Below, in pieces: positions 1 through 64,000 of a stretch of DNA of 64,000 nucleotides. How positions within the stretch are numbered: position 1 is the stretch's first letter; each line of letters opens with the position of its first letter. A program made the position numbers and the translations under genes. The stretch is from Acidimicrobiales bacterium (GTDB lineage Bacteria; Actinomycetota; Acidimicrobiia; Acidimicrobiales; SHLQ01): positions 1,534 to 65,533 of the forward strand of contig JAHDEJ010000017.1 of assembly GCA_020628865.1 (NCBI GenBank), in the 5' to 3' direction. A model generated the notes under the pieces. It had not been told where the DNA came from. It worked only from the letters and a program-made list of their open reading frames with translations, and did not search any database.

Positions 1-2
1 CC

Positions 3-191
3 GTGTGGCCGGATGGCGACCAGCAGATGCAGGCCCACGTGGACATCGATGTGCCGGACCTCGATGTGGCCGAGGCCGCAGTGATGGAGCTGGGTGCCGT
101 GAAGCACGAGGTGCAGCCGTACCCATCGAGTTTCCGCGTGTTCCTCGATCCGGCCGGCCATCCGTTCTGCCTGGTGCGGGAGAAAGAGTAA
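3..191 (+). CDS. VOC (glyoxalase/bleomycin-resistance fold) family protein, C-terminal fragment; the 5' end lies outside the window
   Basis: The ORF is open at the window edge. The tail HVDIDVPDLDVAEAAVMELGA...FRVFLDPAGHPFCL resembles the last beta-alpha-beta-beta-beta module of VOC proteins (D-P-x-G-x-x-F-x-L ending). Confidence 0.45.
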   Translation: MWPDGDQQMQAHVDIDVPDLDVAEAAVMELGAVKHEVQPYPSSFRVFLDPAGHPFCLVREKE

Positions 192-229
192 GCCGGGAGG
201 ACGGGCCCGGGCTCCGTACAATCGAAGAC

Positions 230-724
230 GTGATCCACGTCGAGTCGACCTCTCCAGCAGACACTGGTGCGCTTGCGGCAACCCTCGCGGAGCGAGCGGA
301 GCCCGGAGACGTGCTCGTGCTGGTGGGCGACCTCGGTGCCGGCAAGACCGCGTTCTCCAAGGCGTACGGCGCGGCGCTCGGCGTGACCGAACCGATGACG
401 AGCCCGACCTTCACGCTCGCCCGGGAGTACCAAGGCCGTCTGCCCCTGCACCACCTCGACGTCTACCGGCTGGAGATGATGTCGGAGGTGCTCGACCTCG
501 ACCTGCCCGACCTGCTCGACAGCGGCGGTGTTGTACTCATCGAGTGGGGCGACGCCATCCTCTCCACACTGCCGGCCGACTTCCTCGAGATTCGATTCAC
601 GTTCGGCGAAGGCGACGACGACCGCCACATCGAACTGCGCCCCGTCGGCGCCCGCTGGTGTGGCCGTGAGGCTGCGCTCGCCGACGCGCTCGGCACGTCG
701 ATCGCCGGCGGTGAACCGTGCTGA
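230..724 (+). CDS. tsaE: tRNA t6A37 biosynthesis ATPase TsaE
   Basis: GTG 230 lies in the frame of ORF 5..724. It has the P-loop GDLGAGKT plus SPTFTL and HLDVYRL motifs. Its stop overlaps the tsaB start, and it sits first in a tsaE-tsaB-rimI-tsaD array. Confidence 0.85.
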   Translation: MIHVESTSPADTGALAATLAERAEPGDVLVLVGDLGAGKTAFSKAYGAALGVTEPMTSPTFTLAREYQGRLPLHHLDVYRLEMMSEVLDLDLPDLLDSGGVVLIEWGDAILSTLPADFLEIRFTFGEGDDDRHIELRPVGARWCGREAALADALGTSIAGGEPC

Positions 725-1416
725 TTCTTGGCATCGAAACCGCTGGTACGCAGGTGGGGGTGGCCATCGCCGGACAGGAAGGTGTGCTGGCCTCGGCCCA
801 CTCCGGCCGAGACCGTCGCCATGCCGAATCGCTCACGCCGATGATCGAGTTCGTGGCGAGTCAGGCGCGCATCGAGCTGAAAGACGTCTCGGCAGTCGCC
901 GTCGACATCGGTCCCGGTCTGTTCACCGGGCTGCGCGTCGGCCTTGCGAGCGCAATGGCGATCGCTCATGCGCTTGGTGTGCAGATGATCGGGGTCTCCA
1001 GTCTGGATCTGCTGGCCTTCTCGTCCCGCCACTCCTCCCGTCGAATCGTCACCTGCATGGACGCGCGGCGCAACGAGGTCTTCACCGCCGACTATCGGGC
1101 GGTTCCCGGCGGAGTCCAACGCATCACCGAACCAATGGTGGCGTCCCCGGCCGAGCTCCGGGGCGAGCTCGTCGCCCTCAAGGATGACGTACTGCTCGTC
1201 GGCGATGGTGCGCTTCGGTACGCCGACGAGTTCGGATCGATCGAACACGTCGAACTCGCAGGCCCAGACGTGGCCCACCCGTCGGCCCGGTCGCTGGTCG
1301 ACATCGCTCATCACAAGGCTGTTCGCGAAGAGTTCGTTCCGGCGAACGAGCTCGAACCGATGTACCTCCGGTTGCCAGATGCCGAGATCAATTGGAAGAC
1401 CCGCAACGATGGCTGA
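718..1416 (+). CDS. tsaB: tRNA t6A37 biosynthesis protein TsaB (YeaZ-like)
   Basis: The N-terminus LILGIETAGTQVGVAI is typical of the ASKHA-fold YeaZ family. It lies between tsaE and rimI, and its end overlaps the rimI start. Confidence 0.85.
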   Translation: MLILGIETAGTQVGVAIAGQEGVLASAHSGRDRRHAESLTPMIEFVASQARIELKDVSAVAVDIGPGLFTGLRVGLASAMAIAHALGVQMIGVSSLDLLAFSSRHSSRRIVTCMDARRNEVFTADYRAVPGGVQRITEPMVASPAELRGELVALKDDVLLVGDGALRYADEFGSIEHVELAGPDVAHPSARSLVDIAHHKAVREEFVPANELEPMYLRLPDAEINWKTRNDG

Positions 1417-1981
1417 CGTCGCATCGCCGACCTCCGAGCCAGTCGTTTCGGCGGAGCGGCTCGCCATCCGCGCTGCAGAAGCACGGGATGTGCACGCCAT
1501 CATGGCGATCGATCGGCACGCCTATCCCACGCCATGGTCCCGGCGAATGACGATCGATCAGGTGACCGGCAGCAACCGCACGCACCTGGTCCTGGAGAAG
1601 AACCACGAGGTCGTCGGGCACGCCGGCGTGTTGTTCATGGCCGGCGAAGCACACGTGAGCACGATTGCCTTGGCGCCGGAGGTGCACCGCCGCGGCCACG
1701 GCTTCGACCTGCTGCTTGCGCTCGTGCGTGCGTCCCTCGCCGCCGGCTGCCACGCACTCACCCTCGAGGTGCGGGCCACCAACAAGACTGCACTTGCCCT
1801 GTACCGCCGTTTCAGCCTGGCCCCGGCCGGCATCCGCCGCGGCTACTACGGCGACAACGGTGAAGACGCCCTCGTGTTGTGGAGCCCCGAGTTCTCGGGC
1901 GACTACCTCGACCGCATATCGGCGATGCGCTACGTCCACGAGTTGGACGTACCCCATCAATTGGAGAACCCATGGGACTGA
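1409..1981 (+). CDS. rimI: ribosomal-protein-alanine N-acetyltransferase RimI (GNAT)
   Basis: ATG 1409 lies inside ORF 1184..1981. The GNAT acetyl-CoA motif is present (VHRRGHGFDLL, R-x-x-G-x-G). The gene occupies the conserved position between tsaB and tsaD. Confidence 0.8.
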   Translation: MADVASPTSEPVVSAERLAIRAAEARDVHAIMAIDRHAYPTPWSRRMTIDQVTGSNRTHLVLEKNHEVVGHAGVLFMAGEAHVSTIALAPEVHRRGHGFDLLLALVRASLAAGCHALTLEVRATNKTALALYRRFSLAPAGIRRGYYGDNGEDALVLWSPEFSGDYLDRISAMRYVHELDVPHQLENPWD

Positions 1982-2970
1982 TCCTCGCCATCGAAACGTC
2001 CTGCGACGAGACCGCCGCTTCGGTCGTCGAGTCCGGCACCAACGTGCTGTCCTCGGTCGTCTCGAGCCAGATCGACATCCATGCCCGGTACGGCGGGGTC
2101 GTGCCCGAGGTGGCGAGCCGCGCACACGTCGAGATGCTGACCCCGGTCATCGCCCAGGCGATGGTTGAAGCTGGCATCGAACCGGACGAGCTCACGGCGG
2201 TTGCGGCGACGGTGGGGCCGGGCCTGATCGGGTCGCTGCTGATCGGCGTGAGCGCGGCCAAGTCGTTGGCGCTCGTGTGGGACAAACCGTTCGTGCCGGT
2301 CAATCACCTCGAGGGTCATCTCTACGCGGCCTCACTCGAAGAACCCGACATGCCGATGCCCGTCGTCACGCTGCTCGTGTCCGGCGGCCACACGATGCTC
2401 GTCCTCCAGGAGGGCCACGGCCAGTACCGGCTGCTCGGCGAGACGCTCGACGACGCAGCCGGCGAGGCGTTCGACAAGGTCGCCCGCTACCTCGGCCTCG
2501 GCTATCCGGGAGGCCCCATCATCGATCGCATGGCCGCCGACGGCGACCCCATGGCCATCTCGTTTCCGCGGGCCATGATGAACGACGGCTACGACTTCTC
2601 CTTCAGCGGTTTGAAGACCTCCGTCGTGAACCACGTCCGCAAGAACCCGGATGCAGCCGACGTGGACGTTGCCGCTTCGTTCCAGGAGGCCGTCGTGGAC
2701 GTGCTCGTCACCAAGGCTCGTCGAGCCGTACACGAGTACGGGGCCGAAGCGCTCTGCATCGGCGGTGGCGTTGCCGCGAACTCCGGGCTCCGCGAGCGGG
2801 TGCTCGACGTGTGCGTGGAGGACGGACTTCGCGCACTCATCCCGAGCCGATCGATGTGCACCGACAATGCGGCGATGATCGCCGCAGCGGGATGGTGGCG
2901 CTGGCAGTCCGACGGCGGAGCCAGCCTCGACCACGGTGCCGACTCCAGCCTGCGCCTCCAAACGATCTGA
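1972..2970 (+). CDS. tsaD: tRNA N6-adenosine threonylcarbamoyltransferase TsaD (Kae1/Gcp)
   Basis: ATG 1972 lies in ORF 1879..2970. The product starts MGLILAIETSCDETAASVV and contains HLEGHL, SGGHT and GGVAAN motifs. Confidence 0.95.
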   Translation: MGLILAIETSCDETAASVVESGTNVLSSVVSSQIDIHARYGGVVPEVASRAHVEMLTPVIAQAMVEAGIEPDELTAVAATVGPGLIGSLLIGVSAAKSLALVWDKPFVPVNHLEGHLYAASLEEPDMPMPVVTLLVSGGHTMLVLQEGHGQYRLLGETLDDAAGEAFDKVARYLGLGYPGGPIIDRMAADGDPMAISFPRAMMNDGYDFSFSGLKTSVVNHVRKNPDAADVDVAASFQEAVVDVLVTKARRAVHEYGAEALCIGGGVAANSGLRERVLDVCVEDGLRALIPSRSMCTDNAAMIAAAGWWRWQSDGGASLDHGADSSLRLQTI

Positions 2971-2999
2971 TCTTCCGACCGGCGGAGCCGGGTCAGAAC

Positions 3000-3392
3000 T
3001 CAGTTTTGGTCGAGGGCGGTGATGGCGCGCTTGGGGGCGGTGAGGCGGAACGACTCCTCCAGCAGCTCGGCGACCTCGTCCCAGTCCGTGGCGTCGTCGA
3101 GATCCAGGCCGATCCAACCCGATGGCCCCCAGTACGCCGGCACGAAAACCCGCGCGTCCTGAACCAACGCGTGTCGTTCGTCCTCGGTTACCTGCACGAG
3201 CACGGCCTGCGGGTGTTGCACCCACTCGTTGTCGATCTTGAGCGCACCGCCGTAGATGCAGAACACCTTCTTCGTGAAGAACGCCGGTCGTCCGTGCGAC
3301 ACCTTCTCATCGGCGTCGGGCAGTGCAAGAGCCAATCCCCGAACACGAGCGAGGAACGGATCGTCGTCATCGAACATTTGCTGGTGCGCCAT
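3000..3392 (-). CDS. MmcQ/YjbR-family protein (small DNA-binding-like fold)
   Basis: This 130-aa ORF has a VSHGRPAFFTKKVF...WIGLDL pattern typical of the YjbR/DUF419 family, and GC-rich third codon positions. Confidence 0.55.
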   Translation of the reverse strand: MAHQQMFDDDDPFLARVRGLALALPDADEKVSHGRPAFFTKKVFCIYGGALKIDNEWVQHPQAVLVQVTEDERHALVQDARVFVPAYWGPSGWIGLDLDDATDWDEVAELLEESFRLTAPKRAITALDQN

Positions 3393-3438
3393 GAGTCGAT
3401 CGTAGCGAGCGGGTCCGACGGCACTCCGGCCGTTGCGC

Positions 3439-4836
3439 TCAGATCTGGCGGAAGCCCTTTCGGGTCATCGTTCCCCAGTCGTTGCGCCCGAGCAGCGCGT
3501 CGACCATGCCGACCAGCCGCCACAGCAGGGTGCCCAGGTGCACGACCGTGCTCTCGAACACTGCGTGGATCACGAGCTTGAGGCGGTCCGTGCCGTGCTC
3601 GTACGGATGATTGATGAGTTCGTCGCCGAGCAGGACGAGGAACGTGATGAGCAGGCTGACGAGGTACGCACAGACGACCACGAGGATGACGCCCTCGGTC
3701 GCCGTGCCGTTCGCCAACGCCACGAGGAAGAACAACAACCCGACGAGCTCGAGGATCGGTGCCACGAACTCGACGAGCAGGTAGTACGGCAGGACCACGG
3801 TCCCCGCAGCACCGTAGCGGCGGTTGAAGAGCATCTCCCGATGCCGTTTCAGCACGTCCAGCAGCCCGCGATGCCACCGGCCCCGCTGATTCGCAAGCAC
3901 TTCGATCGTCTCGGGAACCTCCGTCCACGAACAGGGTGTCGTGGTGAAGATGACGTGTGCAGGGCGACCGGTTTCGTAGCCCCGTCGGCGAAGCCGGACG
4001 ACCAACTCCATGTCCTCGGCGATCGTCTCCGGTTCGTAGCCGCCGATTTCGAGAATGCTGTCTCGGTCGAAGAGGCCGAAGGCGCCACTGATGATGATGT
4101 TGCCGCCGAGCTTGTTCCAGCCGAGCCGGCCGACCATGAACGCCCGGACGTACTCGACCGCCTGCGCTCCCGGGAGGATCCGGTTGGGGGCGCTCATCTT
4201 CATGACGCGGCTGTGCTCGATGGTGGCGCCGTTGGCATGTCGAACCATGCCGCCGCTGGCGACCACTCCTTCGCGTTCGATGAACGGCACGGCGAGCTGT
4301 TGCAGCGCCGTCGGCGCGATCAACGTGTCGGCATCGATGAAGCAGATCAGTTCGCCAGACGCAAGGTTGATACCGGCGTTCATCGAGTCGGCCTTCCCGC
4401 CGTTCGCCTTCTCCGCGACGATCAGGTTGGGCTCGGTGCTCGATCGGTAGATCTGACCCATCGTCGCCGTGTCGATCTGGTGTTGGTACACGGAGTGCAC
4501 GGGCACGAGTTCGTACAACCGGTCGAGAACCCCGAGGGTGTCGTCGGTTCCGCCGTCGAGCACGATCACGACCTCGAGGTTCGGATAGTTGAGGCCGAGG
4601 ATGTTCGTGCTCGTCTCACCGATCGTGAGCTCCTCGTTGTACGCCGGTATGACCACGGTGATCTTTGGCGGCACGGTGCTCGACAATGCCCGGTCCCACA
4701 GGTGGTGCTTCTCCCGCTGTTTGATGTGCCGGGCCTCGAGCGTTGCCGAGACGAACAGGACGAGTTGCGTGCCGGCGAGGGCGAGCACGACGAACGTCAA
4801 GAGCGCGGCGCCGGCAAGGCCGAGCATGTCGATCAT
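3439..4836 (-). CDS. processive family-2 glycosyltransferase (PgaC/IcaA/NodC/cellulose-synthase-like exopolysaccharide synthase), polytopic membrane protein
   Basis: It has an N-terminal TM helix, then VVIPAYNEE, VLDGGTDD, FIDADT (DxD), IAEDMEL (ED catalytic motif) and NQRGRWHRG (Q-x-x-R-W), followed by 3-4 C-terminal TM helices. Its start overlaps the stop of the upstream HEAT gene. Confidence 0.85.
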   Translation of the reverse strand: MIDMLGLAGAALLTFVVLALAGTQLVLFVSATLEARHIKQREKHHLWDRALSSTVPPKITVVIPAYNEELTIGETSTNILGLNYPNLEVVIVLDGGTDDTLGVLDRLYELVPVHSVYQHQIDTATMGQIYRSSTEPNLIVAEKANGGKADSMNAGINLASGELICFIDADTLIAPTALQQLAVPFIEREGVVASGGMVRHANGATIEHSRVMKMSAPNRILPGAQAVEYVRAFMVGRLGWNKLGGNIIISGAFGLFDRDSILEIGGYEPETIAEDMELVVRLRRRGYETGRPAHVIFTTTPCSWTEVPETIEVLANQRGRWHRGLLDVLKRHREMLFNRRYGAAGTVVLPYYLLVEFVAPILELVGLLFFLVALANGTATEGVILVVVCAYLVSLLITFLVLLGDELINHPYEHGTDRLKLVIHAVFESTVVHLGTLLWRLVGMVDALLGRNDWGTMTRKGFRQI

Positions 4837-5918
4837 GCGACCGCCTCCGCGTCGAGCTCGAACAGGTCTTCCGCGTCGAGGGGCGGCGGCTGACGAAGTC
4901 GCACCGCCGCCGCGTGAAGCACCTGACGCGCCATGTCGCGTGCAAACGGATCGTCCGCCGTGAGCGATCGCCGGAGTACCAGCGTGCCGACCGGGCCGAG
5001 CTGGTCGAGGGCGAGTCCGGCGCTGCGACGCACGTCCCAGGAGCGGTCGCCGAGCAGTGCACCGAGCGTGGGGGCGTGGCTCGTGGCACCGATGTAGCCG
5101 GTCGAGATCGCCGCCTGCGCCCGCACGGCCTCCGAATCGTCCGTCAGGAGGATCCCGAGGATCTGGCCGGCCGCCCGCGTTGCCGACAAGCCGAGACCTC
5201 GCGCCACGAGCACACGGGTCGATGCATCGGCCGCACCGAGCCGCGCGTTCAACATCGCCTGAATGCCGGGGTCGGGAATCCGAGACGCAACTTCGAGCGC
5301 TCGCTGGGTTCCCGCACGGCTCTGATCGCCCAGATACGCCTCGAGTAGATGGAGGGACTTGGGTTCGCTCCGAATGAGTGCGCTCTGCGCGGCCTGATGC
5401 ACCGGGCGTTCCGGGGAGTCGAGGGCAACGAGCACGAGGTCATACCAACGGTGCAACGCGTCACTCGTCAGGCCGGCGACCGCGTAGGCCCGAACCATCG
5501 GATGGGAGTCTCGCAGGAGGGTCCGTTGCACGCTCGACGAAGCCGGTAGCAGATGGAGGAGTTGGCTGGCTCGCATGCGCTTGCGCCACTTTCGACTCCT
5601 GCTCAGCCGTCGGATGTCGCGGTCCAGACCGAACGCGTCGACCAACTGGAGCGCCCGGTCGAATGCGGTGCCTTCGACGTCGTATGCGAGCGACTGCAGT
5701 GAGCCGAGGAGCAGTCGCCGAGGAGTGTTGTGGTGGGCTCGGACCTGTGCCGGCGTCGGCGGTGTGGCGGCCATGAGGAGGGCCACGAGCTGGCGCTGGA
5801 CCTGATCCAGCCGCTGCTCGCGTCGCTTGCGCAGGAAGTCCCGGATGTCTCCGCCCAGAACGAAGGTGCCGGCCGCGGCGACATTCGCAACGACGAGGAC
5901 CATTGCAAGGGTCCTCAT
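4833..5918 (-). CDS. membrane-anchored HEAT-repeat protein
   Basis: It has an N-terminal hydrophobic anchor (LAMVLVVANVAAAGTFVL). Repeated HEAT-like units follow (DSHPMVRAYAVAGL, DDSEAVRAQAAISTG, DRSWDVRRSAGLALDQLG). Start and stop overlap the neighbouring genes on both sides. Confidence 0.65.
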   Translation of the reverse strand: MRTLAMVLVVANVAAAGTFVLGGDIRDFLRKRREQRLDQVQRQLVALLMAATPPTPAQVRAHHNTPRRLLLGSLQSLAYDVEGTAFDRALQLVDAFGLDRDIRRLSRSRKWRKRMRASQLLHLLPASSSVQRTLLRDSHPMVRAYAVAGLTSDALHRWYDLVLVALDSPERPVHQAAQSALIRSEPKSLHLLEAYLGDQSRAGTQRALEVASRIPDPGIQAMLNARLGAADASTRVLVARGLGLSATRAAGQILGILLTDDSEAVRAQAAISTGYIGATSHAPTLGALLGDRSWDVRRSAGLALDQLGPVGTLVLRRSLTADDPFARDMARQVLHAAAVRLRQPPPLDAEDLFELDAEAVA

Positions 5919-7867
5919 GACGGTCCGTCGGCGCGGGCGATCATCTGGTCGACTCGGTGCGCCAGCACGAGTGGCACGAACGGCTTCCGAATCGAATCCA
6001 CTGCGCCGAGTTCGTACGCCGTGCGAAGTTCGAACTCATCGGAACGAGAGGCCAGCATCAGCACCTGCAATCGACCCATCAGACCGTTCGAGCGAAGCTG
6101 CCGCAGCAGGCGGATGCCGTCGAGACCGTCGAGATCGAACTCGAGGAGGATCGCCCGCGGCAGGGGAGGGCGATCCTGGTTGACGAGGCGAGCCAGCGCT
6201 TCGATGCCGTTCGAGACCTCGGCAACGGTCAGATCCCGCTCCTCGAGCACTGTCCGCATCACGGCCCGGTGGGCGGCGTCGGGATCGATGATGAGGACGT
6301 CGGCTCCGGCGGTTGCGCTGCTGACCCAATCGCTCGCTGCGACCCGTGGTCCCCGGCTCCGCTTGGTGCGCAGAATCGTCGCACCGGCCGAGTCCAAAAG
6401 CGCGTCGACCGTCCGGCCATCGGCCGGGAACTCGGAGATGCCCACGCGGGTGCGGTCCACGTCGAGGCCGACCCGATCCACCAGGGAGGCAAAGCGTTTC
6501 ACGGCGACGTTCCGGGGAAGACCGGGAAGCAGGACGACGGCCTCGCGTTCGTTGAAGCGGCCCACGATGTCTTCGCGACGGAACTCGGAGATGAGGCCCG
6601 GCATCGCTGCGTTCAGTTCCTCCGTGGTCACGCTGTCGTCGATGGTCAGACGGGCGAGGCTTGCTCGGTGTCCGCTGCGGCCCTGCCGACCGAGCAGGCG
6701 CTCGGCCAACAGCTGTACCGAGGTCCAGCTCAGCGTCGCCGCTCGAGCATCGGAGGTGTCGACGTCCGACGTTCGACGGTGGCGTCGCACGCCAGCCATC
6801 ACGGCAGCCACGATCTCGTCGTCCTCGATGTCGGGCGGAAGGGTCATGTCGGCGCCGCTGCGCAACAGCTCGATTCGCTGGCTCACTCGAAGCTGGTAGC
6901 TGGGGATCACGGCAACACGAAGCGAACGGAAGTCCTCGTTTGTCCGCAGGAGGGTTGCGACGGCGAGCGCTTCGTCGTGCGGAATCCGATCGAGCAGCAC
7001 GGAGACGACGCCGAGTTCCCTGGCTGCGTCGGCGACCGCTGGCGCACCGATGCTGATGTGGCAGTGTTCGAATTCGGCGCTTCGATGCGGCAGTTCACGA
7101 GGCTCGGCCGAGCCCGACACCACCAGAACCCGCGGCGGCCGCTGGGCGTGCACGACGGACACGAGGACCTGCTCGGCCGCCGCGCCCGGATCGTCGGTGT
7201 CGAGGGTGGCGTGAATGTGCCGACGAGCGTCGGTGGAGAGGTCCTCCTCGTCCGACACCACCGCGAAGATCAGTGCATCGCTGCGCCGGGCTCGGGCCTC
7301 GGCGAGGATGGCGCTCGCCTGTGAACGCTCGCCTCGTGCGATTGCGACGAGCAGGGCGTCCGCAGGACCCTCGGGTTCGACGCCTGGGTCCTCGATTCGC
7401 AGCCCGACGCCACGCAGCGCCAACGACAGCGCGATCGTGTCCAACTCAGCCGTCGGGGTTCCCGTCACCACGGCAACCCGCTCGGGGGCCGCCGCCGTCG
7501 TGAGACCGGCTTCGGTGTCGGCCAGCGCGATCCGGAGGTCCTCGAGGGCCCGGGCCGCGTGCAGCGCCGGCGACCGGGTTTCCGTCTCTCCTGCGCACAG
7601 TCGTTGCACGTCCCGTACCAGTTCGGCGCCGACCGCGAGCCCGAGCTGGCTCAGACGCCTCGCCAATCCGTTGCAGGATTGCGTGACCTCTTCGACCTCC
7701 ACGTGCGTGAGGGGCCGCTCGAGCATGGCCGCGACGGGGCCCTCGATCACATGGAGAGACCGTTCGAGCCGCCGATGCATTCGCCGCCACACGATGTCCG
7801 TCTCGTCGTGTGGTTGCGGTGTGTCAGTGGTCCGCCGGTCGATCAGGGTCGATTCGACACTGGACAC
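5915..7867 (-). CDS. multidomain signalling protein: weak HPt-like segment, two pseudo-receiver modules, a degenerate GGDEF domain (NEREA with RxxD retained) and a C-terminal canonical receiver
   Basis: The C-terminal REC is intact (IIDPD, LLEFDLDGLDG, MLAS, IRKPF). The GGDEF-like segment FRREDIVGRFNEREAVVLLPG aligns to R-x-x-D-x5-GG(D/E)EF-x-x-x-x-P. The start is taken at GTG 7867 (TTG 7876 is also possible), because the longer ORF to 8116 overlaps the upstream peptidase gene. Confidence 0.7.
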   Translation of the reverse strand: MSSVESTLIDRRTTDTPQPHDETDIVWRRMHRRLERSLHVIEGPVAAMLERPLTHVEVEEVTQSCNGLARRLSQLGLAVGAELVRDVQRLCAGETETRSPALHAARALEDLRIALADTEAGLTTAAAPERVAVVTGTPTAELDTIALSLALRGVGLRIEDPGVEPEGPADALLVAIARGERSQASAILAEARARRSDALIFAVVSDEEDLSTDARRHIHATLDTDDPGAAAEQVLVSVVHAQRPPRVLVVSGSAEPRELPHRSAEFEHCHISIGAPAVADAARELGVVSVLLDRIPHDEALAVATLLRTNEDFRSLRVAVIPSYQLRVSQRIELLRSGADMTLPPDIEDDEIVAAVMAGVRRHRRTSDVDTSDARAATLSWTSVQLLAERLLGRQGRSGHRASLARLTIDDSVTTEELNAAMPGLISEFRREDIVGRFNEREAVVLLPGLPRNVAVKRFASLVDRVGLDVDRTRVGISEFPADGRTVDALLDSAGATILRTKRSRGPRVAASDWVSSATAGADVLIIDPDAAHRAVMRTVLEERDLTVAEVSNGIEALARLVNQDRPPLPRAILLEFDLDGLDGIRLLRQLRSNGLMGRLQVLMLASRSDEFELRTAYELGAVDSIRKPFVPLVLAHRVDQMIARADGPS

Positions 7868-7913
7868 AATGATCAATGTCGGTGCGTGCCGGCGCCGCCT
7901 TGAGCCCGGTGGG

Positions 7914-8597
7914 TCAGATGATCCAGCGACCCCGACTACGGGCAAACAGCATGGCGAAGTAGGCGATGCTCGTCGCCGCCGCCGCAACGTAGGTGAGCGC
8001 GGCGGCTCGGAGCACTGCTTCGACGCCGTCCCGCTGGGCCGGGTCGGACAAGCCGAGACGTTCGAGGCTGTCGAGCGCACGTCGGCTCGCGTTGAACTCG
8101 ACCGGCAGGGTCGCAAGCTGGAAGATCGTCATACCGGCGAGCAGGAGGGCGCCCACCTGCAGGATCGTCTCGCTCCCGGTGAGGAATCCGGCGATCACGA
8201 CCATCGGCCCGAACCGTGCACCGAGCGCCGCCAACGGCACGAGGAACCGACGGAGGCGAAGGCGCAGGTCGTTCGATGCGTCCTGGAGCGCATGGCCGGC
8301 TTCGTGCGCCGACACCGCCATCGCCGCCACACTCGTCGTCCCCCAGTTCGATTTCGAGAGTCGAAGGATGTCCTTCTGCGGGTCGTAGTGGTCGGTCAGT
8401 TTTCCTCGGACCTGCTGCAGCTCAACGCCTTCGACGCCGTGGTCCTGCAGGATCGCCGCCGCCGTCTGGGCCCCGGTCACCCGGTACTGATTCTCGACTC
8501 GACTCCACTTCTTGTAGGTTCGCTGGAGCCACCACTTCACGAGGTAGGAACCACCAAAGGCCAGCCCCGCCAGGAGATATGCCATTCCGGTACTCAT
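7914..8597 (-). CDS. membrane zinc metallopeptidase (YugP/Zn_peptidase_2-like)
   Basis: This 227-aa ORF has a HEAGHA zinc motif, an N-terminal TM helix and two C-terminal TM helices. Confidence 0.8.
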   Translation of the reverse strand: MSTGMAYLLAGLAFGGSYLVKWWLQRTYKKWSRVENQYRVTGAQTAAAILQDHGVEGVELQQVRGKLTDHYDPQKDILRLSKSNWGTTSVAAMAVSAHEAGHALQDASNDLRLRLRRFLVPLAALGARFGPMVVIAGFLTGSETILQVGALLLAGMTIFQLATLPVEFNASRRALDSLERLGLSDPAQRDGVEAVLRAAALTYVAAAATSIAYFAMLFARSRGRWII

Positions 8598-8660
8598 GGG
8601 GCGAGACTATGTCCCGCGGGCTGCGCCCTCCAAGGCTCGGGCCTCCGGTACGTTCGTGCC

Positions 8661-9374
8661 ATGGACGGATGGACGCGGCGGAACGCAATTGTCGTCACGG
8701 TCGTCGCGTTCGTAGCCGTGGCGCTCTTCGCGTGGTTCTGGAGCAACCGCACCCGCGTCGAGGTGCTCGGCATTGACCGTTGGGAACCCGACGTCCTGTC
8801 CGTGATGGTTGGCTCGTGCAACGGCGCGCCGGAGGCGGACGTCGTCGACCTCGGCGACGGCCGGTATGAGGTCGAGGCCCGCACGACGCAGGCATACGAT
8901 TCCGGCCGGGACTGCGGCGACGTGGTGCGGATTCCGATCGACCCGAACCTCGATGCACTCGAGGTCGTCGATCGGGTGAGTGGCGACACGTTTCGCTGGC
9001 CGGAGGTCCCGGTGGCCGTGGTCGACATCGACGGCACGTGGCGGATGGTCGAGGTGAACGGCGATCGGGTGGTGGTCGGCGTCAACACCACCGAGATTCC
9101 GGAGATCACGATCGACGCAGGCTTCCTCACCGGCAATCTGGGCTGCAACGACGGCGGCGGCGAATTGCTGCAGGACGAGTCGATCCTCGAAGCGCCATTC
9201 ATCGAAAGCACCGAGGAACTGTGCACGCTTCCGGACGGAGGCGAAGCCATGGTGCCCACGGAACGGACCGTGGTTGCACTGCTCGGCGACGGCGCCACGG
9301 TCGAACGCAGCGACGATCGAATGACCTGGCGGGGCGAAGCCGGAACGGTGACCTTCGACCGAATCGAAGGTTGA
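8661..9374 (+). CDS. membrane-anchored META-domain (HslJ-like) protein
   Basis: ATG 8661 lies inside long ORF 7215..9374. It has an N-terminal TM helix (AIVVTVVAFVAVALFAWFW). The C-terminal half carries the META pattern GTWRMVEVNG...GNLGCNDGGG...STEELC... Confidence 0.65.
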   Translation: MDGWTRRNAIVVTVVAFVAVALFAWFWSNRTRVEVLGIDRWEPDVLSVMVGSCNGAPEADVVDLGDGRYEVEARTTQAYDSGRDCGDVVRIPIDPNLDALEVVDRVSGDTFRWPEVPVAVVDIDGTWRMVEVNGDRVVVGVNTTEIPEITIDAGFLTGNLGCNDGGGELLQDESILEAPFIESTEELCTLPDGGEAMVPTERTVVALLGDGATVERSDDRMTWRGEAGTVTFDRIEG

Positions 9375-9422
9375 ACCGTTCTTCGCAGCAGCGAACGCGC
9401 CAGCGGTCGCCCAACAGGTCGG

Positions 9423-9449
9423 CTGGCACTCTCGCTGCTCGGTTGCCAA
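9423..9449 (+). promoter_or_regulatory. CIRCE-like inverted repeat (HrcA operator), distal copy
   Basis: The sequence is CTGGCACTC-N9-GGTTGCCAA, against the consensus TTAGCACTC-N9-GAGTGCTAA. It is the weaker of the two copies upstream of groES. Confidence 0.45.
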
Positions 9450-9470
9450 CGAGCGACGCGCTCTCTATCG

Positions 9471-9497
9471 TTGGCAGTCGGTTGTGGCGAGTGCCAG
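9471..9497 (+). promoter_or_regulatory. CIRCE-like inverted repeat (HrcA operator), proximal copy
   Basis: The sequence is TTGGCAGTC-GGTTGTGGC-GAGTGCCAG, with 9-nt arms, a 9-nt spacer and 4 mismatches to the consensus. It lies 53 nt upstream of the groES ATG. Confidence 0.65.
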
Positions 9498-9549
9498 TCA
9501 CCGTCGAGCCGATTTCAAATCCATGATTCACATCGCCAAGGAGGCGTGA

Positions 9550-9840
9550 ATGAACCTGCAGCCACTCGAGGACCGCATTGTTGTGCGGCCGGCAGCACCC
9601 GAACAGACGACGGCCAGCGGCCTCGTCATCCCCGACAGCGCAACCGAAAAGCCCCAGCAGGGCGAGGTCATCGCTGCTGGTCCGGGCAAGCGCTCCGATC
9701 AGACCGGTGAGGTCATCCCGATGGACGTCAGCGTCGGCGACGTCGTCGTCTACTCGAAGTACGGCGGCACCGAGATCTCCTCGGCCGGCGAAGACCTGCT
9801 CATCCTCAACGCTCGCGACGTGCTCGCGATCGTCAAGTAG
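9550..9840 (+). CDS. groES: co-chaperonin GroES
   Basis: The 96-aa product ([12 protein letters not shown]...GEVIAAGPG...[10 protein letters not shown]) is typical Cpn10. Confidence 0.97.
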
Positions 9841-11505
<1,665 letters not shown>

Positions 11506-11648
11506 TTCCGCTTCGTTGCCAGCGCCTGCGAACCCTCTCGGGTTCGGTCGCAATTTTGGCAACGACGGAATTGCGTCTCTTCTCCTTCGGAGAGAGCGTT
11601 CATTCGCCACGCAGGCTTGCGCCTGAGGCGCAGATAGCGAATTTGAAG

Positions 11649-11686
11649 GGAGGCCCGGTGCTTGCGCCGGGCCTCCTTCCGTTTTG
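11649..11686 (+). terminator. rho-independent terminator downstream of groEL
   Basis: A GGAGGCCCGG-tgcttgcg-CCGGGCCTCC stem-loop is followed by TTCCGTTTTGCG. Confidence 0.7.
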
Positions 11687-11762
11687 CGATGGCTGAGAAC
11701 GTTGTTCATTTGGATCCGTCCGACCCTTCAAGCGGGGGTGCCCGATCGGTACGGTCTGTGCC

Positions 11763-12419
11763 GTGGAACACGACACACGCCAGCGATTTGTCAAGGCCGC
11801 TCTGATGACCGCGGTTCTCGGAGATGAGAAGCGCAGCGTTCGCACTGTGGCGGCCGAGGCCCTCGCAACGCCGTCGCTGTTGTACCGCTATTTCGGCTCG
11901 TTCGAAGACCTCGAACGCGAAGCCCGCACCGTCGCACTTGCGACCGTCCTGGGTGATGACGTCGGGCATGGCTACCTGGTCGAGCTACTCGGCGGCGTGG
12001 CCAACACCGAGCCGCTGTTCGATCCGGACGAGTACGCCCCGGCCTTCGTCGACAACGAACTGTTCCCCAAGCTGCACATCGCGTGGCTGCGCCGCAACGC
12101 CGACTTCGTCGTCTGGCTGTTCAAGAGCCACGACTTCGCCGACGTCTTCGAAGCGGTTCGACCCGGTCTGGTGCAGGCGTTGTTCTTCCGTGGCGCCGAA
12201 GTCCACGAACAGACGTTTTCGCTTGCGTTGGACACGATGGTGGCTTGGGTTTGTCACAGCGCCACCTGCGGCGCGGAGGAACTCCCCGAAGTCCTGCAGT
12301 GGGCGGGGGACACGGTGCATGCACTCGCCGAAATTCGCGACGAAGGCGGGCTCAAGACGACGCTTTCGGAGGCGGTCGAGAGCTTCGGTGTCGACGGAGT
12401 TCTCCTGCTCGATCGCTGA
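11763..12419 (+). CDS. TetR-family-like transcriptional regulator
   Basis: It has a GTG start. The N-terminal segment RQRFVKAAL...SVRTVAAEALATPSLLYRYFGSFEDL resembles the TetR HTH, while the rest is not diagnostic. Confidence 0.5.
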   Translation: MEHDTRQRFVKAALMTAVLGDEKRSVRTVAAEALATPSLLYRYFGSFEDLEREARTVALATVLGDDVGHGYLVELLGGVANTEPLFDPDEYAPAFVDNELFPKLHIAWLRRNADFVVWLFKSHDFADVFEAVRPGLVQALFFRGAEVHEQTFSLALDTMVAWVCHSATCGAEELPEVLQWAGDTVHALAEIRDEGGLKTTLSEAVESFGVDGVLLLDR

Positions 12420-12466
12420 GCCAAAAGCTCGGCTCAACTCAGCTGCGGAGTCGCCGATTGGAGCCA

Positions 12467-14200
12467 ATGGCGGCAATTCGGCGGAACGAATCGGAGCGCG
12501 ACGCGACGCGCCCCGGCGAAGGTCTCGTCGATCGCTATCTGGCCGGCGACGCAGCGCTCCACGACCTGCTGACCGAGATGGGTTGTGTGCTCTACGTCCA
12601 CGACGTGGACGAGGCGCTGACCATCATCGATGCCATCGGTGCAACGGAGATGGTGTCCGGCTATCCGGTGCAGTCCCTGCCGGGCATGTCCATGGTGAGC
12701 CTCATCGCCGAAGAGGATGCGTTGGACGACCCGACCCGACGAACGGAGACAGACGCCTTCGAAGGAGATGTTCGGGTCCGGCGAGCCGACGGAACCTTCG
12801 AGTGGCTCATGGTCTCGAGCAGCCTGCGGTCCACACCTGACGGGGACCGCGTGTTCGGTCTGGCCCAAACACTTCGCGTCCTGAAGGTCCGGCATGCTGC
12901 GCAGATGCGGCAGCTCGAGACCGACGCCCTCACCGGCCTGCTCAGCCGCGACGCGTTCATGCGTCGGTTGATGCAAGCGATGGTGAGCAGCCCGGAGCGC
13001 GTGGTCTTGGCGATCATCGATCTGAATGCGTTTGGCCAGGTGACCGACACCCACGGACTGCAGGTGGGGGACGAACTGCTCCGACTGATTGGTGGCCGGC
13101 TGGCTGAGCACTTCGGAGCCGATCTACACCTCTCCCGCCTGGGAGCGGACGAGTTCGGCGTGTGTCTGACCAGCTGGCGATCCGATGGAGAGGTGCTCGC
13201 CCTCATGGAGCAGCTGCTGGAAGACATCCGGCGACCGATCGAGATCGGTGCCCACGTCTTCGAAATGCGGGCATCCGTCGGGCTGACCCGATCGACCGAG
13301 GGCGTCACGACGACCGAGTTGCTTCGCCAAGCCGACGTCGCAATGACCGAAGCTCGGCGCTCGGACGTCGGCTGCCTGATGCACACGGCAACCACGGCCA
13401 GCATGAGCGAGGAAGAGCTGGGCATCATTCACCGGTTGACGCAGCGGCTTGAGGATGAGCTCGTGATGTGGTTCCAACCGCTCGTCAACATGGACACCGG
13501 AGAGACCGTGGGTCTCGAGGCGCTCGCCCGCTGGGATCACCCGGAACGAGGGATCCTTCCCCCAGGGGCGTTTCTCGACTGTGTCACCCTCGGCGGGTTG
13601 TCCTCCCGCCTCGATCTTTGGGCGCTGGCCGCCACAGCCCGGGTTTCCGGTGCGTCCACCAACAGCGGCGAACCGATTCGCCTGTCGGTGAACGTGACGG
13701 CCGAAGGGCTCCGCTCACCGCAACTGATGCCGGCGATCCGACAACTCCGCACGATGGGAGCCCTGGCGCCGGATCAACTGACGATCGAGCTGTCGGAACG
13801 GGACATCGACGACGATCTGAAACAGCTCGCCCCGACACTCAACGAACTGAGGCGGCTCGGCGTCGGACTCTCCCTCGACGACTACGGCACCGGGTTCTCG
13901 TCCTTGATCCGCCTGCGCGATCTTCCGTTCACCGAAGTGAAGGTGGATCGATCGTTCGTGAGCCGGATCACCTGTGACCACACCGACTGGTCCATCGTCC
14001 GCTCGACCGTCGAGATGTCGAAGCTGCTCGATCTTGACATCGTTGCGGAGGGGATCGAGGACATCGACACCGCGGAGGCGCTCGCCGACATGGCGTGTGG
14101 CCTGGGCCAGGGCTACCTCTTCGCGAAGCCGGCCCCCATCGAGCAACTTGCGGCCGACGGATACATCCGGTTGCCGAGCTGGGCCGACCGGGTCAGCTGA
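12467..14200 (+). CDS. PAS-GGDEF-EAL protein (GADEF variant cyclase site, apparently intact EAL phosphodiesterase)
   Basis: ATG 12467 lies in ORF 12083..14200. The GGDEF domain shows DALTGLLSRDAF and RLGADEFGVCL. The EAL domain shows EALARWDHP, ELSERD, DDYGTGFSSL, KVDRSFV, AEGIED and GQGYLFAKP. Confidence 0.85.
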   Translation: MAAIRRNESERDATRPGEGLVDRYLAGDAALHDLLTEMGCVLYVHDVDEALTIIDAIGATEMVSGYPVQSLPGMSMVSLIAEEDALDDPTRRTETDAFEGDVRVRRADGTFEWLMVSSSLRSTPDGDRVFGLAQTLRVLKVRHAAQMRQLETDALTGLLSRDAFMRRLMQAMVSSPERVVLAIIDLNAFGQVTDTHGLQVGDELLRLIGGRLAEHFGADLHLSRLGADEFGVCLTSWRSDGEVLALMEQLLEDIRRPIEIGAHVFEMRASVGLTRSTEGVTTTELLRQADVAMTEARRSDVGCLMHTATTASMSEEELGIIHRLTQRLEDELVMWFQPLVNMDTGETVGLEALARWDHPERGILPPGAFLDCVTLGGLSSRLDLWALAATARVSGASTNSGEPIRLSVNVTAEGLRSPQLMPAIRQLRTMGALAPDQLTIELSERDIDDDLKQLAPTLNELRRLGVGLSLDDYGTGFSSLIRLRDLPFTEVKVDRSFVSRITCDHTDWSIVRSTVEMSKLLDLDIVAEGIEDIDTAEALADMACGLGQGYLFAKPAPIEQLAADGYIRLPSWADRVS

Positions 14201-14324
14201 ACAAGCTCGACAGCGCGAGCCACGCACCCCACAGCAGGCCCGGGCCGACGAACGCCACGACGGCGATCGTAAGGACGACGAACCACGGTGCCTCGAACCA
14301 TTCGTTCCGGAGGCTGGCGATCAT
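14193..14324 (-). CDS. possible 43-aa hydrophobic small protein (not in the ORF track, which omits ORFs under 60 aa)
   Basis: The reading frame from ATG 14324 to TGA 14193 encodes MIASLRNEWFEAPWFVVLTIAVVAFVGPGLLWGAWLALSSLFS. It has one clear TM helix and strongly G/C-biased third positions. Its stop overlaps the stop of the convergent EAL gene. Confidence 0.35.
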   Translation of the reverse strand: MIASLRNEWFEAPWFVVLTIAVVAFVGPGLLWGAWLALSSLFS

Positions 14325-14465
14325 GCGATCGCGGCGACGTCCCATGACGGGCAGTCTTGCAGGTCGCCGGTGTCTCCGGGTGCGTCACGGAGAGTTCACC
14401 TCAACGGGCGTGAACGTTCACCCGAGCGCGACGAGCAGGTCATCTGACTGCTCGAAGCTCCGCAC

Positions 14466-15077
14466 ATGAACATCGACCATGACGACGACATCACGAACTT
14501 CTCCCGCAACCGACCCTTCGAGGACGTGCTCGACGCCAATCTGCGTCGGCGCCGCGTCCTGCAGGGTGGTCTGATCACGGCGGCGGCCTTCATCGCCGGC
14601 GGGGGCGGCAGCGCTGCAGCTCTGGCCCCGGCCGGTGAGGCCGGCACCGCCGCGGCCACCGGTGCCGTCAGCCCATCCCTCCAGGGCGGCGGCATCAACT
14701 TCACCGGCATCGCTGCCTCCACCGCCGACACGATCCGTGTCCCGGCTGGCTACTCCTGGGAGGCCGTGCTCAAGTGGGGCGAGCCGATTCGATCCGGCGG
14801 CCCCGCCTGGCTGTCGGACGCGTCCAACACCTCGTCGGAACAGCTGGAGCAGATCGGCACCGGCCACGACGGCATGCACCTGTTCCCGCTTCCCGAGGAG
14901 GACGGCAAGCAGGCCGGCCTGATGTGCATCAACCACGAGTACGCCATCGACTCCCAGATGTTCCCCGACGGCACCGAGAACCAACGGCCGGCCCCGGGCG
15001 GCGACCGTCGCGATCACCAAGGACGATGGCGGGGTCATTGGTTCGTGATGTTGGTCGGCGACGTGTGCCTCGCCTGA
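14466..15077 (+). pseudogene. truncated PhoX-type (COG3211) alkaline phosphatase remnant that retains its Tat signal
   Basis: The Tat motif RRRRVLQGGLITAAAF is followed by PhoX N-terminal motifs (VPAGYSWEAVLKWGEP, GTGHDGMHLFP, LMCINHEY). Similarity is lost after about 175 aa, and a shifted frame reads AATVAITKDDGGVIGS*. The ORF is only 203 aa, whereas PhoX enzymes are far longer. Confidence 0.7.
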
Positions 15078-15122
15078 CCACAACCGGGTGACGGTTTCCC
15101 TGCTGTCACCCCGACAAACCAC

Positions 15123-15171
15123 ACGCCGCCGCACCTGGCCCCTTTCGGGTTGCGGCGGCGTACGTCGTTTT
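15123..15171 (+). terminator. GC-rich hairpin with T-tract between the phoX remnant and the convergent EEP gene
   Basis: The stem is ACGCCGCCGCA...TGCGGCGGCGT (11 bp) with a 17-nt loop, followed by ACGTCGTTTT. Confidence 0.5.
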
Positions 15172-15175
15172 CGCC

Positions 15176-15925
15176 CTACAGCGAGAAGTCCACAAGCACG
15201 CCGTAGTGGTCGCTCGGCATCGTGCCATCGATCGGGCAGGTGCCGATGAGCTCGACCACATGCAGACGTCGGGTGGGCCGGCCGGCCGTCGGGAGAAGCA
15301 CGTAGTCGAGGCGCCGGTTCGGCCATCGGGCATGTGCTGCGAGCGGGTTCGCACGTGCCCAGGTCCATCCGTCGCCTTTGCCGCCCTCGGCCCAACAATC
15401 GATCCACGAATCGCGCAGTCTCCGGATCTCCTCACTGTCGGGGGTGGCGTTGAGGTCGCCGAGTAGGGCGAGGGCGTCGGTTTCGGCGCCGCCGTTGTCG
15501 TCGATGAAGGCGTGCAACGCGTCGAGCTGAACGAGTCGGGTGGGTGTCTCGTGACGCCGGTGGGTCAGGTGCGTCGTCACGGCCGTGAACGGGGGTTCGT
15601 CGCCGTTGGGCGCGGTGCGGACGAGCAGCGCACTTCGATAGGCCGGACCGACGAGTGCCGGAAGTGTGATCTCCGCATGATGTGCAATCGGCCGGCGCGA
15701 GAGGATGCCGTTGCCGAAGCCATGCTCGACGCTCTCGGATGGCCGGCGGCCCGAGAAGGCCCAATGAAGCTCCAACCGCTCGGCGAGCCGGGCGAGCTGA
15801 TCGGGCCAGGTTTCTTGCACGGCGATGACATCGGCGTCCGTGGCGGCGAGCGTGGCATCTATCGCCGGCTGGCGCGGTTCCCATTCCCCGAACCGCCAGC
15901 CGAGGTTCCAGGTCACGACGCGCAC
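15176..15925 (-). CDS. endonuclease/exonuclease/phosphatase (EEP) family protein
   Basis: The start is GTG 15925 (GTG 15916 is an alternative). EEP motifs are present: VVTWNLGW, VIAVQE, LLGDLNA, and SDHYGVLVDF at the C-terminus. The upstream part of ORF 15176..17920 is antisense to real genes. Confidence 0.8.
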   Translation of the reverse strand: MRVVTWNLGWRFGEWEPRQPAIDATLAATDADVIAVQETWPDQLARLAERLELHWAFSGRRPSESVEHGFGNGILSRRPIAHHAEITLPALVGPAYRSALLVRTAPNGDEPPFTAVTTHLTHRRHETPTRLVQLDALHAFIDDNGGAETDALALLGDLNATPDSEEIRRLRDSWIDCWAEGGKGDGWTWARANPLAAHARWPNRRLDYVLLPTAGRPTRRLHVVELIGTCPIDGTMPSDHYGVLVDFSL

Positions 15926-15931
15926 GCGGTC

Positions 15932-16870
15932 ATGGTACGGCTGTCTAGTCTCGGGGTCGTGGCCAAACGGCGTGTCATCGAAATTCCGCAGTGGATCGAG
16001 CTCGCCCAGACCGTGCGCGGCTCGAAGGACCCCGTCATGGTCGGACCGTCCGAAACCCGTTGGAACACGAGAACCCCGGACGGGCCGGGCGCCTTGTCTC
16101 TGGAGCGCACCGCCGACACGAGGGTGGATGCGCAGGCGTGGGGCCCCGGGGCGGACTGGATGCTCGAGCAGGCACCCCGACTGCTTGGTGCGGAAGACGA
16201 CCTCACCGGGTTCTCCCCGCCGGCCGGTCCGGCCGGTGACCGCTGGCGTCGCCGACCGTTCCTGCTCGGGCGTACCGATCGCTTGTGGGACTCGATCATC
16301 GGCGGCATCTTCGGGCAGAAGGTGCAGGTGGCGAATGCCGTGAAGGCGCGGCGGATGCTCGGTCGGCGGTTCGGCGACCCCGGCCCCGGACCATGGGGCG
16401 GCTCCGTGCTGCCGTCCCCGGAACGGGTGGCCGAGCTCGGGTACTCGGACTTCCACGCTTTCGGGGTCGAACGGAAGCGGGCCGAGATCCTCCTTCGGGT
16501 GGCGCGCGAGATGCCGCGGCTCGACAACCTGGAGCAACGCCGGCCGGAACAGGTGCGGGCGCGTCTGGAACGGATCCGGGGGATCGGGCCGTGGACGACG
16601 GCGATGATCACGGCGAGCGCAATGGGTGATGCAGATGCCGTTCCGGTCGGCGACTTCCATCTTCCGAACACCGTTGCCTGGCATCTCGCCGGGGAAGAGC
16701 GGGGAGATGACACTCGAATGCTCGAGCTGCTCGAACCGTACGAGGGGCATCGATGGCGGGTGCTTCGGCTGCTGAAGGGGCTCGGATCCGCGCCGAAGCG
16801 GGGACCCAAGCTGTCGCTCACGGGCGACGGGCTGCACATGGAACGCGCAGGTCGTCAACGGCGACGCTGA
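15932..16870 (+). CDS. HhH-GPD DNA glycosylase (AlkA / 3-methyladenine glycosylase II-like)
   Basis: ATG 15932 lies in ORF 15512..16870. It has the helix-hairpin-helix IRGIGPWTTAMI and a catalytic-Asp context AVPVGDFHL. Confidence 0.75.
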   Translation: MVRLSSLGVVAKRRVIEIPQWIELAQTVRGSKDPVMVGPSETRWNTRTPDGPGALSLERTADTRVDAQAWGPGADWMLEQAPRLLGAEDDLTGFSPPAGPAGDRWRRRPFLLGRTDRLWDSIIGGIFGQKVQVANAVKARRMLGRRFGDPGPGPWGGSVLPSPERVAELGYSDFHAFGVERKRAEILLRVAREMPRLDNLEQRRPEQVRARLERIRGIGPWTTAMITASAMGDADAVPVGDFHLPNTVAWHLAGEERGDDTRMLELLEPYEGHRWRVLRLLKGLGSAPKRGPKLSLTGDGLHMERAGRQRRR

Positions 16871-16879
16871 CGTGCGACG

Positions 16880-17737
16880 ATGGGCGCCATGCCCGCCTTC
16901 ACCACCGTGCTGATCGACGGAGTCTCCTTCGATCCCGCCACCGCTTCCATCCCGGTTTCCGACATGGGATTCATCCGTGGGTACGGCGTCTTCGAAGTGA
17001 TCCGGTCGCACCACGGTGCCTGCTTCCGCATGCAACCGCACCTGGATCGGCTCGAACGGTCGGCGGGGATGCTCGGGATCGAGCTGCCACCGGCCGAGAC
17101 GATCTCCGGCTGGGCGGATCAGGCGGCCGTCGGTCTGGACGATGGCGTGATCCGTGTGCTCGTCTCCGCCGGGGACGACCCGTTCGACGGGACGACCCGA
17201 GTTGTGGTCACCGGTGAGCCGGCACAACCCCAACCCGGAGCGATCTCCCTCCACCCGGTGGTTGCGCCCTGGCACGCCGACGGCGCCGACTGGGAACTGC
17301 TCCGGGCCAAGACGCTCTCGTATGCGAACAACTTCGGCGCCATCCGCCAGGCCCGCCTTGCCGGCCACACCGATGCGCTCCTCATCGGCCGAAGCGGCCG
17401 GGTGCTGGAAGGGCCCACGTTCACCGTCGGGTGGGTGGTCGAGGAGTCGGATGGCATGGTGTACGAAACGCCGGCGATGTCGCTCGGCATTCTGGACTCG
17501 ATCACCCGGCAGGTCGCGCTGGATGCAGCGAAGGAAGCCGGGCTGCGCTTCCGGGAGGTCGAGCACACACTCGATCGGCTCGATGCCGCCTCCGAGTTCT
17601 TCGTCATCTCCACACTGCGTGACTCGCTCAGCGTGACCGCAGTCGGCGAGCGGACCTTCCCGGCCGGCCCGGCCGCGGTTGCCCTGCGCGATGCGATGGC
17701 AGATCTGACTCGGCGAGAGCTCGCTGGCCGGCGATAG
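16880..17737 (+). CDS. class IV (fold type IV) PLP aminotransferase / aminodeoxychorismate-lyase-like
   Basis: This 285-aa ORF has GFIRGYGVFE, RLERSA, AKTLSY and EGPTFTV patterns of the BCAT/PabC family. Confidence 0.75.
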   Translation: MGAMPAFTTVLIDGVSFDPATASIPVSDMGFIRGYGVFEVIRSHHGACFRMQPHLDRLERSAGMLGIELPPAETISGWADQAAVGLDDGVIRVLVSAGDDPFDGTTRVVVTGEPAQPQPGAISLHPVVAPWHADGADWELLRAKTLSYANNFGAIRQARLAGHTDALLIGRSGRVLEGPTFTVGWVVEESDGMVYETPAMSLGILDSITRQVALDAAKEAGLRFREVEHTLDRLDAASEFFVISTLRDSLSVTAVGERTFPAGPAAVALRDAMADLTRRELAGRR

Positions 17738-17748
17738 CCTTGACCCTG

Positions 17749-18021
17749 ATGGAAGAACGACCGCCACCCTCCCCAGCGAAGCTCCGCAACCAGTTCCAGG
17801 ACTGGGTGTCCGAGACCGAAATGCCGGGCCGAACCATGAGCTACCTGAAGACCGGGTTCCTTCCTGAGATTCTTGAAGCGCAGGCCGAGGTCGACGGCGT
17901 GGCCGAGATGCTCGAAGCATGGGCCACCTGGGAAGCGGGCACGACCGATCCGGCCATCGTGCTCGAGGTGCTCAAGGACCGCGGGCTCGACGCACTGTTG
18001 GCAGGCCTCGCCGAATCGTGA
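17749..18021 (+). CDS. hypothetical small protein
   Basis: ATG 17749 lies in ORF 17740..18021. Third positions are GC-rich and the stop overlaps the NUDIX start (GTGA). No family was recognised. Confidence 0.4.
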   Translation: MEERPPPSPAKLRNQFQDWVSETEMPGRTMSYLKTGFLPEILEAQAEVDGVAEMLEAWATWEAGTTDPAIVLEVLKDRGLDALLAGLAES

Positions 18022-18710
18022 CCGACCGGGGTGGTCCGCAGCGGATCCCCACACCGGAGGCCAGCCGCCTCGGCGGGCCGCCACCGTGGCCGATACCGGC
18101 GGCACGCCCAGTCAGCGTCGCCGACGTGGCCGCCACGCTCGACGCCTACGAACCGGTCGAGATCGTCCGTGGGCCGCCAACCGAGCGTCCGCCCCGTCCG
18201 GGGCGCCGGAGTGCCGTACTGATCGCGCTCTACGACGGACCCGACGGTGCCACGACCATCCTCACCCGCCGGCCGCAGCACATGCGAAAGCATGCCGGCG
18301 AAATTGCGTTCCCGGGCGGCGCCATCGACGACGACGATGCGTCGCCGTGGGCGGCTGCGTTGCGCGAGGCGGATGAGGAAGTGGCGATGCCCCGTCACCT
18401 TCCCCGACCACTGGGGCAGCTGGACCGCTTCATCACCGGCGCCAGCTTCTCGCTGGTGACCCCGTTCGTCGCGGCGCTCGACGACGTGCCGGAACTGGTG
18501 GCGGCTCCCGCCGAAGTCGACCGGATTCTGCACGTCCCGCTGGCCGAATTGATGGAACCGGGCGTCTACCGCGAGGAGTTGTGGACGAGGGACGATCGGG
18601 AACATTCGATCCACTTCTTCGACCTCGTGGGCGAGACCGTTTGGGGCGCGACTGCGCTGATGCTCCACCGTCTCCTCGAGCTGGTGGCCGTGCCAGACTC
18701 AACGCCATGA
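18018..18710 (+). CDS. NUDIX hydrolase, CoA pyrophosphatase-like
   Basis: GTG 18018 lies in ORF 17919..18710. The Nudix box is GGAIDDDDASPWAAALREADEEVAM, preceded by ILTRRPQHMRKHAGEIAFPGG, which is the NudL/Nudt7-type signature. Confidence 0.8.
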   Translation: MTDRGGPQRIPTPEASRLGGPPPWPIPAARPVSVADVAATLDAYEPVEIVRGPPTERPPRPGRRSAVLIALYDGPDGATTILTRRPQHMRKHAGEIAFPGGAIDDDDASPWAAALREADEEVAMPRHLPRPLGQLDRFITGASFSLVTPFVAALDDVPELVAAPAEVDRILHVPLAELMEPGVYREELWTRDDREHSIHFFDLVGETVWGATALMLHRLLELVAVPDSTP

Positions 18711-20110
18711 CGTACACCCCACCGATGAGCAACGACGATTTCCGTCGTGCCGGCCACGAGCTGATCGACTGGATCGCCGACTACTGGGAGACGGTCGAGC
18801 AACGCCCGGTGCTGAGCCAGGTGGCGCCGGGAGACATTCGAGCCTCCCTGCCCACCGAACCGCCGGCCGAACCCGAGTCGTGGGACGCGATCATGGCCGA
18901 CGTCGACGAGTTGATCATGCCCGGCATCACCCACTGGCAATCGCCGAACTTCTTCGCCTACTTCCCGGCGAACGCCTCGCCGCCATCGGTCCTCGGGGAA
19001 CTGCTGTCAGCGGGGCTCGGTGTACAGGGAATGCTGTGGGCGACCTCGCCCGCCTGCACCGAGCTCGAGACGCACGTGTTGGACTGGATGCTCGACCTCT
19101 GCGGTCTGCCGGACCGGTTTCGTTCCGGAGGGCCCGGCGGCGGCACGATCCAGGACTCAGCGTCGAGCGCAGCGCTCGTGGCGATCCTCGCTGCGCGTGA
19201 GCGGGTGGCCGGCCAGTGGCGCATGGACCAGATGGTCGCCTACACCTCGGAGCACGCACACTCGTCGGCCGAGAAGGGCATCCGGATCGCGGGCATGTTC
19301 CCCGAACAGCTCCGCCAGATTCCGTCCGACGGCACCCATGCGATGGACCCGGTCAAGCTCCGCGAAGCGATGCTCGCCGACATCATCGAGGACCGTCGCC
19401 CGTTCTTCGTGCAGGCCACGACCGGCACCACCAGCTCGACGGCCCTCGATCCGATCGATGAGATCGCCGATGTGTGCAAGGAGTTCGGTGCATGGCTTCA
19501 CGTGGACGGGGCGTTCGCCGGGTCGGCTGCGGTTGCACCCGAGTACCGGTTCGTCAACGCCGGCCTCGAGCGAGTCGACAGCTATTGCTTCAACCCGCAC
19601 AAGTGGCTGCTGACCAACTTCGACTGTTCGCTCTTCTGGGTGGCCGACCGGGGCCCGATGACCTCGGCCCTCAGCATCGTTCCCGAGTATCTGCGCAATG
19701 CGGCGAGCGACGCCGGCTCCGTGATCGACTATCGAGACTGGCAGATCCCGCTCGGCCGCCGTTTCCGGGCGCTCAAACTGTGGTTCGTGATCCGGACCCA
19801 CGGCGCCGCCGGACTCGCGGACTTCATCCGGAACCATGTCCACATGGCGCAAGCACTCGCCGAGCGCATCCACGGGCACCCGAGCTACGAACTCGTCGCA
19901 CCCACGCCGCTCTCTCTCGTGACCTTCCGGCACACGGGCGGCGACGAGGACAACGAGCGCATCCGAGACACGATCAACTCGGATGGCGAGGCGTACCTCA
20001 CGCACACCCGCCTCGCCGATCAGACCGTGCTTCGTGTCGCCATCGGTGCGGTGCGCACCGAACAACGCCACATCGACGCGTTGTTCGATCGTCTCGACGA
20101 ACTGGCCTGA
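18707..20110 (+). CDS. group II PLP-dependent aromatic-L-amino-acid/tyrosine decarboxylase
   Basis: ATG 18707 overlaps the NUDIX stop (ATGA). Motifs include HWQSPNFFAYFP, the PLP-lysine context NPHKWLL and YRDWQIPLGRRFRALKLW. Confidence 0.9.
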   Translation: MTYTPPMSNDDFRRAGHELIDWIADYWETVEQRPVLSQVAPGDIRASLPTEPPAEPESWDAIMADVDELIMPGITHWQSPNFFAYFPANASPPSVLGELLSAGLGVQGMLWATSPACTELETHVLDWMLDLCGLPDRFRSGGPGGGTIQDSASSAALVAILAARERVAGQWRMDQMVAYTSEHAHSSAEKGIRIAGMFPEQLRQIPSDGTHAMDPVKLREAMLADIIEDRRPFFVQATTGTTSSTALDPIDEIADVCKEFGAWLHVDGAFAGSAAVAPEYRFVNAGLERVDSYCFNPHKWLLTNFDCSLFWVADRGPMTSALSIVPEYLRNAASDAGSVIDYRDWQIPLGRRFRALKLWFVIRTHGAAGLADFIRNHVHMAQALAERIHGHPSYELVAPTPLSLVTFRHTGGDEDNERIRDTINSDGEAYLTHTRLADQTVLRVAIGAVRTEQRHIDALFDRLDELA

Positions 20111-20149
20111 GTCTTCACCGGGTGGCGGCGAGTGCGCCCCGCCGCCTCA

Positions 20150-21193
20150 TCATGCCGCTCGAGATGACTCGTCGACGGCGTATGTCCGAGCCATTGCGGA
20201 CAGCGCTTGACCCTCCGCCGAGTGTTCGCCAACACCGCGGAAGCGGCGAACGAGGGGCCGGATCCGATTCAGCGATCGCGCATTGCGGCTCTCCAGCTCC
20301 AACTGCGTCGTTCGTACCGCCGCGAAGGCGATGGCCTTCTCGCGATGCGAGGAGCTTCGGTGCCGTGGTTCGTAACCAAGGGCGAGCATTTTCGGCCTGC
20401 AGACCGTTTCGATGGCTCGGATCTGCCCGGCATCGAGATGGTCAGCCCAATCGCGCCGCTTGGTCGGTCGTTCTCGGAGTCGGGCGTGTGCGTCGCCGTC
20501 GGTTCTCGAACCGAGCGTCGCAACTCGGCCGTTCTGGTACTGGAGCATCGATGCCTCGAATGGGAGGTCGACGAGTGCGCAGATCCGCCGGAGGCTGCGT
20601 TCCGGGTCGTTCGTGAGATCTCGGTAGCCGATCTCCAGGAATCGGTGCTCGCCGAGCGCGCGAGCCCGTTGCGCTCCGCGGACGCTCAGCGCCCAGTACG
20701 CGGCGGCTCGTGGCGCTGTCCGGTAGCTCCAGTTGGCATCGAGATAGGAGGCCACGACCTCTCGAGGGTCTCGATGGAGGTGGATGAAGACGGCTTCGGG
20801 AAACAGCGTCGACAACCGGTCAACGGCGAACGCGTAGGCCGGAGTCTTGTCTGCCCACCGGGTCTTGCCGACCGACTCGGCGTGGCAGCGGTAGACCACG
20901 CGCAGAGCATCCGCGAGCGTCTCGGGTGCGGAGTCGTCGAGCGCAGCACGAACGGTGGCGCGCTCGATGTAGAACGACCAGAACCGGGTATCGCCGAACA
21001 ACTCGTCTTCGAAGGCTGCACGGTCGAAGCGGCCATCCCGAACGAAGCGGTCACGCCGTCGAGCGAGCTGATCGAGAAGATAGGTCTCACCCGGAATCGC
21101 CATGGCCGAATGGCTGTCGAGCATCGCTCGAAGAAGCGTGGTGCCCGAACGGCCGGCGCCGATGATGAAGGGAAACGGAGCGTCCGTAGTCAT
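20150..21193 (-). CDS. PAPS-dependent sulfotransferase family protein
   Basis: The 5'-PSB loop is PFIIGAGRSGTTLL and the 3'-PB region is FIHLHRDPREVVAS. It is the last gene of the co-directional glycan cluster, and its start overlaps the PGT stop. Confidence 0.75.
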   Translation of the reverse strand: MTTDAPFPFIIGAGRSGTTLLRAMLDSHSAMAIPGETYLLDQLARRRDRFVRDGRFDRAAFEDELFGDTRFWSFYIERATVRAALDDSAPETLADALRVVYRCHAESVGKTRWADKTPAYAFAVDRLSTLFPEAVFIHLHRDPREVVASYLDANWSYRTAPRAAAYWALSVRGAQRARALGEHRFLEIGYRDLTNDPERSLRRICALVDLPFEASMLQYQNGRVATLGSRTDGDAHARLRERPTKRRDWADHLDAGQIRAIETVCRPKMLALGYEPRHRSSSHREKAIAFAAVRTTQLELESRNARSLNRIRPLVRRFRGVGEHSAEGQALSAMARTYAVDESSRAA

Positions 21194-22521
21194 CGCCCGA
21201 GACCTCCGGCGACCTCGCGCAGGGTTCGGCCGACGATGCGGAGGTCGAAGGTGATCGACTGTCGCCGCAGATAGTAGAAGTCGTACTGCAGCTTCTCGAG
21301 TGCGTCGGTCTCGGACGAGGTGTAGCCGAGCTTGACCTGGGCCCAGCCGGTGAGCCCCGGACGCACGATGTGGCGTTCGTCGTAGAAGGGGATCTTGGTC
21401 CGGAGCTCCTCGACGTAGGCCGTCTGCTCGGGCCGGGGACCGACGATCGACAGTTGACCGCGCAGGACGTTGATCGCCTGCGGGAGCTCGTCGACGTGCA
21501 GGCGGCGGAGCAGGTTGCCGAACGACGTCACCCGGGGGTCGTGGTCTTCAGTCCAGACCTGATCGTCGGTGCCTTCGCGCATCGTCCGGAACTTGAGCAT
21601 GGTGAACGCAACGCCGTGCTTGCCGATGCGTTCCTGTCGAAACAGCAGCGGTCCACGGTTCCCGGCCAGATTGGCGATGAGGATGAGCGGCGTGAGAACG
21701 ACGAGTGCGGCACAGCAGAGCAGGCCGAACGCAATGTCCATCACTCGCTTCGCTCTGCCGTAGCTGACGCGATGCAGTTCTCCAATGTCGAAGAGCATGG
21801 AGACTTGTGCAAGTTCGCTCAGTGGAAGCTTCCCGAGCCATTCCTCGTAGAAGAGCGACAAGGTGCGAACTCTGATCCCGGCGCGGTGGGCAGTTGCCAC
21901 CTGCTCGACGACCGTGTCGTCATTCTGCGCAGCGCGATCCAGCACGATCACGGTCGGGTCGAGGACCTCGAGGCTCTCGGCCACCGGAGAGCCTCCATCG
22001 CTCCGGATCCTTGCGTCTTCGACGTCGATCACGCCCACGACAACTGCGTTCACCTCGACGCGCTGCTCGAGGTCGGCACGGAGTGCAGCGACGTCCTGTG
22101 GACGGTCGGTGATGACGAGCACGCGGTCCCGTCGGGTGGACCATCGCTCCACATCGACTGCGACGTTCCAGACGAGCAGCGACCACAGCGGCACGATCGA
22201 AGCGATCAGAAGCAGCGACGACCGGGGAAGCAGAGATGCGGCGAGCATCAGCTGCAGCAGGGACAGCCCGGCGATTCCCACGGCGACCGCGCCACTGCTT
22301 CGCAAGAACGCCTCGGTGCGAGAACGGGGGTGCTCAGGGAGGCCGAGGCTGTATCCACCGACGACGACAAGTCCGGCGAGCAACACCCACCAGCCGGCCG
22401 ACGACACATCGCTGTTGCCATAGCGGGCCGGCCCGAACACCTCGACGTAGGCGATGCGCGATGCGCCGATCGTGACGAGGACTCCGAGCGCCTGGAGGGC
22501 GTGTACGACACTCCGTTTCAT
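21190..22521 (-). CDS. polyprenyl-phosphate glycosyl-1-phosphate transferase (WbaP/EpsB-type bacterial sugar transferase), initiating enzyme
   Basis: N-terminal TM helices and a linker domain are followed by a C-terminal catalytic core: KRVMDIAFG, LLFRQERIGKHG, LKFRTM, DELPQ and IVGPRP. Confidence 0.85.
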   Translation of the reverse strand: MKRSVVHALQALGVLVTIGASRIAYVEVFGPARYGNSDVSSAGWWVLLAGLVVVGGYSLGLPEHPRSRTEAFLRSSGAVAVGIAGLSLLQLMLAASLLPRSSLLLIASIVPLWSLLVWNVAVDVERWSTRRDRVLVITDRPQDVAALRADLEQRVEVNAVVVGVIDVEDARIRSDGGSPVAESLEVLDPTVIVLDRAAQNDDTVVEQVATAHRAGIRVRTLSLFYEEWLGKLPLSELAQVSMLFDIGELHRVSYGRAKRVMDIAFGLLCCAALVVLTPLILIANLAGNRGPLLFRQERIGKHGVAFTMLKFRTMREGTDDQVWTEDHDPRVTSFGNLLRRLHVDELPQAINVLRGQLSIVGPRPEQTAYVEELRTKIPFYDERHIVRPGLTGWAQVKLGYTSSETDALEKLQYDFYYLRRQSITFDLRIVGRTLREVAGGLGR

Positions 22522-23813
22522 GGCTGGCCGATCGCTTGCGGGTCGATGGAAGCGTTCGCTGAGTCATCCGTCGCCGGACCGTCTTGACGGGAGACGGCGT
22601 GCAACACGAAGACCAGCAGAAGGAGTTGCCCGGCGACCATCGCTCCGCTGTAGGCCCAGACGGTCTGCAGCGGCCCCCAACTTTTCGCTTCCGCCAGAGC
22701 GAATGCGGCGAGTACCAGCACGAAGCGAGCGATGTTGCGGACGAGTTCGGTGCGCTGGCGATCGGTGATCCACATGACGCTTGCGACCGGTGCGACCACG
22801 ATGCTTGCGCCGATGGCCGGGAGAAGCGCGCGGGCGTAGTCGCCGGCAGCGTCCCATTCGGCGCCGAAGACGAGTGGCACCAGGGACGGCGCCAGGAACA
22901 TCCCGAGGCCGCACGCCGGGATGGCGGCCGCAGCGAGGCCGGCAACCGTGCGACGAGTGAGGGATGCGAGCTCTGCGGCGTCGGTGCGGGCCAGGGCACC
23001 ACCGCGATGCAGAAACGCCTGGTGAAGACTGTCGGTGAGAAGGTTGGCCGGGAGCACGGTGATGCGATACGCAAGGTAGAACGCGCCGGCACTCGCCTGA
23101 CCGAACAGGGCGAGGAGTGCGATCGTCGGGAGCTCGAGTGCGCCTCGATTGAACAGCGCGGACCACACGCTGAAGAGTGGGAAGCGTCGGTATCGGCGTA
23201 GCTGCTCCTTCATCGTCGAACCCGATGCCTGGGTGGTCGACGGGCTCGTCGAGAGCAGGAGTGATGCGGCGACGTATCCGATGAGGGGTCCGAGAGCGAG
23301 GCCGAGTCCGCCGAGGCCGAGAGGCGCCAAAGCGAGCTGCGTGATCGCGGTCCCGACGCCGAGCGCGACTCGAGCGCGGCCGGCCGTGGCGAACTGATCG
23401 TGTCGAACAGCCAGATGTGTCCGGATGTTGAAAGCCCCGATTGCGAGGGCCGAGGGTGCCAACAACCATGCGGTCACGCCGAGCGGCGTGATGAGGAAGC
23501 TGTCGTTGGCGGCAGCGACGACGGCCAGTATGAGCATTGCGATGGCGACGACCGACACGTCCGCAAGGCGTGCCACCGCCACGGCATCCTCGTCCGAGGA
23601 CGGCAGCGGAATCGCGAGTTCGAGGCGGAGTGTCGCAACGAGCCCGAGAATTGCAGCAGTTGCGAAGAACGCGCCAAAGAGCCCGAATGCCTCCGGCGAA
23701 TACCATCGCGTCAGGATGGGCGCGGCCGCAAGCAGCGCGACCTGTCCGAGCGCGGCGCCTGAGGCGACCGTCGCAGCACGTCGCAGAAGCCCGTTGGGGC
23801 GGTCACCGTTCAC
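22518..23813 (-). CDS. MOP/Wzx-type polysaccharide flippase
   Basis: GTG 23813 overlaps the AsnB stop (GTGA). The product is about 430 aa, with roughly 12 predicted TM helices and a LLRRAATVASGAALGQV...LTRWYSPEAFG N-terminus typical of Wzx. Confidence 0.7.
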   Translation of the reverse strand: MNGDRPNGLLRRAATVASGAALGQVALLAAAPILTRWYSPEAFGLFGAFFATAAILGLVATLRLELAIPLPSSDEDAVAVARLADVSVVAIAMLILAVVAAANDSFLITPLGVTAWLLAPSALAIGAFNIRTHLAVRHDQFATAGRARVALGVGTAITQLALAPLGLGGLGLALGPLIGYVAASLLLSTSPSTTQASGSTMKEQLRRYRRFPLFSVWSALFNRGALELPTIALLALFGQASAGAFYLAYRITVLPANLLTDSLHQAFLHRGGALARTDAAELASLTRRTVAGLAAAAIPACGLGMFLAPSLVPLVFGAEWDAAGDYARALLPAIGASIVVAPVASVMWITDRQRTELVRNIARFVLVLAAFALAEAKSWGPLQTVWAYSGAMVAGQLLLLVFVLHAVSRQDGPATDDSANASIDPQAIGQP

Positions 23814-25624
23814 GGCAGTTCGAGTCCGTACACGTCGATGAAGCGACTGATGCTGAGGCGGACCCACGGGTTGATCGCCGAGGCGTTTTCGCCATGGAGC
23901 ACGCCGAGCTCGACGAGATGTGCGGTCGCAGCGTCGATCTGTTCGACCAACTTCGATTGTGCCAGCCACGTGTCGGTCGGAACGTCGAATGCGGACTTCT
24001 CTCTCCGCCACAGGACCTCGTCGGGAACGCGCCCCTGCATGGACCGTCGCAGCTGATGCTTGGTCCAGCCGACGGTCGCCCCGTTGGCCCAGTTCGACCG
24101 AAGGCCGATTTCCACCATTTCGGGGTCGAGGAAGGGAAGTCGCACTTCTCGACTCCACGCCATCGAGTTGCGGTCGGCGTACCGAAGCAGGCGCGGCAGA
24201 ATCGAGCGGTCGAGGTCGCCGACGCGGCCACGTTGAAGCGGGCCGGTTGCGGCGGTTGAACCGATGGGGTCGTCGGGCATGGCTGTGTGGAGAGCGGGAC
24301 CGAGAATCGCAGCTCGTCGGCGCCTGAGGACGTCCAACAGGAGACCGCGGACGTGGTCATTGACGAGGTAGCCGAGGATCTTGGAGCTTGCGCCATCTCG
24401 CACGTTCCGACGTCCGTGGGACGACCGCAGTGCCGATGTCACCGTGACAAGGTGTCCGTCGCGTGCTGCTTGGAGCAACGCGAGGGTCGAGTGCTTTGCG
24501 TAACCACCCCACGTCTCGTCAGCTCCTTGCCCATCCAGAAGCACGGTGACGCCAGCGGCGGCCGCCGCCTGCATGACGCACCATTGTGCGTAGACCGAGG
24601 GCATGTCGAACGGTGCACCCTGATGGCGGATCAGGTCGTCGAGGTCGCCGAGAAACCCATCCACGGAAGGTTCGACACGGTGCAGGTCCACATCGAAACG
24701 GTCGGCGACCAGCGCCGCTCGGTCGTACTCGTCCCCGGGATGTCCGGGGAAGGAGGCCGTGAATGCGACGAGCGAGCGGTCGGGATCGACGGCCCGGATG
24801 GAGGCGACGATGGAAGCGCTGTCGACACCGCCGGAAAGGCTGGTGCCGACGGAGACGTCGCTTCGGAGTCGAAGCGCGACCGCACGTTCGAGCGCGGCCT
24901 GGACGTCAGCGTCCGACGCCGGCGCCGACGTGCGGGTCTCGTCGAGAAGATCGGCGGTGGACCAGTACGGCTGCGCAACTCGCCCGTTGTGGTCGAGGTG
25001 CACGATGTGTCCGGGAGGGATGAGTTCGATCCCGTCGAACCACGTTCGGGTGCCCGGGTCGGTGTCTCCGTAGACCAGCAGGCCGGCGAGTGCGTTGGTG
25101 TCAAGGCGTCCCGAACCCACGCCGGCGGCACGAAGTGCGGCCGGTTCGGACGCAAACCACCACGCACCTGACTTGTCCTGGCCGATGTGGAGGGGCTTCT
25201 CCCCGAAGCGATCGCGAGCGAGGGTCACCCCCGACCGAGCGGGGTCGAGCACGGCCACGGCCCACATGCCGTTGCAGCGTCGGAAGACGTCCTCTCCCCA
25301 CTCGACCCAGCCGTGGAGGAGTACTTCGGTGTCGCCGCTCGTCTCGAAGCGATGGCCGAGCTGTTCGAGCTCGACGCGGAGTTCGCGGTAGTTGTAGATC
25401 TCGCCGTTGAAGACGATCCGCACCCCGCCAGGGTGGGTCATCGGTTGATCAGAGCGTTCGTCGAGGTCCAGGATCGACAGCCGACGGAATCCCAACCATC
25501 CGGTTGGGCCCCATGAATCGCCCTCGGCATCGGGGCCCCGATGGCGAAGGGACTCGAGCGCGGCGGCGCGTCGTTCCGGCGGAGGCGCGTTCCTCAGGCC
25601 GATCGTGCCGATGAAGCCGCACAT
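23810..25624 (-). CDS. asparagine synthase (glutamine-hydrolysing)-like amidotransferase (AsnB/WbpS-like)
   Basis: The start is set at MCGFIG (a class II GATase needs Cys2). The PP-loop SLSGGVDS is present, and the product is about 604 aa. Confidence 0.9.
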   Translation of the reverse strand: MCGFIGTIGLRNAPPPERRAAALESLRHRGPDAEGDSWGPTGWLGFRRLSILDLDERSDQPMTHPGGVRIVFNGEIYNYRELRVELEQLGHRFETSGDTEVLLHGWVEWGEDVFRRCNGMWAVAVLDPARSGVTLARDRFGEKPLHIGQDKSGAWWFASEPAALRAAGVGSGRLDTNALAGLLVYGDTDPGTRTWFDGIELIPPGHIVHLDHNGRVAQPYWSTADLLDETRTSAPASDADVQAALERAVALRLRSDVSVGTSLSGGVDSASIVASIRAVDPDRSLVAFTASFPGHPGDEYDRAALVADRFDVDLHRVEPSVDGFLGDLDDLIRHQGAPFDMPSVYAQWCVMQAAAAAGVTVLLDGQGADETWGGYAKHSTLALLQAARDGHLVTVTSALRSSHGRRNVRDGASSKILGYLVNDHVRGLLLDVLRRRRAAILGPALHTAMPDDPIGSTAATGPLQRGRVGDLDRSILPRLLRYADRNSMAWSREVRLPFLDPEMVEIGLRSNWANGATVGWTKHQLRRSMQGRVPDEVLWRREKSAFDVPTDTWLAQSKLVEQIDAATAHLVELGVLHGENASAINPWVRLSISRFIDVYGLELP

Positions 25625-25625
25625 G

Positions 25626-26708
25626 TCAGACCGGCCGCAGGGCCCGATCGAGACGCTGGGTGACCTCGTCGACATCCTCGAGGGACATCAGGGGGTCCAT
25701 CGGCAGTGAGAGGATCTCTTGGGCCGCGGTCTCTGCGCCGGGACACGTTGGTGTCGATGTGGCGAGCCAGGGCTGAAGGGAGAGCGGTACGGGGTAGTGG
25801 ATGCCGGTGGCAACCTTTGCGTCCGCAAGGTGCTGCTGCACGGCATCGCGGTCGTCGAAACGGGCGACGAGAAGGTGGTGGACGGCGCCATCGTTCCACG
25901 GCACGAGTCGGTCGCCGATGAGCGACCGGTAGTGCTCGGCCACGGCGACGCGTGCGGCCGTCCACTCCGGGAGATGGCGGAGTTTGACGTCGAGAATGGC
26001 CGCCTGAATGCCATCGAGACGTGAGCAGTAACCGACGACATCGTGGGTGTACTTGCTCGTCCGACCGTGGTCCCGGATGCGTTGGACTTCTTCGACCACT
26101 GCTTCGTCGGCGGAGATCACCATTCCGCCGTCGCCGAAGGCGCCGAGGTTCTTGCCCGGGTAGAAGCTGAAGCATGCCGCGTGGCCGATCGATCCGACGG
26201 GATGCTGCTCCGTCGTGCCGAGGTGGGCCTGTGCTGCGTCCTCGATGACGATGAGCCCCTCCTCTCGCCAGTGGCGAAGGTGCACGGCCGGCACGATGTG
26301 GCCATACAGGTGGACGGGGAGTACGGCCCGGGTGTTGGCTGTGCGAACCGCATCGACGGTTTCGGGGGTGAGGAGGAGTGTCACTGGATCGACATCGGCG
26401 ACGACCGGTGTGCCGCCGGCGTGCACGACGGCCTCGGCGGTGGCGATGAACGTCATGGCCGGGACGATGACCTCATCACCGGAAGAGATCCCGAGTGCTT
26501 TCAGCGCAAGGGTGAGTGCGTCGGTGCCCGAGCCACACCCGGCCCCCGAACCCGTGTGATGGGCTGCACCGAAACGTTCTTCGAAGCCGGCGATGGCGTT
26601 CTTGCCGACGAAGGCACCACGCTCGATGGTCGAACGAATGGCCTCTTGCACCTCATCATCGATGGATCGATGGAGGCGTTGCAGGTCGAGGAAGGGGATG
26701 TTGTTCAC
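25626..26708 (-). CDS. DegT/DnrJ/EryC1/StrS-family sugar aminotransferase (WbpE/GnnB-like)
   Basis: GTG 26708 overlaps the acetyltransferase stop. Motifs are GSGTDAL, DAAQAHG-like IEDAAQAH, and FSFYPGKNLGAFGDGG (PLP lysine). Confidence 0.9.
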   Translation of the reverse strand: MNNIPFLDLQRLHRSIDDEVQEAIRSTIERGAFVGKNAIAGFEERFGAAHHTGSGAGCGSGTDALTLALKALGISSGDEVIVPAMTFIATAEAVVHAGGTPVVADVDPVTLLLTPETVDAVRTANTRAVLPVHLYGHIVPAVHLRHWREEGLIVIEDAAQAHLGTTEQHPVGSIGHAACFSFYPGKNLGAFGDGGMVISADEAVVEEVQRIRDHGRTSKYTHDVVGYCSRLDGIQAAILDVKLRHLPEWTAARVAVAEHYRSLIGDRLVPWNDGAVHHLLVARFDDRDAVQQHLADAKVATGIHYPVPLSLQPWLATSTPTCPGAETAAQEILSLPMDPLMSLEDVDEVTQRLDRALRPV

Positions 26709-27277
26709 AGCGATGTTCCTGGGTTTCCGACGATGACCGATCCGGCCGGCACGTCTTTGGTTACGACAGCGCCGGCGCCGATGAGTGCGCCTTCGCCGAT
26801 TTCGATTCCCGGCAGCAGCACGCTGCCGGCACCAACGGTGGCGCCCGCCCGAAGCGTGACGCCGGTGAGGTTCTCTTTCGTGTCTTCGCGATTGGGGAAC
26901 TTGGCGTTCGTGACGATGACGCCGGGGCCGAGCCACACGCCGTCCTCGAGGACGCTCAGTTCCGGCACGAAGCAGCGACTGTGCAGTCGGACGCCATCGC
27001 CCAACGTCACCGTGTGTTCCACCACGGTGTGGCTGCCCACGGACACGTTCCGGCCGAACCGGCAGTGCTCGCGCACGAGCGTGCCGTGGCCGAGATGCAG
27101 TCCGTCGCCGAAACTGCTGCCGCGGTACACGACGGCGTGGCTCCGGCAGATGGCCGAGCCGTCGAAGGTCGGTGTGTCGAGCTTGGGTTGGTCGATGCCG
27201 ACGACCGCGTAGGGGCCAAGTTCGAGGCCGTCGTGGTCGGCGAGCTCGTCGGCGAAGATCGCGGTGGCGTGCTTCAT
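26705..27277 (-). CDS. left-handed beta-helix (hexapeptide) sugar N-acetyltransferase (WbpD-like)
   Basis: The start is at MKHATAIF (ATGA overlap with the upstream stop). Hexapeptide repeats run throughout, ending GAGAVVTKDVPAGSVIVGNPG. Confidence 0.8.
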   Translation of the reverse strand: MKHATAIFADELADHDGLELGPYAVVGIDQPKLDTPTFDGSAICRSHAVVYRGSSFGDGLHLGHGTLVREHCRFGRNVSVGSHTVVEHTVTLGDGVRLHSRCFVPELSVLEDGVWLGPGVIVTNAKFPNREDTKENLTGVTLRAGATVGAGSVLLPGIEIGEGALIGAGAVVTKDVPAGSVIVGNPGTSL

Positions 27278-28329
27278 GCGGCGATCGCCACGTCGGTCGG
27301 GCCCCGGTCGATCGAGACGGGCCGTCCACCGTCCTGCGCAGACGCGTCGATCGCGGCGAGAACCTGGACGACTTCGAGGCCGTGTCGGCCGTCGGTCGGT
27401 ACCGGTTCTCCGCCGGCGGCGGCGACGCCGAAGGCGTTGATCTCGGCGCGGAGCGGTTCGACCATCGGCACGCGGGGAATCGAGATGTCGCCGGCTCGGG
27501 TGCGCCACTGGAAGTCACCGAGGGACTCGTATTCGCCGAGTGTTGAGTCGCGGGCGACGCCGCTGTCGACCATCCAAAGGGGCTGGTCGGCGCTGACGTC
27601 GTTGTAGATCGCCATCTTCTCGTCGCCGACGACGGTCATCAGTCGGGTCTTGCGAGGGTCGATCCAGCTGACGTGAAGGTTGGCGCCGATGCCGGATGGG
27701 TACGTGAGGCTGGCGAAACAGACGTCGTCGATGCCCTGCTGAATGAACGAGAACCCCTTCGCCGTGACCTCGACGGGTGTTTCACCGAGCAGATGGTTCA
27801 TGATCGAGATGTCGTGCGGGGCGAAGTTCCACAACGCGTTCGTGTCCCGACGGATGCGTCCGAGTGACAGGCGCTGCGAGTAGAGGTACTGAACGGCCCC
27901 GAGTTCGCGGGTGTCGATCCAGTTCTTCAGGTGCTTGACCGGATTCGAGTAGAGGAACGTGTGGCCGACCATGAGCAGCAGCCCCCTGGAGTCGGCCTCA
28001 TCGACGAGTTCCTGTGCGTGCGCAACCGTCTCGGACAGCGGCTTTTCGACCATCAGGTGCCGGTTGGCCCGGAGCACGTCCATGCCGAGTCCATGGTGTG
28101 TGCTGGCCGGTGTGGCGAGCACGACGGCTTCGACTCGCTCATCGGCGAGCACCTGATCGAGATTGCTCCAGACGTCGGCGTCCGGGTGGTTCTGGGCCAG
28201 GACGGCCTGCCGATCGGGGTCCGGGTCGCACACACCGACGAGGTGGGTGGAGTCTGCACCGGCGACGTTGCGGGCGAGGTTGACGCCCCAGTAGCCGTAG
28301 CCGATCACGGCGGTTCCGATGGTGGTCAT
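27274..28329 (-). CDS. Gfo/Idh/MocA NAD-dependent sugar oxidoreductase (WbpB/GnnA-like)
   Basis: The start is at MTTIGTAVIGYGYWG (Rossmann motif). The EKP motif (MVEKPLS) is present, and the start overlaps the GT2 stop. Confidence 0.85.
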   Translation of the reverse strand: MTTIGTAVIGYGYWGVNLARNVAGADSTHLVGVCDPDPDRQAVLAQNHPDADVWSNLDQVLADERVEAVVLATPASTHHGLGMDVLRANRHLMVEKPLSETVAHAQELVDEADSRGLLLMVGHTFLYSNPVKHLKNWIDTRELGAVQYLYSQRLSLGRIRRDTNALWNFAPHDISIMNHLLGETPVEVTAKGFSFIQQGIDDVCFASLTYPSGIGANLHVSWIDPRKTRLMTVVGDEKMAIYNDVSADQPLWMVDSGVARDSTLGEYESLGDFQWRTRAGDISIPRVPMVEPLRAEINAFGVAAAGGEPVPTDGRHGLEVVQVLAAIDASAQDGGRPVSIDRGPTDVAIAA

Positions 28330-29369
28330 GAGCGGTTCCTTCGGTTTGGGCGGAGACACATTTGGACGACTGACGTGAGTACGCCGGCGCCCCAGCTGAG
28401 ATGCATGGTGGGGAACGCTGCGGCGAGCGTGCGCGGGTTCACGGGCGCCGGATGCTCGGCGGCCGCCTTTCGGGTGGCCGCAGCGGTGAGGAGGCCGTAT
28501 GCCGTGACGTTCGTGGCGACGAGAAGTCGTCCCCATCGGCGGGTGGAAAGGAACGGGCTGAGTGCCACGAACCCGGCGAAGGCTGGGGCGACCAGGTGGC
28601 GCGGCTTCACATCGCCGGGGTGCTGCGCGGCCACGTGGGCCTTCCAGCGGCCGTAGTGCCAGAACTGGCGTCGAAGTGCATGGAGGTCGGGCCTCGGTCG
28701 GTAGATCGATTCGATCGAAGGGTCGAAGACGAGCCGGTGACCGGCCTGCCGGAGGCGAATGTTGATCTCGTAGTCGGAGTTGCGAGCGAGCGATTCGTCG
28801 AAGCCGCCGATGTCGACGAGCGTCTGACGCCAGTAGGCGGGGTGGCTGATGGTGTCGACCTCGCATCGTTCGGTGGCGAAACGATGTCCCGAGGCCATGC
28901 CGAACGGGGAGACCATGGCCGCGCCAACCGCCGTGGATTCGGGAGTGGTGCCGATGTGCAGGTAGCGGCCGCCGACACCGGCGGCGCCCGTCTCGGTGAG
29001 AACCTTCACGGAGCGGCTGACGTAGTCGGTTTCTGGCACGCCGTGCGAGGAGAAGAGGAAGACGATGTCGCCGCGGCCCTGGTGCGCGCCGATGTTGAAG
29101 GCAGCCGCCGCAGACCCGACCGGGTTGTCGACGACGCGGATCCAGTGTTCGTTGGCGGCTCGCTCGTCCACGTACTCGCGGGAGCCGTCGGTCGAGCCAC
29201 CGTCGATGACGAGAACTTCGAGTCGGTCGAGCGGATAGTCCTGCGCCTCGAAGGACGCGAGGCAGTGCTCGATCGCACCGAGTTCGTTCAACATCGGTAC
29301 GGCGATCGTCACCATCGGGTCGCTCTCGGCAGCGACCGCGGTGTCATCGACATGATCACGCGGGTTCAT
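28326..29369 (-). CDS. family-2 glycosyltransferase (non-processive type)
   Basis: Motifs are VTIAVPMLNE, VLVIDGGSTDGS and a DxD-like region. There is no QxxRW motif, and the C-terminal segment is hydrophobic. Confidence 0.85.
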   Translation of the reverse strand: MNPRDHVDDTAVAAESDPMVTIAVPMLNELGAIEHCLASFEAQDYPLDRLEVLVIDGGSTDGSREYVDERAANEHWIRVVDNPVGSAAAAFNIGAHQGRGDIVFLFSSHGVPETDYVSRSVKVLTETGAAGVGGRYLHIGTTPESTAVGAAMVSPFGMASGHRFATERCEVDTISHPAYWRQTLVDIGGFDESLARNSDYEINIRLRQAGHRLVFDPSIESIYRPRPDLHALRRQFWHYGRWKAHVAAQHPGDVKPRHLVAPAFAGFVALSPFLSTRRWGRLLVATNVTAYGLLTAAATRKAAAEHPAPVNPRTLAAAFPTMHLSWGAGVLTSVVQMCLRPNRRNRS

Positions 29370-29389
29370 CGGGTGCCGATCGGCAAAAA

Positions 29390-30757
29390 TCAGCTGGTTG
29401 TGAGCGGCGCAGCCACGCCCAGACGTTCGAGAATTCGGTCGCCGATGCTGAAGGCGTCGACTTCGTCCGGCCAGTCAGTTCGACGAGCGGAGGCGAGGAT
29501 GCCTCGGGGGTCGTGACGACCCGAGCGATGGTCGTTGATGGCCTCGATCGAAGCGCCGATTCGCTCCGGGGCGACGAGCGCATCGGCGACGCGCACGTGG
29601 GTCGCGTTGCTCGGAAGATCGGCAGTGAGGGTGACGGTGTCGTCGGCACGCATGGACTCGGTGATTGCCGAACCGAGCGCCTCGCGAATCCATGTTTCGA
29701 ATCGTTGCGCCTGGGCTGCATCGGGGAGCACGTAGGTGAGTTGCGGGACCATCGCCGGCCGGGTGTCGGCGGTGAATGGGCAATCGAGGTGGTGGAGCAG
29801 AGCGAGCGGGTCGTTGATGACCGCCTGGTGCGTGCGGCTCGGGTCGACGTCGAGGTCGGCCTTCTGCCCCATCGACGAGACGACGACGACGTTGCGGTCG
29901 GTGCGTTCGGCGTGCTGCACGAGACGGCCGACGATGCGATCGGTGGCCCGCATCGCGAACGGCAGTTCGTCCGCATGTTCGGCGATCCACTCGTCGCCGT
30001 ACGGGTGCTCGGACCAGTCTTCGGGGAACGATGCCGCCCAGTATCGATGCATGGCGCTGGCCACGTGGTTCGTGAACAGGATGCTGAGGTCGGTGTCGTG
30101 TCGTTCGATCTGGCGGAGGAACACGTCGGCCATGAGGAGGGACTGGCCGACCCGGAGGCGCTCCTTGTTCCAGCGTCGGGTACCGACGGCGGCGGCGAGG
30201 CGGGCGAGTTCGAGCCAGGTCGCCGGAGTGACGCCGTGTCTGGCGAAGCCGAGCACGCCGCGCAGGTCGTTGGGGGAGAGGCGCGCCGACGCCACTCGTG
30301 CGGACTGTCGGGAGAGGCGTAGGTTGAGTTCCTGCAGCGGCTGCAAGGCCGCCGGTCGGGTCTCGGGGTCGCCGGAGAAGACGTCCGGGATCACGAACGA
30401 ATGGTTGGGCGAGGCGCACCGCTCGCTGATGGGGGAGGTGTGGAGCGCCCCGACGAGGCCGACGGTTCGACCCGCTTCGGCCGCCCGCTGCCAGTAGAAG
30501 GGATGCTCGTCCGGTTTGGGGTCGCCGTACCAGAACACGCCGTGGTCTTCCCACGGCACCCCCATGCCGACCGAGGCCCAACTCTGGGAGGGGTAGAGAT
30601 CGCGGGGCAGGTCTTCGTGGAGCAGCGTGTCGACCACTTGCCCCCGTTGCGCGAGTTGCCAGAGCGCGGAGCGCGGGTGTTGCTGCCCCCACCATGAGAG
30701 AACCCGGGGAGGAAGCTCATTGACCTCGAGAACGATCAGTCGCTCCATCGCTCCCAA
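29390..30757 (-). CDS. alkaline-phosphatase-superfamily-like protein (phosphodiesterase/phosphotransferase/sulfatase fold), function unknown
   Basis: LYPSQSWASVGMGVPWEDHGVF resembles the nucleophile loop of AlkP/NPP enzymes (P-T/S-x-T/S...T-G-x-x-P-x-x-H-G). The N-terminal strand IVLEVNELP has N where the family usually has a metal-binding D. Confidence 0.45.
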   Translation of the reverse strand: MGAMERLIVLEVNELPPRVLSWWGQQHPRSALWQLAQRGQVVDTLLHEDLPRDLYPSQSWASVGMGVPWEDHGVFWYGDPKPDEHPFYWQRAAEAGRTVGLVGALHTSPISERCASPNHSFVIPDVFSGDPETRPAALQPLQELNLRLSRQSARVASARLSPNDLRGVLGFARHGVTPATWLELARLAAAVGTRRWNKERLRVGQSLLMADVFLRQIERHDTDLSILFTNHVASAMHRYWAASFPEDWSEHPYGDEWIAEHADELPFAMRATDRIVGRLVQHAERTDRNVVVVSSMGQKADLDVDPSRTHQAVINDPLALLHHLDCPFTADTRPAMVPQLTYVLPDAAQAQRFETWIREALGSAITESMRADDTVTLTADLPSNATHVRVADALVAPERIGASIEAINDHRSGRHDPRGILASARRTDWPDEVDAFSIGDRILERLGVAAPLTTS

Positions 30758-30797
30758 TCGGCTGGACTCGACGATTCCTGAACCTGTGGCCGTTGGG

Positions 30798-32501
30798 TCA
30801 GCCCACCGGTCGACGGACGAATCGGATCACCTGGACGTCGAGGAAGCCCAGCTCGTCGACGATCTCGGTCGCCGCCCATCCGGGAAACTCCGCGGTGATC
30901 TGCTCCTTGCCGATCCAGTGGAACTCGGTCGCCTCGGTGCTGCCGAGCAACTCGGCCAGTTCGGTCCGGTCGGGTGCATAGGGTGCGCTCAGCCAGGATC
31001 GGCCGTTGGACAGCTCGCCGAATTCGCGGGCCTTGAACGGGCTTCGCCAGACGACGATGTCGTCCGGATCGGTGAGTTGTGCGATGCGTTCGCCGGCGTC
31101 GCCGATCTCGTTCGTACGAATGGCGGTCCACGTCGCGCCGAGCAGCGACACGACAACGGACAGTGCCACGACGATGCGCAGCGCAATCGGTGAGCGGGCG
31201 GCGAGCCAGACCAGACCCATCACGGTCAACGTGAGGCCGGAGGTGAGGATGTACCGGCCGCCCCATTGCGGAAACGCGCCGGCAGCGAAGGCGGTGGCGG
31301 CGACCACGGGAAGGGGCCCGACGCCGAGGATTCCGACGAGCCACCAGCGCTCCTTCATCATGCCGGCGAGTCCGAAAAGTGCGGCCGGACCGGCGACTGC
31401 GAGTCCGGGCACGAACCCGAGTCCGAGGTAGACGAAGAGGATCGCCCAGACGGTCCACGCGGAAACCATCGCCTTCGCCAGAGCCGCAGGCGGCGCGCCC
31501 GAGCCTCGGGCGAGTGACAGCGCAAATGTGGCGGTCGTGAGGAGAATGGCGGCACTCAGAATCCAGGAGATCGGCGAGGTCGACGACATGGTGAACACCG
31601 TCGTCCCGAGAATCGAAAGGACCCGATCGGCGGCGTCCGTGCCCGCCGAGCCCAGCGTGGATGCACCCCGGGAGGCACGTGCGCTGCCACCGAGTACGAC
31701 GATTTCGAGGGCCGTGTGCAGACCGAGCGGCACGAGTGCCGCCGCGGCCATGAGCGCGCCGCGACCGATGGCGGCGACGGCACGCCGTTGAACGAGGAGG
31801 GCGCCGACGAGCGCCACTCCGGCGACGAAGCCGTAGACGAGCGCCTCCTGCCGCATCGTTGCCGCCAGGCCGTAGCCCAGTCCGGCAATCACCGCCGCGC
31901 GGGCCGGAGCTCGATCGGTCACGGCATCGAGTACGCCGACGAGGCCGATGGTCATCAGTGCGAGGCCCCACGAGTGTTCCCACACGTCGAGCGCGTAGAT
32001 CAGCGCGGGCGACGCCAGCCCGATCGTCCAGATGGACAGGGTTCCGTCATCGGTGGGCCGAAGCCGGCGATGCAACGCTCCGGCGGCGAGGGCGGCGGCG
32101 ATCGAACCGAGCATCGGGATGAGCAGAATGGCTCGGGGACCACCGACAGCCCACAGCGGCCGGGCCACGTAGATCATCGTCAGCGATGTCGTGTTCACCC
32201 ATGTTCCATTCTCCGTTTGGGCGGTGTGGGCGAAGGGGTGGAAGCGACCGGTGGGGTCTGCGGAATCGAACCAGTAGCCGATGTCCGGGTCCCAGTCGCC
32301 GCGTTCGACCATGGCGTCGATGCTGACGGTCTTGCCGCCGACGTCGGTCGACAGGTGACCGCGTGGGTCGATCGCAAGCGATACGAGGCCGTAGATGAGG
32401 AGAAGTGTGACGGCGATCGGTCTGGGCCGCCGGTACCAGGCCCGGGCGTCGGTGGACGCGACGGGCTCCGCTTCCGGGCGCGGCTCGACCATTGTGTCCA
32501 T
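30798..32501 (-). CDS. large polytopic membrane protein, GT-C-fold-like (ArnT/PMT/DUF2029-type glycosyltransferase or polymerase/ligase-like), with a C-terminal soluble domain
   Basis: This 567-aa ORF has about 11-13 predicted TM helices and an acidic first loop (AIDPRGHLSTDVGG...DWDPD). It is the first gene of the co-directional glycan cluster. The call rests on topology only. Confidence 0.55.
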   Translation of the reverse strand: MDTMVEPRPEAEPVASTDARAWYRRPRPIAVTLLLIYGLVSLAIDPRGHLSTDVGGKTVSIDAMVERGDWDPDIGYWFDSADPTGRFHPFAHTAQTENGTWVNTTSLTMIYVARPLWAVGGPRAILLIPMLGSIAAALAAGALHRRLRPTDDGTLSIWTIGLASPALIYALDVWEHSWGLALMTIGLVGVLDAVTDRAPARAAVIAGLGYGLAATMRQEALVYGFVAGVALVGALLVQRRAVAAIGRGALMAAAALVPLGLHTALEIVVLGGSARASRGASTLGSAGTDAADRVLSILGTTVFTMSSTSPISWILSAAILLTTATFALSLARGSGAPPAALAKAMVSAWTVWAILFVYLGLGFVPGLAVAGPAALFGLAGMMKERWWLVGILGVGPLPVVAATAFAAGAFPQWGGRYILTSGLTLTVMGLVWLAARSPIALRIVVALSVVVSLLGATWTAIRTNEIGDAGERIAQLTDPDDIVVWRSPFKAREFGELSNGRSWLSAPYAPDRTELAELLGSTEATEFHWIGKEQITAEFPGWAATEIVDELGFLDVQVIRFVRRPVG

Positions 32502-32545
32502 GCGGTCTCTTCGGTCGAAACCCCCGCGTGGTTAGGCGGTCGGCG

Positions 32546-33187
32546 TCAGGCCCGGTCCAGCCAGGCAAGAACGGCGAGCACTCTGCGGTGGTCGGCGGCG
32601 CTGGGTTCGAGGTTCAGTTTGGAGAAGATCGACGACGTGTGCTTCTCCACCGCGCCGGAGCTCACGGAGAGCTGCGCCGCGATGGCGGCGTTGGTGTAAC
32701 CCTGGGCCATGAGCGACAGCACGTCGGACTCTCGGGGTGTGAGGGAGTCGATCGGGTTGCGGCGACGGGCGAACAGCTGGCTGACGACCTCCGGGTCGAG
32801 GGCCGTTCCGCCGGCAGCGACGCGCTGGACGGCATCGATGAACTCGCCGACGTCCGCAATCCGCTCCTTCAACAGGTAGCCGATGCCGCCATTGCCGTCC
32901 GCCAACAGTTCCGAGGCGTACTGCTCTTCCACGTACTGCGACAGGACGAGAATCCTGGCGTCCGGATGGTTGGCCCGAAGCTCGATGGAGGCCTTGATGC
33001 CTTCGTCGGTGTGGGTGGGTGGCATGCGCACGTCGACGATGCTGATGTCGGGCCGGGTTCGCTCCCACTCGCGCAGGAACGCGTCGGCATCGCCCGCCTC
33101 GCCGACCATCTCCATGTCCTCGTCTTCGAGGAGCCGGCCGAGGCCGGCGCGGAGGAGAACGGAGTCTTCGACGACGAGTACGCGCAT
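32546..33187 (-). CDS. NarL/LuxR-family response regulator
   Basis: The start is at MRVLVVEDS (TGATG overlap with the kinase stop). The receiver has D at VDVRMP and K at the YLLK site, and the C-terminal LuxR HTH is LTPRESDVLSLMAQGYTNAAIA. Confidence 0.9.
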   Translation of the reverse strand: MRVLVVEDSVLLRAGLGRLLEDEDMEMVGEAGDADAFLREWERTRPDISIVDVRMPPTHTDEGIKASIELRANHPDARILVLSQYVEEQYASELLADGNGGIGYLLKERIADVGEFIDAVQRVAAGGTALDPEVVSQLFARRRNPIDSLTPRESDVLSLMAQGYTNAAIAAQLSVSSGAVEKHTSSIFSKLNLEPSAADHRRVLAVLAWLDRA

Positions 33188-34440
33188 CAGGTGACCGGCA
33201 ATTCGATGAGGGCGGTGGTGCCACCGCCGAGTGGGCTGCTCATGTTCATGGTGCCATCCACCGCAGTCAGTCGGTCGTACAGGCCGGTGATGCCGGTGCC
33301 GAGGCCGGTCGTCACGCCGCCCACGCCGTCGTCGCTCACTTCGATCGAAAGCCGATCCTCGGTGCCGCGGACGGTCACCCACGCATTGGTTGCGCTCGAA
33401 TGGCGGCCGATGTTCGTGATGAGCTCGCAGACGGCGAAGTACGCAGCGCTCTCGACCGGCATGGTCGGGCGACGTTCCATGCGGACGTCCAGGTGGATGG
33501 GAACCGGACAGCGGGCGGCCACTTCGGACAATGCCGCATCGAGACCCCGGTCCGTCAGCACGGCCGGGTGGATGCCGCGGGCAAGGTCCCGCAGCTCGAC
33601 GATGGCCGCTTTGGCGTCCTCGTGGGCGCCGTCGATGATCTGGCCGACCTCGTCGCTCGCCCCGCCCTGCTCGAGCTTTCGTTTGGCTCGGCCCAGATCC
33701 AGGGCGACGGTGGCGAGGCGAGCCTGGGCGCCGTCGTGCAGATTGCGTTCGATTCGCCGGCGTTCGGCTTCCGCAGCCTCGAGTGACCGGTCTCGGCTGC
33801 GCTCGACGACGCGGGCCCGCTGGGCCAGCTGGGCCTGGGATGGGCCGAGCAGCAGGGTGGCCAGGTACACGTGGAGCTCGGTGACGGCGTGGATGAAGAT
33901 CGGGCCGAGCAGGGTGAAGGCGAGGCCGGTGGCCACGATGAGGATGGTCCACCCCTCGAAGACCCACCAGCCCCAGAAGAACGTGCTGAGCGCCCACACC
34001 GGATAGACCCATGCCATCAGCGCGATCACGAAGCTCGTCAATCCGAGCGGGAACCGGGCGAGGACGAAGAAGAGCTCACGCCAGTAGGTGCCGTCGCGCA
34101 GCGGATTGATGATGCGCGAACCGATCGTCGGCCGTTCCTGGTGGTCGGCGAGGCGGGTGCCGCGCGGGATGTCGACCCGAAGGAGCTCCTGGAGGATTCG
34201 ACGCTCGACGTGGGCGGCGCCCGCAGCGATGCGAAGCGTGAACGAGAGAAGTACGAAGCCGACCAAGACCACGAGGAGGGACCCGGCGACGCTGAGCGAC
34301 ACGGCAAAGACGGTGAACCAGCCGAGGCCGATCGGCAGCCCGAGCAGGCAGTAGATCGTCTTGTTGATGAGTGCCGAGTTGTAGACCTGTCTCACGACCG
34401 TCCCCCGGGACTTCCCTTGACCAGGATCGCCCCGACCCAT
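33187..34440 (-). CDS. HisKA_3-type sensor histidine kinase with a multi-TM N-terminal sensor region
   Basis: The H-box is ERRRIERNLHDGAQARL and the ATPase N/G boxes are AVCELITNIGRHS and DDGVGG...GTGITGL. Several N-terminal TM helices are present. The start is uncertain (34440, or the internal GTG at VRQVYN). Confidence 0.85.
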   Translation of the reverse strand: MGRGDPGQGKSRGTVVRQVYNSALINKTIYCLLGLPIGLGWFTVFAVSLSVAGSLLVVLVGFVLLSFTLRIAAGAAHVERRILQELLRVDIPRGTRLADHQERPTIGSRIINPLRDGTYWRELFFVLARFPLGLTSFVIALMAWVYPVWALSTFFWGWWVFEGWTILIVATGLAFTLLGPIFIHAVTELHVYLATLLLGPSQAQLAQRARVVERSRDRSLEAAEAERRRIERNLHDGAQARLATVALDLGRAKRKLEQGGASDEVGQIIDGAHEDAKAAIVELRDLARGIHPAVLTDRGLDAALSEVAARCPVPIHLDVRMERRPTMPVESAAYFAVCELITNIGRHSSATNAWVTVRGTEDRLSIEVSDDGVGGVTTGLGTGITGLYDRLTAVDGTMNMSSPLGGGTTALIELPVT

Positions 34441-34634
34441 GTTGCCAGAATCGGCCCGAGACCCGCCAAAGGTGCTGCGGCCGGTCCCAGCAGGGTGTGG
34501 AGGGTCGACAGGTCGATCATGGACTCATCGTGCGCCTTCGCGCATCGGAATTGAATCCGGCCATCTGGCAATCCGATAGTAGGGCCAGCCCCACTTCCCG
34601 ATAGTCTCGTTTCTTTCCAGCGAGAGGTTTCGCA

Positions 34635-35747
34635 GTGGCTGAGATCGACATCGGCATGGGTAAATCCGGGCGCCGAGCCTATGGATTCGACGACATCACG
34701 ATCGTCCCGTCGCGCCGGACCCGCGACCCGGAGGACATCGACCTGAGCTGGGAGATCGACGCCTACCGCTTCGATCTGCCGTTCATGGCGTCGGCGATGG
34801 ATTCGGTCGTTTCCCCGGCGACGGCAATCGAGATCGGTCGCCTCGGCGGAGTCGGTGTGCTGAACCTCGAAGGCCTGTGGACTCGCTACGAGGATGCGGA
34901 TGCCGTCCTGGCGGAGATCGCCACGCTCGACGAACCCACGGCGATGGCACGCATGCAGGAGCTGTATGCGGCGCCGGTCGATCCCGACCTCGTCGTCGAG
35001 CGCATTCGCGAGATCAACGATGCCGACATGGTCAGTTGTGCGGCGATCAGCCCCCAGCGGACCGCCGACCACATCGACACCATCCTGAAGGCCGAGCTCG
35101 GTCTCCTGGTGATCCAGCAGCCGGTCATCTCCGCAGAACACGTCAGCAAGAACGAGACCGAGCCGCTGAACCTCAAGACGTTCATCCGGCGGCTCGAGGT
35201 GCCGGTGATCGTCGGCGATTGTGCCAGCTACTCGGCCGCCCTCCACCTGATGCGGACCGGCGCGGCCGGCGTGCTCGTCGGCGTCGGGACCGGCCGGGCC
35301 AGCACGGTGCGCCGCGTGCTCGGCATCGGTGGACCGCAGGCCACGGCGTTGGCCGACGCCCGCGCCGCCCGCATGCGTCACCTGGACGAAACCGGGGTGT
35401 ACACCCACATCATTGCCGACGGCAGCATGGCGACCGGCGGCGATGTCGCCAAGGCCATCGTCTGTGGTGCCGATGCCGTGATGCTCGGAGCGCCCCTGGC
35501 CGCCGCAAGCGAAGCTCCCGGCAAGGGCTGGCACTGGGGCGTGCAGAGCGTGCACCCGACCGTCCCGCAGGGCGGCCGGGTCGCCGTACCGGTCCGAGGC
35601 ACGCTCGACGAGATCATCCATGGGCCGTCGCATGCCGACGACGGGGCCCTCAACCTGGCCGGCAGTCTTCGCCAGAGCATGGCCATGTGCGGATACACCG
35701 ACCTCAAGGACTTCCAGAAGGCCGAGATCCTGGTGCAACAGTCATGA
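34635..35747 (+). CDS. guaB3: GuaB3-type IMP-dehydrogenase-related protein (no CBS insert)
   Basis: The product starts [37 protein letters not shown], as in actinobacterial GuaB3. Its stop overlaps the guaA ATG. Confidence 0.85.
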
Positions 35748-37303
35748 CCGGTACCCCCGCGGATCCCGCCGAAGAAACCGTTCTGGTCGTCGACTTCGGC
35801 GCCCAGTACGCCCAGTTGATCGCCCGCCGGGTGCGCGAGGCGAACGTCTACTCGGAGATCGTGCCGCACACGATCACGGCCGACGAGGTGCGAGCCAAAG
35901 CGCCGACCGGCATCATCTTTTCCGGCGGCCCGAAGTCGGTGCACGTCGAGGGTGCGCCGCAGATCGATCCCGAGGTGTACGACCTGGGCGTCCCGGTCCT
36001 GGGCATCTGTTACGGCGCGCAGCTGATCGCCCATCAGAACGACGGCACGGTCGGTCGGAACGAACGGGGCGAATACGGCCGGACCGAACTGACCGTGAAG
36101 GACGCCGGCGGAAGTCTCCTCGAGGGAACGCCCGGCACGCAGACCGTGTGGATGAGCCACTTCGACGCCATCACCGACGTGCCGGACACCTTCGACGTCA
36201 TCGCATCGACACCCGACGCGCCGGTGGCGGCCTTCGAGAACGCCGACGCCGGGCTCTACGGGGTGCAGTACCACCCCGAGGTCGTCCACAGTCCGTTCGG
36301 CCAGCACGTGATCGAACGATTCCTCGGCGACGCCTGCGGTGCGTCCCAGGCGTGGACCATGGCGAGCGTGATCGACACGCAGGTCGAGCTGATCCAGCAA
36401 CAGGTCGGCGACGAGGGCCGGGTCATCTGTGCGCTCTCCGGTGGCGTCGATTCCGCCGTTGCAGCAGCACTGGTCCACAAGGCGGTCGGCGATCGGCTCA
36501 CCTGCGTCTACGTCGACACCGGTCTGATGCGCAAGGGCGAGTCCGACCAGATCGTGGAGACCTTCGAGCGTCACCAGAAGATCGAGCTCATTCACGTGAG
36601 CGCGGCCGAACGGTTCTTCGAACACCTGCAGGGTGTCATCGACCCGGAGCAGAAGCGCAAGACGATCGGTGAGCAGTTCATCCGGGTGTTCGAGGCAGCC
36701 AAGGCCAGCGTCGAGGGAGCCCAGTACCTCGTGCAGGGCACGCTCTACCCGGACGTCATCGAGTCGGGCACCTCCGACGCAGCGAAGATCAAGAGCCACC
36801 ACAACGTTGGCGGCCTCCCGGACGACATCGAGTTCGAACTCGTCGAGCCGCTCCGGTCCCTGTTCAAGGACGAGGTTCGTGCCGTCGGGACCGAGCTCGG
36901 CCTGCCTGACGAAATCGTCTGGCGTCAACCGTTCCCCGGACCGGGCCTGGGCGTCCGCATCATCGGCGAGGTCACGCCGGAGAAGGTGGCCGTACTCCAG
37001 GAAGCCGATTGGATCGTGCGTGAAGAGATCCGTCTCGCCGGTCTCGATCGAGAGATCTGGCAGGCGTTCGCCGTTCTGCCCGGCGTGAATTCGGTGGGCG
37101 TCATGGGCGACGAGCGCACCTACGCCGACGCCGTCATCATTCGTGCCGTCACCTCTGAGGACGCGATGACGGCCGATTGGGCCCGACTTCCCTACGAACT
37201 GTTGGACCGGATGTCGAACCGGATCATCAACGAGGTGGCCGGCGTGAACCGCGTCGCCTACGACATCACGTCGAAGCCTCCGGGCACGATCGAATGGGAA
37301 TGA
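35744..37303 (+). CDS. guaA: GMP synthase (glutamine-hydrolysing)
   Basis: ATG 35744 lies in ORF 34877..37303. It has the GATase motif GICYGAQL, the PP-loop SGGVDS and the C-terminal PPGTIEWE. Confidence 0.97.
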
Positions 37304-37884
37304 GCGGTCCCGACGAGTCGAGCCCGGCCGAGGACACCATCGCGGCCATGGCCGTGTTCGGGAACATCCTCAACCAGGTCGATGACGAACACCTCGAGCT
37401 GGCCACGCCGTGCGCAGATTGGGATGTGCAGGCGCTGATCAGCCATGTCGTGCTCGGCGACGCGTCGATCCCGTTGCTGTTCGACGGCAAACCGCTCGAC
37501 CTCAGCCAGCCGATCAATCCGTCGATCCTCGGGCCGAATCCGATGGCCACGTGGCGGGGCACTGCCCTCGCCGCGATCGAGGCCTTCCGGCGTCCGGGAG
37601 CGATGGAGCAGATCGTGGCCCACCCCGTGGGCGACCGGCCGGGCAGCGTCGTCGCCCGGTTCCGGCTCGTCGACGTGCTCACGCATGCGTGGGATCTCGC
37701 AACAGCCTGCGGCATCCCGGTCGAACTGCCCGACGAGCTTGCCGAAGCAGCGCTCGAGTTCCTGCAGCCGATGTTCGAACAGATCCGCGGCTCGGAGTTC
37801 TTCGTGGATGCCGGCACCGTCGAACCTCCCGAGGGAGCCTCGGCCGGCGTGCGGCTCGTGTCCTTGCTCGGTCGACGTCCCTGA
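37300..37884 (+). CDS. DinB-superfamily, mycothiol maleylpyruvate isomerase N-terminal-domain (TIGR03086-like) protein
   Basis: The start is ATG 37300 (ATG 37294 is an alternative) and overlaps the guaA stop. The pattern [18 protein letters not shown] is characteristic of the family. Confidence 0.65.
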
Positions 37885-37896
37885 CGGGAGATCGGT

Positions 37897-38526
37897 TCAG
37901 GCGTCGCTGACCCGCGTGCCGCCGAACATCTCGTCGTAGTCGGCCAACGATGCCTCGATGACCTTGCGGGCGTGCTCCGCGCCATAGGTGCCGACGATCT
38001 CGATCCCGTTGGGCTTCTTGCCAGTCATGTCCATTTTGTAGGTGCCGAAGTAGTGCACGATTCGGTTCACGACGGCCACGGGGAGCTGGTCGAGTTCCCG
38101 GGCGTAGTCGAACACCGTGTCGCTGCCGAGGACGGCGATGATCTTGTCGTCTGCCTCGCCGCCATCGAGGACGGAGATGCCGCCCACGACGCGAGCAGGC
38201 AGGACGATCTCCGCGCGGTCGATCCGCTGCTGGCTCAGCACGCAGATGTCGAGCGGGTCGTGGTCGCCTTCACGGGATCCGGGGGTGAGCGCGGCCACCC
38301 GTTCGCCGCAGTAGGTCTGGGGAACAAACCCGTACAGCGTCGGTGGCAGTGCCGAGGAGCCCTGGGGGCGGTCCACCCGGAGATAGCCGGTCTGCTTGTC
38401 GATCTCGTACTTGACCGCGTCGAACGGGGTGATCTCGATGTACGCGTCGACGACGTCCGGTGCGTCGGGGCCCGCCGTCAACCCGTGCCAGGGGTGCGCG
38501 CGGAAGTAGTCGAAGGTATCGATCAT
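37897..38526 (-). CDS. ppa: family I inorganic pyrophosphatase
   Basis: Motifs are YIEITPFDAVKYEIDK, YGFVPQT, GDHDPLDICVL and DDKIIAV. Confidence 0.9.
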   Translation of the reverse strand: MIDTFDYFRAHPWHGLTAGPDAPDVVDAYIEITPFDAVKYEIDKQTGYLRVDRPQGSSALPPTLYGFVPQTYCGERVAALTPGSREGDHDPLDICVLSQQRIDRAEIVLPARVVGGISVLDGGEADDKIIAVLGSDTVFDYARELDQLPVAVVNRIVHYFGTYKMDMTGKKPNGIEIVGTYGAEHARKVIEASLADYDEMFGGTRVSDA

Positions 38527-38609
38527 GCAACTCTATCGGCGGGCGACCGTCGGATTGAAGGTGGGGGCCATATGGGCCATTTGACTCATGTTCGCCGTCA
38601 ACCTGCCGA

Positions 38610-40490
38610 ATGCACGAGGGAATGGACCGGGATTCACGGCGCGCCCAGGAAGCGGACCGCCTCTTCGAGGAGCAACGAGCTCGTATCAGCACGCTCGATG
38701 CGGCGGGCATCTTCGGCGCGGCCGTGTTCGCCTCGGTGATGTTCTGGGGACAGCCGTTGGTGATGGCCTGGTCCGTCGTCCTGTTCTCCCAGGTCGTGTC
38801 GGGGTTCTTCACCCGTCGGGTGGGCGAGCCCCTCAGCCGAATGATGGAGCTCTGGTGGGTGTCCGGGAGTTCGTTGGCATGGGCCGTGCTTCCGCTACTT
38901 GCGTTCAATGAGGCAGGTCAGGTCGAGGGCGCATGGGTGCTCACGTCCATCCTCGTGTTCGGGGTCGCGAGCGATGCCGTCTACCTGCCACAGACCTACG
39001 AAAAGAACGTCGTGCTCACCAGCGTGGCGTATTCGATTCCCTATCTCCTCGTGCTTGCCTACCAGGACATGTGGTCGCCGGTGATCCTCGTGTTCGGCAT
39101 CCTCATCCACGTCGGTTGGGGAGCCGTCGGCATCTCGGGACTGGTCGACGACCTGATCAGTCGACGTGTCGACGCCGTCATCTCCGCCGAGCGTGCACAT
39201 CTCTCGGCGCGAACCGATGGCCTGACCGGCCTGCTGAATCGTTCGGGGGTCATGGCGGAGCTGCGCCAACTCGCCGGATCGGATGCGGTCGTGCACTGTG
39301 TCTTCGTCGACTTGGATGACTTCAAGTCCGTCAACGATCAGCTCGGCTACGAGGCTGGTGATCGCCTGCTCAGCCGTTTGGGGCTGTCGCTCCGCGCCGT
39401 CTTCCCACCCGACTGGAAGGTCGGTCGATTCGGCGGCGACGAATTCATCGCGGTCGGGGTCGGCGGAGATCTCGAGCACATCGCGCAACAGCTGACCTCG
39501 CTTCGGATCGCGCCCGAGACCGGGCTCTTCGCTCGACGCACACGCTTTGTGCACGCATCGGCCGGTATCGCATCACTTCCGATCCGTGTCGGCGAAGCAG
39601 ACGAACTGGTGTCGCATGCGAGCGCTGCGGTCCGCGAAGCGAAGTCCCGCGGGAAGAGCACCGTCGTGATGAGTGATGAGACGTTTCGGGAGAACCTGCG
39701 ACGCGGCCGCCTCCGGGCCGCGGCCTTGGAACAGGGGATCGCACGCGGGGAGTTCGTTGGATTCGTGCAGCGCATCGTCGACCTCGACACCGGGCTGACC
39801 CGCGGGTTCGAGGTCCTCGCACGTTGGCAGCGGGATGACGAGCTGGTGCCTCCCGGTCTCTTCGTCGAACAGGTGGAGCGGCAGCATCTGCAGCGCGAAT
39901 TCGACCGGGCGATGTTGGATCGTGGGATCGAACTGCTGCAGTCGCTCGATGCACAGGGACGCACCGATCTGACCGTGTCCGTCAACATCTTCGCCTCGCA
40001 TCTGCTCGATGCCGGTCTGCCGGATTTCCTGCGCGACCGACTCGATCGAGCAGCCGTGGATTCCGGTCGTCTCGTGCTCGAGGTCACGGAGTCCGATGAT
40101 CTCTCCGCTGGCGATGTGGCGCTCGAGGTCGCAAATGCGCTTCGGGAGATGGGAATCGGTCTGTCGATCGATGACTTCGGCACCGGCTACTCCTCGATGA
40201 CGCAACTTCTCAGTTTTCCCTTCACGGAGATGAAGCTCGACCGTTCGCTCGTCGATCGCGTCGGCGCACCCGACGCCGACGACCTCCTGAAGGCGCTGTG
40301 CGACTTCGGACGCCGCCATGGTCTGCAGGTGGTCGCCGAAGGCATCGAGGGAGATCGGCAACTCGAGGCCATTCGTCGATTGGGTGTCGAGGTCGGTCAG
40401 GGCTTCCACTTCCACCGGCCGACCGCCGCCGAAGCCGCCCTTGCGGAACTGGCCGCCGAGGTGTCGGCCACCGACTTGTCTGCCGCCTGA
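38610..40490 (+). CDS. membrane-bound GGDEF-EAL protein (intact GGDEF; EVL-variant EAL)
   Basis: The N-terminal region has about 6 TM helices. The GGDEF domain shows RTDGLTGLLNRSG and RFGGDEFIAVG. The EAL domain shows FEVLARWQ, EVTESD, DDFGTGYSSM, KLDRSLV, AEGIEG and GQGFHFHRP. Confidence 0.85.
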   Translation: MHEGMDRDSRRAQEADRLFEEQRARISTLDAAGIFGAAVFASVMFWGQPLVMAWSVVLFSQVVSGFFTRRVGEPLSRMMELWWVSGSSLAWAVLPLLAFNEAGQVEGAWVLTSILVFGVASDAVYLPQTYEKNVVLTSVAYSIPYLLVLAYQDMWSPVILVFGILIHVGWGAVGISGLVDDLISRRVDAVISAERAHLSARTDGLTGLLNRSGVMAELRQLAGSDAVVHCVFVDLDDFKSVNDQLGYEAGDRLLSRLGLSLRAVFPPDWKVGRFGGDEFIAVGVGGDLEHIAQQLTSLRIAPETGLFARRTRFVHASAGIASLPIRVGEADELVSHASAAVREAKSRGKSTVVMSDETFRENLRRGRLRAAALEQGIARGEFVGFVQRIVDLDTGLTRGFEVLARWQRDDELVPPGLFVEQVERQHLQREFDRAMLDRGIELLQSLDAQGRTDLTVSVNIFASHLLDAGLPDFLRDRLDRAAVDSGRLVLEVTESDDLSAGDVALEVANALREMGIGLSIDDFGTGYSSMTQLLSFPFTEMKLDRSLVDRVGAPDADDLLKALCDFGRRHGLQVVAEGIEGDRQLEAIRRLGVEVGQGFHFHRPTAAEAALAELAAEVSATDLSAA

Positions 40491-40491
40491 C

Positions 40492-43281
40492 TCAGTTGTC
40501 GAGCAGTGGCTGGTCCAGCGCGATGGAGCCGTTCGGGTTCTGCACGGTGAGCCGACCGTCGACCACCCGGTAGACGGTCGTCGCGCCGTCGGTACCCACG
40601 TTCGTCGCCTCGAAGCCGCCGGCGACCTCGACGGCCGGCAGGGTGATCGACACCGCCGTCGACCGTTCGGCGCCGTGATACCACAGCGCTCCGTCCTCAT
40701 CGGCGCAGATCCAGAGGGCGAATCGTTCGGTGGCATCGATGAGCACCGGACGAAGTGTTGCCTCGTCGCGAGTTTTCTGAACGTCGGCGACGGCCTGGGC
40801 CGCGCAGCCGCCCAAGGCAAGCCCGAGCGGAGAGTCGCCGCCGGCGGCTTCACGCTGCGCCTGTTCGACGATGTCGTCAACCGTGTCCGGCGAGTCGCCG
40901 AGGTCGACCGTGACGGTCCAGCCCGCGGCGACGTCCCGCCCGTCGCCATCGGAAGCCCGGCCGAGCGCAAACACGGCGCCATCGAACTCGACGACCGACC
41001 AGAATTCCTGGCGGCCCTCGACACGGAGCTCGTCGGAGTCCCGCGTGGTCCAGCGTTCCTCGGAAGGGTCGTCGGCGGTGATCAGCTGCCAGATGGCTCC
41101 GTCGACCAGTCCCTGCGTCAGGGCTGCGGTTCCGGCGATCTCCGCCGTGATGCCGACGGCGAACACGCCGGCTCGCGTGGCGACGACATCGTGAGCTCGG
41201 GCGTCGCCGACGCCGGACGGCAGCTGGTGGAGTTGTGGCTCGACCCCGCCGACATCGACCACGAGAGCGACCGGCTCCACGCTGGTGCCGATCGTTCGGT
41301 TGCCGACGGCGACGACGCGGTCGCCCACGAGGTCGACCGCTTGTAGCTCGACACCCTCGATCGGGGGAAGCAGGGAAGACCAGACACCGTCGCGCCGGCC
41401 CAGAACAAGGCTCTCGGCGGTTCCATCGGTCTCGGCGTGGCCGACGACCACGGCAATGTCTCCGGCAACGGCCACGTCGGTGAGTTCTCCCGGGCCGGGA
41501 ATCTGGAGCGGAACCTGGGCCCACACCGGATCGGTCCAATCGTCGCCCTGGGCCACCACCCAGAGGCCGGGCTGGGCAACCCCATCCACGGCCGAGCTTC
41601 CGACGACGAGGAACTCGCCTCGAGTGTTGTCGCCGGCCGCAGCCAGCAGCCGCTGTGGGCCGGGTCCGGTGAACGAGTCGTCGGTCGTGGGTCGCATCCG
41701 GGCCGCTCGGTCGCCGAGCCAGGCGACGCCATCGGTGCCGGTGCGGCCGGAGTCGCCGACCGCAAGGAAGGCGACGCCGTCGAGCAGCCCGATGCCCCGG
41801 AGGCGCTGGTCCGCAGGGTCGCTCCCGGCGACGGTCGCGAACGCCACCTGATGGGTCCACGAACCCGTGGCGTCCATGGTCCACATGACGCTCTGCTGTT
41901 CTGAAGCCGTCTCACCGTCTCCGGCGGAACCCACCACGGTGAGACCGAGCTGGTTGGCCACCGCACCGAACATGATGCCCACGTCCCCGTCGGGAGCGGT
42001 GAAGGCGTCCTGATCGATACGGACGAGGGTTGGGGTGATCTCCAGCTCCGTGTCGTCCCCGGGCCCACCATCGGCCGCGGCCGGATCGTCGCCCACCCAC
42101 ACCGATTGGAACAACAACGCGCCGGCCACGCCGAGGGCGGCGAGGCCGAGCAGGACCACCGCGGCCGTGCGGCCGCGCCGCGGCGTCCGTGTGGCCGGTG
42201 CCATCGCTGGCGGCACGGCGATCTCGGGGCGAAGCGGTCGTGCGACGATGGTCTCGACCGGTGGGAGGACCTCGGTCTGGTCGGGGCGGGTGAAGTCGGC
42301 GAGGGTTGCGTCCGGATCCGGTCGTTCCGGTTCCGCCGGCGGTGCAACGACCGGCGGCGCCGGTTCGGGGGCGACGGTCACCGTGGGTGCGGGTTCGGCC
42401 GGCACCGTCGGCGTCGGCTCCGGGCGCACGGAAGAGATTCCAGGCGCCGGTGTGGGCGGGCGGCCGAGGAGCACCTCGGCCTCGTTCAAGCGTCGGCCGA
42501 ACTCCTCGGCGGTCTGCGGGCGTTCCCCCGGATCCTTGGCCAGCACGTCGTCGAGGAGATCGGAGAGTGGCGCGGGGACATCGAACTGGGCGAGGGGAGG
42601 CGCCGGGTTCTCCAGGATGCGTCGGATGACCATGGCCTTGTTGTCGCTCGCCCCGGACTTGAAGGGCGCACGGCCGAGCAGCATCTCGTAGAGCGAGATG
42701 CCGAGTTGGTAGATGTCGCCACGCCCGTCGAAACCATGATTGTGGAGGATTTCCGGCGGCGTGTAGGCGAGCGTGCCGATGATCGACTGTGCGGCCGTGA
42801 GTTGGCTCTGTCCCATGAGACGGGCGATGCCGAAGTCGGCGAGCTTGGCGCCGGTGCCGTCGTCGAGGATGTTGGCCGGCTTGATGTCTCGATGGAGGAC
42901 GCCGCTGCGATGGGCGGCCATGAGCGCCGAACAGAGCTGGACGCCGATGCGGGTCACCGTCGACCAGTGGAAGGCCCCGTTCGTCGTGAGCTGCTCCTTG
43001 ACGGAACCGCCATCGACGTACTCGAGTGCCATCCAGTGGTGACCGTCCTCGTTCTCCCCGCTGTCGAGAATGCCGACGATGTGCGGGTGGCCACCCAGGG
43101 CCGACATGGAGAGGCGCTCCCGTTCGAAGCGTTTCAGATCGCTGGTGTCGTGCACATGGGAGAAGAGCATCTTGATCGCGACTTCGGCGCCGTCGGGATC
43201 GATGGCGCGGTGAACGGAGGCGAAGCCGCCACGGCCCACCTGTTCCAGAATCTCGTACCCCGCGATGTTCGGTGTTGCCAC
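40492..43281 (-). CDS. Hanks-type Ser/Thr protein kinase with a Pro-rich linker, one TM helix and a large repeat-containing ectodomain
   Basis: The start is GTG 43281, with AGGGAG 7 nt upstream. Kinase motifs are GRGGFASV, VAIKML, HRDIKPANIL, DFGIA and TLAYTPPE. The TM helix is AAVVLLGLAALGVAGALLF. The part of ORF 40492..44940 upstream of 43281 is an out-of-frame read of the neighbouring gene. Confidence 0.85.
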   Translation of the reverse strand: MATPNIAGYEILEQVGRGGFASVHRAIDPDGAEVAIKMLFSHVHDTSDLKRFERERLSMSALGGHPHIVGILDSGENEDGHHWMALEYVDGGSVKEQLTTNGAFHWSTVTRIGVQLCSALMAAHRSGVLHRDIKPANILDDGTGAKLADFGIARLMGQSQLTAAQSIIGTLAYTPPEILHNHGFDGRGDIYQLGISLYEMLLGRAPFKSGASDNKAMVIRRILENPAPPLAQFDVPAPLSDLLDDVLAKDPGERPQTAEEFGRRLNEAEVLLGRPPTPAPGISSVRPEPTPTVPAEPAPTVTVAPEPAPPVVAPPAEPERPDPDATLADFTRPDQTEVLPPVETIVARPLRPEIAVPPAMAPATRTPRRGRTAAVVLLGLAALGVAGALLFQSVWVGDDPAAADGGPGDDTELEITPTLVRIDQDAFTAPDGDVGIMFGAVANQLGLTVVGSAGDGETASEQQSVMWTMDATGSWTHQVAFATVAGSDPADQRLRGIGLLDGVAFLAVGDSGRTGTDGVAWLGDRAARMRPTTDDSFTGPGPQRLLAAAGDNTRGEFLVVGSSAVDGVAQPGLWVVAQGDDWTDPVWAQVPLQIPGPGELTDVAVAGDIAVVVGHAETDGTAESLVLGRRDGVWSSLLPPIEGVELQAVDLVGDRVVAVGNRTIGTSVEPVALVVDVGGVEPQLHQLPSGVGDARAHDVVATRAGVFAVGITAEIAGTAALTQGLVDGAIWQLITADDPSEERWTTRDSDELRVEGRQEFWSVVEFDGAVFALGRASDGDGRDVAAGWTVTVDLGDSPDTVDDIVEQAQREAAGGDSPLGLALGGCAAQAVADVQKTRDEATLRPVLIDATERFALWICADEDGALWYHGAERSTAVSITLPAVEVAGGFEATNVGTDGATTVYRVVDGRLTVQNPNGSIALDQPLLDN

Positions 43282-43366
43282 CGTTGACTCCCTTGCCGGG
43301 ATCGTGCTGATCGCCGATCCGACAGTCTGACACGGAACGCGCAGCGTTCGGCAGCGTGCGCCGGAG

Positions 43367-45562
43367 TCAGGCCAGTGGCGTCGGAGCGACCGCGTCGCCG
43401 CCGTCACCGGGGTCCGGATCCGGTGGCTCAGGCTCCGGCTCGGGTTCCGGAACCGTGGTGGTGGTCGTTGTTGTGGTCGTGGTCGTTGTTGTGGTCGTGG
43501 TCGTCGTCGTACTTGTGCTGGATGTGCTCGACGTGCTGGAGGTCGTGGTGGTCGGCTCCGGAGCCGTCGTCGTGGTGGTGGTCGTCGTTGTCGTCGTGGT
43601 TGTCGAGGTCGTGGTGGTGGATGTGGACGACGTGGTCGTGGTCGTCGTCGGCGCCGCCGTCGTGGTCGTCGGCTCCGGAACCGTTGAGGTGGTCGTGGTC
43701 GTAGTTGTTGTCGACGTCGTTGTGGTGGTGGTGGCGGTCGTGGTGGGCGCCTCGGTCGTCGTCGTGGTGGTGGGCGCAATCGTCGTGGCCGTCGTCGTGG
43801 TGGGAGCCTCGGTCGTGGTGGTCGTCGTCGGCGGGTCGGTTGGTGTGGGCGGCTCCGTCGTGATGACGGTCGGCGCCGTCGTGGGGGCCTCGGTGGTGGT
43901 CGTCGGTTCTTCCGTTGTGGTGGGGGCCTCGGTGGTGGTCGTCGGCGCAGCGGTCGTGGTGGTCGTCGAGGGCTCCGTCGTCGGTGCGTCGGTGGGTTCA
44001 GGATCCGGTGTCGGCTCCTCGACCACATCGAGCACCTCGGTGGGCACGGTGGTTGCGGGTTCGGCGGGGGCCGCGGTCGTGGTGGTCGTCGACGGCTCGA
44101 CGACCGATCGTGGTGCGAGCGTGGTACTGGTGCGCTGGATCGTGGGCGGCACGAATCGGGTGGTCGGCACCGCTGCGGTGGTGGGGGTGGACGCGTCCGT
44201 CGACGCCGGTGCAGCGGTCGTCGTCGTGCTCGTGGAGGCGACTGTGCTCGAGGTCTCCTGCTCCACGGTCGACGGAGCCAACGACGGAGCGACAGTTGGT
44301 GAGGGCACGCTCGTCGTCGGTCCGACCAGCTGGGTCTCGGCAGCAAGGGAAGGAAGCAGTTCGCCGTCGTCGCCGGCAACCGGTACGGATCCGTCCGGAC
44401 CCTCGACGACGAAGAGACCGCTGCCCTCGCCGACAGCGTCGGCCTGGCTGGCCTCCCTCGAGACGCCGAACTTGGGCACGAGTCGGGCCTGGCGGTCCAC
44501 GTCCACGACCGCCGCCATCCGTCCGAAGGTGTCGTTCGCCCAGACGACACCGTTGTGGACCAGCACTTCGAACTCGACGTTCGGCGCAACGAACGGGACC
44601 GTGGTCTGCTCAGCGGTGTCGAGCTCGATGCGCAGCACGGTTCCGTTGGCCCAGTTGGGGACGTAGGCGACGTCCTCGCTAATGACCGGGGGACCGTAGC
44701 GCCACTCCTGCTGTTCGAGATCGATGGCGCGACACGGCAGGTTGGGCGCCGCGCCGAGCGGGCTGAGCAGCAGTTCGTTCCGCTGCCGATCGACCATCGG
44801 GAGATCGACGGCACTGGCGGAGGCGGTTCCAATGGCGACATCGGTGGTCGAACTGGCGATGCACTGGCTCTCCACGAGGCGTTCACCGGCCACACGCTGG
44901 ACTTCGAGCCGCACGTTGTCGACCAACAGCACACCATCACTCGACGTGGTCAGCTGCGGAACCGCAGTGGTTTCCGTGAGCTCGACGATCCGACGGAAGT
45001 CGGTGTCTTCGGATCCCATGTGGTGAATCGCCTGGCCGTTGCCGTCGACGGCGTAGATGCCGTCACGCGCGAGGACAGCGCTCGAGATGCCACCGGTGAA
45101 CCCGACCACCGTGTGTTCGAACGTCGTCAGGTCCACGCGGTCGACGCGGGCGGCGCCGACCACAACGACTCGGTCGCCGGCTCCGTGGAGTTCGATCTCC
45201 CCTTCGGCCACGCCGAGATCCATCAGGTGGGTGATGCGATGCGTTGCCCGATCGACGAGCACGAGGGTGCGCGTCTCATGGTTGGCAACAGCGACGCGTG
45301 TGGAGCCGGCGTGCGCCGAGATCCGTTGGCCGGGCTCGGCCACCTGGATGGTGTTCTGCACGTCGAGGGATTCGCTGTTGACCTCGACGATGGCGCCCGC
45401 CGAGCTCGTCTCGAACCAGATGGAGGCGTCCGAAATTGCGACAGATGCGGACGCCTTGGGGTCGAATTGGAAGATGGCGTAGCCGAGCGCGAGAACGGCA
45501 AGCGCGACAACGATGGCGAACGGCTGCGGGCCACGCAGGTTGATTCGTTCTCGTTTCGCCAT
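43367..45562 (-). CDS. signal-anchored extracytoplasmic protein: beta-rich globular domain of about 400 aa plus a threonine-dominated (mucin-like) C-terminal tail of about 310 aa
   Basis: The start is at MAKRERINLRGPQPFAIVVALAVLALGYAIF (ATG 45562). The tail contains TTTTTEAPTTT-type units and runs of up to 19 consecutive Thr, ending VPEPEPEPEPPDPDPGDGGD. The gene lies 85 nt upstream of the kinase on the same strand. Confidence 0.75.
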   Translation of the reverse strand: MAKRERINLRGPQPFAIVVALAVLALGYAIFQFDPKASASVAISDASIWFETSSAGAIVEVNSESLDVQNTIQVAEPGQRISAHAGSTRVAVANHETRTLVLVDRATHRITHLMDLGVAEGEIELHGAGDRVVVVGAARVDRVDLTTFEHTVVGFTGGISSAVLARDGIYAVDGNGQAIHHMGSEDTDFRRIVELTETTAVPQLTTSSDGVLLVDNVRLEVQRVAGERLVESQCIASSTTDVAIGTASASAVDLPMVDRQRNELLLSPLGAAPNLPCRAIDLEQQEWRYGPPVISEDVAYVPNWANGTVLRIELDTAEQTTVPFVAPNVEFEVLVHNGVVWANDTFGRMAAVVDVDRQARLVPKFGVSREASQADAVGEGSGLFVVEGPDGSVPVAGDDGELLPSLAAETQLVGPTTSVPSPTVAPSLAPSTVEQETSSTVASTSTTTTAAPASTDASTPTTAAVPTTRFVPPTIQRTSTTLAPRSVVEPSTTTTTAAPAEPATTVPTEVLDVVEEPTPDPEPTDAPTTEPSTTTTTAAPTTTTEAPTTTEEPTTTTEAPTTAPTVITTEPPTPTDPPTTTTTTEAPTTTTATTIAPTTTTTTEAPTTTATTTTTTSTTTTTTTTSTVPEPTTTTAAPTTTTTTSSTSTTTTSTTTTTTTTTTTTTAPEPTTTTSSTSSTSSTSTTTTTTTTTTTTTTTTTTTVPEPEPEPEPPDPDPGDGGDAVAPTPLA
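43370..44300 (-). repeat. low-complexity ACN-codon (Thr) / Pro-Glu-Ala coding repeat region
   Basis: The plus strand reads as reiterated GGTCGT/GTTGTG/GTGGTC units, for example GGTCGTTGTTGTGGTCGT twice in tandem near 43466-43501. The protein shows degenerate repeats of (E)APTTTT. Confidence 0.8.
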
Positions 45563-45744
45563 CTCTCGCCCGTCTCGTGGAGCGAACCCACCGTTGCTCC
45601 TCACTCATTGTCACCGAAAGGACGTTCGGTTGACAATATGAGTCGCGGAGCGTGTGAATTTGCCCACGCATCCGGGTCGCGATGAACGCGCGCAGTCGGT
45701 CATCGGACGGTCCCGGGCCGGGTTCCGAGGCGTAGAGTGGCGCG

Positions 45745-47553
45745 GTGGGCGCCGTCGAATCACTTCTCTTCCTTTTCCGGCGCATGCCCGCCGACCAGAA
45801 GCGGCTGCTGCTTGCGTCGCAGGTCGCTGCCGTGATCGCGGTGCTGTTCGAGCTGCTGATTCCCCAGCAGATTCAGCGCATCATCGATGAGGGCGTTCGC
45901 AACCAGGACACCGGGGTCGTCGTGGAGACGTCATTGCGGATGCTCGGGTTCGGCATCGCCTCGATGGTCTTCGGCGGTTTTGCCGCCTACCTGGCCTCGC
46001 GTGTGGCCACCGAAACCGCTCACACGATCCGGGTGGCGCTGTACGAGAAGGTCACGACCCTGTCGTTCGGCGACCTCGACCGGTTCCGGACCGGCCCCCT
46101 TCTCGTGCGCCTCACCAGCGACATCTCGATCCTGCGAAACGCCCTGATGATGGCGATCATCATGTTGATCCGTTCGCCGGTGATGTTGATCGGCGCGCTG
46201 ATTCTCGTGGCGACCGAGACGCCGTCGCTTCTCCTGCCGACACTCGTGGTGCTGGGCCTCAACCTCGCCGTGATTTCGTTCATCGTGCCCCGGCTCAACC
46301 CGCTCTACGCCGCACAGCAGCAGCGGCTCGACTCGCTCAACACGGTGCTGCAGGAGAATCTGGCCGGCGTCCAGGTCGTGAAGAACTTCGTTCGCCAGCC
46401 GCTCGAGGTCGAGCGCTACACCGATCGCAACGACGAGCTCTACGAGGCGTCGATGCGTCCGGCACGCCGGGTGGCCCTCCTCGAGCCGACCTTCGTGACG
46501 CTGATCTACCTCGCGGTCGCCGGGGCGCTGTTCTTCACCGCCCGCAGCGGGGTGGGTTCGCTGACCGCAGGCGAGCTCACCACGTTCTTCAACTATCTGC
46601 TCACCGCGATGCTGCCCATTGCGTTCCTGTCGTTCGTACTCCCCGAACTCGGCCGGCTCGGCACCTCCATGGGGCGATTCCGGGAGATCTTCCGCACGGT
46701 GCCCGATGTTCGGGAGCGTGAGGATGCCCAACCGTTCGGCGACATCGACGGCGCCATCGAATTCGATGACGTCACGCTGCACTACCTCGAGGCGGACGGC
46801 TCGCCGGCCGGGTCGCCGGTGCTCGACCAGGTCAGCTTTCGGATCGAACCGGGGGAGACGGTCGTCGTCATCGGCGCAACCGGCTCCGGGAAGACGTCGC
46901 TCGTCAGCTGCATCCCGCGTTTCTACGACGTGACCGATGGTGCCGTTCGCATCGATGGGGTGGACGTGCGCGACGTGCGAATCGCCGACCTGCGGCAGAC
47001 GATCGCCATCACGCTGCAGCAGGCCCACATCTTCACCGGTTCCGCGGAACACAACATCAAGATGGGTCGGCCCGAAGCCGGGGCCGAGCAGGTCGAGCGT
47101 GCGCTTCGGGTCGCCGACGCCGACACGTTCCTCCATCGGCTCCCTGATGGTATCGAAACGGACCTGGCCGAGAAGGGGACGAACCTGTCCGGCGGTCAGC
47201 GCCAACGCATCGCCCTGGCACGAGCGGTCGTGGCCCGCCCCCGAATCCTCATCCTCGACGACACGACGAGCGCGGTCGACGTCGCGACCGAAGCCCGGAT
47301 TCAGGCTCGCCTCGCCGCCGAGCACGCCGACACGACCGTCGTGATGGTGGCCCAGCGGGTCTCGGCCGCGCTGAGCGCCGACCGCATCCTGCTGCTCGAC
47401 CACGGTCGCCTCGTCGGCAACGGCACCCACGAAGAGCTGCTCGCGGCGAGCGAGCTCTATCGGACGATCGTCGAATCGCAGCTCGGCCCACTCGACGAGG
47501 TGGAGGAGCTGCTCCAAGCTGCACCGTCGGTCGACCCGGAGGTCGGCCGATGA
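45745..47553 (+). CDS. ABC exporter, fused permease-ATPase (type I exporter half-transporter, MdlA-like)
   Basis: Six TM helices are followed by the NBD: Walker A GATGSGKTS, signature LSGGQRQR and Walker B ILILDD. Confidence 0.9.
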   Translation: MGAVESLLFLFRRMPADQKRLLLASQVAAVIAVLFELLIPQQIQRIIDEGVRNQDTGVVVETSLRMLGFGIASMVFGGFAAYLASRVATETAHTIRVALYEKVTTLSFGDLDRFRTGPLLVRLTSDISILRNALMMAIIMLIRSPVMLIGALILVATETPSLLLPTLVVLGLNLAVISFIVPRLNPLYAAQQQRLDSLNTVLQENLAGVQVVKNFVRQPLEVERYTDRNDELYEASMRPARRVALLEPTFVTLIYLAVAGALFFTARSGVGSLTAGELTTFFNYLLTAMLPIAFLSFVLPELGRLGTSMGRFREIFRTVPDVREREDAQPFGDIDGAIEFDDVTLHYLEADGSPAGSPVLDQVSFRIEPGETVVVIGATGSGKTSLVSCIPRFYDVTDGAVRIDGVDVRDVRIADLRQTIAITLQQAHIFTGSAEHNIKMGRPEAGAEQVERALRVADADTFLHRLPDGIETDLAEKGTNLSGGQRQRIALARAVVARPRILILDDTTSAVDVATEARIQARLAAEHADTTVVMVAQRVSAALSADRILLLDHGRLVGNGTHEELLAASELYRTIVESQLGPLDEVEELLQAAPSVDPEVGR

Positions 47554-49307
47554 CCGCTCCCGGCCCACGCGTCCCATCGAACATCGGCGCAACGCTGCGC
47601 CGCCTCTTCGGCTACCTGTTGATCCGGCGGGTGGTCGTTGCGGGCGCGGTCCTGCTGCTGCTCGCCGGGCTGCTGTTGCAGTCCATCCAGCCGTTGTTGT
47701 TCGGCAACGCCGTCGACGACGTGTTCGAAGGCCAGACCGACGGACTCGGCAGTCAGGCGCTGCTCATTCTGGTGCTCGCGCTCGTCACGTTCGTCCTGCG
47801 GTGGGCGGCAGCGAACCTGATTGCCATCGCCGCACAAACGGCGATGCGTCGGCTCAGACAGGAACTGTTCGAGAAGCTGCAGACGTTGTCGCTCGGCTTT
47901 CACGAGTCCCGTTCGTCCGGCGACCTGATGAGCCGGGTCACGTCCGACACCGAGGTCATCAACACGTTCCTCTCGTCGTCGTTGTTCGGCCTGGTTTCGG
48001 CGATGATCCAGATGGTCGCCATCACGGTGATCATGTTCAGCCTGGACGTCGTCCTCGCCATCGTCGTCCTGTTGATCGCCCCGCTGTCGCTGCTGGTGAT
48101 GAGTCGGATCGGCAAGCAGGTCGCCCGCAATTTCACGATCCTGCAAGGAGCGGTCGGGTCGATCAACGGCTACCTCGAGGAGCGGGTCACCGGCCAGAAG
48201 ACGTTGCAGGCCTACGGGCAGCAGGGGGCAACGCTCGAGGAGCTGCGCGAGCGATCGCTGGTCGCCCGCGACGCCGATCAGAAGGCATCGTTCCTCGGCT
48301 GGATGGTGATGCCGACCGTGCGGCTGGTCGGCAACGCCGATGTGGCTGCCATCGCGTTGATCGGTGGGATCATGGCGTCGAACGGTCGGGTCGGGGTCGG
48401 CACCGTCGTGGCCTTCCTGGGTTTCTCTCAGCAGTTCGCCATGCCGGTCGGTGCCATTTCTCGTTCGATCAATTCCGCGATCCAGTCGGCAGCGGGTGCG
48501 AACCGCGTCTTCGAGCTCCTCGACGAACAGCCCGCCATCACGGATGGCGAGGCGGCCAGGCCCTTCTCGCGGGCGGAGGGCGACGTGGTCTTCGACAACG
48601 TCGACTTCAGCTACGACACCGGCGGGCAGATCCTTTTCGACAATTCGTTCCACGCCCGACCCGGGCAGATGATCGGCATGGTCGGCCCGACGGGTGCCGG
48701 AAAGTCCACCATCATCAACCTGATCGGCCGGTTCTACGAGATCGACGACGGCGAGATCCGTCTCGACGGGGAACCCATCGTCGAACTCAAGCTGGACGAC
48801 CTGCGGCTGCGGGCTGCCGTCGTGCTGCAGACGCCGTTCCTCTTCAGCGAGACCGTCATGTACAACCTCAAGTACGGGCGGAGCGACGCGTCCGACGAGG
48901 AATGCATCGAAGCGGCGAAGGATGCGAACGCCCATCGGTTCATCGAACGGCTGCCCGACGGCTACGACACGGTGCTCTCCGAGGGCGGATCGAACCTCTC
49001 GCAGGGACAACGGCAGCTGCTCACCATCGCCCGGGCGATCGTGGCTCGACCCGACGTGCTGATCCTCGACGAGGCGACCTCATCGGTCGACACCCGCACG
49101 GAACGTGCCATTCAGCTGGCGATGAATCGACTGATGGAAGGACGAACGTCGTTCGTCATCGCCCACCGCCTGTCGACCATCCGGCACGCCGATCTCATCA
49201 TCGCCCTGGACGGTGGCGTGATCCGGGAGATCGGCCCGCACGAGGAACTGCTCGCAAACCGCGGGTTCTACCACGACCTGTTCATGCAGCAGTTCGCTCG
49301 GACCTGA
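47550..49307 (+). CDS. ABC exporter, fused permease-ATPase (MdlB-like partner)
   Basis: The start overlaps the upstream stop (ATGA). It has Walker A GPTGAGKST, signature LSQGQRQL and Walker B VLILDEATS. It is probably the heterodimer partner of the preceding gene. Confidence 0.9.
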   Translation: MTAPGPRVPSNIGATLRRLFGYLLIRRVVVAGAVLLLLAGLLLQSIQPLLFGNAVDDVFEGQTDGLGSQALLILVLALVTFVLRWAAANLIAIAAQTAMRRLRQELFEKLQTLSLGFHESRSSGDLMSRVTSDTEVINTFLSSSLFGLVSAMIQMVAITVIMFSLDVVLAIVVLLIAPLSLLVMSRIGKQVARNFTILQGAVGSINGYLEERVTGQKTLQAYGQQGATLEELRERSLVARDADQKASFLGWMVMPTVRLVGNADVAAIALIGGIMASNGRVGVGTVVAFLGFSQQFAMPVGAISRSINSAIQSAAGANRVFELLDEQPAITDGEAARPFSRAEGDVVFDNVDFSYDTGGQILFDNSFHARPGQMIGMVGPTGAGKSTIINLIGRFYEIDDGEIRLDGEPIVELKLDDLRLRAAVVLQTPFLFSETVMYNLKYGRSDASDEECIEAAKDANAHRFIERLPDGYDTVLSEGGSNLSQGQRQLLTIARAIVARPDVLILDEATSSVDTRTERAIQLAMNRLMEGRTSFVIAHRLSTIRHADLIIALDGGVIREIGPHEELLANRGFYHDLFMQQFART

Positions 49308-49901
49308 TCAGCGCAGATCCTCGGCGGCCTGGCGAACCTGTCGATCCCGGTCGTGGAGCGCCCGTTCGAGTGCCGCAGTGACCTCGGGACCGTCGAACGG
49401 CGCAAGTGCCAGCACGGCTCGCCGTCGGACCGGTGGCTTGTCGTCGAGGCCCGCAAGGATGGTGGGCAGGCCGTCGGGGTGGCCGATGGCGCCGAGGGCG
49501 GCAATGGCGGCCTCCCTGCAGATGGCGATGGTGTGTTCGATGCCGACACGGTTCAAGGCGGCCACGATCAGCGGATCGTCGTCCTCACGTTCGCCGAGTG
49601 CCCATGCCGCCGTCTCGACGACGAGGTCGTCCGGGTCCGACAGGAGCCCGACCAATGGCACCTCGCCGGCGATCGCCAGTTCGATTGCCCGGCAGCGGAC
49701 GTCGCGATCGGGATCCTCGAGACCTCGGGTGAGGTCGTCGTCGGTGAGCACGCCGGCCCGCAGACGCGCGCCCAACGAGAGGATGCGCAAGACTGGATCC
49801 GCCGAGGCACTTGCCCGGTCGAGCACAGCGATGTCCGCCGTGGTTCCGGCGAGCACGACGTCGGATCGATCGGGGTCGGGTGACTGGGCCATACGACTCA
49901 A
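49308..49901 (-). CDS. HEAT-repeat (PBS-lyase-HEAT-like) protein
   Basis: Repeats include DPDRDVRCRAIELA, DPDDLVVETAAWALGE, CREAAIAALGAIG, KPPVRRRAVLALA and DRDRQVRQAAEDL. Its stop abuts the convergent ABC gene stop (TGATCA). Confidence 0.6.
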   Translation of the reverse strand: MSRMAQSPDPDRSDVVLAGTTADIAVLDRASASADPVLRILSLGARLRAGVLTDDDLTRGLEDPDRDVRCRAIELAIAGEVPLVGLLSDPDDLVVETAAWALGEREDDDPLIVAALNRVGIEHTIAICREAAIAALGAIGHPDGLPTILAGLDDKPPVRRRAVLALAPFDGPEVTAALERALHDRDRQVRQAAEDLR

Positions 49902-49958
49902 GAACTCGACCGTGGATCCGATGGGACCACTCGCCTGCTGTCGCGATCACCTGGAGAA

Positions 49959-50639
49959 ATGAACATGTCACACATTGTCGTGTATGAATCGGCCGATGGT
50001 GCGTCCGGCTTCGAACGGTGTGGAAGCCTCGATGCGGCCATCGTCGCCGCCGAGCGACTGCGCAATGTCGAGGGAGTGACCTCACCGCGCATCTTCAAGC
50101 TCGAAGAGGTGCAGTTCGACTTCCGCCCGTACTTCCGGGTCGAGGTGAACGACGACGATGCTTCGCCGTCGGCAGCGCCGGTCGAGCGCACGGTGATTCC
50201 CGAGCCGCCGGTGATGGCTGCTCCCGAGGTGGCCGCGCCCGCCGAGGCGCCGGCACCTGAGCCGGAACCGGTTGTCGAACCCGAACCGATCGCGTCCGTC
50301 GAGGACATCGCCGATGCTCCCTCAGCCGAGCCGGTCAACGACCCGTTTGCGGAGACGTCGGACGACTCGACCGACTGGGTCACCGCCGATTCGGACAGCC
50401 AGGAAGCTGCCTTCGAACCGGAAGCCGAACTCGAGGCGATCTTCGCCACCGATCCGGAACCGGTACCGGAGAACACCGGCGAGGCATTGTTCGATTCGCT
50501 CCAGGGCGAGGCCCCCGACCCGGAGACCGTGTTCGACGACGTGGCCGATGTGGCCGAGGCCGCTGAAGAGGCGCCGATCGTCGAGGTTCCCGAGCCGGAC
50601 TCGATGGTGAGCGTCCGCAAGGGGCTCTTCGGACGCTGA
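49959..50639 (+). CDS. hypothetical protein: small N-terminal domain plus a long acidic, Pro/Glu/Ala-rich disordered tail
   Basis: This 226-aa ORF has GC-rich third positions. No family was recognised. Its strand is consistent with the neighbours. Confidence 0.5.
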   Translation: MNMSHIVVYESADGASGFERCGSLDAAIVAAERLRNVEGVTSPRIFKLEEVQFDFRPYFRVEVNDDDASPSAAPVERTVIPEPPVMAAPEVAAPAEAPAPEPEPVVEPEPIASVEDIADAPSAEPVNDPFAETSDDSTDWVTADSDSQEAAFEPEAELEAIFATDPEPVPENTGEALFDSLQGEAPDPETVFDDVADVAEAAEEAPIVEVPEPDSMVSVRKGLFGR

Positions 50640-50646
50640 GCGTGGC

Positions 50647-50928
50647 TCAGCTGCTGATGGCCTGTTCGAGCAGGAACCCGGCGACCAGGATCACGGAGCC
50701 GATCATGCCCGCAACGGCAACACCCAGGAACACCACCAGACCGATGAGCAGGAACAACGAGGTGATGCGCCGCAGCACCGACGGGTACGCGTCGGGGCCG
50801 TACTCTGCCTGCGCAGGCGGCTGGAAGCCGACGCCCAACTTCTGCAACAGCGAACGCTCGGGACGAGGCTCGATGGGCAGTTGCCGAGGTGACGGAGGGT
50901 TTTCACCGTGTCGTGCGATGCTGGTCAT
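50647..50928 (-). CDS. possible small membrane protein (two C-terminal TM helices)
   Basis: This 93-aa ORF has a hydrophobic hairpin ITSLFLLIGLVVFLGVAVAGMIGSVILVAGFLL and G/C-biased third positions. Its start abuts or overlaps the divergent PDZ-protease start. Confidence 0.4.
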   Translation of the reverse strand: MTSIARHGENPPSPRQLPIEPRPERSLLQKLGVGFQPPAQAEYGPDAYPSVLRRITSLFLLIGLVVFLGVAVAGMIGSVILVAGFLLEQAISS

Positions 50929-52275
50929 GTGCTGGACAGCGTAGTCACTCCCCCCGCCGACGCGACGGCAGAGGACACGTCACCGGGCGGCTCGTTCGTC
51001 TACTGGTTCGTGCTCGCGCTGGTGATGTTCGGGATCGGTGTGGCGCTCACGCTGTTCCGGATTCCGTACCTCGTGCTCGAGCCCGGCTCGACGTTCGAGA
51101 CGGAGGAGTTCGTCCAGGTCGAGGGCGCCGCGTCCTTCGAGAGCCCCGATGGTGAGGTCCGATTCGTCACCGTCACCCAGCGTCGGCTCTCGCCGGTTGG
51201 CTGGCTGATCTCGCGGTTCCGGGAGTCGGATCGCATCTTCCACGAGGACGAGCTGCTGCGCGGGCGCACGTTCGACGAGCAGCGCGAAGAAAACGCGCAG
51301 CTCATGCTGACCTCGCAGAGTAATTCGATCGCTGCGGCGCTCACCCAGCTCGGCTTCGAGGTTTCGGAGCCGGCCGGTGTCGTCGTGATCGACGTGGTCG
51401 ACGGCGGGGCCCTCGACGGCGTCGTCAGCCGGAACGACGTGATCACGGCGGTGGATGGCCAGACCTTCACGACTGTGCAGGAACTGTTCGACGTGCTCGA
51501 TCCGCGCCAACCGGGGGAGGAGGTCACGTTGCTGGTCAACCCACCGGGCGAAGCACCGATCGACGTGCCGGTCACCCTCACCGGAGACACTGCGGCCTTC
51601 CTCGGCGTTGCTCGGGGCGCGGAAGTGACCGACGCTGGCGACGGCGCCGTCATCGACGATGTGGTGCCCGGGGGTCCGGTCGCCGACCTCCTGGCCGCCG
51701 GAGACCGAATCACCCAGCTCGATGGTCAGCCGATCACGAACTTCGAGGACCTCGTGGTGTCGCTCTCCGATCGGCGCTCGGGCGACGTCGTCATGCTCGA
51801 AGCCGTTCGGCTCGACGGTTCGCTCGTGACCGGCGATGTGGAACTTGGAAGCCGGGCGCTCGAACGGGCCGGGTTGTTCAATGCGGCCACGCAGTTCCGC
51901 GATGCCGAGCTTCCCTTCAGCGTCGACATCCTGACGGAGGACGTGGGCGGCCCGTCGGCGGGTCTCGCCTTCACGATCACGGTGCTCGATGTGCTGACCG
52001 AGGGCGATCTGACCGGTGGCAACCAGATCGTGGTCACGGGAACGATGAATCGGGATGGCAGTGTCGGAGCGATCGGCGGGGTGCATCAGAAGGCTTTTGC
52101 CGCACGCGACGCCGACGCTGCGGTCTTCATCGTTCCCTCCGCGAACTTCGATGAAGCTCGCGCCGCGGTCGACGATCTTCGGATCGAACCGGTGGACACG
52201 CTGGCCGATGCGCTGGCGATCATCGGTGAGCTCGGCGGAAACGTGGACGAGCTTCCAACCGACGGCACCCTCTGA
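50908..52275 (+). CDS. membrane-anchored PDZ-domain protein with a Lon-type (S16) C-terminal protease domain (YlbL / Rv3194c-like)
   Basis: It has a TM helix FVYWFVLALVMFGIGVALTLF and two PDZ-like segments. The C-terminal S16 motifs are GGPSAGLAFTI and GTMNRDGSVGAIGGVHQK. The start is GTG 50908 or GTG 50929. Confidence 0.8.
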   Translation: MSCDAGHVLDSVVTPPADATAEDTSPGGSFVYWFVLALVMFGIGVALTLFRIPYLVLEPGSTFETEEFVQVEGAASFESPDGEVRFVTVTQRRLSPVGWLISRFRESDRIFHEDELLRGRTFDEQREENAQLMLTSQSNSIAAALTQLGFEVSEPAGVVVIDVVDGGALDGVVSRNDVITAVDGQTFTTVQELFDVLDPRQPGEEVTLLVNPPGEAPIDVPVTLTGDTAAFLGVARGAEVTDAGDGAVIDDVVPGGPVADLLAAGDRITQLDGQPITNFEDLVVSLSDRRSGDVVMLEAVRLDGSLVTGDVELGSRALERAGLFNAATQFRDAELPFSVDILTEDVGGPSAGLAFTITVLDVLTEGDLTGGNQIVVTGTMNRDGSVGAIGGVHQKAFAARDADAAVFIVPSANFDEARAAVDDLRIEPVDTLADALAIIGELGGNVDELPTDGTL

Positions 52276-52362
52276 ATTGGCGCTGTTCTTGGGCTCGGCC
52301 CGCCAAAAGTGGGCCATGGTGATCACAGAACCACGTTTCGTGGGGACGTACCATTGCGTTCG

Positions 52363-54345
52363 ATGGATGGCTCCACCGACAACCTGACGCCGGCCGAGGT
52401 CGCCAAGAAGACCTTTGGGTCACGCCTGCGCGGCGTGGACCCCCAAGAGGTCACCGCGTACCTCGAGCGGGTTTCCACCCAATTGCGCACCGCCGAGACC
52501 GACCGTGACGCCTGGAAGGCCGAGGTCGAACGCCTCCGCGAGGAGGTCGCCTCGCTGCAGGAGTCGCTCGTCCAGGAGCAGGCCGAACCGGACGAGGCCG
52601 CGCTCACCGAACAGCTCGGACAGGAGGCGGGTCGCGTGCTCACCGAAGCGCGGGCCGCTGCCGCCGATCGTCTCGCAGAAGCGGAGGCCGAGGCCGCAGA
52701 CATCATCGCGGCAGCCGAGGAGCTGCACGCCGAACGATCTCGGGCCGCTGATGCCGAGGCCGAACGGCTCCGCGCTGCCGCGCTCGACGAGGAGCGCCGC
52801 CGGTTGGAGGCGGCCGACGACGAGGCCGGAACCATCCGTGATCGTGCCCGTCAGGACGCCGAGTCGATTCGGGCGGAAGCCGGTGTCGATCAACAATCCG
52901 CCGACGCCGAAGCGGCGCGCATCGTTCGTGAAGCCGAACTCACCCGCCGCCGGATTCTCGAGGACCTCGCTCGGCGCCGCTCCGCCGCTCGACGGCAGAT
53001 CGAACAGCTACGCGCCGGCCGGGAACGGCTGTTGGCATCGCACGAGGTCGTCCGCCGGGCACTGGAAGAGATCAGCGAAGAACTGAACATCTCCATGTCG
53101 GAGGCGCGGGCCGCTGCGGAGACGGCGGGTCACAACGTGAGCGACTCCACGCTCGAGGAGATCGAGGCAGAAATCGAGACGGCCAAGCTGGCCGGTCTGT
53201 TGGACACCGGTCCCGTTCCCGTGGTCGCACCCGCCCGGACTCGGGCGGAAATGACGTCCGAGCCAACGATTGAAATGGCCCCGGTCGCCGCGGCCGAGGA
53301 TGCGTCGACGTCGGTCGAGGAACCGGCGGCCGAGCCCGAAGCGCTCGAGCCGGAGGAACCCGCGGCAGCGGAAGACACCGTCCCCGCCGACGAGGGCAGC
53401 GACGAGGACGCCGTCGCCGCGCCGGACATCGGACGTTCGGACGACGCGGCAGCCGGAGACGATGGCGATGGTCCGCTCGCCGAAGTGGTGAGCCTGACTG
53501 CCGCCCGCCAGGACGTCGACACGGATCGACATCCGGCGAACCGCAGGTCGACAAAGCCGAGGGACCAGGAACCCGAATCGGCGCCGGTGCCCGAGCCGCT
53601 GGAAGTGGTGAGCGCCGTCGACGACTCTGACGAACCTGACGAACCAGACGAGCCCTCGGAACCGGACGAGGTCGAGGTCGCCGCGGTGGACGAGCCGGTA
53701 GAGGTGGAAGCGCCGGCAGAGGTCGAGGAGCCAGCGGAGGTCGTCGAGCCGGTTGCCGCCGACGCCGAGCCCGAACCGGAGCCCGAAGCTGCACCGGAGT
53801 CAGAGCCCGAACCCGAGGCTGACCCGACCAGGGTGGACAGCCTTTTCGCTCGCATGCGTCAGACCCAGGACGCGGCCGTCGTGGCGGAAGCGGCCGAAGC
53901 CGACACCGCACCCGCGGGCGAATCCGATGCTGCGACCGAGGCCGGCGTCGCTCCCCAGCAACTTGCCGACGAGGTCGGACGGAAGCTGAAGCGGGTGCTG
54001 GCCGATGAGCAGAGCGAGGTGCTCTCGACGCTCCGGGCAGGAACCGACGGCGCCACCGTCGAAGGACTGCTCGGCACCGAAGCCGATCATCGCCTCCGCT
54101 ACTGGTCGGCGACGGAGGCCGTGCTGGGCGACGGCGTTGCCGATGCACCCGAGGCCGAGGCCGAGATCGGCCGCCTCGTCGAAGGAATCCGGCGACGGGT
54201 GGACGCCTGCCTCACCGACGTGTCCGACGATCCGGACGCCGTCGTGGACCGGCTGCGCAGCGTCTACCGCGAGGTGAAGACCCAGCGGATCGCAGAGCAC
54301 TCGCAGATCATTTGTGGTGCCGTGAAGGATCTCAACGCCAGCTGA
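52363..54345 (+). CDS. DivIVA-domain protein with a long coiled-coil and an acidic Pro/Glu repeat region
   Basis: ATG 52363 lies in ORF 52309..54345. The N-terminus LTPAEVAKKTFGSRLRGVDPQEVTAYLERV is the DivIVA signature. An Ala/Glu/Arg coiled-coil follows, with DEPDEPDEPSEPDE and EPEPEPEA tracts. Confidence 0.75.
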   Translation: MDGSTDNLTPAEVAKKTFGSRLRGVDPQEVTAYLERVSTQLRTAETDRDAWKAEVERLREEVASLQESLVQEQAEPDEAALTEQLGQEAGRVLTEARAAAADRLAEAEAEAADIIAAAEELHAERSRAADAEAERLRAAALDEERRRLEAADDEAGTIRDRARQDAESIRAEAGVDQQSADAEAARIVREAELTRRRILEDLARRRSAARRQIEQLRAGRERLLASHEVVRRALEEISEELNISMSEARAAAETAGHNVSDSTLEEIEAEIETAKLAGLLDTGPVPVVAPARTRAEMTSEPTIEMAPVAAAEDASTSVEEPAAEPEALEPEEPAAAEDTVPADEGSDEDAVAAPDIGRSDDAAAGDDGDGPLAEVVSLTAARQDVDTDRHPANRRSTKPRDQEPESAPVPEPLEVVSAVDDSDEPDEPDEPSEPDEVEVAAVDEPVEVEAPAEVEEPAEVVEPVAADAEPEPEPEAAPESEPEPEADPTRVDSLFARMRQTQDAAVVAEAAEADTAPAGESDAATEAGVAPQQLADEVGRKLKRVLADEQSEVLSTLRAGTDGATVEGLLGTEADHRLRYWSATEAVLGDGVADAPEAEAEIGRLVEGIRRRVDACLTDVSDDPDAVVDRLRSVYREVKTQRIAEHSQIICGAVKDLNAS

Positions 54346-54384
54346 GCTCACGTCGGCGCATGGCAGCGATATCCTCGACGGGAC

Positions 54385-57363
54385 ATGGCAACTGACGAAG
54401 AAACCGAGTCCGAGAGTCGCCGCCCGGGTCGAGGCCGGATCATCGGCTTCATCGTGGTGGTGGCGCTCATCGTCCTGCTCGCATCACTGCGTGGGATCTT
54501 TGGCCTCTACACGGACTATCTCTGGTACGACGACATCGGACGTACCGACGAATGGACGACCGTTCTGTCGGCCCAGATCATCCTGTCCGTCATCTTCATC
54601 GCGGTGTTTTTCGTACTCGCGTGGATCAACCTGGTCATCGCCGACCGCATTGCGCCGGCCCTGCGCCCACCCGGCCCCGAAGAGGAGCTGTTGGTGCGGT
54701 GGCACGAGACCATCGGCCGGCGCACCGGCCTCATCCGCTTTGCCATCGCCGGCTTCTTCGCACTGGTCGCCGGCGGGGGCGCGGCGTCGCAGTGGAACGA
54801 GTGGATCCTGTTCACCAACCCGGTGGACTTCGGCACGACCGAACCGGTCTTCGGCCGCGACATTGCGTTCTACATCTTCCGGCTGCCGTTCCTGAACTTC
54901 GTCGTCAGCTGGTTCTTCGCCGCATTCATCATCATCGGCATCATCACGGCCATCTGGCACTACATCAACGGCGGCATCCGCATTCAGACCGTCGACCGGC
55001 GGAGCACCCCGCAGGTCAAGGCCCACCTGTCGATCATCCTGGCCTTTCTGGCCCTCTTCAAGGCCGCCGACTACTACCTGCAGCGGTTCGACCTGTTGAC
55101 CTCCCAGCAGGGCTTCGCCCGCGGCGCCTTCTACACCGATCTGAACGCCTCCCTCCCCGCAATTCAGCTCCTGCTGTTGATCTCGCTGTTCTCGGTGGGG
55201 CTGCTGGTGGCCAACATCTGGCGCCGCGGCTGGGCGCTGCCGTCGATCGCTGTCGGGCTCTGGGCGCTGATCGCCGTCATCGCCGGTGGCATCTACCCGG
55301 CCGTCATCCAGCAGCTGCAGGTGTCTCCCGACCAGGAGGCGCGTGAACGCCCGTACATCGAACGGAACATCGAGGGCACCCGGGCCGCGTTCGAACTGGA
55401 CGCCGTGAACACGGGCGACTTCGTCTACACCGGCGACATCGAGGTCGACGAGCTGCTCCAGCATCGCAACGTCCTCAGCAACGCTCGCCTGCTCGACCCA
55501 CGCATCGTCGACGATTCGTTCACCCTCAACCAGAAGGACCGCGACTTCTACCGCGACTTCGACGAGTCGCTCGACATCGACCGGTACGTGATCGACGGCG
55601 AGCTCACCCCGATGGTCGTCGGTGTGCGCGAGTTGGGGTCCATCAACGCGGCGTCGTGGGAAGAACTCCACGCTGTCAACACTCACGGCTACGGCATCGT
55701 CATGGCGCCGGCCAACCGCGTCGACGAGAACGGCGTCCCCCAGTTCGTCGTCCGTGACGCACCGCTCGAGTCCGACCTGGACGAGATCCAGATCGATCAG
55801 CCCCAGATCTACTTTGGCGAGAACAACACGCCGTACGCCGTCGTTTCGACCACGCAGAACGAGTTCGAGCCGGGCAACGCCGGAGGCTTCAACTACGACG
55901 GTGAGGGTGGCGTGCCCATGTCGTCGTTCCTGCAGCGGCTCGCCTTCTCGTTCCGCTTCGGAGAGATCGAGCCGTTGATCTCGGGCACGCTCACCGACGA
56001 GTCCGAGGTGCTGTTCATTCGGGACATCGTCGATCGGGCCCGCCGGATCGCCCCCTTCCTCCAGTACGACAGCAACCCGTACGCCGTCGTGTCCGACGGC
56101 GGCATCAGCTGGATCATCGATGCGTACACCACGTCGAGCGACTACCCGTACTCCGACCTCGCCCCGACCACGCAGCTGCCCGACGAGTCCGACCTGAATC
56201 GGAACTTCAACTACGTGCGCAACTCGGTGAAGGTCGTGGTCGATGCCTACGACGGTTCCGTCGAGTTCTACGCAGTGGATGAGCCCGGCGATCCGGACGC
56301 CGATCCGATCCTGTGGGCCTACCGTCAGCAATTCGACGGCCTCTTCCGGAGCATGGACGAGATGCCCGCAGACATCCGGGAGCACCTGCGCTTCCCGGAA
56401 GACCTGTTCCGGGTGCAGACGGAACTGTGGGGTCGCTACCAGCTCGAGGATGTGAGTGAGTTCTTCACGGCCAACCTGGCCTGGGAAGTCGCTGCGAACA
56501 CCGACTCGGTGTCGGGCGGCCAGGAAGTCTTCATCGTCGATGCGAACGACGCGACCCAGGTGATCGGCCGGACCGGGCGACGGGTGGATCCCTTCTACCA
56601 GGTCCTCGAACTTCCCGACGAAGACGAACCGTCCTTCGTCGTTTCCCGCTCGTACGTGCCCCGGTCACTCAACGACGGCATCCGCGAGATCACGGCCTAC
56701 ATCATCGGTCGGGTCGACGAGAACGGAAATCCCGAGTTGCGTCAGTACCTCATGTCGACCGGCGCCAACGTCGAAGTCGATGGACCGAGCAACATTCACG
56801 AGCTCCTGAGCATCGACCCGGTCATCTCCGAGGAGCAGACACAGCTCAGCCAGGCGGGATCCGAGTTCCTGGCCGGCAACCTGCTGCCACTGCTCATCGA
56901 CGACGCAATCATCTACGTCCGCCCGTACTACGTGCGCCCCGAGCCCGAGTCCGACACGTCGAACCAGACGACCGAGCCGGCCATCCAGTTCGTCGCCGTC
57001 GTGGTCGAGGACTCGATCGGGTTCGCGCCGACCTATGCCGAGGCGATGGCCGCGCTGTTCAACATCTCCGTGGCGGACGCCGCGGCGATCACGGGAACGG
57101 CCGTGCCGACGGGCGTGGACGCCGACCGTCCGCCGACCGGTGTGATCGGCCCAGACAGCCCAAGCGGCGTCCAGGAGCGTCTGGCCGACATTCTTGAGCG
57201 GCTCAACTCGGCCGAGGAAGCGTTGCCGGACTTCGCCGAGTACGAGCGTCTCCAGGAGGACGCACTTGCCGACCTCGAGCGACTGCTGCGGGATCTGGAG
57301 GCCGGCGAGGTTCCTGAGGTGCTCGGCGAAGAGGAACCGGAAGAAACCTCGGCGAACGCCTGA
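54385..57363 (+). CDS. UPF0182-family large membrane protein (Rv3193c-like)
   Basis: The product is 992 aa. N-terminal TM helices carry LYTDYLWYDDIG, and a large extracytoplasmic domain and acidic tail follow, matching the actinobacterial UPF0182 layout. Confidence 0.9.
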   Translation: MATDEETESESRRPGRGRIIGFIVVVALIVLLASLRGIFGLYTDYLWYDDIGRTDEWTTVLSAQIILSVIFIAVFFVLAWINLVIADRIAPALRPPGPEEELLVRWHETIGRRTGLIRFAIAGFFALVAGGGAASQWNEWILFTNPVDFGTTEPVFGRDIAFYIFRLPFLNFVVSWFFAAFIIIGIITAIWHYINGGIRIQTVDRRSTPQVKAHLSIILAFLALFKAADYYLQRFDLLTSQQGFARGAFYTDLNASLPAIQLLLLISLFSVGLLVANIWRRGWALPSIAVGLWALIAVIAGGIYPAVIQQLQVSPDQEARERPYIERNIEGTRAAFELDAVNTGDFVYTGDIEVDELLQHRNVLSNARLLDPRIVDDSFTLNQKDRDFYRDFDESLDIDRYVIDGELTPMVVGVRELGSINAASWEELHAVNTHGYGIVMAPANRVDENGVPQFVVRDAPLESDLDEIQIDQPQIYFGENNTPYAVVSTTQNEFEPGNAGGFNYDGEGGVPMSSFLQRLAFSFRFGEIEPLISGTLTDESEVLFIRDIVDRARRIAPFLQYDSNPYAVVSDGGISWIIDAYTTSSDYPYSDLAPTTQLPDESDLNRNFNYVRNSVKVVVDAYDGSVEFYAVDEPGDPDADPILWAYRQQFDGLFRSMDEMPADIREHLRFPEDLFRVQTELWGRYQLEDVSEFFTANLAWEVAANTDSVSGGQEVFIVDANDATQVIGRTGRRVDPFYQVLELPDEDEPSFVVSRSYVPRSLNDGIREITAYIIGRVDENGNPELRQYLMSTGANVEVDGPSNIHELLSIDPVISEEQTQLSQAGSEFLAGNLLPLLIDDAIIYVRPYYVRPEPESDTSNQTTEPAIQFVAVVVEDSIGFAPTYAEAMAALFNISVADAAAITGTAVPTGVDADRPPTGVIGPDSPSGVQERLADILERLNSAEEALPDFAEYERLQEDALADLERLLRDLEAGEVPEVLGEEEPEETSANA

Positions 57364-57379
57364 GCCCCGGCTCGGTCCG

Positions 57380-57835
57380 TCAGGCCTTGCGCTTCTGCAC
57401 CGGCTGCCAGCCGGCGGGGCGAGTCACTTCAGAGCGCCAGCGCGGGCGACGCGGTGCCGTGAGGTCCACGACCACGGGGTCGCCTTCGAGGCCGGACGTC
57501 GGCGTCGACCCGGCGGCGGTGCGCTGCGGGACGGTCGCCGGCTCGTTGACGGATGGTTCGTCGAGCCGGCTCGGGGCGTCGAGCGATGCGACGATCGACT
57601 GGAGGGACGACTGGATTCCGGCGATCTCGTCGCTCAGGTTCGCCGAGGCCGTGCGGGATGCGTCGACGGCAACGAAGTCGCCCATGGTCGGCGGCTCCAC
57701 CTGCGGGTCGAGCACGTTCTCGACGAACTGCAGACGGGTGTTGAGTTCCTGAATCTGCTGCACGACGGCGAACAGAATTCGATCGTGCTGACGGGTGTAG
57801 CGGCGAGCGTCCGCGTCAACAGGGTTGATCGTCAT
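57380..57835 (-). CDS. hypothetical protein
   Basis: This 151-aa ORF has GC-rich third positions. No family was recognised. It is convergent with UPF0182. Confidence 0.4.
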   Translation of the reverse strand: MTINPVDADARRYTRQHDRILFAVVQQIQELNTRLQFVENVLDPQVEPPTMGDFVAVDASRTASANLSDEIAGIQSSLQSIVASLDAPSRLDEPSVNEPATVPQRTAAGSTPTSGLEGDPVVVDLTAPRRPRWRSEVTRPAGWQPVQKRKA

Positions 57836-57990
57836 GGTGGGGAGGTCTTTCGCATCGTTGCCCGCTTGCGGCCCTCTCCGAGTTGCTCACTGTAGATGAC
57901 GGAGAGTGAGCGTGCGTGCATACCTCGTCACGTATCGGGTGGAGCATGGTGGGGGTGGAGCCGCAGCGACGCGACTGCGATACTGGTCGA

Positions 57991-59178
57991 ATGAGCGACC
58001 TCGAACGCATTGACCAGGCCATCGACGAACTGCTGGCGCAGCACGATCCCAGTTCGATGTCGGGGCAGGAGTTCCGCGGTCATCAGTTCGACGCCAACCT
58101 TGCGGTCATCAACTTTCCCGAGGGCGAGGGTGGGATGGGGCTGTCGCCGAAGCTCCAACAACACATCGAGAAGCGGCTTGCGGCTGCGGGCAAGGAGCCA
58201 GACGATCCGGTCACGTTCTTCCGTCACCTTGCCGGCCCGACCATCGCAACGCACGGCAGCCCCGAGGTGCGGGCCCGCTTCCTGCGGCCGATGTTCACGG
58301 GCGAAGAGAAGTGGTGTCAGCTCTTTTCCGAGCCGGGCGCCGGCTCCGACTTTGCCGGACTTGCGGCGAAGGGTCTTCGTGACGGCGACGAATGGGTCGT
58401 CAACGGGCAGAAGGTGTGGAACACGCTCGCCCATCTTGCGGACTTCGGCATGCTGGTGGTCCGGACCGATCCGTCCCTGCCGAAGCACAAGGGCATGACC
58501 TACTTCGCGATGGACATGCGGGCCGAAGGAGTCGAGGTTCGGCCGTTGCGTCAGATCACCGGCGAGGCCGAGTTCAACGAGGTCTACATGACCGACGTCC
58601 GGATTCCCGATGCCTTCCGAATCGGTGAGGTCGGCGAAGGATGGCGGGCCGCGTTGACGACGTTGATGAACGAACGCGTCTCCATCGGTGGCAACGCTCC
58701 GCGCCGGGGCGGCGGTTCGGTCGGCATGTTGATGGCCGAGTGGGAGAAGCTGCCCGACGAGGAGCGCACGCCACTCGCTCGGGACAAGGTCACGAAGCTG
58801 TGGGCGAAGGCGGAGGCACTCCGGCTCACGAACATCCGCGCATCCCAGAACCGCAAGGTCGGCAACCCGGGTCCGGAGGGTTCGGTGGCCAAGCTGATGT
58901 TCGCCGAGCTGAACAAGGACGTCTACGAACTCTCCGTCGATCTGCTCGGCATGGCGGGCCAGGTCGACTACGACTACACCTTCCGTCGGCCCGAGACCCT
59001 CGACGTTTCGGGTACCTCCACGGGTTCGCGGTACGCGTTCCTGCGGGCGCGGGCCAACAGCATCGAGGGTGGCACGTCGGAGATCATGCGGAACATCCTC
59101 GGCGAGCAGGTGCTGGGCCTTCCCGGCGAGCCCCGCGTCGACAAGGAGATCCCCTGGGTCGAGGTTCCCCGCAGCTAA
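57991..59178 (+). CDS. acyl-CoA dehydrogenase family protein
   Basis: ATG 57991 lies in ORF 57916..59178. Motifs are CQLFSEPGAGSDFAGL, WVVNGQKVWNT and GGTSEIMRNILGE. Confidence 0.9.
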   Translation: MSDLERIDQAIDELLAQHDPSSMSGQEFRGHQFDANLAVINFPEGEGGMGLSPKLQQHIEKRLAAAGKEPDDPVTFFRHLAGPTIATHGSPEVRARFLRPMFTGEEKWCQLFSEPGAGSDFAGLAAKGLRDGDEWVVNGQKVWNTLAHLADFGMLVVRTDPSLPKHKGMTYFAMDMRAEGVEVRPLRQITGEAEFNEVYMTDVRIPDAFRIGEVGEGWRAALTTLMNERVSIGGNAPRRGGGSVGMLMAEWEKLPDEERTPLARDKVTKLWAKAEALRLTNIRASQNRKVGNPGPEGSVAKLMFAELNKDVYELSVDLLGMAGQVDYDYTFRRPETLDVSGTSTGSRYAFLRARANSIEGGTSEIMRNILGEQVLGLPGEPRVDKEIPWVEVPRS

Positions 59179-59210
59179 CTGCGCTGTGCTGCTCAGCTCC
59201 GCTGTGCGGC

Positions 59211-59693
59211 TCAGCTGCGCTGAGCTTGTTCGAAGGTCACCTTGCGGATGATCTCGCTTGCGGTGAACCGGCCGATGGGGCCGGTCGAATAGACGGCCGT
59301 GTTGATCGTGCCGTCGGGTTCCACGAGGAAACCGGTGGCATGCATGATCTCGCGCCCACCAGTCTGTTTGTGCGCTCCCGTGTCGGCCGCGATCTTGTGG
59401 TGGTCGATCTCTGCGTACATCGGGTAACCGACGTGGAGTCCGGCCTTGAGCGCAGCCACCGATTCGATCGAATCGACGGACGCGGCGGCGACCTTCACGC
59501 CGAGATTGATGAGCGGGCCACCATGAACTGCGAAGTCAACCAACTGTTGACGGCAGTACGGTCACCAGTCGCCCCGGTAGAACATGATGACGGCCCAGCT
59601 TCCGGCGACGGAGGCGGTGAGGTCGACCTCGTTGCCGTCGAGATCCTTCGCGAGCAGTGGAGGAAGTGCGTCTCCCGTGACGAGTTGGCTCAT
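59211..59693 (-). CDS. AhpC/TSA-redoxin (thioredoxin-fold) protein with an in-frame TGA at the redox-active position (U-P-Y-C): candidate selenoprotein, alternatively a nonsense pseudogene
   Basis: From ATG 59693 there are 43 sense codons, then TGA (59562..59564), then 116 codons to stop 59211, all in one frame. The joined sequence reads ...WAVIMFYRGDW-[TGA]-PYCRQQL..., which is the family motif FYRGxWCPYC. A SECIS-like hairpin follows. Confidence 0.6.
59527..59557 (-). promoter_or_regulatory. SECIS-like stem-loop immediately 3' of the in-frame UGA
   Basis: The mRNA reads ACUGC-C-GUCAAC-[AGUUG]-GUUGAC-UUC-GCAGU. It has a 6-bp upper stem, a 5-bp lower stem and a 5-nt apical loop containing G. 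Sixteen nt lie between the UGA and the apical loop. Confidence 0.45.
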
Positions 59694-59702
59694 GGAGCGA
59701 AC

Positions 59703-60233
59703 CTATCCGACGATCGTGTAGCCGTCGATCTCGGTGAGCAGCGCGCCCGTTGGCGCCGGCGGGACGTCGAGGCCGTGCGCTTCGTTGCGGACCTCACCGA
59801 TCCACTTGCTGTGCTGGTATTCGTGATTGACGACGGCCACCAGCAGCGTGTGCGCGATGACTCGGAGTTGGGCCGGTGCGCCGACGTCGCCCCCGTCGAT
59901 ACGGCCGATCGTGTGGTGGACACGTTCGCGCACGGCCGACCGGTAGTCGCCGATTCGCCCGACGTTGGGGAGCACGCCACGGTCGACTTCGAGTGTGGCC
60001 GAGTCCATCAGGCCGTCGAGTTCGGGGTCCGGGCTGGGCTCGGCGGCCGTGAGATTGCGCAGCATGAAGTGGGCAACCGCCGCTTGGTGACCGAGGTGCC
60101 AGCCGATGGCACTGGACTCCTCGTGCGGGCGCCAGACCACCTGGTCGGCGCTCAGGTCGGTCCAGAGCGAGTCGGTCCAGCCGATGGCACGGTCGTACTC
60201 GTGGAGCAGTTCGTTCAACGTCGGTGTGGTCAT
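59703..60233 (-). CDS. DinB-family protein
   Basis: The 176-aa product has the four-helix-bundle His pattern (WHLGH...HEYQH). Its stop lies 9 nt before the redoxin ATG. Confidence 0.7.
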   Translation of the reverse strand: MTTPTLNELLHEYDRAIGWTDSLWTDLSADQVVWRPHEESSAIGWHLGHQAAVAHFMLRNLTAAEPSPDPELDGLMDSATLEVDRGVLPNVGRIGDYRSAVRERVHHTIGRIDGGDVGAPAQLRVIAHTLLVAVVNHEYQHSKWIGEVRNEAHGLDVPPAPTGALLTEIDGYTIVG

Positions 60234-61294
60234 GGTTGACTCCGTTGTGGGGATCGGTCGGCGATGACGGTGGCGGCCACACGGGCTGCGCTCGCGAGTG
60301 CGCCGTCGATGTGGCCGGGGTTGACGGGTGCGGTTTCCGTGGACGACCAGTGGAGCCGTCCGTCCATGGCGGGTTCCGCCCAGAGCGGATGGCCGTAGGT
60401 CTGGTAGGCCCGAAGCAGCTCTGCCCCCGGCGGCGCGGTGTGCGATTCCGACCGCCAGTCGGTCAGGTGAAGGGCGCTCGGGTTTGCGGCGTCAGGGCCG
60501 AAGAGTTGGATGAGTTGGTCGACGACGGCCTCGGGTGTGGGCGCCGGCTGGTCCGCCTCCATCAGCGGAACGAACCCGAAGAGGGCGGCCGGGGTGCCGG
60601 CCGGCCCGGACATGTCGTGGATCTCGCGCATGGGTCCGACATGGCTCATGGCGGCTCCGGCGAGGCCGGCGTCGCGCCAGAAGGCGTTGGGGTAGACGGC
60701 GACCACCTTCACGATGGCACCCATCCACACCGGCGTGGATCGGGCGAGGCCGCCGAGTGGCTCGGGGAGGGGAGGGGTGAACTCGATCGCATGCGCGGCG
60801 AGCGCCGGCGGAAGTGCGAGCACCACGTGCTGAGCGGCGTGTTCGGCTTCGGCGGTCTGAACCACGAGGTGATCGTCGGTGCGGTGGACGGCGGTGGCGG
60901 CTTCACCGAGCCGGATCGTCGACGGAGGGAGGCGGTCGGCGAGGCGTTGGGCCAGGTCTTGAGCGCCGGCCGTGAAGCGCCCGGATGGCACGTCGATCGG
61001 GTTGCCGTCGAGGCGCCGAGTTTGTTGGGGATCGTGATACACGGCGTCGCCGGCGAGGTGCTGGGCGTGCACGGGTACGCCGAGTTCGTGGATGAGTTGT
61101 TCGACGTGGCGTTCGCCGGCCCAGAACCAGGTGGCACCCAGGTCGACGGCTCCACGATCGAGCGGCAGGGAGTGCAGTCGTCCGCCCACGCGGTCGCGGG
61201 CCTCGAGCACGACGGTGTTCAACCCGGCGGCGATGGCGAGGTCGGCCGTGCGGAGTCCGGAGATTCCGGCGCCGATCACGAGGAGGTCGAGCAT
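60230..61294 (-). CDS. FAD-dependent amine oxidase (flavin monoamine-oxidase-like)
   Basis: It has the dinucleotide-binding motif LLVIGAGISGL...VLEARDRVGGR and a C-terminal GHIDGALASA pattern. Its stop overlaps the DinB start. Confidence 0.8.
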   Translation of the reverse strand: MLDLLVIGAGISGLRTADLAIAAGLNTVVLEARDRVGGRLHSLPLDRGAVDLGATWFWAGERHVEQLIHELGVPVHAQHLAGDAVYHDPQQTRRLDGNPIDVPSGRFTAGAQDLAQRLADRLPPSTIRLGEAATAVHRTDDHLVVQTAEAEHAAQHVVLALPPALAAHAIEFTPPLPEPLGGLARSTPVWMGAIVKVVAVYPNAFWRDAGLAGAAMSHVGPMREIHDMSGPAGTPAALFGFVPLMEADQPAPTPEAVVDQLIQLFGPDAANPSALHLTDWRSESHTAPPGAELLRAYQTYGHPLWAEPAMDGRLHWSSTETAPVNPGHIDGALASAARVAATVIADRSPQRSQP

Positions 61295-61389
61295 GGCGTC
61301 AGCGTAGCACGAGTCTAGGTATTAGTAGACTCCATGTCGGCGTCTGCCGGACAGGTAGGTTGGAGGCGTTCGACCTCGAAAGGGATGAC

Positions 61390-62280
61390 ATGCAGCTTGA
61401 TGTGTTCGGATTTGCGACCTCGGTGGACGGCCTGGTCGAAGACGTGGCGGCTGCGGCCGCGCAGGGCTTCAGCCGGTTCTGGACGCCACAGATCCGCGAT
61501 CTCGACGCACTGACCGCGTTCGCCGTCGTCGGCCGCGAAGTGCCCGACATTCGGCTCGGCACGAACGTCGTCCCCACGTGGGTGCGGCATCCGACGATGC
61601 TCGCCCAGCAGGCCATCACCGTGAACCAGGCCATCGGTGGCCGACTCGACCTTGGCATCGGCCTCTCGCACAAGCCGGTGGTCGAAGGGTTCTGGGGGAT
61701 CCCGTTCGAGCGACCGGTCCGCCACATGAGCGACTACCTCAAGGTGCTCATGCCGCTGCTCAACGGCGAACCTGCTTCGCATACGGGTGAGATGGTGAGC
61801 GGTCGCATGGAGCTCGGCATCCGCGCCGATCCGGCACCGGTGTTCGTCGCTGCGCTCGGAGAGCAGATGTTGAAGCTGGCCGGTCGCTATGCCGACGGCA
61901 CCACCACCTGGATGACGGGCCCGGTCACCCTCGAGACGCTCACCGGTCCGACGTTGCGGGCAGCAGCCGCCGATGCGGACCGGCCCGAGCCACAGCTGCT
62001 CGCCGCGGTCCCGGTGCTGCTCACGAACGATGTCGAAGCTGCTCGGGCTCGCGCGGCCAAGGACTACGAGATCTACGGCGTGCTGCCGTCGTACCGGACG
62101 ATGCTCGATCGCGAAGGTCTCGACGGCCCGGCCGATCTGGCGATCGTCGGTGATGAGGCTGCGGTCGAGGCCGGCCTGCGCCGATTCGACGCCGCGGGAG
62201 CAACGACCGTCATCGCGAATCCGTTCGGCACCGACGCAGAGGTGGCCCGGACCCGAGAGTTCCTCGCCAGCCTGGCCTGA
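61390..62280 (+). CDS. LLM-class (luciferase-like) F420-dependent oxidoreductase
   Basis: ATG 61390 (MQLDVFGF) lies in ORF 61360..62280. Patterns such as FSRFWTPQ, LGIGLSH and GYADGTTTWM-like are typical of actinobacterial F420-dependent LLM enzymes. Confidence 0.75.
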   Translation: MQLDVFGFATSVDGLVEDVAAAAAQGFSRFWTPQIRDLDALTAFAVVGREVPDIRLGTNVVPTWVRHPTMLAQQAITVNQAIGGRLDLGIGLSHKPVVEGFWGIPFERPVRHMSDYLKVLMPLLNGEPASHTGEMVSGRMELGIRADPAPVFVAALGEQMLKLAGRYADGTTTWMTGPVTLETLTGPTLRAAAADADRPEPQLLAAVPVLLTNDVEAARARAAKDYEIYGVLPSYRTMLDREGLDGPADLAIVGDEAAVEAGLRRFDAAGATTVIANPFGTDAEVARTREFLASLA

Positions 62281-62289
62281 TGTCGACGC

Positions 62290-63555
62290 TCAGCCGGCGC
62301 TCTTCCGGCTGAGCGCATCGACCGAAGCGGCGACGAGAAGGGCAAGGCCGGCGGCGATGGCCTTCACCCCCGAACTGCTGAAGTCGACCTCGACCAGCCA
62401 GAACACGCTGCGCTTGCCGACAAGCGGAAGCCCATTGTCGATCAGCGCAAGGACGAGTCCACCCAAGGCCGCGTTGATCATCCGGCCTTTGCCACCGAAG
62501 AGCGAGGTCCCGCCGATGACGGCGGCACCCACGGCGAGCAGCAGCGTGTCGTTGGCGCCAGTCGTTGCGCTCACCGAGTTGATTTGTGAGGCGAGGAAGT
62601 AGCCGCCGACGCCGGCGAGCAGGCCGCAGGCCGTGAAGGCTGCGAGCTTGATGCGATCGACCCGGATGCCGGCGCGACGGGCTGCTTCGGCGTTTCCACC
62701 GACCGCATACAGGTGTCGTCCGGCGCGGGTGTTGTCGAGAACGAAGGTGATCGATACCAGGAGCAGCAGCACCAGCGGAACGACCACCGGCATGCCCTTG
62801 ATCTCGATGTTCGCCCGAGCCAGCGCACGATTCTCGTTCAACAGCAGTGTGGCAATCACCGCCACTGCGGTAGTGCCGGCGACTTTCATCGCGACGAGCG
62901 ACATCGGCACCGCGCCGTGCGAAGCCCGTTGCGTCCGCACTTCGAACGCTGCGAAGAGCGCAAGCGCGATCACGACGAAGATCCAGGACTGCGTGGGAGA
63001 CAGGCTGGCGCCGACCATGTCGCGGATCAGTTCAGAATCGATGCCGACCGTGCCGCCCTCCTTGACCAGGAGAAGCAGGATCCCCTGGAAGATCAGGAAG
63101 TTGGCGAGCGTGACGACGAACGAGGGAATCCCCACCTTGGCGACCATGAAGCCGGTGAACATGCCGAGTGCGACGGCGACCACGGCGGACAACAGCACCG
63201 CACTCGGCAGGTCCCAGCCGTCCTGAAGGCGGGTGGCCATGACCGCAGCGGCCACGCCCGCAGTGAACCCGGCGGCGAGGTCGATCTCGCCGAGCAGCAG
63301 GGAGAAGCTGACGGCCATTGCAATGACGATGACGGCGCTGGCCTGCTCGAGCAGGTTTGCGAAGTTGCCGACCGACAGGAAGGTCGACGGGTTGGCCAGC
63401 CCGAAGACGGCGACCAGGGTCACGATGGCAAGGAGGGCTGGCACCGGACCCAGGTCACCGCCTCGGAATCGGGCGATGGCGTCGTGGGCGACGTCCGCAA
63501 GAGATCGGGGTGTGGTGTCGAGGCCGAAGTCGGCGACTGCGGTTTCTTCGTGCAT
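62290..63555 (-). CDS. sugar ABC transporter permease (XylH/RbsC-type)
   Basis: The 421-aa product has about 10-12 TM helices, LLGEIDLAAG, and the RAGRHLYAVGGNAEAARRAGI motif of the family. Confidence 0.85.
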   Translation of the reverse strand: MHEETAVADFGLDTTPRSLADVAHDAIARFRGGDLGPVPALLAIVTLVAVFGLANPSTFLSVGNFANLLEQASAVIVIAMAVSFSLLLGEIDLAAGFTAGVAAAVMATRLQDGWDLPSAVLLSAVVAVALGMFTGFMVAKVGIPSFVVTLANFLIFQGILLLLVKEGGTVGIDSELIRDMVGASLSPTQSWIFVVIALALFAAFEVRTQRASHGAVPMSLVAMKVAGTTAVAVIATLLLNENRALARANIEIKGMPVVVPLVLLLLVSITFVLDNTRAGRHLYAVGGNAEAARRAGIRVDRIKLAAFTACGLLAGVGGYFLASQINSVSATTGANDTLLLAVGAAVIGGTSLFGGKGRMINAALGGLVLALIDNGLPLVGKRSVFWLVEVDFSSSGVKAIAAGLALLVAASVDALSRKSAG

Positions 63556-64000
63556 CAGGTGTCGTCTCCGTGCGTGTCTGTCGTCGGATTGCCGGCACGT
63601 TGACCGGAGGTGATGAGGCCGACGAGCTGTTCTTTCGTGGTCGAAGCGGTGACTTCGATGTCTGCCGCCATCCGGCCGAGGTACATCGCACTCACCCGGT
63701 CGGAGACGGACATCACGTCGTTCATGTTGTGGGACACGAGTACGACGCCGAGCCCCTGATCAGCGAGGCGGCGAACGAGTGCCAACACCTGCTCGGTCTG
63801 GGCGACGCCGAGCGCAGCGGTCGGTTCGTCGAGCACGACGATCCGGGAGTTCCACAACACGGCGCGGGCGATGGCCACGGTCTGGCGTTGGCCACCCGAG
63901 AGCGATCGGATCGGCTGACGCACGCTCTTGACCGTACGCACGCCGAGCGTCGCCAGGGTGTCCCGCGCCGCCTGCTCCATGCTCGACTTGTCGAGCAGAC
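63555..64000 (-). CDS. sugar ABC transporter ATP-binding protein, C-terminal part (the 5' end lies outside the window)
   Basis: It has the signature LSGGQRQTVAIARA, Walker B IVVLDEPTA and an H-loop VSHNM. The frame stays open to the window edge. Confidence 0.85.
   Translation of the reverse strand, partial: LLDKSSMEQAARDTLATLGVRTVKSVRQPIRSLSGGQRQTVAIARAVLWNSRIVVLDEPTAALGVAQTEQVLALVRRLADQGLGVVLVSHNMNDVMSVSDRVSAMYLGRMAADIEVTASTTKEQLVGLITSGQRAGNPTTDTHGDDT

Follow-up and report, generated by a model that had tools for sequence, protein, structure and literature searches.

The window analyzed here, a 64-kb stretch of DNA from an Acidimicrobiales-like actinobacterium, contains three consecutive genes that encode a signaling protein (gene 1), a membrane HEAT-repeat protein (gene 2), and a family 2 glycosyltransferase (GT2, gene 3). 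The locus raises the question of whether the three products work together as one polysaccharide synthase with a control system of its own, and by which signal such a synthase would be switched. On balance, we favor the reading that the genes make up a self-contained module for synthase-dependent polysaccharide production, in which the product of gene 1 would serve as a c-di-GMP/phosphorylation switch that acts through the HEAT protein.

Organization of the Locus

All three genes lie on the minus strand, and their open reading frames have the coordinates listed in Table 1. The original prediction had placed 4-nt overlaps at both junctions, and reading the junction sequences (TCATGAGG and GCATGATC) bears this out, as each contains an ATGA overlap (5915..5918 and 4833..4836). 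The overlaps are also kept in relatives. When the start codon at each junction was taken, locus by locus, to be the candidate nearest the upstream stop, a choice that favors small gaps, an overlapping start at −4 was available at the HEAT-to-GT2 junction in 36 of 47 loci, with a −1 start in 5 more, and at the regulator-to-HEAT junction in 22 of 45 loci. Because −4 starts are available this often, we take the tight coupling to be conserved and not a matter of chance.

For gene 1, TTG 7876 (or GTG 7867) is better supported as the start than the ATG 7780 selected by gene callers, since a W-x-R-I-x-x-R-x-E motif that is conserved in the family is encoded at ∼7781-7789, which places the start upstream of 7780. 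A second in-frame ATG of the HEAT gene, at 5903, is preceded by a better Shine-Dalgarno sequence (GAGGA, 8 nt upstream); this is the start used by gene callers in close relatives, and it leads to a HEAT protein of 356 aa.

Table 1. Positions of the three genes, their domains, and their motifs within the window
Feature	Position	Strand	Basis
Gene 1 (p1), cytoplasmic signaling protein, 653 aa from TTG 7876 (621 aa if ATG 7780)	5915..7876	-	ORF, AF2
Pseudo-Hpt, N-terminal four-helix bundle	7496..7876	-	AF2 helices 2-95; hhalign
Pseudo-receiver 1, alpha/beta, residues 101-213 (621-aa numbering)	7142..7480	-	AF2, Foldseek
Pseudo-receiver 2, residues 218-337	6770..7129	-	AF2; hhalign to orthologue REC
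Degenerate GGDEF domain (GGDEF*), residues 350-475	6356..6733	-	Family profile, Foldseek
I-site RxxD, R401-R-E-D404, candidate c-di-GMP site	6569..6580	-	Family alignment; RRSD of 4urg
A-site NEREA, replaces GGDEF	6539..6553	-	Alignment
C-terminal receiver (REC)	5930..6298	-	Pfam Response_reg
Gene 2, single-pass membrane HEAT-repeat protein, 361 aa (356 aa if ATG 5903)	4833..5918	-	Pfam, TM scan, AF2
Gene 2 TM helix, residues 4-22	5847..5909	-	TM scan
Gene 3, membrane-embedded GT2 synthase, 465 aa	3439..4836	-	Pfam, NCBIfam, PDB matches, motifs, TM segments
DGGTDDT motif (residue 94)	4537..4557	-	Sequence motif
DAD motif (residue 168)	4327..4335	-	Sequence motif
ED motif (residue 274)	4012..4017	-	Sequence motif
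QRGRW motif (residue 317)	3874..3888	-	Sequence motif
WGT motif, C-terminal	3469..3477	-	Sequence motif

Conservation of the Module

The TM-HEAT subfamily occurs in 49 loci (L001-L047 plus L048-L049, on about 43 distinct contigs), and in every one of them the TM-HEAT gene is immediately followed by a GT2 gene on the same strand. The hosts belong to the Acidimicrobiales, Micrococcaceae, Nitriliruptoraceae, Solirubrobacteraceae, and Thermoleophilaceae, together with two proteobacterial MAGs. As a negative control, long generic HEAT proteins were inspected, and these do not adjoin a GT2. The original prediction had made its case depend on the trio being conserved as a unit in other genomes, and it is so conserved in many Actinomycetota. 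We found no description of the TM-HEAT and GT2 module, trio included, in the searchable literature. The same holds for a HEAT partner of any polysaccharide synthase, a component that had been predicted to be missing from the described systems.

The conserved core is the HEAT gene followed by the GT2 gene, and gene 2 is an obligate partner of the gene 3 synthase. The upstream regulator varies between lineages, from an intact Hpt-REC-REC-GGDEF-REC protein accompanied by a hybrid kinase, through GGDEF-less forms and a single receiver, to nothing at all, with the receiver domain as the commonest regulatory element. Where a GGDEF domain is present, it is intact in some lineages (GGEEF) and dead in the lineage of the window. 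Since Micrococcaceae lack the domain and other loci have a single REC or no regulator in its place, the module can do without c-di-GMP sensing, which is a lineage-specific layer and not the defining feature. A gammaproteobacterial variant carries a gene for a TPR and YaiO-type outer-membrane barrel protein between REC and HEAT, as expected if the polymer is exported.

Architecture of the Regulator

A TM scan found no TM segment in gene 1, and its AF2 model (pLDDT 88.6) contains five domains. The top Foldseek match of the whole chain is PleD (REC-REC-GGDEF, E 1e-14), and BcsE is also among the PDB fold matches. The family has about 45 full-length members with 22-40% identity and can be aligned end to end with Hpt-REC-GGDEF-REC orthologues that are Pfam-positive (hhalign probability 100%, E 3e-49). 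Gene 1 is a descendant of an Hpt-REC-REC-GGDEF-REC phosphorelay diguanylate cyclase in which the Hpt, the internal receivers, and the cyclase site are dead in this lineage. The original prediction for this gene, a dead GGDEF domain with an RxxD motif, stands as far as it went; it had missed the five-domain, response-regulator-type build.

The N-terminal bundle aligns by hhalign to the Pfam-positive Hpt of a Solirubrobacteraceae orthologue and gives no Pfam Hpt match of its own. A functional Hpt (HxxKG) was considered and rejected: the bundle is present, but the His column (AHKLAG) varies in the family and holds N37 in the window protein. Neither of the two internal alpha/beta domains has a Pfam REC match. 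As read from the sequence, pseudo-receiver 1 has no acidic pocket and no acceptor Asp at the end of beta3; pseudo-receiver 2 corresponds in alignment to the second REC of the L042 and L008 orthologues, which is Pfam-positive, and a reading of the window sequence finds neither the acidic pair of beta1 nor the KP-motif Lys.

Pfam finds no GGDEF domain in gene 1 even at E ≤ 10 and matches 9 of 43 family members; it is the family profile and the structure model that support the assignment. The profile matches the Thermotoga maritima diguanylate cyclase 4urg with E 7.8e-18, which aligns the RxxD of gene 1 on the RRSD motif of 4urg, and Foldseek returns PleD, DgcR, and WspR as top matches. The metal/GTP-binding DxFKxxND loop is deleted, and the positions of the GGDEF motif vary freely across the family, while R401 is invariant (43/43) and D404 nearly so (40/43 members), in line with the predicted catalytically dead domain that retains its I-site. 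RRED (401-404) is followed by IVGRF and then NEREA, so that gene 1 combines the three marks of the I-site receptor class, namely, a GGDEF fold, a lost A-site, and an RxxD five residues upstream of it. An alignment with PleD suggests that the invariant R429 does not coincide exactly with the secondary I-site Arg of that protein, which counts against the favored reading. By its sequence, the RxxD of gene 1 probably senses c-di-GMP, like the corresponding sites of PopA, PelD, and BcsE, and the c-di-GMP receptor reading is plausible but incomplete for this lineage.

The C-terminal receiver is the only Pfam-detectable domain of gene 1 (Response_reg, 65.1 bits against a cutoff of 30.2) and also its best conserved one. 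It is the only domain of the protein with the makeup of a CheY-like receiver: it has the acidic pocket D499/D501 (D501 in 41/43 family members), the acceptor D549 (6134..6136; D in 36/43), S/T at 577-578, and K599-P600 (43/43). From these residues, it is predicted to be phosphorylatable.

Which Signal Controls the Module?

Between lineages, too, no part of the regulator is better conserved than the receiver (107-160 bits), which would suit control by phosphorylation only, with GGDEF*, the pseudo-receivers, and the pseudo-Hpt as dimerization or spacer relics, RxxD kept for fold stability, and c-di-GMP uninvolved. Several loci fit such a scheme. The Zafaria regulator has no GGDEF, and no GGDEF* match was found in the Arthrobacter loci; three loci have only a single REC upstream of HEAT-GT2, and in one a histidine kinase gene comes next after the GT2; the fuller systems have genes for a hybrid kinase and a single REC ahead of the regulator gene. 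We nevertheless consider phosphorylation-only control unlikely. It does not sit well with the retention of R401 and D404 while the catalytic motif and the substrate loop decayed, which is the pattern of the known I-site receptors PopA, PelD, and BcsE. Moreover, the 64-kb window holds no histidine kinase, no Hpt donor, and no other receiver, and the Hpt of gene 1 itself is dead, whereas two GGDEF-EAL genes lie nearby (12083..14200 and 38610..40490, both on the plus strand); these are the two c-di-GMP turnover enzymes that had been predicted for the window.

The orthologues with an intact domain point in another direction. Complete Pfam GGDEF domains are found at the same operon position in the Solirubrobacteraceae orthologues (GGEEF) and in L037 (GSDEF). 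In the GGEEF lineages, the protein may make c-di-GMP instead of sensing it, and the true receptor could in that case be HEAT-GT2. The c-di-GMP-responsive component would then be HEAT-GT2 itself, fed by a local source of c-di-GMP, and gene 1 would be a decayed remnant of the local cyclase, a c-di-GMP buffer, or a localization factor, but not an activator. The occurrence of HEAT-GT2 without any regulator gene agrees with this. However, Pfam scans of the HEAT and GT2 proteins gave only HEAT and GT2 families, although a novel binding site would escape such a scan, and purifying selection clearly acts on gene 1 along its whole length in about 45 clusters, which argues that the gene is not a dying remnant. 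We judge this explanation to be improbable, more so than control by phosphorylation only.

The HEAT Protein and the Synthase

Gene 2 scores above the Pfam cutoffs for HEAT_2 (54.9 bits, cutoff 27.7) and HEAT (37.8 bits, cutoff 23.5). Its AF2 model is all-helical (pLDDT 87.3), and the Foldseek matches of the model are alphaRep/HEAT and importin-alpha type solenoids; the tandem hairpin solenoid and the Pfam scores place the protein in the HEAT-repeat class. An ARDMA motif is conserved. The C-terminal flank of the TM helix is rich in R/K (IRDFLRKRREQR), and by the positive-inside rule, the solenoid probably faces the cytoplasm. We infer that it provides a docking platform beside the cytoplasmic GT domain of the synthase; the HEAT-REC and HEAT-GT2 contacts are conjectured from the gene order.

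Gene 3 is, on sequence grounds, a membrane GT2 of the PgaC/BcsA/HAS type. The Pfam matches to Glyco_tranf_2_3 (91 bits) and Glycos_transf_2 (78 bits) are both above the cutoff, and Glyco_transf_21 is among the weak matches. The hallmarks of a processive synthase on which the original prediction relied are all in place: the protein has the GT-A motifs of the processive GT2 class (D, DxD, (T/E)ED, and Q(Q/R)xRW), here with DAD, ED, and QRGRW, and TM helices on both sides of the GT domain. A crude hydropathy scan gives a helix at 11-29 and overlapping hydrophobic windows at 344-401, which we read as at least 2-3 helices. Among the 41 family members, about 95 positions (counted from the list) are ≥95% conserved, and D168, D170, E274, D275, Q317, R318, R320, and W321 are conserved to this degree. 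These features suggest that gene 3 polymerizes a nucleotide sugar and that the chain crosses the membrane via the TM bundle of the enzyme itself.

The best NCBIfam match, PgaC_IcaA (TIGR03937; 125.8 bits, E 2e-36), is far from the cutoff of 422.3, and gene 3 was accordingly set aside as a PgaC/IcaA PNAG synthase equivalog, being a relative and not a member. Assignment as a BcsA cellulose synthase was likewise rejected: CelA (TIGR03030) scores 70.8 against a cutoff of 699, and the Pfam scan found no PilZ domain in the protein, which ends at residue 465, just past the TM bundle. The only gene families common to the loci are the three described here, and thus no BcsB-like partner is conserved. 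In the PDB, the sequence matches BcsA (4hg6/4p00) with E 4e-10, and the closest match is 6yv7, an archaeal membrane mannosyltransferase. It seems to us very unlikely that gene 3 is not an exopolysaccharide synthase but a membrane glycosyltransferase that modifies a lipid or a lipid-linked carrier (a precursor of a glycolipid or of a cell-wall glycopolymer) and has the HEAT protein for a regulatory subunit. This mannosyltransferase match, the weak Glyco_transf_21 match, a score far below the cutoff of every NCBIfam equivalog, and the lack of a deacetylase, hydrolase, or export gene beside the operon in this actinobacterium would agree with such a role. However, processive synthases that translocate their own product are marked by QRGRW, ED, and a C-terminal TM bundle, the BcsA match spans residues 49-401, the diderm variant has its TPR/beta-barrel export gene, and the conserved C-terminal WG..R(K/R)G motif of the family resembles WGT(R/K), a motif of the synthases for chitin and hyaluronan.

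Proposed Mechanism

In the c-di-GMP/phosphorylation switch that we favor, gene 1 would offer two retained input sites, the I-site RxxD and the acceptor D549 of the C-terminal receiver. Binding of c-di-GMP and/or phosphorylation would change the conformation or oligomeric state of the gene 1 product, the C-terminal receiver would then engage the HEAT protein, and this engagement would turn the synthase on or off posttranslationally. The level of c-di-GMP could be governed by the two GGDEF-EAL enzymes of the window. No kinase gene lies close by, which counts against the phosphorylation input. As a broader proposal, which we advance tentatively, the modules may represent an undescribed class of synthase that is widespread in Actinomycetota and also occurs in some Proteobacteria, where HEAT docks the receiver, two-component phosphorylation gates the GT2 directly at the posttranslational level, and a PopA-like dead cyclase adds a c-di-GMP input in the present lineage.

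Comparison with Known Systems

The cellulose, PNAG, alginate, Pel, Listeria/Bacillus, and NfrB systems receive c-di-GMP via PilZ, a GGDEF I-site, MshEN, or composite sites. To the best of our knowledge, no synthase-dependent system uses a HEAT-repeat subunit, and we know of none that is gated directly by a response-regulator receiver. The module looks like a minimal three-gene alternative that is kept in Actinomycetota of soil and water. Its confirmation would bring a new type of accessory subunit and a new regulatory logic to biofilm-matrix biology and would give a function to many database entries named "HEAT repeat domain-containing protein" and "glycosyltransferase family 2 protein". Carriers of the module have been cultured (Arthrobacter, Pseudarthrobacter, and Zafaria), which makes genetic and biochemical tests feasible.

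PgaC-PgaD and IcaA-IcaD resemble the present system in having a membrane GT2 with at least one N-terminal TM helix, a C-terminal TM bundle, DxD, ED, and QxxRW, and in depending on a co-encoded membrane partner, a small one in Pga/Ica. PgaCD is switched on after translation by c-di-GMP, which PgaC and PgaD bind jointly. PgaD/IcaD are short two-TM proteins, whereas the partner here is a 360-aa HEAT solenoid; the deacetylase gene (PgaB/IcaB) is lacking, and a separate soluble multidomain regulator is encoded upstream.

For gene 1, the closest architecture is the REC-REC-GGDEF core of PopA/PleD from Caulobacter. PopA has noncanonical receivers and a dead GGDEF active site, keeps the I-site RxxD as a c-di-GMP sensor, and functions as an adaptor. 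Unlike these proteins, gene 1 adds an N-terminal pseudo-Hpt and an apparently functional C-terminal receiver and is encoded together with a synthase in one operon instead of belonging to a pathway of proteolysis or the cell cycle. The regulator family appears to record a stepwise decay from an active phosphorelay diguanylate cyclase to a sensor-only protein, which parallels the PleD/PopA pair.

PelD, YdaK (Bacillus subtilis ydaJKLMN), PssE (Listeria pss), and BcsE are degenerate GGDEF-type I-site receptors that are encoded beside a polysaccharide synthase and required for its activation (PMC4125290, PMC7112168, PMC2170427, PMC8461298). The REC*-GGDEF* tandem of BcsE (Escherichia coli cellulose) is one of the structural matches of gene 1. 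The analogy to PelD and YdaK in the original prediction holds for a degenerate I-site GGDEF domain beside a synthase but not for the architecture, for which PleD/PopA are closest. Both PelD and YdaK reside in the membrane, a GAF domain is part of PelD as well, and the glycosyltransferase of the Pel system is a cytosolic GT4. To our knowledge, none of the four receptors has a phosphorylatable receiver or an Hpt-like bundle, and a HEAT protein is not a partner of any of them.

Other synthase-dependent systems also include an alpha-solenoid repeat protein as a constant component, as seen for PelE, PelB, BcsC, PgaA, and AlgK. Of these, PelE is an inner-membrane helical-repeat protein that is thought to bridge PelD, PelF, and PelG. 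The repeats are TPR in PelB, BcsC, PgaA, and AlgK and HEAT in gene 2; the gene 2 protein has one TM anchor, its solenoid is predicted to lie on the cytoplasmic side, and its partner is a GT2 that translocates its own product.

NfrB-NfrA of E. coli, which is under c-di-GMP control, is likewise a minimal GT2 synthase module. NfrB senses c-di-GMP through a fused MshEN domain, whereas the scans of gene 3 gave only GT2 families, and the present module has a HEAT protein and a separate regulator instead. NfrA is a TPR/YaiO-type outer-membrane partner, and the TPR and YaiO-barrel gene of the gammaproteobacterial variant is similar to it.

Operon Layout and Junctions

An ORF scan of the window, whose GC content is high (~66%), places a regulator (gene 1), a HEAT-repeat protein with a transmembrane (TM) segment (gene 2), and a GT2 synthase (gene 3) consecutively on one strand; all three proteins bear generic names in the databases. 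At each junction the genes overlap by 4 nt (ATGA), as the original prediction had proposed, and the sequences read ...CCG TCA TGA / ATG AGG... (5915..5918) and ...GTC GCA TGA / ATG ATC... (4833..4836). A second possible HEAT start, ATG 5903, has GAGGA in front, and gene callers pick the equivalent codon in close relatives, where the product is 356 aa long. When the candidate start closest to the upstream stop is taken in each related locus, a choice that favors small gaps, a −4 overlapping start is available at the HEAT-to-GT2 junction in 36 of 47 loci (−1 in 5 further loci) and at the regulator-to-HEAT junction in 22 of 45, many of these loci being related to one another. Because such starts recur, tight gene coupling is a conserved property of this interrelated set.

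For gene 1, gene callers choose ATG 7780 in this organism and its relatives (621 aa, the numbering used here). A family-conserved W-x-R-I-x-x-R-x-E motif begins three codons 5′ of that ATG, and the originally predicted TTG 7876 is therefore the better choice; the true start is probably TTG 7876 or GTG 7867. No clear Shine-Dalgarno sequence was seen before either codon. A promoter scan of 2900..9000 returned 0 promoters, and terminator-like sites there were no more frequent than in shuffled sequence.

Features of the window and domains of the gene 1 product
Feature	Position	Strand	Remark
tsaE-tsaB-rimI-tsaD-like cluster	within 1..3392	+	TsaD confirmed at 1879..2970
YjbR-family gene	3000..3392	−	just 3′ of GT2
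Gene 3 (GT2)	3439..4836	−	ORF scan
Gene 2 (HEAT)	4833..5918	−	ORF scan
Gene 1, longest form	5915..8116	−	ORF scan
Zn-peptidase	7914..8597	−
836-aa ORF	9199..11709	−	antisense to groEL
groES	9550..9840	+
groEL	9856..11505	+
GGDEF-EAL gene	12083..14200	+	place relative to operon kept in close relatives L001-L003
GGDEF-EAL gene	38610..40490	+
1482-aa ORF	40492..44940	−
Gene 1, four-helix bundle	residues 1-95		AlphaFold model
Gene 1, two alpha/beta domains	residues 101-213 and 218-337		AlphaFold model
Gene 1, alpha+beta domain	residues 350-475		AlphaFold model
Gene 1, receiver	residues 495-617		AlphaFold model

The GT2 Synthase and Its HEAT Partner

The 465-aa product of gene 3 matches several Pfam GT2 families above threshold and, across residues 49-401, BcsA (cellulose synthase) among PDB sequences. 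It carries the motifs DGGTDDT94, DAD168, ED274, and QRGRW317, with a single TM helix near the N terminus and a bundle of hydrophobic segments on the C-terminal side (344-401), bearing out the predicted sequence hallmarks of a processive GT2. Among 41 family members, conservation of these motifs reaches 95% or more, and the same holds for a C-terminal (D/E)WG..R(K/R)G motif, which we take, as a lead only, to resemble a motif, WGT(R/K), found in chitin and hyaluronan synthases. In NCBIfam the protein comes closest to PgaC_IcaA, scoring 125.8 bits where the cut-off is 422.3; compared with PgaC/IcaA, BcsA, and HAS, it is probably a synthase of like kind, yet below the equivalog cut-offs. With the PgaC-like score and the WG..R(K/R)G tail taken together, the foremost candidate products would be PNAG, chitin, or hyaluronan-like polymers.

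The gene 2 product (361 aa) matches Pfam HEAT_2 and HEAT, both above threshold. Its single TM segment (residues 4-22) is followed by IRDFLRKRREQR, and because of this flank the solenoid is predicted, by the positive-inside rule, to be cytoplasmic. An AlphaFold model built on a 12-sequence alignment (pLDDT 87.3) depicts a long helix at the N terminus leading into a solenoid, for which Foldseek returned generic HEAT, designed alphaRep, and importin-type solenoids only, with no functional analogue. Nor did we find a counterpart in the literature searched for HEAT repeats with GT2, c-di-GMP, EPS, PgaC, or response regulators, in keeping with the earlier claim that a HEAT middle partner is not known from any described synthase system; one apparent match was rejected because it concerned beta-catenin. 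The nearest idea is that of PelE or TPR scaffolds.

The Five-Domain Regulator

Pfam recognizes only the C-terminal receiver of gene 1 (65 bits) and gives no GGDEF or phosphotransfer (Hpt) match, even at E ≤ 10, and a word-indexed homologue search found three close relatives only. An exhaustive HMMER search with the N-terminal 488 residues, the receiver left out, returned 104 proteins, ~45 of them full-length (620-660 aa, 22-40% identity). The AlphaFold model from that alignment is confident (pLDDT 88.6); PleD (E 1e-14), DgcR, and WspR head its structural matches, and BcsE is also among them. A profile of the 350-475 domain (27 loci) matches solved GGDEF domains (E 7.8e-18), with the family FRReD falling on the RRSD motif of a solved cyclase. 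As Pfam was silent, the GGDEF reading was accepted only after this family profile and the structure model.

The domain fits the prediction of a dead GGDEF that keeps the RxxD of the I-site: R401 is present in 43/43 members and D404 in 40/43, the five positions in place of GG(D/E)EF are freely variable across the 43, and the substrate/metal loop has been lost. In the C-terminal receiver, D499/D501, D549 (36/43), S/T at 577-578, and K599-P600 (43/43) are retained, and the helix bundle is without a conserved His at the Hpt position. When the degenerate family is aligned with an intact orthologue by hhalign, the two are collinear over 626 columns (probability 100%, E 3e-49), so that gene 1, judged from this alignment, is a decayed phosphorelay diguanylate cyclase in which the I-site and final receiver persist. 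Its core is PleD/PopA-like, and a functional likeness to PelD, YdaK, PssE, and BcsE is suggested (PMC2170427, PMC4125290, PMC7112168, PMC8461298); gene 1 is set apart from these by its pseudo-Hpt and its terminal receiver.

Conservation of the Module and Decay of the Regulator

In close relatives from several metagenomes (88% identity for gene 1), the trio is kept in the same groES/EL and tsaBDE neighborhood. YjbR and groES/EL adjoin the trio only at such distances (at least 88%), as does the Zn-peptidase, which we rejected as a fourth operon member. A 5-sequence HEAT alignment revealed distant homologues, matching in size and 24-48% identical, in 39 genomes. The hosts are mostly Acidimicrobiales MAGs; others include Arthrobacter sp. 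Hiyo4, Zafaria cholistanensis, Nitriliruptoraceae, Solirubrobacteraceae, Thermoleophilaceae, and a gammaproteobacterial MAG. GT2 directly follows HEAT in every locus, two additional loci are arranged alike, and clustering of neighboring ORFs found the three trio genes only to be common to the loci. The profile search also brought up longer HEAT proteins (Anaeromyxobacter, Gemmatimonadota), which were without GT2 linkage and were excluded from the family.

The regulator varies by lineage. The degenerate five-domain form occurs in ~24 loci, mostly Acidimicrobiales. Solirubrobacteraceae and related MAGs encode a Pfam-positive Hpt-REC-GGDEF-REC protein (REC, receiver) with GGEEF or GSDEF, preceded by a single REC where upstream sequence was at hand and, in one locus (L008), also by a hybrid kinase. 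The Nitriliruptoraceae motif is partly degenerate (GASEF). Among Micrococcaceae, Zafaria has Hpt-REC-REC without GGDEF, with a hybrid kinase and a single REC upstream, and the Arthrobacter loci have REC domains and no match to the degenerate GGDEF domain. The upstream regulator is a single REC in three loci, a histidine kinase follows GT2 in one, and one has no regulator. The original prediction stands on gene identities, on the dead GGDEF with its I-site, and on the trio as a conserved unit; it was incomplete on the five domains of the regulator and on which element is universal.

Regulators upstream of HEAT in L041, L042, L037, L032, L035, L039, and L006/L034 form a graded series of decay between lineages, from GGEEF (Solirubrobacteraceae) through GSDEF and then GASEF (Nitriliruptoraceae) to the fully degenerate domain with loop deletions (Acidimicrobiales) and its loss (Zafaria). 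The L042 regulator keeps GGEEF, yet has PGDD where RxxD is expected. In the gammaproteobacterial locus (L046:3273-7290), the order is single REC, a TPR plus YaiO-type beta-barrel gene, HEAT, and GT2; the inserted gene would be what a diderm needs for polymer export, and its barrel protein resembles NfrA-type outer-membrane exporters. Proteins of ~380 aa without a Pfam match lie directly 3′ of GT2 in two distant loci (L007:10564-11709, L044:7319-8461) and may represent an additional component particular to certain lineages.

Proposed Mechanism and Inputs

The analysis establishes which domains the proteins contain, how their motifs are kept or lost, the coupling of the genes, and the conservation of the module across loci; the module is probably a synthase-dependent polysaccharide system, with a HEAT subunit undescribed in the literature searched. 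GT2 would make and translocate the polysaccharide, and the HEAT solenoid would lie beside it on the cytoplasmic face as a docking platform. Through HEAT, the regulator would act on the synthase, its C-terminal receiver being the most likely contact; of all its elements, this receiver is the most widely shared across lineages. Its inputs would be phosphorylation at D549 and c-di-GMP, the latter bound at the I-site in the manner of PopA, PelD, and BcsE, and the system is probably under this dual control. Three main alternatives are possible, each agreeing less well with the observed conservation: control by phosphorylation only, with the I-site vestigial; HEAT-GT2 as the real c-di-GMP receptor, gene 1 having once been a local cyclase; and a GT2 that acts as a non-processive lipid glycosyltransferase. 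For the polysaccharide system proposed here, cultured Micrococcaceae that carry the module, such as Pseudarthrobacter or Arthrobacter sp., offer a practical place for experiments on function.

The two c-di-GMP turnover enzymes predicted in the window are the GGDEF-EAL genes of the table. A long, Arg-rich N-terminal stretch of the ORF at 12083 is probably untranslated, the true start likely lying further downstream. No cognate histidine kinase, Hpt donor, or second receiver was found within the 64-kb window, which makes the gene 1 receiver an orphan here. Rfam detected no family at gathering score over the 64 kb, and hence no tRNA, rRNA, or riboswitch, c-di-GMP riboswitches included.

Shadow ORFs are common in high-GC DNA, and the 836-aa ORF antisense to groEL, which has no Pfam match, is most likely one of these and not a gene. 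The 1482-aa ORF lies in a stretch of odd strand composition (GC skew 0.17 and AT skew −0.27 over 42001..44000), and further skewed stretches occur at 22-24 kb and 52-54 kb.

What the first reader, a model, noticed from the sequence alone, without database searches (positions are those of the whole stretch)
20150..32501. Ten-gene co-directional glycan cluster with the logic of lipid-linked assembly, flipping and transfer, but no Wzy/Wzz
All genes are on the minus strand and six junctions are 4-nt overlaps. In order they encode a GT-C-like 567-aa membrane protein, an AlkP-superfamily-like protein and a GT2. A Gfo/Idh/MocA oxidoreductase, an LbH acetyltransferase, a DegT aminotransferase and an AsnB-like amidotransferase come next. 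A Wzx flippase, the initiating phosphoglycosyl transferase and a sulfotransferase complete the set. With only one initiating and one elongating GT, the product should be a short unit. I see no chain-length regulator, no obvious Wzy and no ABC exporter. The gene set comprises a PGT, few GTs, a flippase and a large GT-C-like protein. That set also fits en bloc glycosylation of a protein or lipid acceptor by an oligosaccharyltransferase or ligase. A hyper-Thr-rich exported protein is encoded 11 kb away (43367..45562).
Basis: partly seen in the sequence, partly recalled or inferred. Interest (0 to 1): 0.7.

Follow-up and report, generated by a model that had tools for sequence, protein, structure and literature searches.

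The report
Variable surface-glycan operon with unnamed GT-C
This is a real ten-gene operon for building a short sugar unit on a membrane lipid carrier in an uncultured Acidimicrobiia bacterium; its first gene belongs to an unnamed membrane glycosyltransferase family found across that class, which probably carries out the last step outside the cell, though onto what target is unknown.

Summary
There are ten co-directional minus-strand genes at 20150-32501, and six junctions are ATGA/GTGA overlaps. Eight gene assignments are confirmed by Pfam or NCBIfam. The two genes with no Pfam match were resolved by AlphaFold2 (pLDDT 93.7 each) plus Foldseek. The 567-aa protein (G10) has a GT-C fold closest to ArnT, STT3 and DPY19. 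The 452-aa protein has an alkaline-phosphatase-superfamily fold of the NPP/PhnA type.

G10 is not a member of STT3/PglB. It matches no Pfam Wzy or O-antigen-ligase family. I found no Wzy, Wzz or LCP candidate in the window.

Homologues place the organism in Acidimicrobiia. G10 relatives were found in 190 species genomes. In 40 of 44 loci with enough flank, a WbaP-type phosphoglycosyl transferase lies within 10 kb downstream. The genes in between vary from genome to genome. In a close relative, G10, the AlkP-like gene, Wzx and the distal genes have diverged or been replaced, while the housekeeping flanks are 95-98% identical.

My best reading is that G10 takes the flipped lipid-linked glycan and transfers it to an unknown acceptor. 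Polymerase and single-sugar side-chain roles remain open. I found no support for a link to the Thr-rich protein. Interest is moderate.

The parts
30798..32501 (-). G10: a 567-aa, roughly 13-helix membrane protein with a GT-C fold and a ~90-aa C-terminal alpha/beta domain. It belongs to an unnamed family found across Acidimicrobiia.
   Evidence: The window protein has no Pfam hit. It scores 63.8 bits against NCBIfam LA_3751/LA_3752, below the cutoff of 200. The AlphaFold2 model has pLDDT 93.7. Top Foldseek PDB matches are STT3, ArnT, AglB, DPY19, ALG3/9, PimE, AftB and PglB. Invariant residues include D53, K57, D82, E175, H176, R217, R275, R278 and R416.
29390..30748 (-). AlkP-superfamily-fold protein of the NPP/PhnA branch, 452 aa. 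It has no signal peptide or membrane helix, and its metal-ligand motif looks divergent. Function unknown.
   Evidence: The window protein has no Pfam hit, but some homologues carry PF01663. The AlphaFold2 model has pLDDT 93.7. Foldseek matches phosphonoacetate hydrolase and NPP/ENPP at E about 1e-9. Reading from the sequence, SSMGQ sits where NPPs have the SDHGM motif; the NPP motif is recalled from memory, so this is an inference.
28326..29369 (-). Soluble or peripheral GT2 glycosyltransferase, 347 aa, probably the single elongating transferase.
   Evidence: PF00535 scores 70.7 bits. The best PDB sequence matches are PcManGT (6yv7) and PglI (9jma), with no GtrB, DPMS or ArnC match. No hydrophobic helix was found.
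27274..28329 (-). Gfo/Idh/MocA oxidoreductase, likely a nucleotide-sugar 3-dehydrogenase.
   Evidence: PF01408 matches. NCBIfam UDP-GlcNAc 3-dehydrogenase scores 133.8 bits, below its cutoff. PDB entry 7bvj matches at 1.6e-18, and entries 3q2k/3q2i at 1e-10 to 1e-13. I recall 7bvj as GnnA and 3q2k/3q2i as WlbA; those identities are from memory.
26705..27277 (-). Left-handed beta-helix N-acetyltransferase, of the type that acetylates a sugar 3-amino group.
   Evidence: Hexapep matches. The best PDB matches are QdtC at 1e-36, a WxcM-like protein, and 3mqg at 2.6e-17, which I recall from memory as WlbB.
25626..26708 (-). DegT-family PLP aminotransferase, of the sugar C-3 type.
   Evidence: PF01041 scores 303.6 bits. 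The best named sugar-aminotransferase matches in PDB are 2oga (which I recall as DesV), QdtB and WbpE, at 1e-61 to 1e-70. The top-scoring entry, 7b0d, is annotated as a glutamine-scyllo-inositol transaminase.
23810..25624 (-). AsnB-like glutamine-dependent amidotransferase, 604 aa from the MCGFIG start.
   Evidence: Asn_synthase scores 202.8 bits with GATase_7 also present. TIGR01536 scores 352 bits, above its cutoff. The start codon was chosen.
22518..23813 (-). MOP-superfamily (Wzx-like) flippase, 431 aa, with about 12 hydrophobic segments.
   Evidence: PF13440 scores 57.9 bits against a cutoff of 23. NCBIfam MOP flippase also matches. Hydropathy is shown.
21190..22521 (-). Large WbaP/WcaJ-type polyprenyl-phosphate phosphoglycosyl transferase, 443 aa.
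   Evidence: PF02397 scores 189 bits. TIGR03025 scores 278 bits against a cutoff of 295.55. It has four N-terminal hydrophobic segments plus one at residue 263.
20150..21193 (-). PAPS-type sulfotransferase, 347 aa, with a GAGRSGTT loop.
   Evidence: PF13469 scores 138 bits. PDB matches are the CurM sulfotransferase and protein-tyrosine sulfotransferases, at 1e-13 to 1e-9.
32546..34440 (-). Two-component pair directly upstream on the same strand: a HisKA_3 sensor kinase (33187-34440) and a LuxR-type response regulator (32546-33187). A 44-nt gap separates it from G10. It is a possible regulator and is not shown to belong to the operon.
   Evidence: Translation is. The equivalent genes in L081 carry the Pfam domains Sensor, HisKA_3, Response_reg and GerE. 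A kinase/regulator pair also lies near G10 in many other Acidimicrobiia loci.

Best explanation
This is a strain-variable locus for a cell-envelope glycan, assembled on a lipid carrier and flipped by a Wzx-type flippase, in an Acidimicrobiia bacterium.

Shown:
- Ten translationally coupled genes.
- A WbaP-type phosphoglycosyl transferase (g2), a single soluble GT2 (g8) and a MOP/Wzx flippase (g3).
- A three-enzyme module (g7, g5, g6) of the 3-dehydrogenase, C-3 aminotransferase and 3-N-acetyltransferase type.
- An AsnB-like amidotransferase, a PAPS-type sulfotransferase and a protein with an AlkP-superfamily fold.
- A GT-C-fold membrane enzyme (G10) of an unnamed family. Across the class it is syntenic with the phosphoglycosyl transferase.

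Inferred:
1. g7, g5 and g6 make a UDP-2,3-diacetamido-2,3-dideoxyhexose.
2. g2 loads a sugar phosphate onto undecaprenyl phosphate.
3. g8 adds one sugar, giving a short unit that is probably a disaccharide. This unit may be amidated, sulfated or otherwise tailored by g4, g1 and g9.
4. g3 flips the unit across the membrane.
5. G10, whose conserved polar residues fall in the predicted outer loops, uses the flipped lipid-linked unit as donor and transfers it to an acceptor shared across strains. In that sense it acts as a ligase.

The acceptor could be a wall polymer, a lipid or a protein. It is not identified.
For: - Operon structure.
- Family assignments.
- G10 has a GT-C fold with a high-confidence model.
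- Conserved synteny: 40 of 44 related loci with at least 8 kb of downstream sequence have a g2-like phosphoglycosyl transferase within 10 kb of G10. The median distance is 3.4 kb, and 34 are on the same strand.
- The intervening genes vary: GT2, GT4, methyltransferases and MOP flippases.
- No Pfam-recognisable Wzy or O-antigen ligase was seen among the recurrent multi-spanning families that I scanned in those loci.
- No GtrB/ArnC/DPMS-like GT2 is encoded in the cluster, so the phosphoglycosyl transferase is the only enzyme there that can make a lipid-linked sugar.
- G10 co-varies with the cluster. Against L081, the flanks are 95-98% identical at protein level, G10 72%, the AlkP-like protein 79% and Wzx 44%, and the distal genes are replaced. 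Against L062, the flanks are 82-94% identical and G10 42%.
- G10 is much better conserved than typical Wzy polymerases: 35-50% identity across a class, with 31 invariant columns. By the argument in PMC10920833, that pattern fits 'varied donors, one acceptor'.
- There is precedent for en bloc transfer by GT-C enzymes: GT66 oligosaccharyltransferases (PMC10920833) and L. lactis WpsJ (PMC9574508).
Against: - The nearest sequence signal for the family is PMT_2, the ArnT/PMT type. Known members of that type use lipid-monophosphate single-sugar donors (PMC10920833 Table 1).
- G10 lacks the WWD motif and the large C-terminal domain of the only GT-C_A family known to use diphosphate-linked donors.
- No acceptor has been identified.
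- In most genomes uvrA lies between G10 and the phosphoglycosyl transferase, so part of the linkage could simply be inherited gene order.
- The amidotransferase has no obvious carboxyl substrate, because no UDP-sugar 6-dehydrogenase is present in the cluster.
- Everything beyond fold and family is inference. There are no biochemical data for any member of the family.
Confidence: 0.4

Rival explanations
1. G10 is the repeat-unit polymerase, a functional Wzy analogue with a GT-C_A-like fold. It would polymerise the flipped Und-PP-disaccharide into a secondary wall polymer, and an LCP enzyme encoded elsewhere would then attach that polymer.
For: - The cluster has a phosphoglycosyl transferase and a Wzx flippase but no recognisable Wzy.
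- G10 diverges together with the glycan genes in close relatives, as serotype-specific enzymes do.
- Several genomes carry two tandem G10 copies, which could be a polymerase plus a ligase, like the GT-C pair WpsI/WpsJ of L. lactis (PMC9574508).
- Wzy families of clan GT-C3 have a long N-terminal loop and a conserved Asp, His and two Arg (PMC10920833). G10 has a long first loop and invariant D53, H176, R217, R275 and R278.
- PMC10920833 (2024) reports no published BP-Pol (Wzy) structure, so a fold search against solved structures probably cannot detect that clan.
Against: - G10 is far better conserved than polymerases usually are (PMC10920833 discussion).
- It has the 13-helix architecture plus C-terminal domain of ArnT and the oligosaccharyltransferases.
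- It gives no Pfam Wzy, EpsG or Wzy_C hit, even at E <= 1, in 50 homologues.
- No Wzz-like co-polymerase was found in the window.
Confidence: 0.2
2. G10 is the GT-C component of a three- or four-component side-chain glycosylation system of the GtrC, GacL or ArnT kind. A GT2 would make an Und-P-monosaccharide, a Wzx-type flippase would export it, and G10 would add that single sugar to a glycan or other acceptor outside the membrane.
For: - 5 of 50 family members give weak PMT_2 hits.
- ArnT is among the best structural matches (TM-score 0.47 normalised to the target) and has a similar size and architecture.
- The block conserved with L081 is G10, AlkP-like, GT2, the sugar-nucleotide genes and Wzx. 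This resembles a GacI/K/L-type module, in which the flippase belongs to the Wzx family (PMC9574508, PMC11127046).
Against: - g8 has no membrane helix.
- g8 has no detectable similarity to the GtrB, ArnC or DPMS polyprenyl-phosphate transferases in NCBIfam or the PDB.
- Across the class, the constant neighbour of G10 is the phosphoglycosyl transferase, not a GtrB-like GT2.
Confidence: 0.25
3. G10 is a housekeeping GT-C that acts on an unrelated substrate, for example a lipoglycan or protein mannosylation. Its place at the head of this operon would then only reflect inherited gene order.
For: In most Acidimicrobiia, G10 sits in a conserved housekeeping run: coaE, uvrB, G10, uvrA ... uvrC, rapZ.
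Against: - In the window G10 is the first gene of the operon, 49 nt from g9.
- In the closest relative, G10 is much less conserved than the flanks, together with the AlkP-like gene, Wzx and the distal glycan genes. A housekeeping gene would not be expected to behave that way.
Confidence: 0.1

Closest known systems
ArnT / PMT_2-type GT-C enzymes (CAZy GT83, GT39; structural class GT-C_A)
   Same: - About 13 membrane helices, a long first outer loop carrying an invariant Asp, and a small C-terminal outer domain.
- ArnT structures 5f15 and 5ezm are among the best Foldseek matches (E about 3e-5, TM-score 0.47 normalised to the target).
- A few family members give weak PMT_2 hits.
   Different: - The window protein has no Pfam hit.
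- Profile searches against PDB sequences find nothing significant.
- No ArnC/GtrB-like donor synthase is encoded nearby. The conserved partner is a phosphoglycosyl transferase.
STT3 / PglB / AglB oligosaccharyltransferases (GT66), as in the Campylobacter pgl locus
   Same: - The gene-set logic matches: a phosphoglycosyl transferase, few glycosyltransferases, a flippase and a GT-C enzyme, with no polymerase.
- STT3 and AglB are the top structural matches.
- GT66 is the only GT-C_A family known to use lipid-diphosphate oligosaccharide donors (PMC10920833).
   Different: - No PF02516 hit and no WWD motif.
- The C-terminal domain is about 90 aa rather than about 280 aa.
- TM-scores are only 0.38-0.47.
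Lactococcus lactis Wps system (WpsG Wzx-type flippase, WpsI GT-C polymerase, WpsJ GT-C transferase) and streptococcal GacI/J/K/L
   Same: These are Gram-positive systems. A Wzx-family flippase exports a lipid-linked sugar or oligosaccharide, and a GT-C enzyme transfers it onto a wall polymer outside the cell (PMC9574508).
   Different: - Those systems start with a GT2 acting on undecaprenyl monophosphate (WpsA/B, GacI/J), not with a Bac_transf phosphoglycosyl transferase.
- Sequence relatedness to G10 could not be tested here.
Wzx/Wzy-dependent O-antigen and capsule loci; the WbpB/WbpE/WbpD and GnnA/GnnB diacetamido-sugar pathways
   Same: - Variable gene content between conserved flanks, with a phosphoglycosyl transferase and a Wzx flippase.
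- A dehydrogenase, aminotransferase and acetyltransferase trio whose closest solved relatives act at C-3.
- AsnB-like amidotransferases also occur in O-antigen loci that make uronamides. That point comes from established knowledge and was not tested here.
   Different: - No Wzy, Wzz or WaaL.
- No UDP-GlcNAc 6-dehydrogenase or 2-epimerase in the cluster.
- The host is a monoderm actinomycete lineage.

Membership tests
GT-C fold superfamily | A polytopic membrane protein (8-14 helices) with an extracytoplasmic first loop carrying a conserved acidic residue, and structural similarity to solved GT-C enzymes. | tested here: met
   The AlphaFold2 model has pLDDT 93.7 and about 13 helices. Every Foldseek PDB match with E <= 0.01 is a GT-C enzyme. 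D53 is invariant and lies in the loop after helix 1.
STT3/PglB/AglB oligosaccharyltransferase (GT66, PF02516) | A match to the STT3 profile, a WWD(YG) motif, and a large C-terminal acceptor-binding domain. | tested here: not met
   There is no Pfam hit at E <= 0.01, nor at E <= 1 in 50 homologues. The sequence has no WWD motif. The C-terminal domain spans only residues 480-567.
Wzy polymerase / O-antigen ligase / PglL (PF04932 Wzy_C, PF14296, PF14897; GT119-135) | A match to a Wzy, Wzy_C or EpsG profile, or structural similarity to WaaL, WzyE or SEDS proteins. | tested here: not met
   No Pfam hits. None of these proteins appears among the 50 Foldseek matches listed. Caveat: no Wzy of clan GT-C3 has a solved structure (PMC10920833, as of 2024), and the CAZy profiles were not available here.
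ArnT/PMT_2 (PF13231) | A match to the PMT_2 profile above its gathering score of 26.1 bits. | tested here: inconclusive
   The window protein has no hit. 5 of 50 homologues give weak hits (best E 6.4e-5). ArnT is a top structural match.
NCBIfam NF047440, LA_3751/LA_3752 putative glycosyltransferase | A score at or above the curated cutoff of 200 bits. | tested here: not met
   The score is 63.8 bits, E 1.3e-17, over residues 32-456. G10 is a distant relative, not a member.
Three- or four-component extracytoplasmic glycosylation system (GtrA/B/C, GacI-L, ArnC/ArnT) | A GtrB/DPM1/ArnC-type GT2 that charges polyprenyl phosphate, encoded together with the GT-C enzyme and a flippase. | tested here: inconclusive
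   A GT2 and a flippase are both present. However, g8 has no membrane helix and shows no similarity to GtrB, ArnC or DPMS in NCBIfam or among PDB sequences. Its activity was not tested.
Polyprenyl-phosphate phosphoglycosyl transferase (Bac_transf, large WbaP type) | A C-terminal PF02397 domain preceded by N-terminal membrane helices. | tested here: met
   PF02397 scores 189 bits over residues 258-437. There are four N-terminal hydrophobic segments. TIGR03025 scores 278 bits, just under its cutoff of 295.55.
MOP/Wzx flippase | A match to a Polysacc_synt family profile, with about 12 membrane helices. | tested here: met
   PF13440 scores 57.9 bits against a cutoff of 23. There are about 12 hydrophobic segments.
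Alkaline-phosphatase superfamily (NPP/PhnA branch, PF01663) | The AlkP core fold, a nucleophile at a helix N-terminus, and two metal sites with Asp/His ligands. | tested here: inconclusive
   The fold criterion is met: Foldseek E about 1e-9 to PhnA and NPP, and some homologues carry PF01663. S54 is invariant and sits at a helix start. However, SSMGQ appears where NPPs have the SDHGM ligand motif; the NPP motif is recalled from memory, so this is a reading of the sequence. Catalytic competence is unknown.
UDP-2,3-diacetamido-2,3-dideoxy sugar pathway (WbpB/E/D, WlbA/C/B, GnnA/B) | A 3-dehydrogenase, a C-3 aminotransferase and a 3-N-acetyltransferase encoded together. The uronic form also needs a 6-dehydrogenase. 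| tested here: inconclusive
   All three enzyme types are adjacent. Their closest solved relatives include enzymes that act at C-3. All the NCBIfam equivalog scores are below their cutoffs. No 6-dehydrogenase is present in the cluster.

The most novel reading that the evidence does not exclude
G10 may found a new bacterial family of GT-C enzymes, unrelated in sequence to STT3/PglB and to the Wzy_C, WaaL and PglL families. It would take Wzx-flipped, undecaprenyl-diphosphate-linked glycans and transfer them en bloc to a common acceptor (protein, lipid or wall polymer). On this reading it is the general glycan ligase or oligosaccharyltransferase of the class Acidimicrobiia.
Probability: 0.25. Interest if true: 0.8.

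Novelty: new variant of a known kind. Interest (0 to 1): 0.45.

Why it matters
Acidimicrobiia are abundant in soil, water and wastewater (for example Microthrix), but their envelope glycobiology is essentially unstudied.

Among GT-C_A enzymes, only the GT66 oligosaccharyltransferases are known to use diphosphate-linked oligosaccharides (PMC10920833). If G10 completes a pathway that starts with a phosphoglycosyl transferase and passes through a Wzx flippase, it would be a second such family. That would make it a candidate tool for glycoengineering.

The finding also gives a concrete marker for locating the strain-variable surface-glycan locus in these genomes: the G10 and phosphoglycosyl transferase pair, usually around uvrA. 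Such loci are likely targets of phage and immune recognition.

If G10 instead turns out to be an ArnT-like single-sugar transferase, the cluster is an ordinary member of a known class.

Tried and rejected
1. Sequence searches of G10 against PDB chains found nothing usable, with either the single sequence or the 50-sequence profile. The best hit was GPI mannosyltransferase at E 0.66.

2. Pfam on the window G10 gave no hit. Pfam on 50 homologues at E <= 1 gave only weak PMT_2 hits.

3. A consensus scan for sigma-70 promoters and intrinsic terminators over 19000-35000 gave nothing above the shuffled expectation, so I could not set operon boundaries that way.

4. I tested whether S/T-rich proteins co-occur with G10. 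Only 4 ORFs in the 80 related loci are S/T-rich and none is homologous, so I rejected this as evidence for a protein substrate.

5. I looked for a domain fusion that might hint at function. P0306, at 970 aa, has a 412-aa N-terminal extension with no Pfam hit.

6. I first read L062 as a minimal island of G10, phosphoglycosyl transferase and AlkP-like gene. Frame analysis and Pfam then revealed an additional GT1/GT4-like gene and a weak GT2-like gene, so I corrected that reading.

7. I first took the two best-conserved neighbours of G10 for glycan genes. They turned out to be UvrA and UvrB.

8. A literature search for LA_3751 returned nothing.

9. From memory, M. tuberculosis has a GT-C mannosyltransferase (Rv1635c) between uvrB and uvrA. 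This is a lead only. I could not fetch the sequence, so it was not tested.

Full report
**1. The observation**

The window has 64-69% G+C, so spurious ORFs are common. GC3 frame plots and inspection of start codons resolve ten minus-strand genes between 20150 and 32501, none with an internal stop.

Six junctions are ATGA or GTGA 4-nt overlaps: g8/g7, g7/g6, g6/g5, g4/g3, g3/g2 and g2/g1. The remaining gaps are 49, 20 and 1 nt.

There is one correction. The AsnB-like gene most likely starts at 25624, which gives the N-terminus MCGFIG expected of an N-terminal-nucleophile amidotransferase. Base composition inside the cluster does not differ from the flanks.

**2. Gene identities**

Pfam and NCBIfam confirm eight of the ten assignments:
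- Sulfotransfer_3
- Bac_transf, with TIGR03025 just below its cutoff
- Polysacc_synt_3, a MOP flippase
- Asn_synthase plus GATase
- DegT
- Hexapep
- GFO_IDH_MocA
- Glycos_transf_2

Comparison with solved structures sharpens the sugar module.
- The oxidoreductase matches PDB entry 7bvj (1.6e-18) and entries 3q2k/3q2i. I recall these as the UDP-GlcNAc 3-dehydrogenase GnnA and WlbA; the identities are from memory.
- The aminotransferase matches 2oga, QdtB and WbpE at 1e-61 to 1e-70. I recall 2oga as DesV. The top-scoring entry, 7b0d, is annotated as a glutamine-scyllo-inositol transaminase.
- The acetyltransferase matches QdtC and 3mqg. I recall 3mqg as the 3-N-acetyltransferase WlbB.

By analogy with the established WbpB/E/D and GnnA/B pathways, the trio should make a UDP-2,3-diacetamido-2,3-dideoxyhexose. 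This is an inference, because every equivalog score is below its cutoff.

The GT2 has no membrane helix. It resembles elongating transferases (PcManGT, PglI) and not GtrB, ArnC or DPMS. The sulfotransferase has a GAGRSGTT loop, and its closest solved relatives are the CurM sulfotransferase and protein-tyrosine sulfotransferases.

**3. The two genes with no Pfam match**

G10 (567 aa) has no Pfam hit. It scores 63.8 bits, below the 200-bit cutoff, against NCBIfam LA_3751/LA_3752 'putative glycosyltransferase'.

An AlphaFold2 model built on 50 homologues has pLDDT 93.7 and pTM 0.92. It shows about 13 membrane helices, a long first loop (residues 42-106) and a C-terminal alpha/beta domain of about 90 aa.

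Every Foldseek PDB match with E <= 0.01 is a GT-C enzyme: STT3, ArnT, AglB, DPY19, ALG3/9, PimE, AftB and PglB. TM-scores reach 0.47. No WaaL, WzyE or SEDS protein appears among the 50 matches listed.

Invariant polar residues are D53, K57, D82, N103, Y169, E175, H176, R217, E219, R275, R278, W413, R416 and Y417. With the Arg-rich N-terminus placed in the cytoplasm, these fall in the predicted outer loops. That placement is an inference from the helix map.

g9 (452 aa) also has no Pfam hit, although some homologues carry PF01663. Its model has pLDDT 93.7 and matches phosphonoacetate hydrolase and NPP/ENPP enzymes at E about 1e-9. It has no signal peptide or membrane helix. SSMGQ appears where NPPs have the SDHGM metal-ligand motif, as I recall that motif. 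Its chemistry may therefore differ from the canonical enzymes; this is an inference.

**4. What is absent**

Hydropathy screening of all called window proteins, followed by Pfam on the membrane proteins and flank genes, found no Wzy, Wzz or LCP. Not every small soluble ORF was scanned.

The flanks are housekeeping genes. On one side is a PLP-dependent decarboxylase at 18581-20110(+). On the other is a kinase/regulator pair on the same strand as G10, followed by an IMPDH-family gene at 34635-35747(+).

**5. Comparative evidence**

Homologues place the organism in Acidimicrobiia. Relatives of G10 were found in 190 species-representative genomes, almost all from this class. A profile search of 1.84 billion cluster representatives found 449 at E <= 1e-30 and 2778 at E <= 1e-3.

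ORF clustering across 80 loci shows a recurrent order: kinase/regulator, coaE, uvrB, G10 (sometimes duplicated in tandem), uvrA, a phosphoglycosyl transferase, then variable glycosyltransferases, methyltransferases and MOP flippases, then uvrC, rapZ and a cofD-like gene.

In 40 of 44 loci with at least 8 kb of downstream sequence, a g2-like phosphoglycosyl transferase lies within 10 kb of G10, at a median of 3.4 kb. None of the recurrent multi-spanning families that I scanned in those loci matched a Pfam Wzy or ligase family. Extra PMT_2-type GT-C genes do occur.

The window's arrangement keeps the kinase/regulator-to-G10 junction and ends with the phosphoglycosyl transferase. It lacks uvrB and uvrA, and the variable genes sit between G10 and the phosphoglycosyl transferase.

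**6. Mosaic variation in close relatives**

Contig L081 has flanks 95-98% identical in protein to the window. Across the cluster the identities are:

| Gene | Protein identity, window vs L081 |
|---|---|
| G10 | 72% |
| AlkP-like | 79% |
| GT2 | 93% |
| Oxidoreductase | 98% |
| Acetyltransferase | 94% |
| Aminotransferase | 85% |
| Wzx | 44% |

Beyond Wzx the genes are unrelated. Nucleotide identity profiles show the same blocks.

L062 has flanks 82-94% identical but a G10 only 42% identical, and a different set of island genes: a phosphoglycosyl transferase, a GT1/GT4-like gene, an AlkP-like gene and a weak GT2-like gene.

G10 therefore behaves as a component that changes with the glycan, not as a fixed housekeeping gene. 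This ties it functionally to the cluster.

**7. Mechanism and its rivals**

The phosphoglycosyl transferase is the only enzyme in the cluster able to make a lipid-linked sugar. It is also the one constant partner of G10 across the class.

G10 is much better conserved than Wzy polymerases usually are. By the argument of PMC10920833, that fits enzymes that see varied donors but one acceptor. I therefore favour G10 as the outer-face enzyme that takes the flipped lipid-linked short unit and transfers it to a common acceptor (confidence 0.4).

Precedents are the GT66 oligosaccharyltransferases (PMC10920833) and the GT-C enzyme WpsJ of L. lactis, which transfers an oligo- or polysaccharide onto rhamnan (PMC9574508).

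The rivals are:
- **Polymerase (0.2).** Clan GT-C3 Wzy proteins also have a long N-terminal loop with a conserved Asp, His and two Arg, and PMC10920833 (2024) reports no published structure for them.
- **Single-sugar side-chain transferase of the GtrC, GacL or ArnT kind (0.25).** This is favoured by the weak PMT_2 signal and the resemblance to ArnT. It is disfavoured by the lack of a GtrB-like GT2.
- **Unrelated housekeeping GT-C (0.1).**

**8. The Thr-rich protein**

The ORF at 43367-45562(-) is real. It has an N-terminal anchor, a domain of about 400 aa and a Thr/Pro-rich tail of about 300 aa. It lies next to a Ser/Thr kinase, 11 kb from the cluster.

S/T-rich ORFs do not recur near G10 in other genomes. 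It remains a conceivable glycosylation target, but nothing here links it to the cluster.

**9. Verdict**

The 'no Wzy, Wzz or ABC exporter' statement holds for this window.

The oligosaccharyltransferase or ligase reading is plausible but unproven, and membership of the known oligosaccharyltransferase and ligase families fails.

What is new is modest but real. An unannotated GT-C family, found across a class, anchors phosphoglycosyl transferase and Wzx loci that lack a recognisable polymerase or ligase.

Noticed in passing
window 3439-8116 (-): A second, separate glycan system. It comprises a membrane-embedded GT2 of the synthase type (465 aa; Glyco_tranf_2_3 and Glyco_trans_2_3, with about 6 hydrophobic segments), a HEAT-repeat protein (361 aa), and a 733-aa protein ending in a response-regulator receiver domain. 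It looks like a synthase-dependent exopolysaccharide operon under phosphorelay control.
   Followed up: partly
window 40492-45562 (-): A Ser/Thr protein kinase (Pkinase domain within ORF 40492-44940) lies directly downstream of the Thr-rich anchored protein at 43367-45562. In the Thr-rich repeat region, long ORFs stay open in more than one reading frame.
   Followed up: partly
Loci L004-L080 (for example L017, L028, L031, L050): In most Acidimicrobiia the G10 gene lies between uvrB and uvrA, and the variable glycan genes lie between uvrA and uvrC. From memory, and untested here, M. tuberculosis also has a GT-C mannosyltransferase (Rv1635c) between uvrB and uvrA. This hints at an old actinobacterial gene order.
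   Followed up: partly
L001, L008, L013, L015, L016, L020, L046, L053, L057, L066, L076, L079: G10 is duplicated in these genomes, in tandem in most of them (in L079 one gene separates the copies). In several other loci (for example L032, L045, L053, L061, L064) additional PMT_2-type GT-C genes lie beside it.
   Followed up: no
window 26500-29500 compared with L081: The GT2, oxidoreductase and acetyltransferase block is about 90% identical in nucleotides to L081. That is higher than the 81-87% seen in most of the neighbouring housekeeping sequence. G10 is only about 72% identical. The pattern suggests recombination within the locus.
   Followed up: partly
window 14466-15077 (+) and 15176-17920 (-): A 203-aa ORF matches only the first ~87 positions of the 515-position PhoX alkaline-phosphatase profile, so it may be a fragment or a miscalled gene. 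The adjacent 914-aa ORF on the opposite strand has an Exo_endo_phos domain only at its C-terminus and overlaps a well-supported class-IV aminotransferase ORF at 16880-17737 (+).
   Followed up: no
window 12083-14200 (+) and 38610-40490 (+): Two GGDEF-EAL proteins, involved in c-di-GMP turnover, lie on either side of the glycan locus at some distance. The second has about five N-terminal hydrophobic segments.
   Followed up: no
window 54385-57363 (+): A 992-aa UPF0182 family membrane protein (765 bits), a conserved actinobacterial protein of unknown function.
   Followed up: no

What the first reader, a model, noticed from the sequence alone, without database searches (positions are those of the whole stretch)
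43367..45562. Signal-anchored protein with a ~310-residue poly-threonine, mucin-like C-terminal tail, co-directional with the kinase
An N-terminal TM anchor and a beta-rich domain of about 400 aa come first. The last 310 or so residues are then dominated by Thr, with scattered Pro/Glu/Ala/Ser. The tail contains degenerate (E)APTTTT units, uninterrupted Thr runs of up to 19, and an acidic PEPEPEPEPPDPDPGD end. There is no sortase motif and no C-terminal anchor. Such composition is the hallmark of heavily O-glycosylated stalks. Actinomycetota O-mannosylate Thr-rich exported proteins through GT-C enzymes of the Pmt family. The window also encodes a GT-C-like protein within a glycan cluster. The tail could alternatively serve as a phospho-acceptor surface or a spacer.
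Basis: partly seen in the sequence, partly recalled or inferred. Interest (0 to 1): 0.7.

Follow-up and report, generated by a model that had tools for sequence, protein, structure and literature searches.

The report
Exported propeller protein with poly-threonine tail
An uncultured Acidimicrobiales bacterium encodes an exported beta-propeller protein ending in about 310 disordered residues that are mostly threonine; this probably sugar-coated filament replaces the rigid PKD stalk of its relatives and sits beside a receptor kinase gene, so it is a real and unusual variant of a known kind of surface protein.

Summary
The gene lies on the minus strand (45562 to 43367, 731 aa). It encodes an N-terminal hydrophobic helix, a confidently predicted YVTN/NHL-type beta-propeller (residues ~45-365), and a disordered tail that is 55% Thr over its last 212 residues, with a 19-Thr run and a PEPEPE acidic end. 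Five full-length orthologues in Acidimicrobiales MAGs carry such tails (263-464 aa). Synonymous changes outnumber non-synonymous ones, all indels are in frame, and a second assembly is identical, so it is not an artefact. The propeller belongs to an unannotated family of at least 339 proteins. About half the surveyed members follow it with PKD arrays, and only this clade has a poly-Thr tail. A receptor Ser/Thr kinase with its own propeller ectodomain follows 85 nt downstream in six lineages. Two more distant kinase orthologues lack the partner, and the spacer holds a conserved promoter-like motif. O-glycosylation is plausible by precedent (streptococcal Ser/Thr-rich regions, actinobacterial Pmt substrates) but untested. 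The window has no Pmt, only a weak putative membrane glycosyltransferase 11 kb away. A conserved A-S-A motif means the "anchor" could be a cleaved signal peptide. Topology argues against the phospho-acceptor idea. This is a new variant of a known kind, of moderate interest.

The parts
43367..45562 (-). Complete CDS of the target protein (731 aa plus stop)
   Evidence: Translation. Composition and GC3 of 0.82. Called as a 731-aa gene on the identical contig L011.
45464..45526 (-). N-terminal hydrophobic helix (residues ~13-33), preceded by K3, R4, R6 and R10. It is either a signal anchor or the h-region of a signal peptide.
   Evidence: AF2 helix 13-31. Hydropathy segment 15-33.
45446..45454 (-). 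A37-S38-A39, a conserved AxA motif and possible signal-peptidase I cleavage site (cleavage not shown)
   Evidence: Column counts in A3: A 21/29, S 22/29, A 25/29, with G/P at -5/-4.
44468..45430 (-). YVTN/NHL-type beta-propeller (residues ~45-365; 31 strands, 7 or 8 blades) with two conserved Cys (C234, C277)
   Evidence: AF2 pLDDT mostly above 90. Foldseek top hit 1l0q_A. Family profile against PDB: 1l0q_A E=7e-22 and Pizza6 designs ~1e-14. Cys conservation. No Pfam or NCBIfam hit.
44003..44467 (-). Proximal tail (residues 366-520). It holds a short conserved post-propeller element (GLFVVEG..DGSVPVAGDDGE), then a disordered Thr/Pro/Ala/Ser-rich linker with the conserved island TTRFVPPTIQR.
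   Evidence: pLDDT below 50 from residue 374. Alignment of five orthologue tails. 42 synonymous against 11 non-synonymous differences for residues 411-520.
43454..44002 (-). Distal Thr-dominated tail (residues 521-703): degenerate x-A-P-T(3-6) units followed by near-pure Thr/Ser runs of up to 19 T
   Evidence: Composition and runs. Degenerate 21-39 nt repeats. In-frame indels against L002. Interleaved ACC/ACG/ACA codons.
43370..43453 (-). Acidic Pro-Glu/Asp C-terminal end (VPEPEPEPEPPDPDPGDGGDAVAPTPLA), with no anchor
   Evidence: Conserved in L002 and expanded to a long (PE)n in L003.
43282..43366 (-). 85-nt spacer to the kinase gene. It has no terminator-like hairpin. It contains a conserved TGnnAGAnT element (43324-43332, extended -10-like) and an AAGGGAG Shine-Dalgarno sequence.
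40492..43281 (-). Receptor-type Hanks Ser/Thr kinase (929 aa): kinase domain residues 9-258 (VAIK, HRDIKPAN, DFG, TPPE present), Pro-rich linker, TM helix 373-391, and a beta-propeller-like ectodomain (residues 392-929; propeller ~419-790)
   Evidence: Pfam Pkinase 1e-48. TM segment. Catalytic motifs. AF2 of the ectodomain with pLDDT 85-95 over ~370 residues. Foldseek hits to CylK, sialidases and Kelch. The exact protein is in public collections.
45745..49307 (+). Divergent pair of ABC exporter genes (45745-47553 and 47550-49307). It neighbours the target in the window and in L001-L003, L009 and L011, but is absent from L004 and L005.
   Evidence: Pfam. tblastn. Gene tables.
38610..40490 (+). 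Convergent GGDEF-EAL gene, conserved downstream of the kinase in L003-L005
   Evidence: Pfam. tblastn.
30798..32501 (-). Membrane protein with 8 predicted TM segments, a weak putative glycosyltransferase. It is the only candidate extracytoplasmic glycosyltransferase in the window, and no link to the target is shown.
   Evidence: NCBIfam NF047440, E=1.3e-17, 63.8 bits, below the cut-off of 200. No Pfam hit. TM count.

Best explanation
The gene encodes an exported cell-envelope protein with three parts:
1. An N-terminal Sec-type hydrophobic segment. It either anchors the protein with the N-terminus inside, or is removed at a conserved A-S-A site.
2. A 7-8-bladed YVTN/NHL-type beta-propeller, probably stabilised by one disulfide.
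3. A ~365-residue C-terminal region that does not fold.

The last ~210 residues of that region are more than half threonine. The tail has regularly spaced Pro, no Lys, no Cys, almost no aromatic residues and a net acidic charge, and it ends in a (Pro-Glu)n rod.

I infer that the tail is an extended, hydrophilic, mucin-like filament. At about 0.25 nm per residue it would be several tens of nm long, enough to cross and overtop a Gram-positive wall. It is probably O-glycosylated outside the membrane by a glycosyltransferase that uses a lipid-linked sugar, as shown for C-terminal Ser/Thr-rich disordered regions of streptococcal membrane proteins and for actinobacterial Pmt substrates.

In evolutionary terms the tail is a lineage-specific replacement of the PKD/Ig-domain stalk that follows the same propeller in about half the surveyed family members. 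Its role is therefore physical (spacer, brush, protease and aggregation shield, surface presentation) rather than sequence-specific.

In this Acidimicrobiales clade the gene sits directly upstream of a receptor Ser/Thr kinase whose ectodomain is a second, different propeller. The protein probably works in the same envelope-sensing module as that kinase, on the outer face of the membrane.

Shown: architecture, fold, disorder, conservation, selection and gene neighbourhood. Inferred: export topology, glycosylation, wall-spanning role and partnership with the kinase.
For: Architecture and composition:
-.
- AF2 gives pLDDT above 90 for residues 45-365 (all-beta) and below 50 for residues 374-645.

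Fold of the N-domain:
- Foldseek top hit is 1l0q_A, an archaeal S-layer YVTN propeller plus PKD.
- The family profile hits 1l0q_A at E=7e-22 and Pizza propeller designs at ~1e-14.

Export:
- Two Cys at conserved positions in most members fit an exported, disulfide-bonded domain.

Family and tail swap:
- The family has 339 hits at E<=1e-3. Members share the same N-terminal helix and propeller, followed by 7-12 PKD domains, PKD+PASTA+NHL, or PKD+beta-helix.
- Of 109 representatives with a tail of at least 80 aa, only this one exceeds 40 Thr per 100 residues.

Tail conservation:
- Five full-length orthologues at 54-95% identity all have Thr/Pro-rich acidic tails of 263-464 aa. Their composition is conserved, but not their sequence or length.
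- L003 replaces much of the poly-Thr with (PE)n.
- Selection is purifying in the proximal tail, and the distal tail shows only in-frame indels.

Kinase neighbour:
- The kinase lies directly downstream in the window and in L002, L003, L004, L005 and L007/L008.
- There is no terminator in the spacer.
- The kinase ectodomain is predicted to be a propeller.

Precedent for glycosylated extracytoplasmic C-terminal Ser/Thr-rich disordered regions, including one on PknB: PMC12041528.
Against: - No glycosylation evidence of any kind is available.
- No Pmt/GT39 is found in the 64-kb window. The only candidate membrane glycosyltransferase is a sub-threshold match 11 kb away, inside a polysaccharide cluster.
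- The conserved A-S-A motif may mean the protein is released rather than anchored.
- The Thr tail is distal to the globular domain, so it is not a stalk that lifts a head domain.
- Partnership with the kinase is weakly supported. Two more distant kinase orthologues have no such upstream gene: L009 sits directly beside the ABC pair, and L010 also lacks it.
- The PKD-tailed relatives P0009 and P0005 have no kinase neighbour.
- The spacer carries a conserved promoter-like element that is also present in L009.
- The whole region is syntenic among these MAGs, so adjacency may simply reflect conserved gene order.
- The two ectodomains share no sequence similarity.
Confidence: 0.5

Rival explanations
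1. The protein is a released surface-coat, S-layer-like or adhesin protein. The N-terminal segment is a cleavable signal peptide cut after A-S-A39. The mature propeller plus tail is secreted, or held in the wall only by its glycosylated tail. It acts independently of the kinase, and the gene adjacency is inherited synteny.
For: - The AxA motif with a helix breaker at -5/-4 is conserved across the family.
- No sortase, lipobox or C-terminal anchor occurs anywhere in the family.
- The best structural and sequence match is an archaeal surface-layer protein with the same propeller+PKD layout.
- PKD-tailed relatives have no kinase neighbour.
- Kinase orthologues exist without the gene.
- The kinase has a conserved promoter-like element of its own.
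- The region is broadly syntenic.
Against: - The hydrophobic core is 17-19 residues, long for an h-region and enough to span the membrane.
- An Arg directly follows the core in 22 of 29 members.
- The target-kinase pair persists in L004 and L005, where the neighbouring ABC pair is absent.
- The spacing is short (79-120 nt), with no terminator.
Confidence: 0.3
2. The tail is an unglycosylated entropic spacer or bristle. Poly-Thr/Pro and (PE)n alone give an extended, soluble, protease-poor chain, and no sugar is added.
For: - L003 swaps much of the poly-Thr for (PE)n, which cannot be O-glycosylated, yet keeps the extended acidic character.
- No protein glycosyltransferase is identified in the window.
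- The tail has no Lys and few Arg, so it offers few tryptic-type cleavage sites.
Against: - Thr is strongly preferred over Ser (117 against 14 in the last 212 residues). Thr, not just hydrophilicity, is kept in four of five orthologues.
- Published cases of such extracytoplasmic tracts are glycosylated, and the sugars protect them from proteolysis (PMC12041528).
Confidence: 0.15
3. The Thr tract is a phospho-acceptor surface for the adjacent Ser/Thr kinase.
For: Only the adjacency and the abundance of Thr.
Against: - The kinase catalytic domain is N-terminal to its TM helix and therefore cytoplasmic.
- The target has a K/R-rich N-terminus and a single hydrophobic helix, followed by a domain with a conserved Cys pair whose family carries PKD and PASTA modules. 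These are all extracytoplasmic features.
- The tail and the catalytic domain are therefore on opposite sides of the membrane.
Confidence: 0.03
4. The tract is an assembly artefact, or it is not translated in this frame.
For: - Short-read contigs of orthologues often break exactly at the tail (L001, L007, L008).
- Other frames across the tract are also open.
Against: - A second assembly gives an identical sequence.
- Five orthologues from different MAGs keep the tract in frame with the propeller.
- Synonymous changes outnumber non-synonymous ones, and indels are multiples of 3.
- There are no long pure codon repeats.
Confidence: 0.02

Closest known systems
Extracytoplasmic C-terminal Ser/Thr-rich intrinsically disordered regions of streptococcal membrane-associated proteins (PrsA, PBP1a, LCP, PknB, CdaR, FtsQ), glycosylated by GtrB/PgtC2 or the Pgf pathway (PMC12041528)
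   Same: Both are poly-Ser/Thr disordered tracts at the C-terminus of a membrane-associated, extracytoplasmic protein in a Gram-positive envelope. In streptococci the sugars are added outside the membrane by GT-C-type enzymes and protect the tract from proteolysis.
   Different: The tail here is far longer and almost purely Thr. It sits on a propeller protein of an unannotated family in Acidimicrobiales. No GtrB/PgtC2 or Pgf homologue has been identified, and no glycosylation has been shown.
Actinobacterial Pmt (GT39) O-mannosylated Thr/Pro/Ala-rich regions, for example M. tuberculosis Apa (PMC3266650, PMC11727336) and, from my own knowledge, the Pro-Thr linkers of Cellulomonas cellulases
   Same: Same phylum, an exported protein, and Thr/Pro-rich low-complexity sequence with x-A-P-T-T-T units.
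   Different: Known substrates carry short tracts or linkers between domains, not a terminal 300-residue tail. No Pmt is found in the window, and its presence elsewhere in the genome is unknown.
Methanosarcina mazei surface-layer protein fragment with a YVTN beta-propeller and a PKD domain (PDB 1L0Q)
   Same: It is the best match by both fold and profile to the N-domain. The wider family has the same propeller-then-PKD order.
   Different: It is archaeal. The target clade has lost or replaced the PKD array with poly-Thr. Sequence identity is about 14%.
Fungal mucin-like wall sensors Wsc1, Mid2 and Msb2 (PMC2885430, PMC7915640, PMC3271078)
   Same: These are single-pass membrane proteins whose O-mannosylated Ser/Thr-rich rod spans the wall and feeds a kinase pathway.
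   Different: In the fungal sensors the rod lies between the head domain and the TM helix, and a cytoplasmic tail signals. Here the tract is the free distal end, the cytoplasmic part is only ~12 residues, and any signalling would have to pass through the neighbouring kinase. This is an analogy only.
Receptor Ser/Thr kinases with propeller sensor domains, such as M. tuberculosis PknD (NHL propeller). From my own knowledge, the Pizza designs were derived from this propeller; 'Pizza6' is the name PDB gives the hits.
   Same: The target propeller profile matches Pizza6 designs at ~1e-14 and kinase-derived blade fragments (8pkr/8pkq) at 1e-5 and 5e-3. The adjacent kinase also has a propeller ectodomain.
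   Different: Here the YVTN/NHL-like propeller is on a separate polypeptide. The kinase's own propeller is of a different type (CylK-, sialidase- or Kelch-like by fold).
Serine-rich repeat adhesins of Gram-positive cocci (from my own knowledge)
   Same: These are very long, glycosylated, hydroxy-amino-acid repeat regions that project a surface protein.
   Different: They are Ser-dipeptide repeats, LPXTG-anchored, exported by an accessory SecA2/Y2 locus and glycosylated in the cytoplasm. None of these features is present here.

Membership tests
YVTN/NHL-type beta-propeller | All-beta fold of ~40-residue four-stranded blades closing into a 6-8-bladed propeller | tested here: met
   AF2 predicts 31 strands over residues 47-363 with pLDDT above 90. 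More than 1000 propeller matches at E<=1e-3, top hit 1l0q_A.
YVTN/NHL-type beta-propeller | Sequence-profile similarity to a solved YVTN/NHL propeller | tested here: met
   Profile A3 against PDB sequences: 1l0q_A at 7.3e-22, Pizza6 at ~1e-14, YncE at 9e-7.
YVTN/NHL-type beta-propeller | Match to a curated Pfam or NCBIfam repeat or domain model | tested here: not met
   No Pfam or NCBIfam family at E<=1 for the single sequence. The domain family is not covered by a curated model.
Mucin-like (Pro/Thr/Ser) O-glycosylated domain | Long tract dominated by Thr/Ser with interspersed Pro | tested here: met
   77% T+S+P over the last 212 residues, and 52% over residues 420-731.
Mucin-like (Pro/Thr/Ser) O-glycosylated domain | Intrinsic disorder or an extended conformation | tested here: met
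   pLDDT below 50 across residues 374-645. The distal part reaches only ~50, with unreliable hairpins.
Mucin-like (Pro/Thr/Ser) O-glycosylated domain | Extracytoplasmic location | tested here: inconclusive
   This is inferred from the K/R-rich N-terminus plus a single hydrophobic helix, the conserved Cys pair, and the PKD/PASTA modules in relatives. No signal-peptide or topology predictor was available.
Mucin-like (Pro/Thr/Ser) O-glycosylated domain | Dense O-linked glycans on Thr/Ser | not testable with these tools
   This needs mass spectrometry or lectin blots.
Pmt (GT39) substrate system of Actinomycetota | A Pmt/GT39 enzyme encoded by the organism | tested here: inconclusive
   None of the ORFs of the window with 4 or more TM segments matches PMT or PMT_2. 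The rest of the genome could not be searched.
GtrB/GT-C (PgtC2-type) protein glycosylation | A GT2 polyprenyl-phosphate sugar synthase plus a GT-C membrane transferase with an extracytoplasmic acidic motif | tested here: inconclusive
   A GT2 gene (28326-29369) and an 8-TM putative glycosyltransferase (30798-32501; NF047440 at 63.8 bits, below the cut-off) lie in one cluster. That cluster also has a priming transferase and a flippase typical of polysaccharide synthesis. No homology to GtrB or PgtC2 was tested.
Sortase-, lipoprotein- or C-terminal-sorting-signal anchored surface proteins | LPXTG, lipobox Cys, or a PEP-CTERM/PGF-CTERM-type hydrophobic C-terminus | tested here: not met
   There is no such motif or C-terminal hydrophobic segment in the target or its orthologues. 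None was found across 116 family members apart from two chance LPxT-like strings.
Operon-coupled partner of the Ser/Thr kinase | Conserved adjacency and co-occurrence with the kinase | tested here: inconclusive
   The gene is adjacent to the kinase in six lineages. It is absent upstream of two more distant kinase orthologues. The spacer holds a conserved promoter-like motif. The region is broadly syntenic.

The most novel reading that the evidence does not exclude
The propeller-plus-poly-Thr protein is the extracellular half of a bacterial cell-wall-integrity or surface sensor. Its glycosylated filament threads through, or projects beyond, the peptidoglycan. Mechanical or chemical changes in the filament are read at the membrane by contact between its propeller, or its glycans, and the sialidase/Kelch-like propeller ectodomain of the neighbouring receptor kinase. 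This would be a two-polypeptide bacterial analogue of the fungal Wsc1/Mid2 mucin-like sensors.
Probability: 0.1. Interest if true: 0.8.

Novelty: new variant of a known kind. Interest (0 to 1): 0.45.

Why it matters
Long Ser/Thr-rich disordered tracts on exported bacterial proteins have only recently been recognised as a distinct, glycosylated class, and so far in Firmicutes (PMC12041528). This locus gives an extreme example in a different, uncultured actinobacterial class:
- a terminal tail of ~310 residues that is almost pure threonine;
- conservation in composition but not in sequence or length;
- a clean evolutionary comparison, because relatives carry PKD arrays in the same position.

It also defines a propeller family of at least 339 members that no curated model covers. 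It offers a testable pairing with a receptor kinase. Practically, it shows that such genes break short-read contigs and spawn spurious overlapping ORFs, so they are under-represented in protein databases.

Tried and rejected
- Pfam and NCBIfam searches on the whole protein and on the N-domain found nothing.
- The word-indexed homologue search found only three truncated relatives. The exhaustive profile search was needed to see the family.
- Similarity between the target propeller and the kinase ectodomain was tested by BLASTP. None is significant, so a duplicated sensor domain is rejected.
- The kinase ectodomain has no sequence match in PDB.
- A metagenome scan for more orthologues gave only one 1.5-kb fragment.
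- An exact look-up of the 731-aa protein returned 'not in the collection'. Yet the identical gene is present on contig L011, so the negative look-up is uninformative.
- Two literature searches for poly-threonine or glycoproteins in Acidimicrobiia or Actinomycetota gave nothing specific.
- PMC11727336 does not mention Acidimicrobiia.
- PEP-CTERM, PGF-CTERM and sortase sorting were considered because of the PEPEPE end. They are rejected because no hydrophobic or basic C-terminus follows.
- A folded Thr-rich beta-solenoid of antifreeze or ice-binding type was considered. It is rejected because pLDDT is about 50 or less, the runs are homopolymeric, and length varies among orthologues.
It was re-run with A2.
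Full report
**1. The observation**

The finding's coordinates hold a minus-strand gene. Its ATG is at 45562 and its stop codon at 43367-43369, giving 731 aa. On the plus strand the interval translates to Arg/Gly-rich nonsense with stops.

- The protein begins MAKRERINLRGPQP, followed by one hydrophobic segment (residues 15-33, mean hydropathy 2.38).
- Residues 40-420 have ordinary composition.
- Residues 420-520 are 28% Thr, 15% Pro, 14% Ala and 12% Ser.
- Residues 520-731 are 55% Thr, 15% Pro, 8% Ala, 7% Glu and 7% Ser.
- There are sixteen Thr runs of four or more. The longest has 19 residues (685-703).
- The C-terminus reads VPEPEPEPEPPDPDPGDGGDAVAPTPLA.
- There is no LPXTG-like motif and no C-terminal hydrophobic segment.
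- Nothing comparable occurs in any other frame of the window or of the related loci.

**2. The tract is real and translated**

- An 11,058-nt contig from a separate assembly of a public sequencing run (L011) is 100% identical to the window, tract included. The gene caller there also reports a 731-aa product.
- The orthologue in MAG CALBVR01 (L002) is 95% identical in the N-domain. Tail codons 411-610 differ at 72 synonymous and 14 non-synonymous positions (30 against 3 for residues 521-610).
- The distal poly-Thr part differs more (37 synonymous, 29 non-synonymous), but all indels are multiples of three.
- Thr codons are interleaved ACC, ACG and ACA. The longest run of one codon is 3, against a mean of 4.8 when the same codons are shuffled. 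The tract is therefore not a pure microsatellite.
- The large ORFs 40492..44940 (-) and 43356..44666 (+) that overlap the tract are open only because of the low-complexity sequence.

**3. The N-terminal domain**

- Pfam and NCBIfam give no hit.
- A word-indexed search of 5.8 billion proteins found only three truncated relatives.
- An exhaustive profile search of 1.84 billion representatives found 339 proteins at E<=1e-3, and 52 at E<=1e-10.
- With a 61-sequence alignment, AlphaFold2 predicts a helix at residues 13-31 and an all-beta domain of 31 strands over residues 47-363, with pLDDT mostly above 90.
- The best Foldseek match in PDB is 1l0q_A, the tandem YVTN beta-propeller and PKD domains of an archaeal surface-layer protein. 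Many 7-bladed propellers follow (BamB, YncE, NirS/NirN, Atg18).
- The family profile also finds 1l0q_A by sequence at E=7.3e-22. It finds Pizza6 propeller designs at about 1e-14, YncE at 9e-7, and kinase-derived blade fragments (8pkr/8pkq) at 1e-5 and 5e-3.
- The domain is thus a YVTN/NHL-type propeller of 7 or 8 blades that no curated model covers.
- Most members have exactly two Cys in this domain, at conserved positions (C234 and C277 here). This fits an exported, disulfide-bonded domain.

**4. The family and the tail swap**

In the more distant members (20-25% identity) the same N-terminal helix and propeller are followed by an acidic linker and then one of three arrangements:
- 7-12 PKD domains;
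- PKD plus PASTA plus NHL;
- PKD plus a right-handed beta-helix.

Among 109 representatives with at least 80 residues after the propeller, 56 have PKD signature motifs. Only the target exceeds 40 Thr in any 100-residue window; it reaches 72, and the next highest reaches 38. No member has a sortase signal. The poly-Thr tail is therefore a clade-specific replacement of a folded Ig-like stalk.

**5. Orthologues and tail variation**

Genome scans found four Acidimicrobiales MAG loci (L002-L005, 95-54% identity). All encode the propeller followed by a low-complexity tail.

| Locus | Tail length (aa) | Thr (%) |
|---|---|---|
| window | 366 | 40 |
| L002 | 371 | 41 |
| L003 | 263 | 20 |
| L004 | 457 | 48 |
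| L005 | 464 | 51 |

- Every tail has 13-19% Pro, no Lys, no Cys, 1-3 aromatic residues and an excess of acidic over basic residues.
- L003 replaces much of the poly-Thr with a long (Pro-Glu)n run.
- A family member with a PKD tail (P0012) ends in (EPPPEEE)n.
- What is conserved is the physical character of the tail (extended, hydrophilic, acidic), not its sequence.
- Two short elements are conserved: the post-propeller segment GLFVVEG..DGSVPVAGDDGE, and an island TTRFVPPTIQR shared by the window, L002 and L003.
- Short-read contigs of further relatives end at or inside the tail (L001, L007, L008). This explains why full-length sequences are rare in databases.

**6. Anchor or signal peptide?**

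The hydrophobic core is long (17-19 residues) and is preceded by K/R, which fits an N-in anchor.

However, five to eight residues after the core the family keeps F-R-x-G-x-x-A-S-A-x-V. The column counts are A37 in 21/29, S38 in 22/29 and A39 in 25/29, with Gly or Pro at -5/-4. That is the pattern of a signal-peptidase I site. I could not run a dedicated predictor, so both states remain open. In either case the propeller and the tail are outside the membrane.

**7. The kinase and the neighbourhood**

- Eighty-five nt downstream, on the same strand, GTG 43281 follows an AAGGGAG Shine-Dalgarno sequence and starts a 929-aa protein. The identical 929-aa protein is in public collections.
- It has a Hanks kinase domain at residues 9-258 (Pfam 1e-48) with VAIK, HRDIKPAN, DFG and TPPE motifs, followed by a Pro-rich linker and a TM helix at 373-391.
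- Its 538-residue ectodomain has no Pfam or PDB sequence match.
- AlphaFold2 with five sequences predicts a propeller for about 370 residues of the ectodomain (pLDDT 85-95).
- Foldseek's best matches are the CylK propeller, sialidases and endosialidases, and Kelch domains.
- The two ectodomains share no significant sequence similarity.
- The kinase directly follows the target gene in L002-L005, with spacers of 79-120 nt.
- Two contigs that carry a 54%-identical kinase begin inside an ORF ending TTTTAPTTTTTTTAAPTTTTTEAPADP*, about 95 nt upstream of the kinase start. That makes six lineages with the pair.
- No terminator-like hairpin lies in the spacer.

Against an obligatory partnership:
- A 49%-identical kinase (L009) sits directly beside the ABC exporter pair with no intervening gene.
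- A 38%-identical kinase (L010) has no Thr-rich ORF upstream.
- PKD-tailed relatives have no kinase neighbour.
- The spacer holds a conserved TGnnAGAnT element about 45 nt before the kinase start in all seven loci, including L009. It resembles an extended -10 box, so the kinase may have its own promoter.
- The whole region is syntenic among these MAGs, including the PDZ-Lon_C protease, a DivIVA-domain protein, UPF0182 and the convergent GGDEF-EAL gene. Adjacency may therefore partly reflect inherited gene order.
- The ABC pair is present in L001-L003, L009 and L011 but absent from L004 and L005.

**8. Glycosylation**

The inference rests on composition, extracytoplasmic location and precedent.
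[quoted passage not shown] The sugars protect these regions from proteolysis (PMC12041528).
- GT39 protein O-mannosyltransferases are reported in over 3,800 bacterial genomes and are known to act in Actinobacteria (PMC11727336).
- Nothing in the window shows the enzyme. All ORFs with 4 or more predicted TM segments were identified and scanned. None matches a PMT family.
- The cluster 20150-32501 encodes a sulfotransferase, a priming sugar transferase, a flippase-like protein, an AsnB-type amidotransferase, a DegT aminotransferase, an oxidoreductase and a GT2. This is an ordinary polysaccharide cluster.
- Its 8-TM ORF 30798-32501 has no Pfam hit. It matches the LA_3751/LA_3752 putative glycosyltransferase family at E=1.3e-17, at 63.8 bits against a cut-off of 200.
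- That ORF is a lead, not a Pmt. No link to the target is shown.

**9. Mechanism**

I think the most likely picture is as follows.
- A propeller is held at, or released near, the outer face of the membrane.
- It carries a probably glycosylated, acidic filament. At roughly 0.25 nm per residue (general knowledge of mucin-like chains) the filament is tens of nm long, enough to cross and overtop a Gram-positive wall.
- The filament does the job that a PKD array does in relatives: spacing, surface presentation and shielding.
- Because the tract is distal to the globular domain, it is a free brush rather than a stalk lifting a head.
- The phospho-acceptor idea fails on topology. The kinase domain is cytoplasmic and the tail is not.
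- A co-sensor role with the kinase is possible but weakly supported.

**10. Verdict**

This is a new variant of a known kind: an extracytoplasmic Ser/Thr-rich disordered tail, here extreme in length and purity, on an unannotated propeller family in Acidimicrobiales. Interest is moderate (0.45). The most novel reading still open is a two-protein wall sensor analogous to fungal Wsc1/Mid2. I give it a probability of about 0.1.

Noticed in passing
window 45608-45636 (between the target start at 45562 and the ABC gene start at 45745); L002 9926-9954: There is a near-perfect inverted repeat TTGTCA-N17-TGACAA (wider: ATTGTCACCGAA..TTCGGTTGACAAT), 45-75 nt upstream of the target ATG. The promoter scan scored it on both strands. 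It is conserved with one mismatch in L002 and was not found in L003-L005. It could be an operator for the divergent target and ABC promoters.
   Followed up: partly
window 43324-43332 (minus strand), in the 85-nt spacer before the kinase: The element TGTCAGACT (consensus TGnnAGAnT) is conserved about 45 nt upstream of the kinase start in seven loci, including L009, which lacks the target gene. It resembles an extended -10 box, so the kinase may be transcribed on its own.
   Followed up: partly
L009 1490-5708: A 745-aa orthologue of the kinase (49% identical ectodomain) lies directly beside the divergent ABC exporter pair, with only 179 nt between them and no propeller/poly-Thr gene. This is either a loss in that lineage or a gain in the others.
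   Followed up: partly
L001 (contig end at 5173); L007 1-90; L008 1-75: Short-read contigs of orthologous loci end at the start of, or inside, the Thr-rich coding tract. In L007 a 37-aa gene was called on the opposite strand within it. Such genes are systematically truncated or mis-called in public protein sets.
   Followed up: yes
window 40492-44940 (-) and 43356-44666 (+): Two very long spurious ORFs (1482 aa and 436 aa) run through the tail in other frames. The first fuses the off-frame tail to the true kinase frame and could mislead annotation.
   Followed up: yes
window 40495-42108 (-), kinase ectodomain: The kinase ectodomain is predicted to be a propeller whose closest folds are CylK, sialidases and endosialidases, and Kelch. 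Its last ~140 residues are of low confidence. Only four homologues were found among 5.8 billion proteins.
   Followed up: partly
window 20150-32501 (-): This polysaccharide cluster holds a sulfotransferase, a Bac_transf priming enzyme, a flippase-like protein, an AsnB-type amidotransferase, a DegT aminotransferase, a GFO oxidoreductase, a GT2, a 455-aa soluble ORF with no family match, and an 8-TM putative glycosyltransferase. It suggests a sulfated, amino-sugar-containing surface glycan.
   Followed up: partly
window 50908-57363 (+): A PDZ-PDZ-Lon_C protease, a 678-aa DivIVA-domain protein and UPF0182 lie beyond the ABC pair. They are syntenic in L002-L005. From my own knowledge, DivIVA homologues are known Ser/Thr-kinase substrates in Actinobacteria, so this may be a cell-envelope or growth-zone neighbourhood.
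   Followed up: partly
L003 11650-11830; protein P0012 C-terminus: Long acidic proline repeats occur at the extreme C-terminus: (PE)n of about 25 units in L003, and (EPPPEEE)n in a PKD-tailed family member. The same kind of end recurs across the family whatever the stalk type.
   Followed up: no
window 38610-40490 (+): A GGDEF-EAL protein with 4 predicted N-terminal TM segments lies convergent to the kinase, with only one base between the two genes (40490 and 40492). It is conserved in L003-L005.
   Followed up: no
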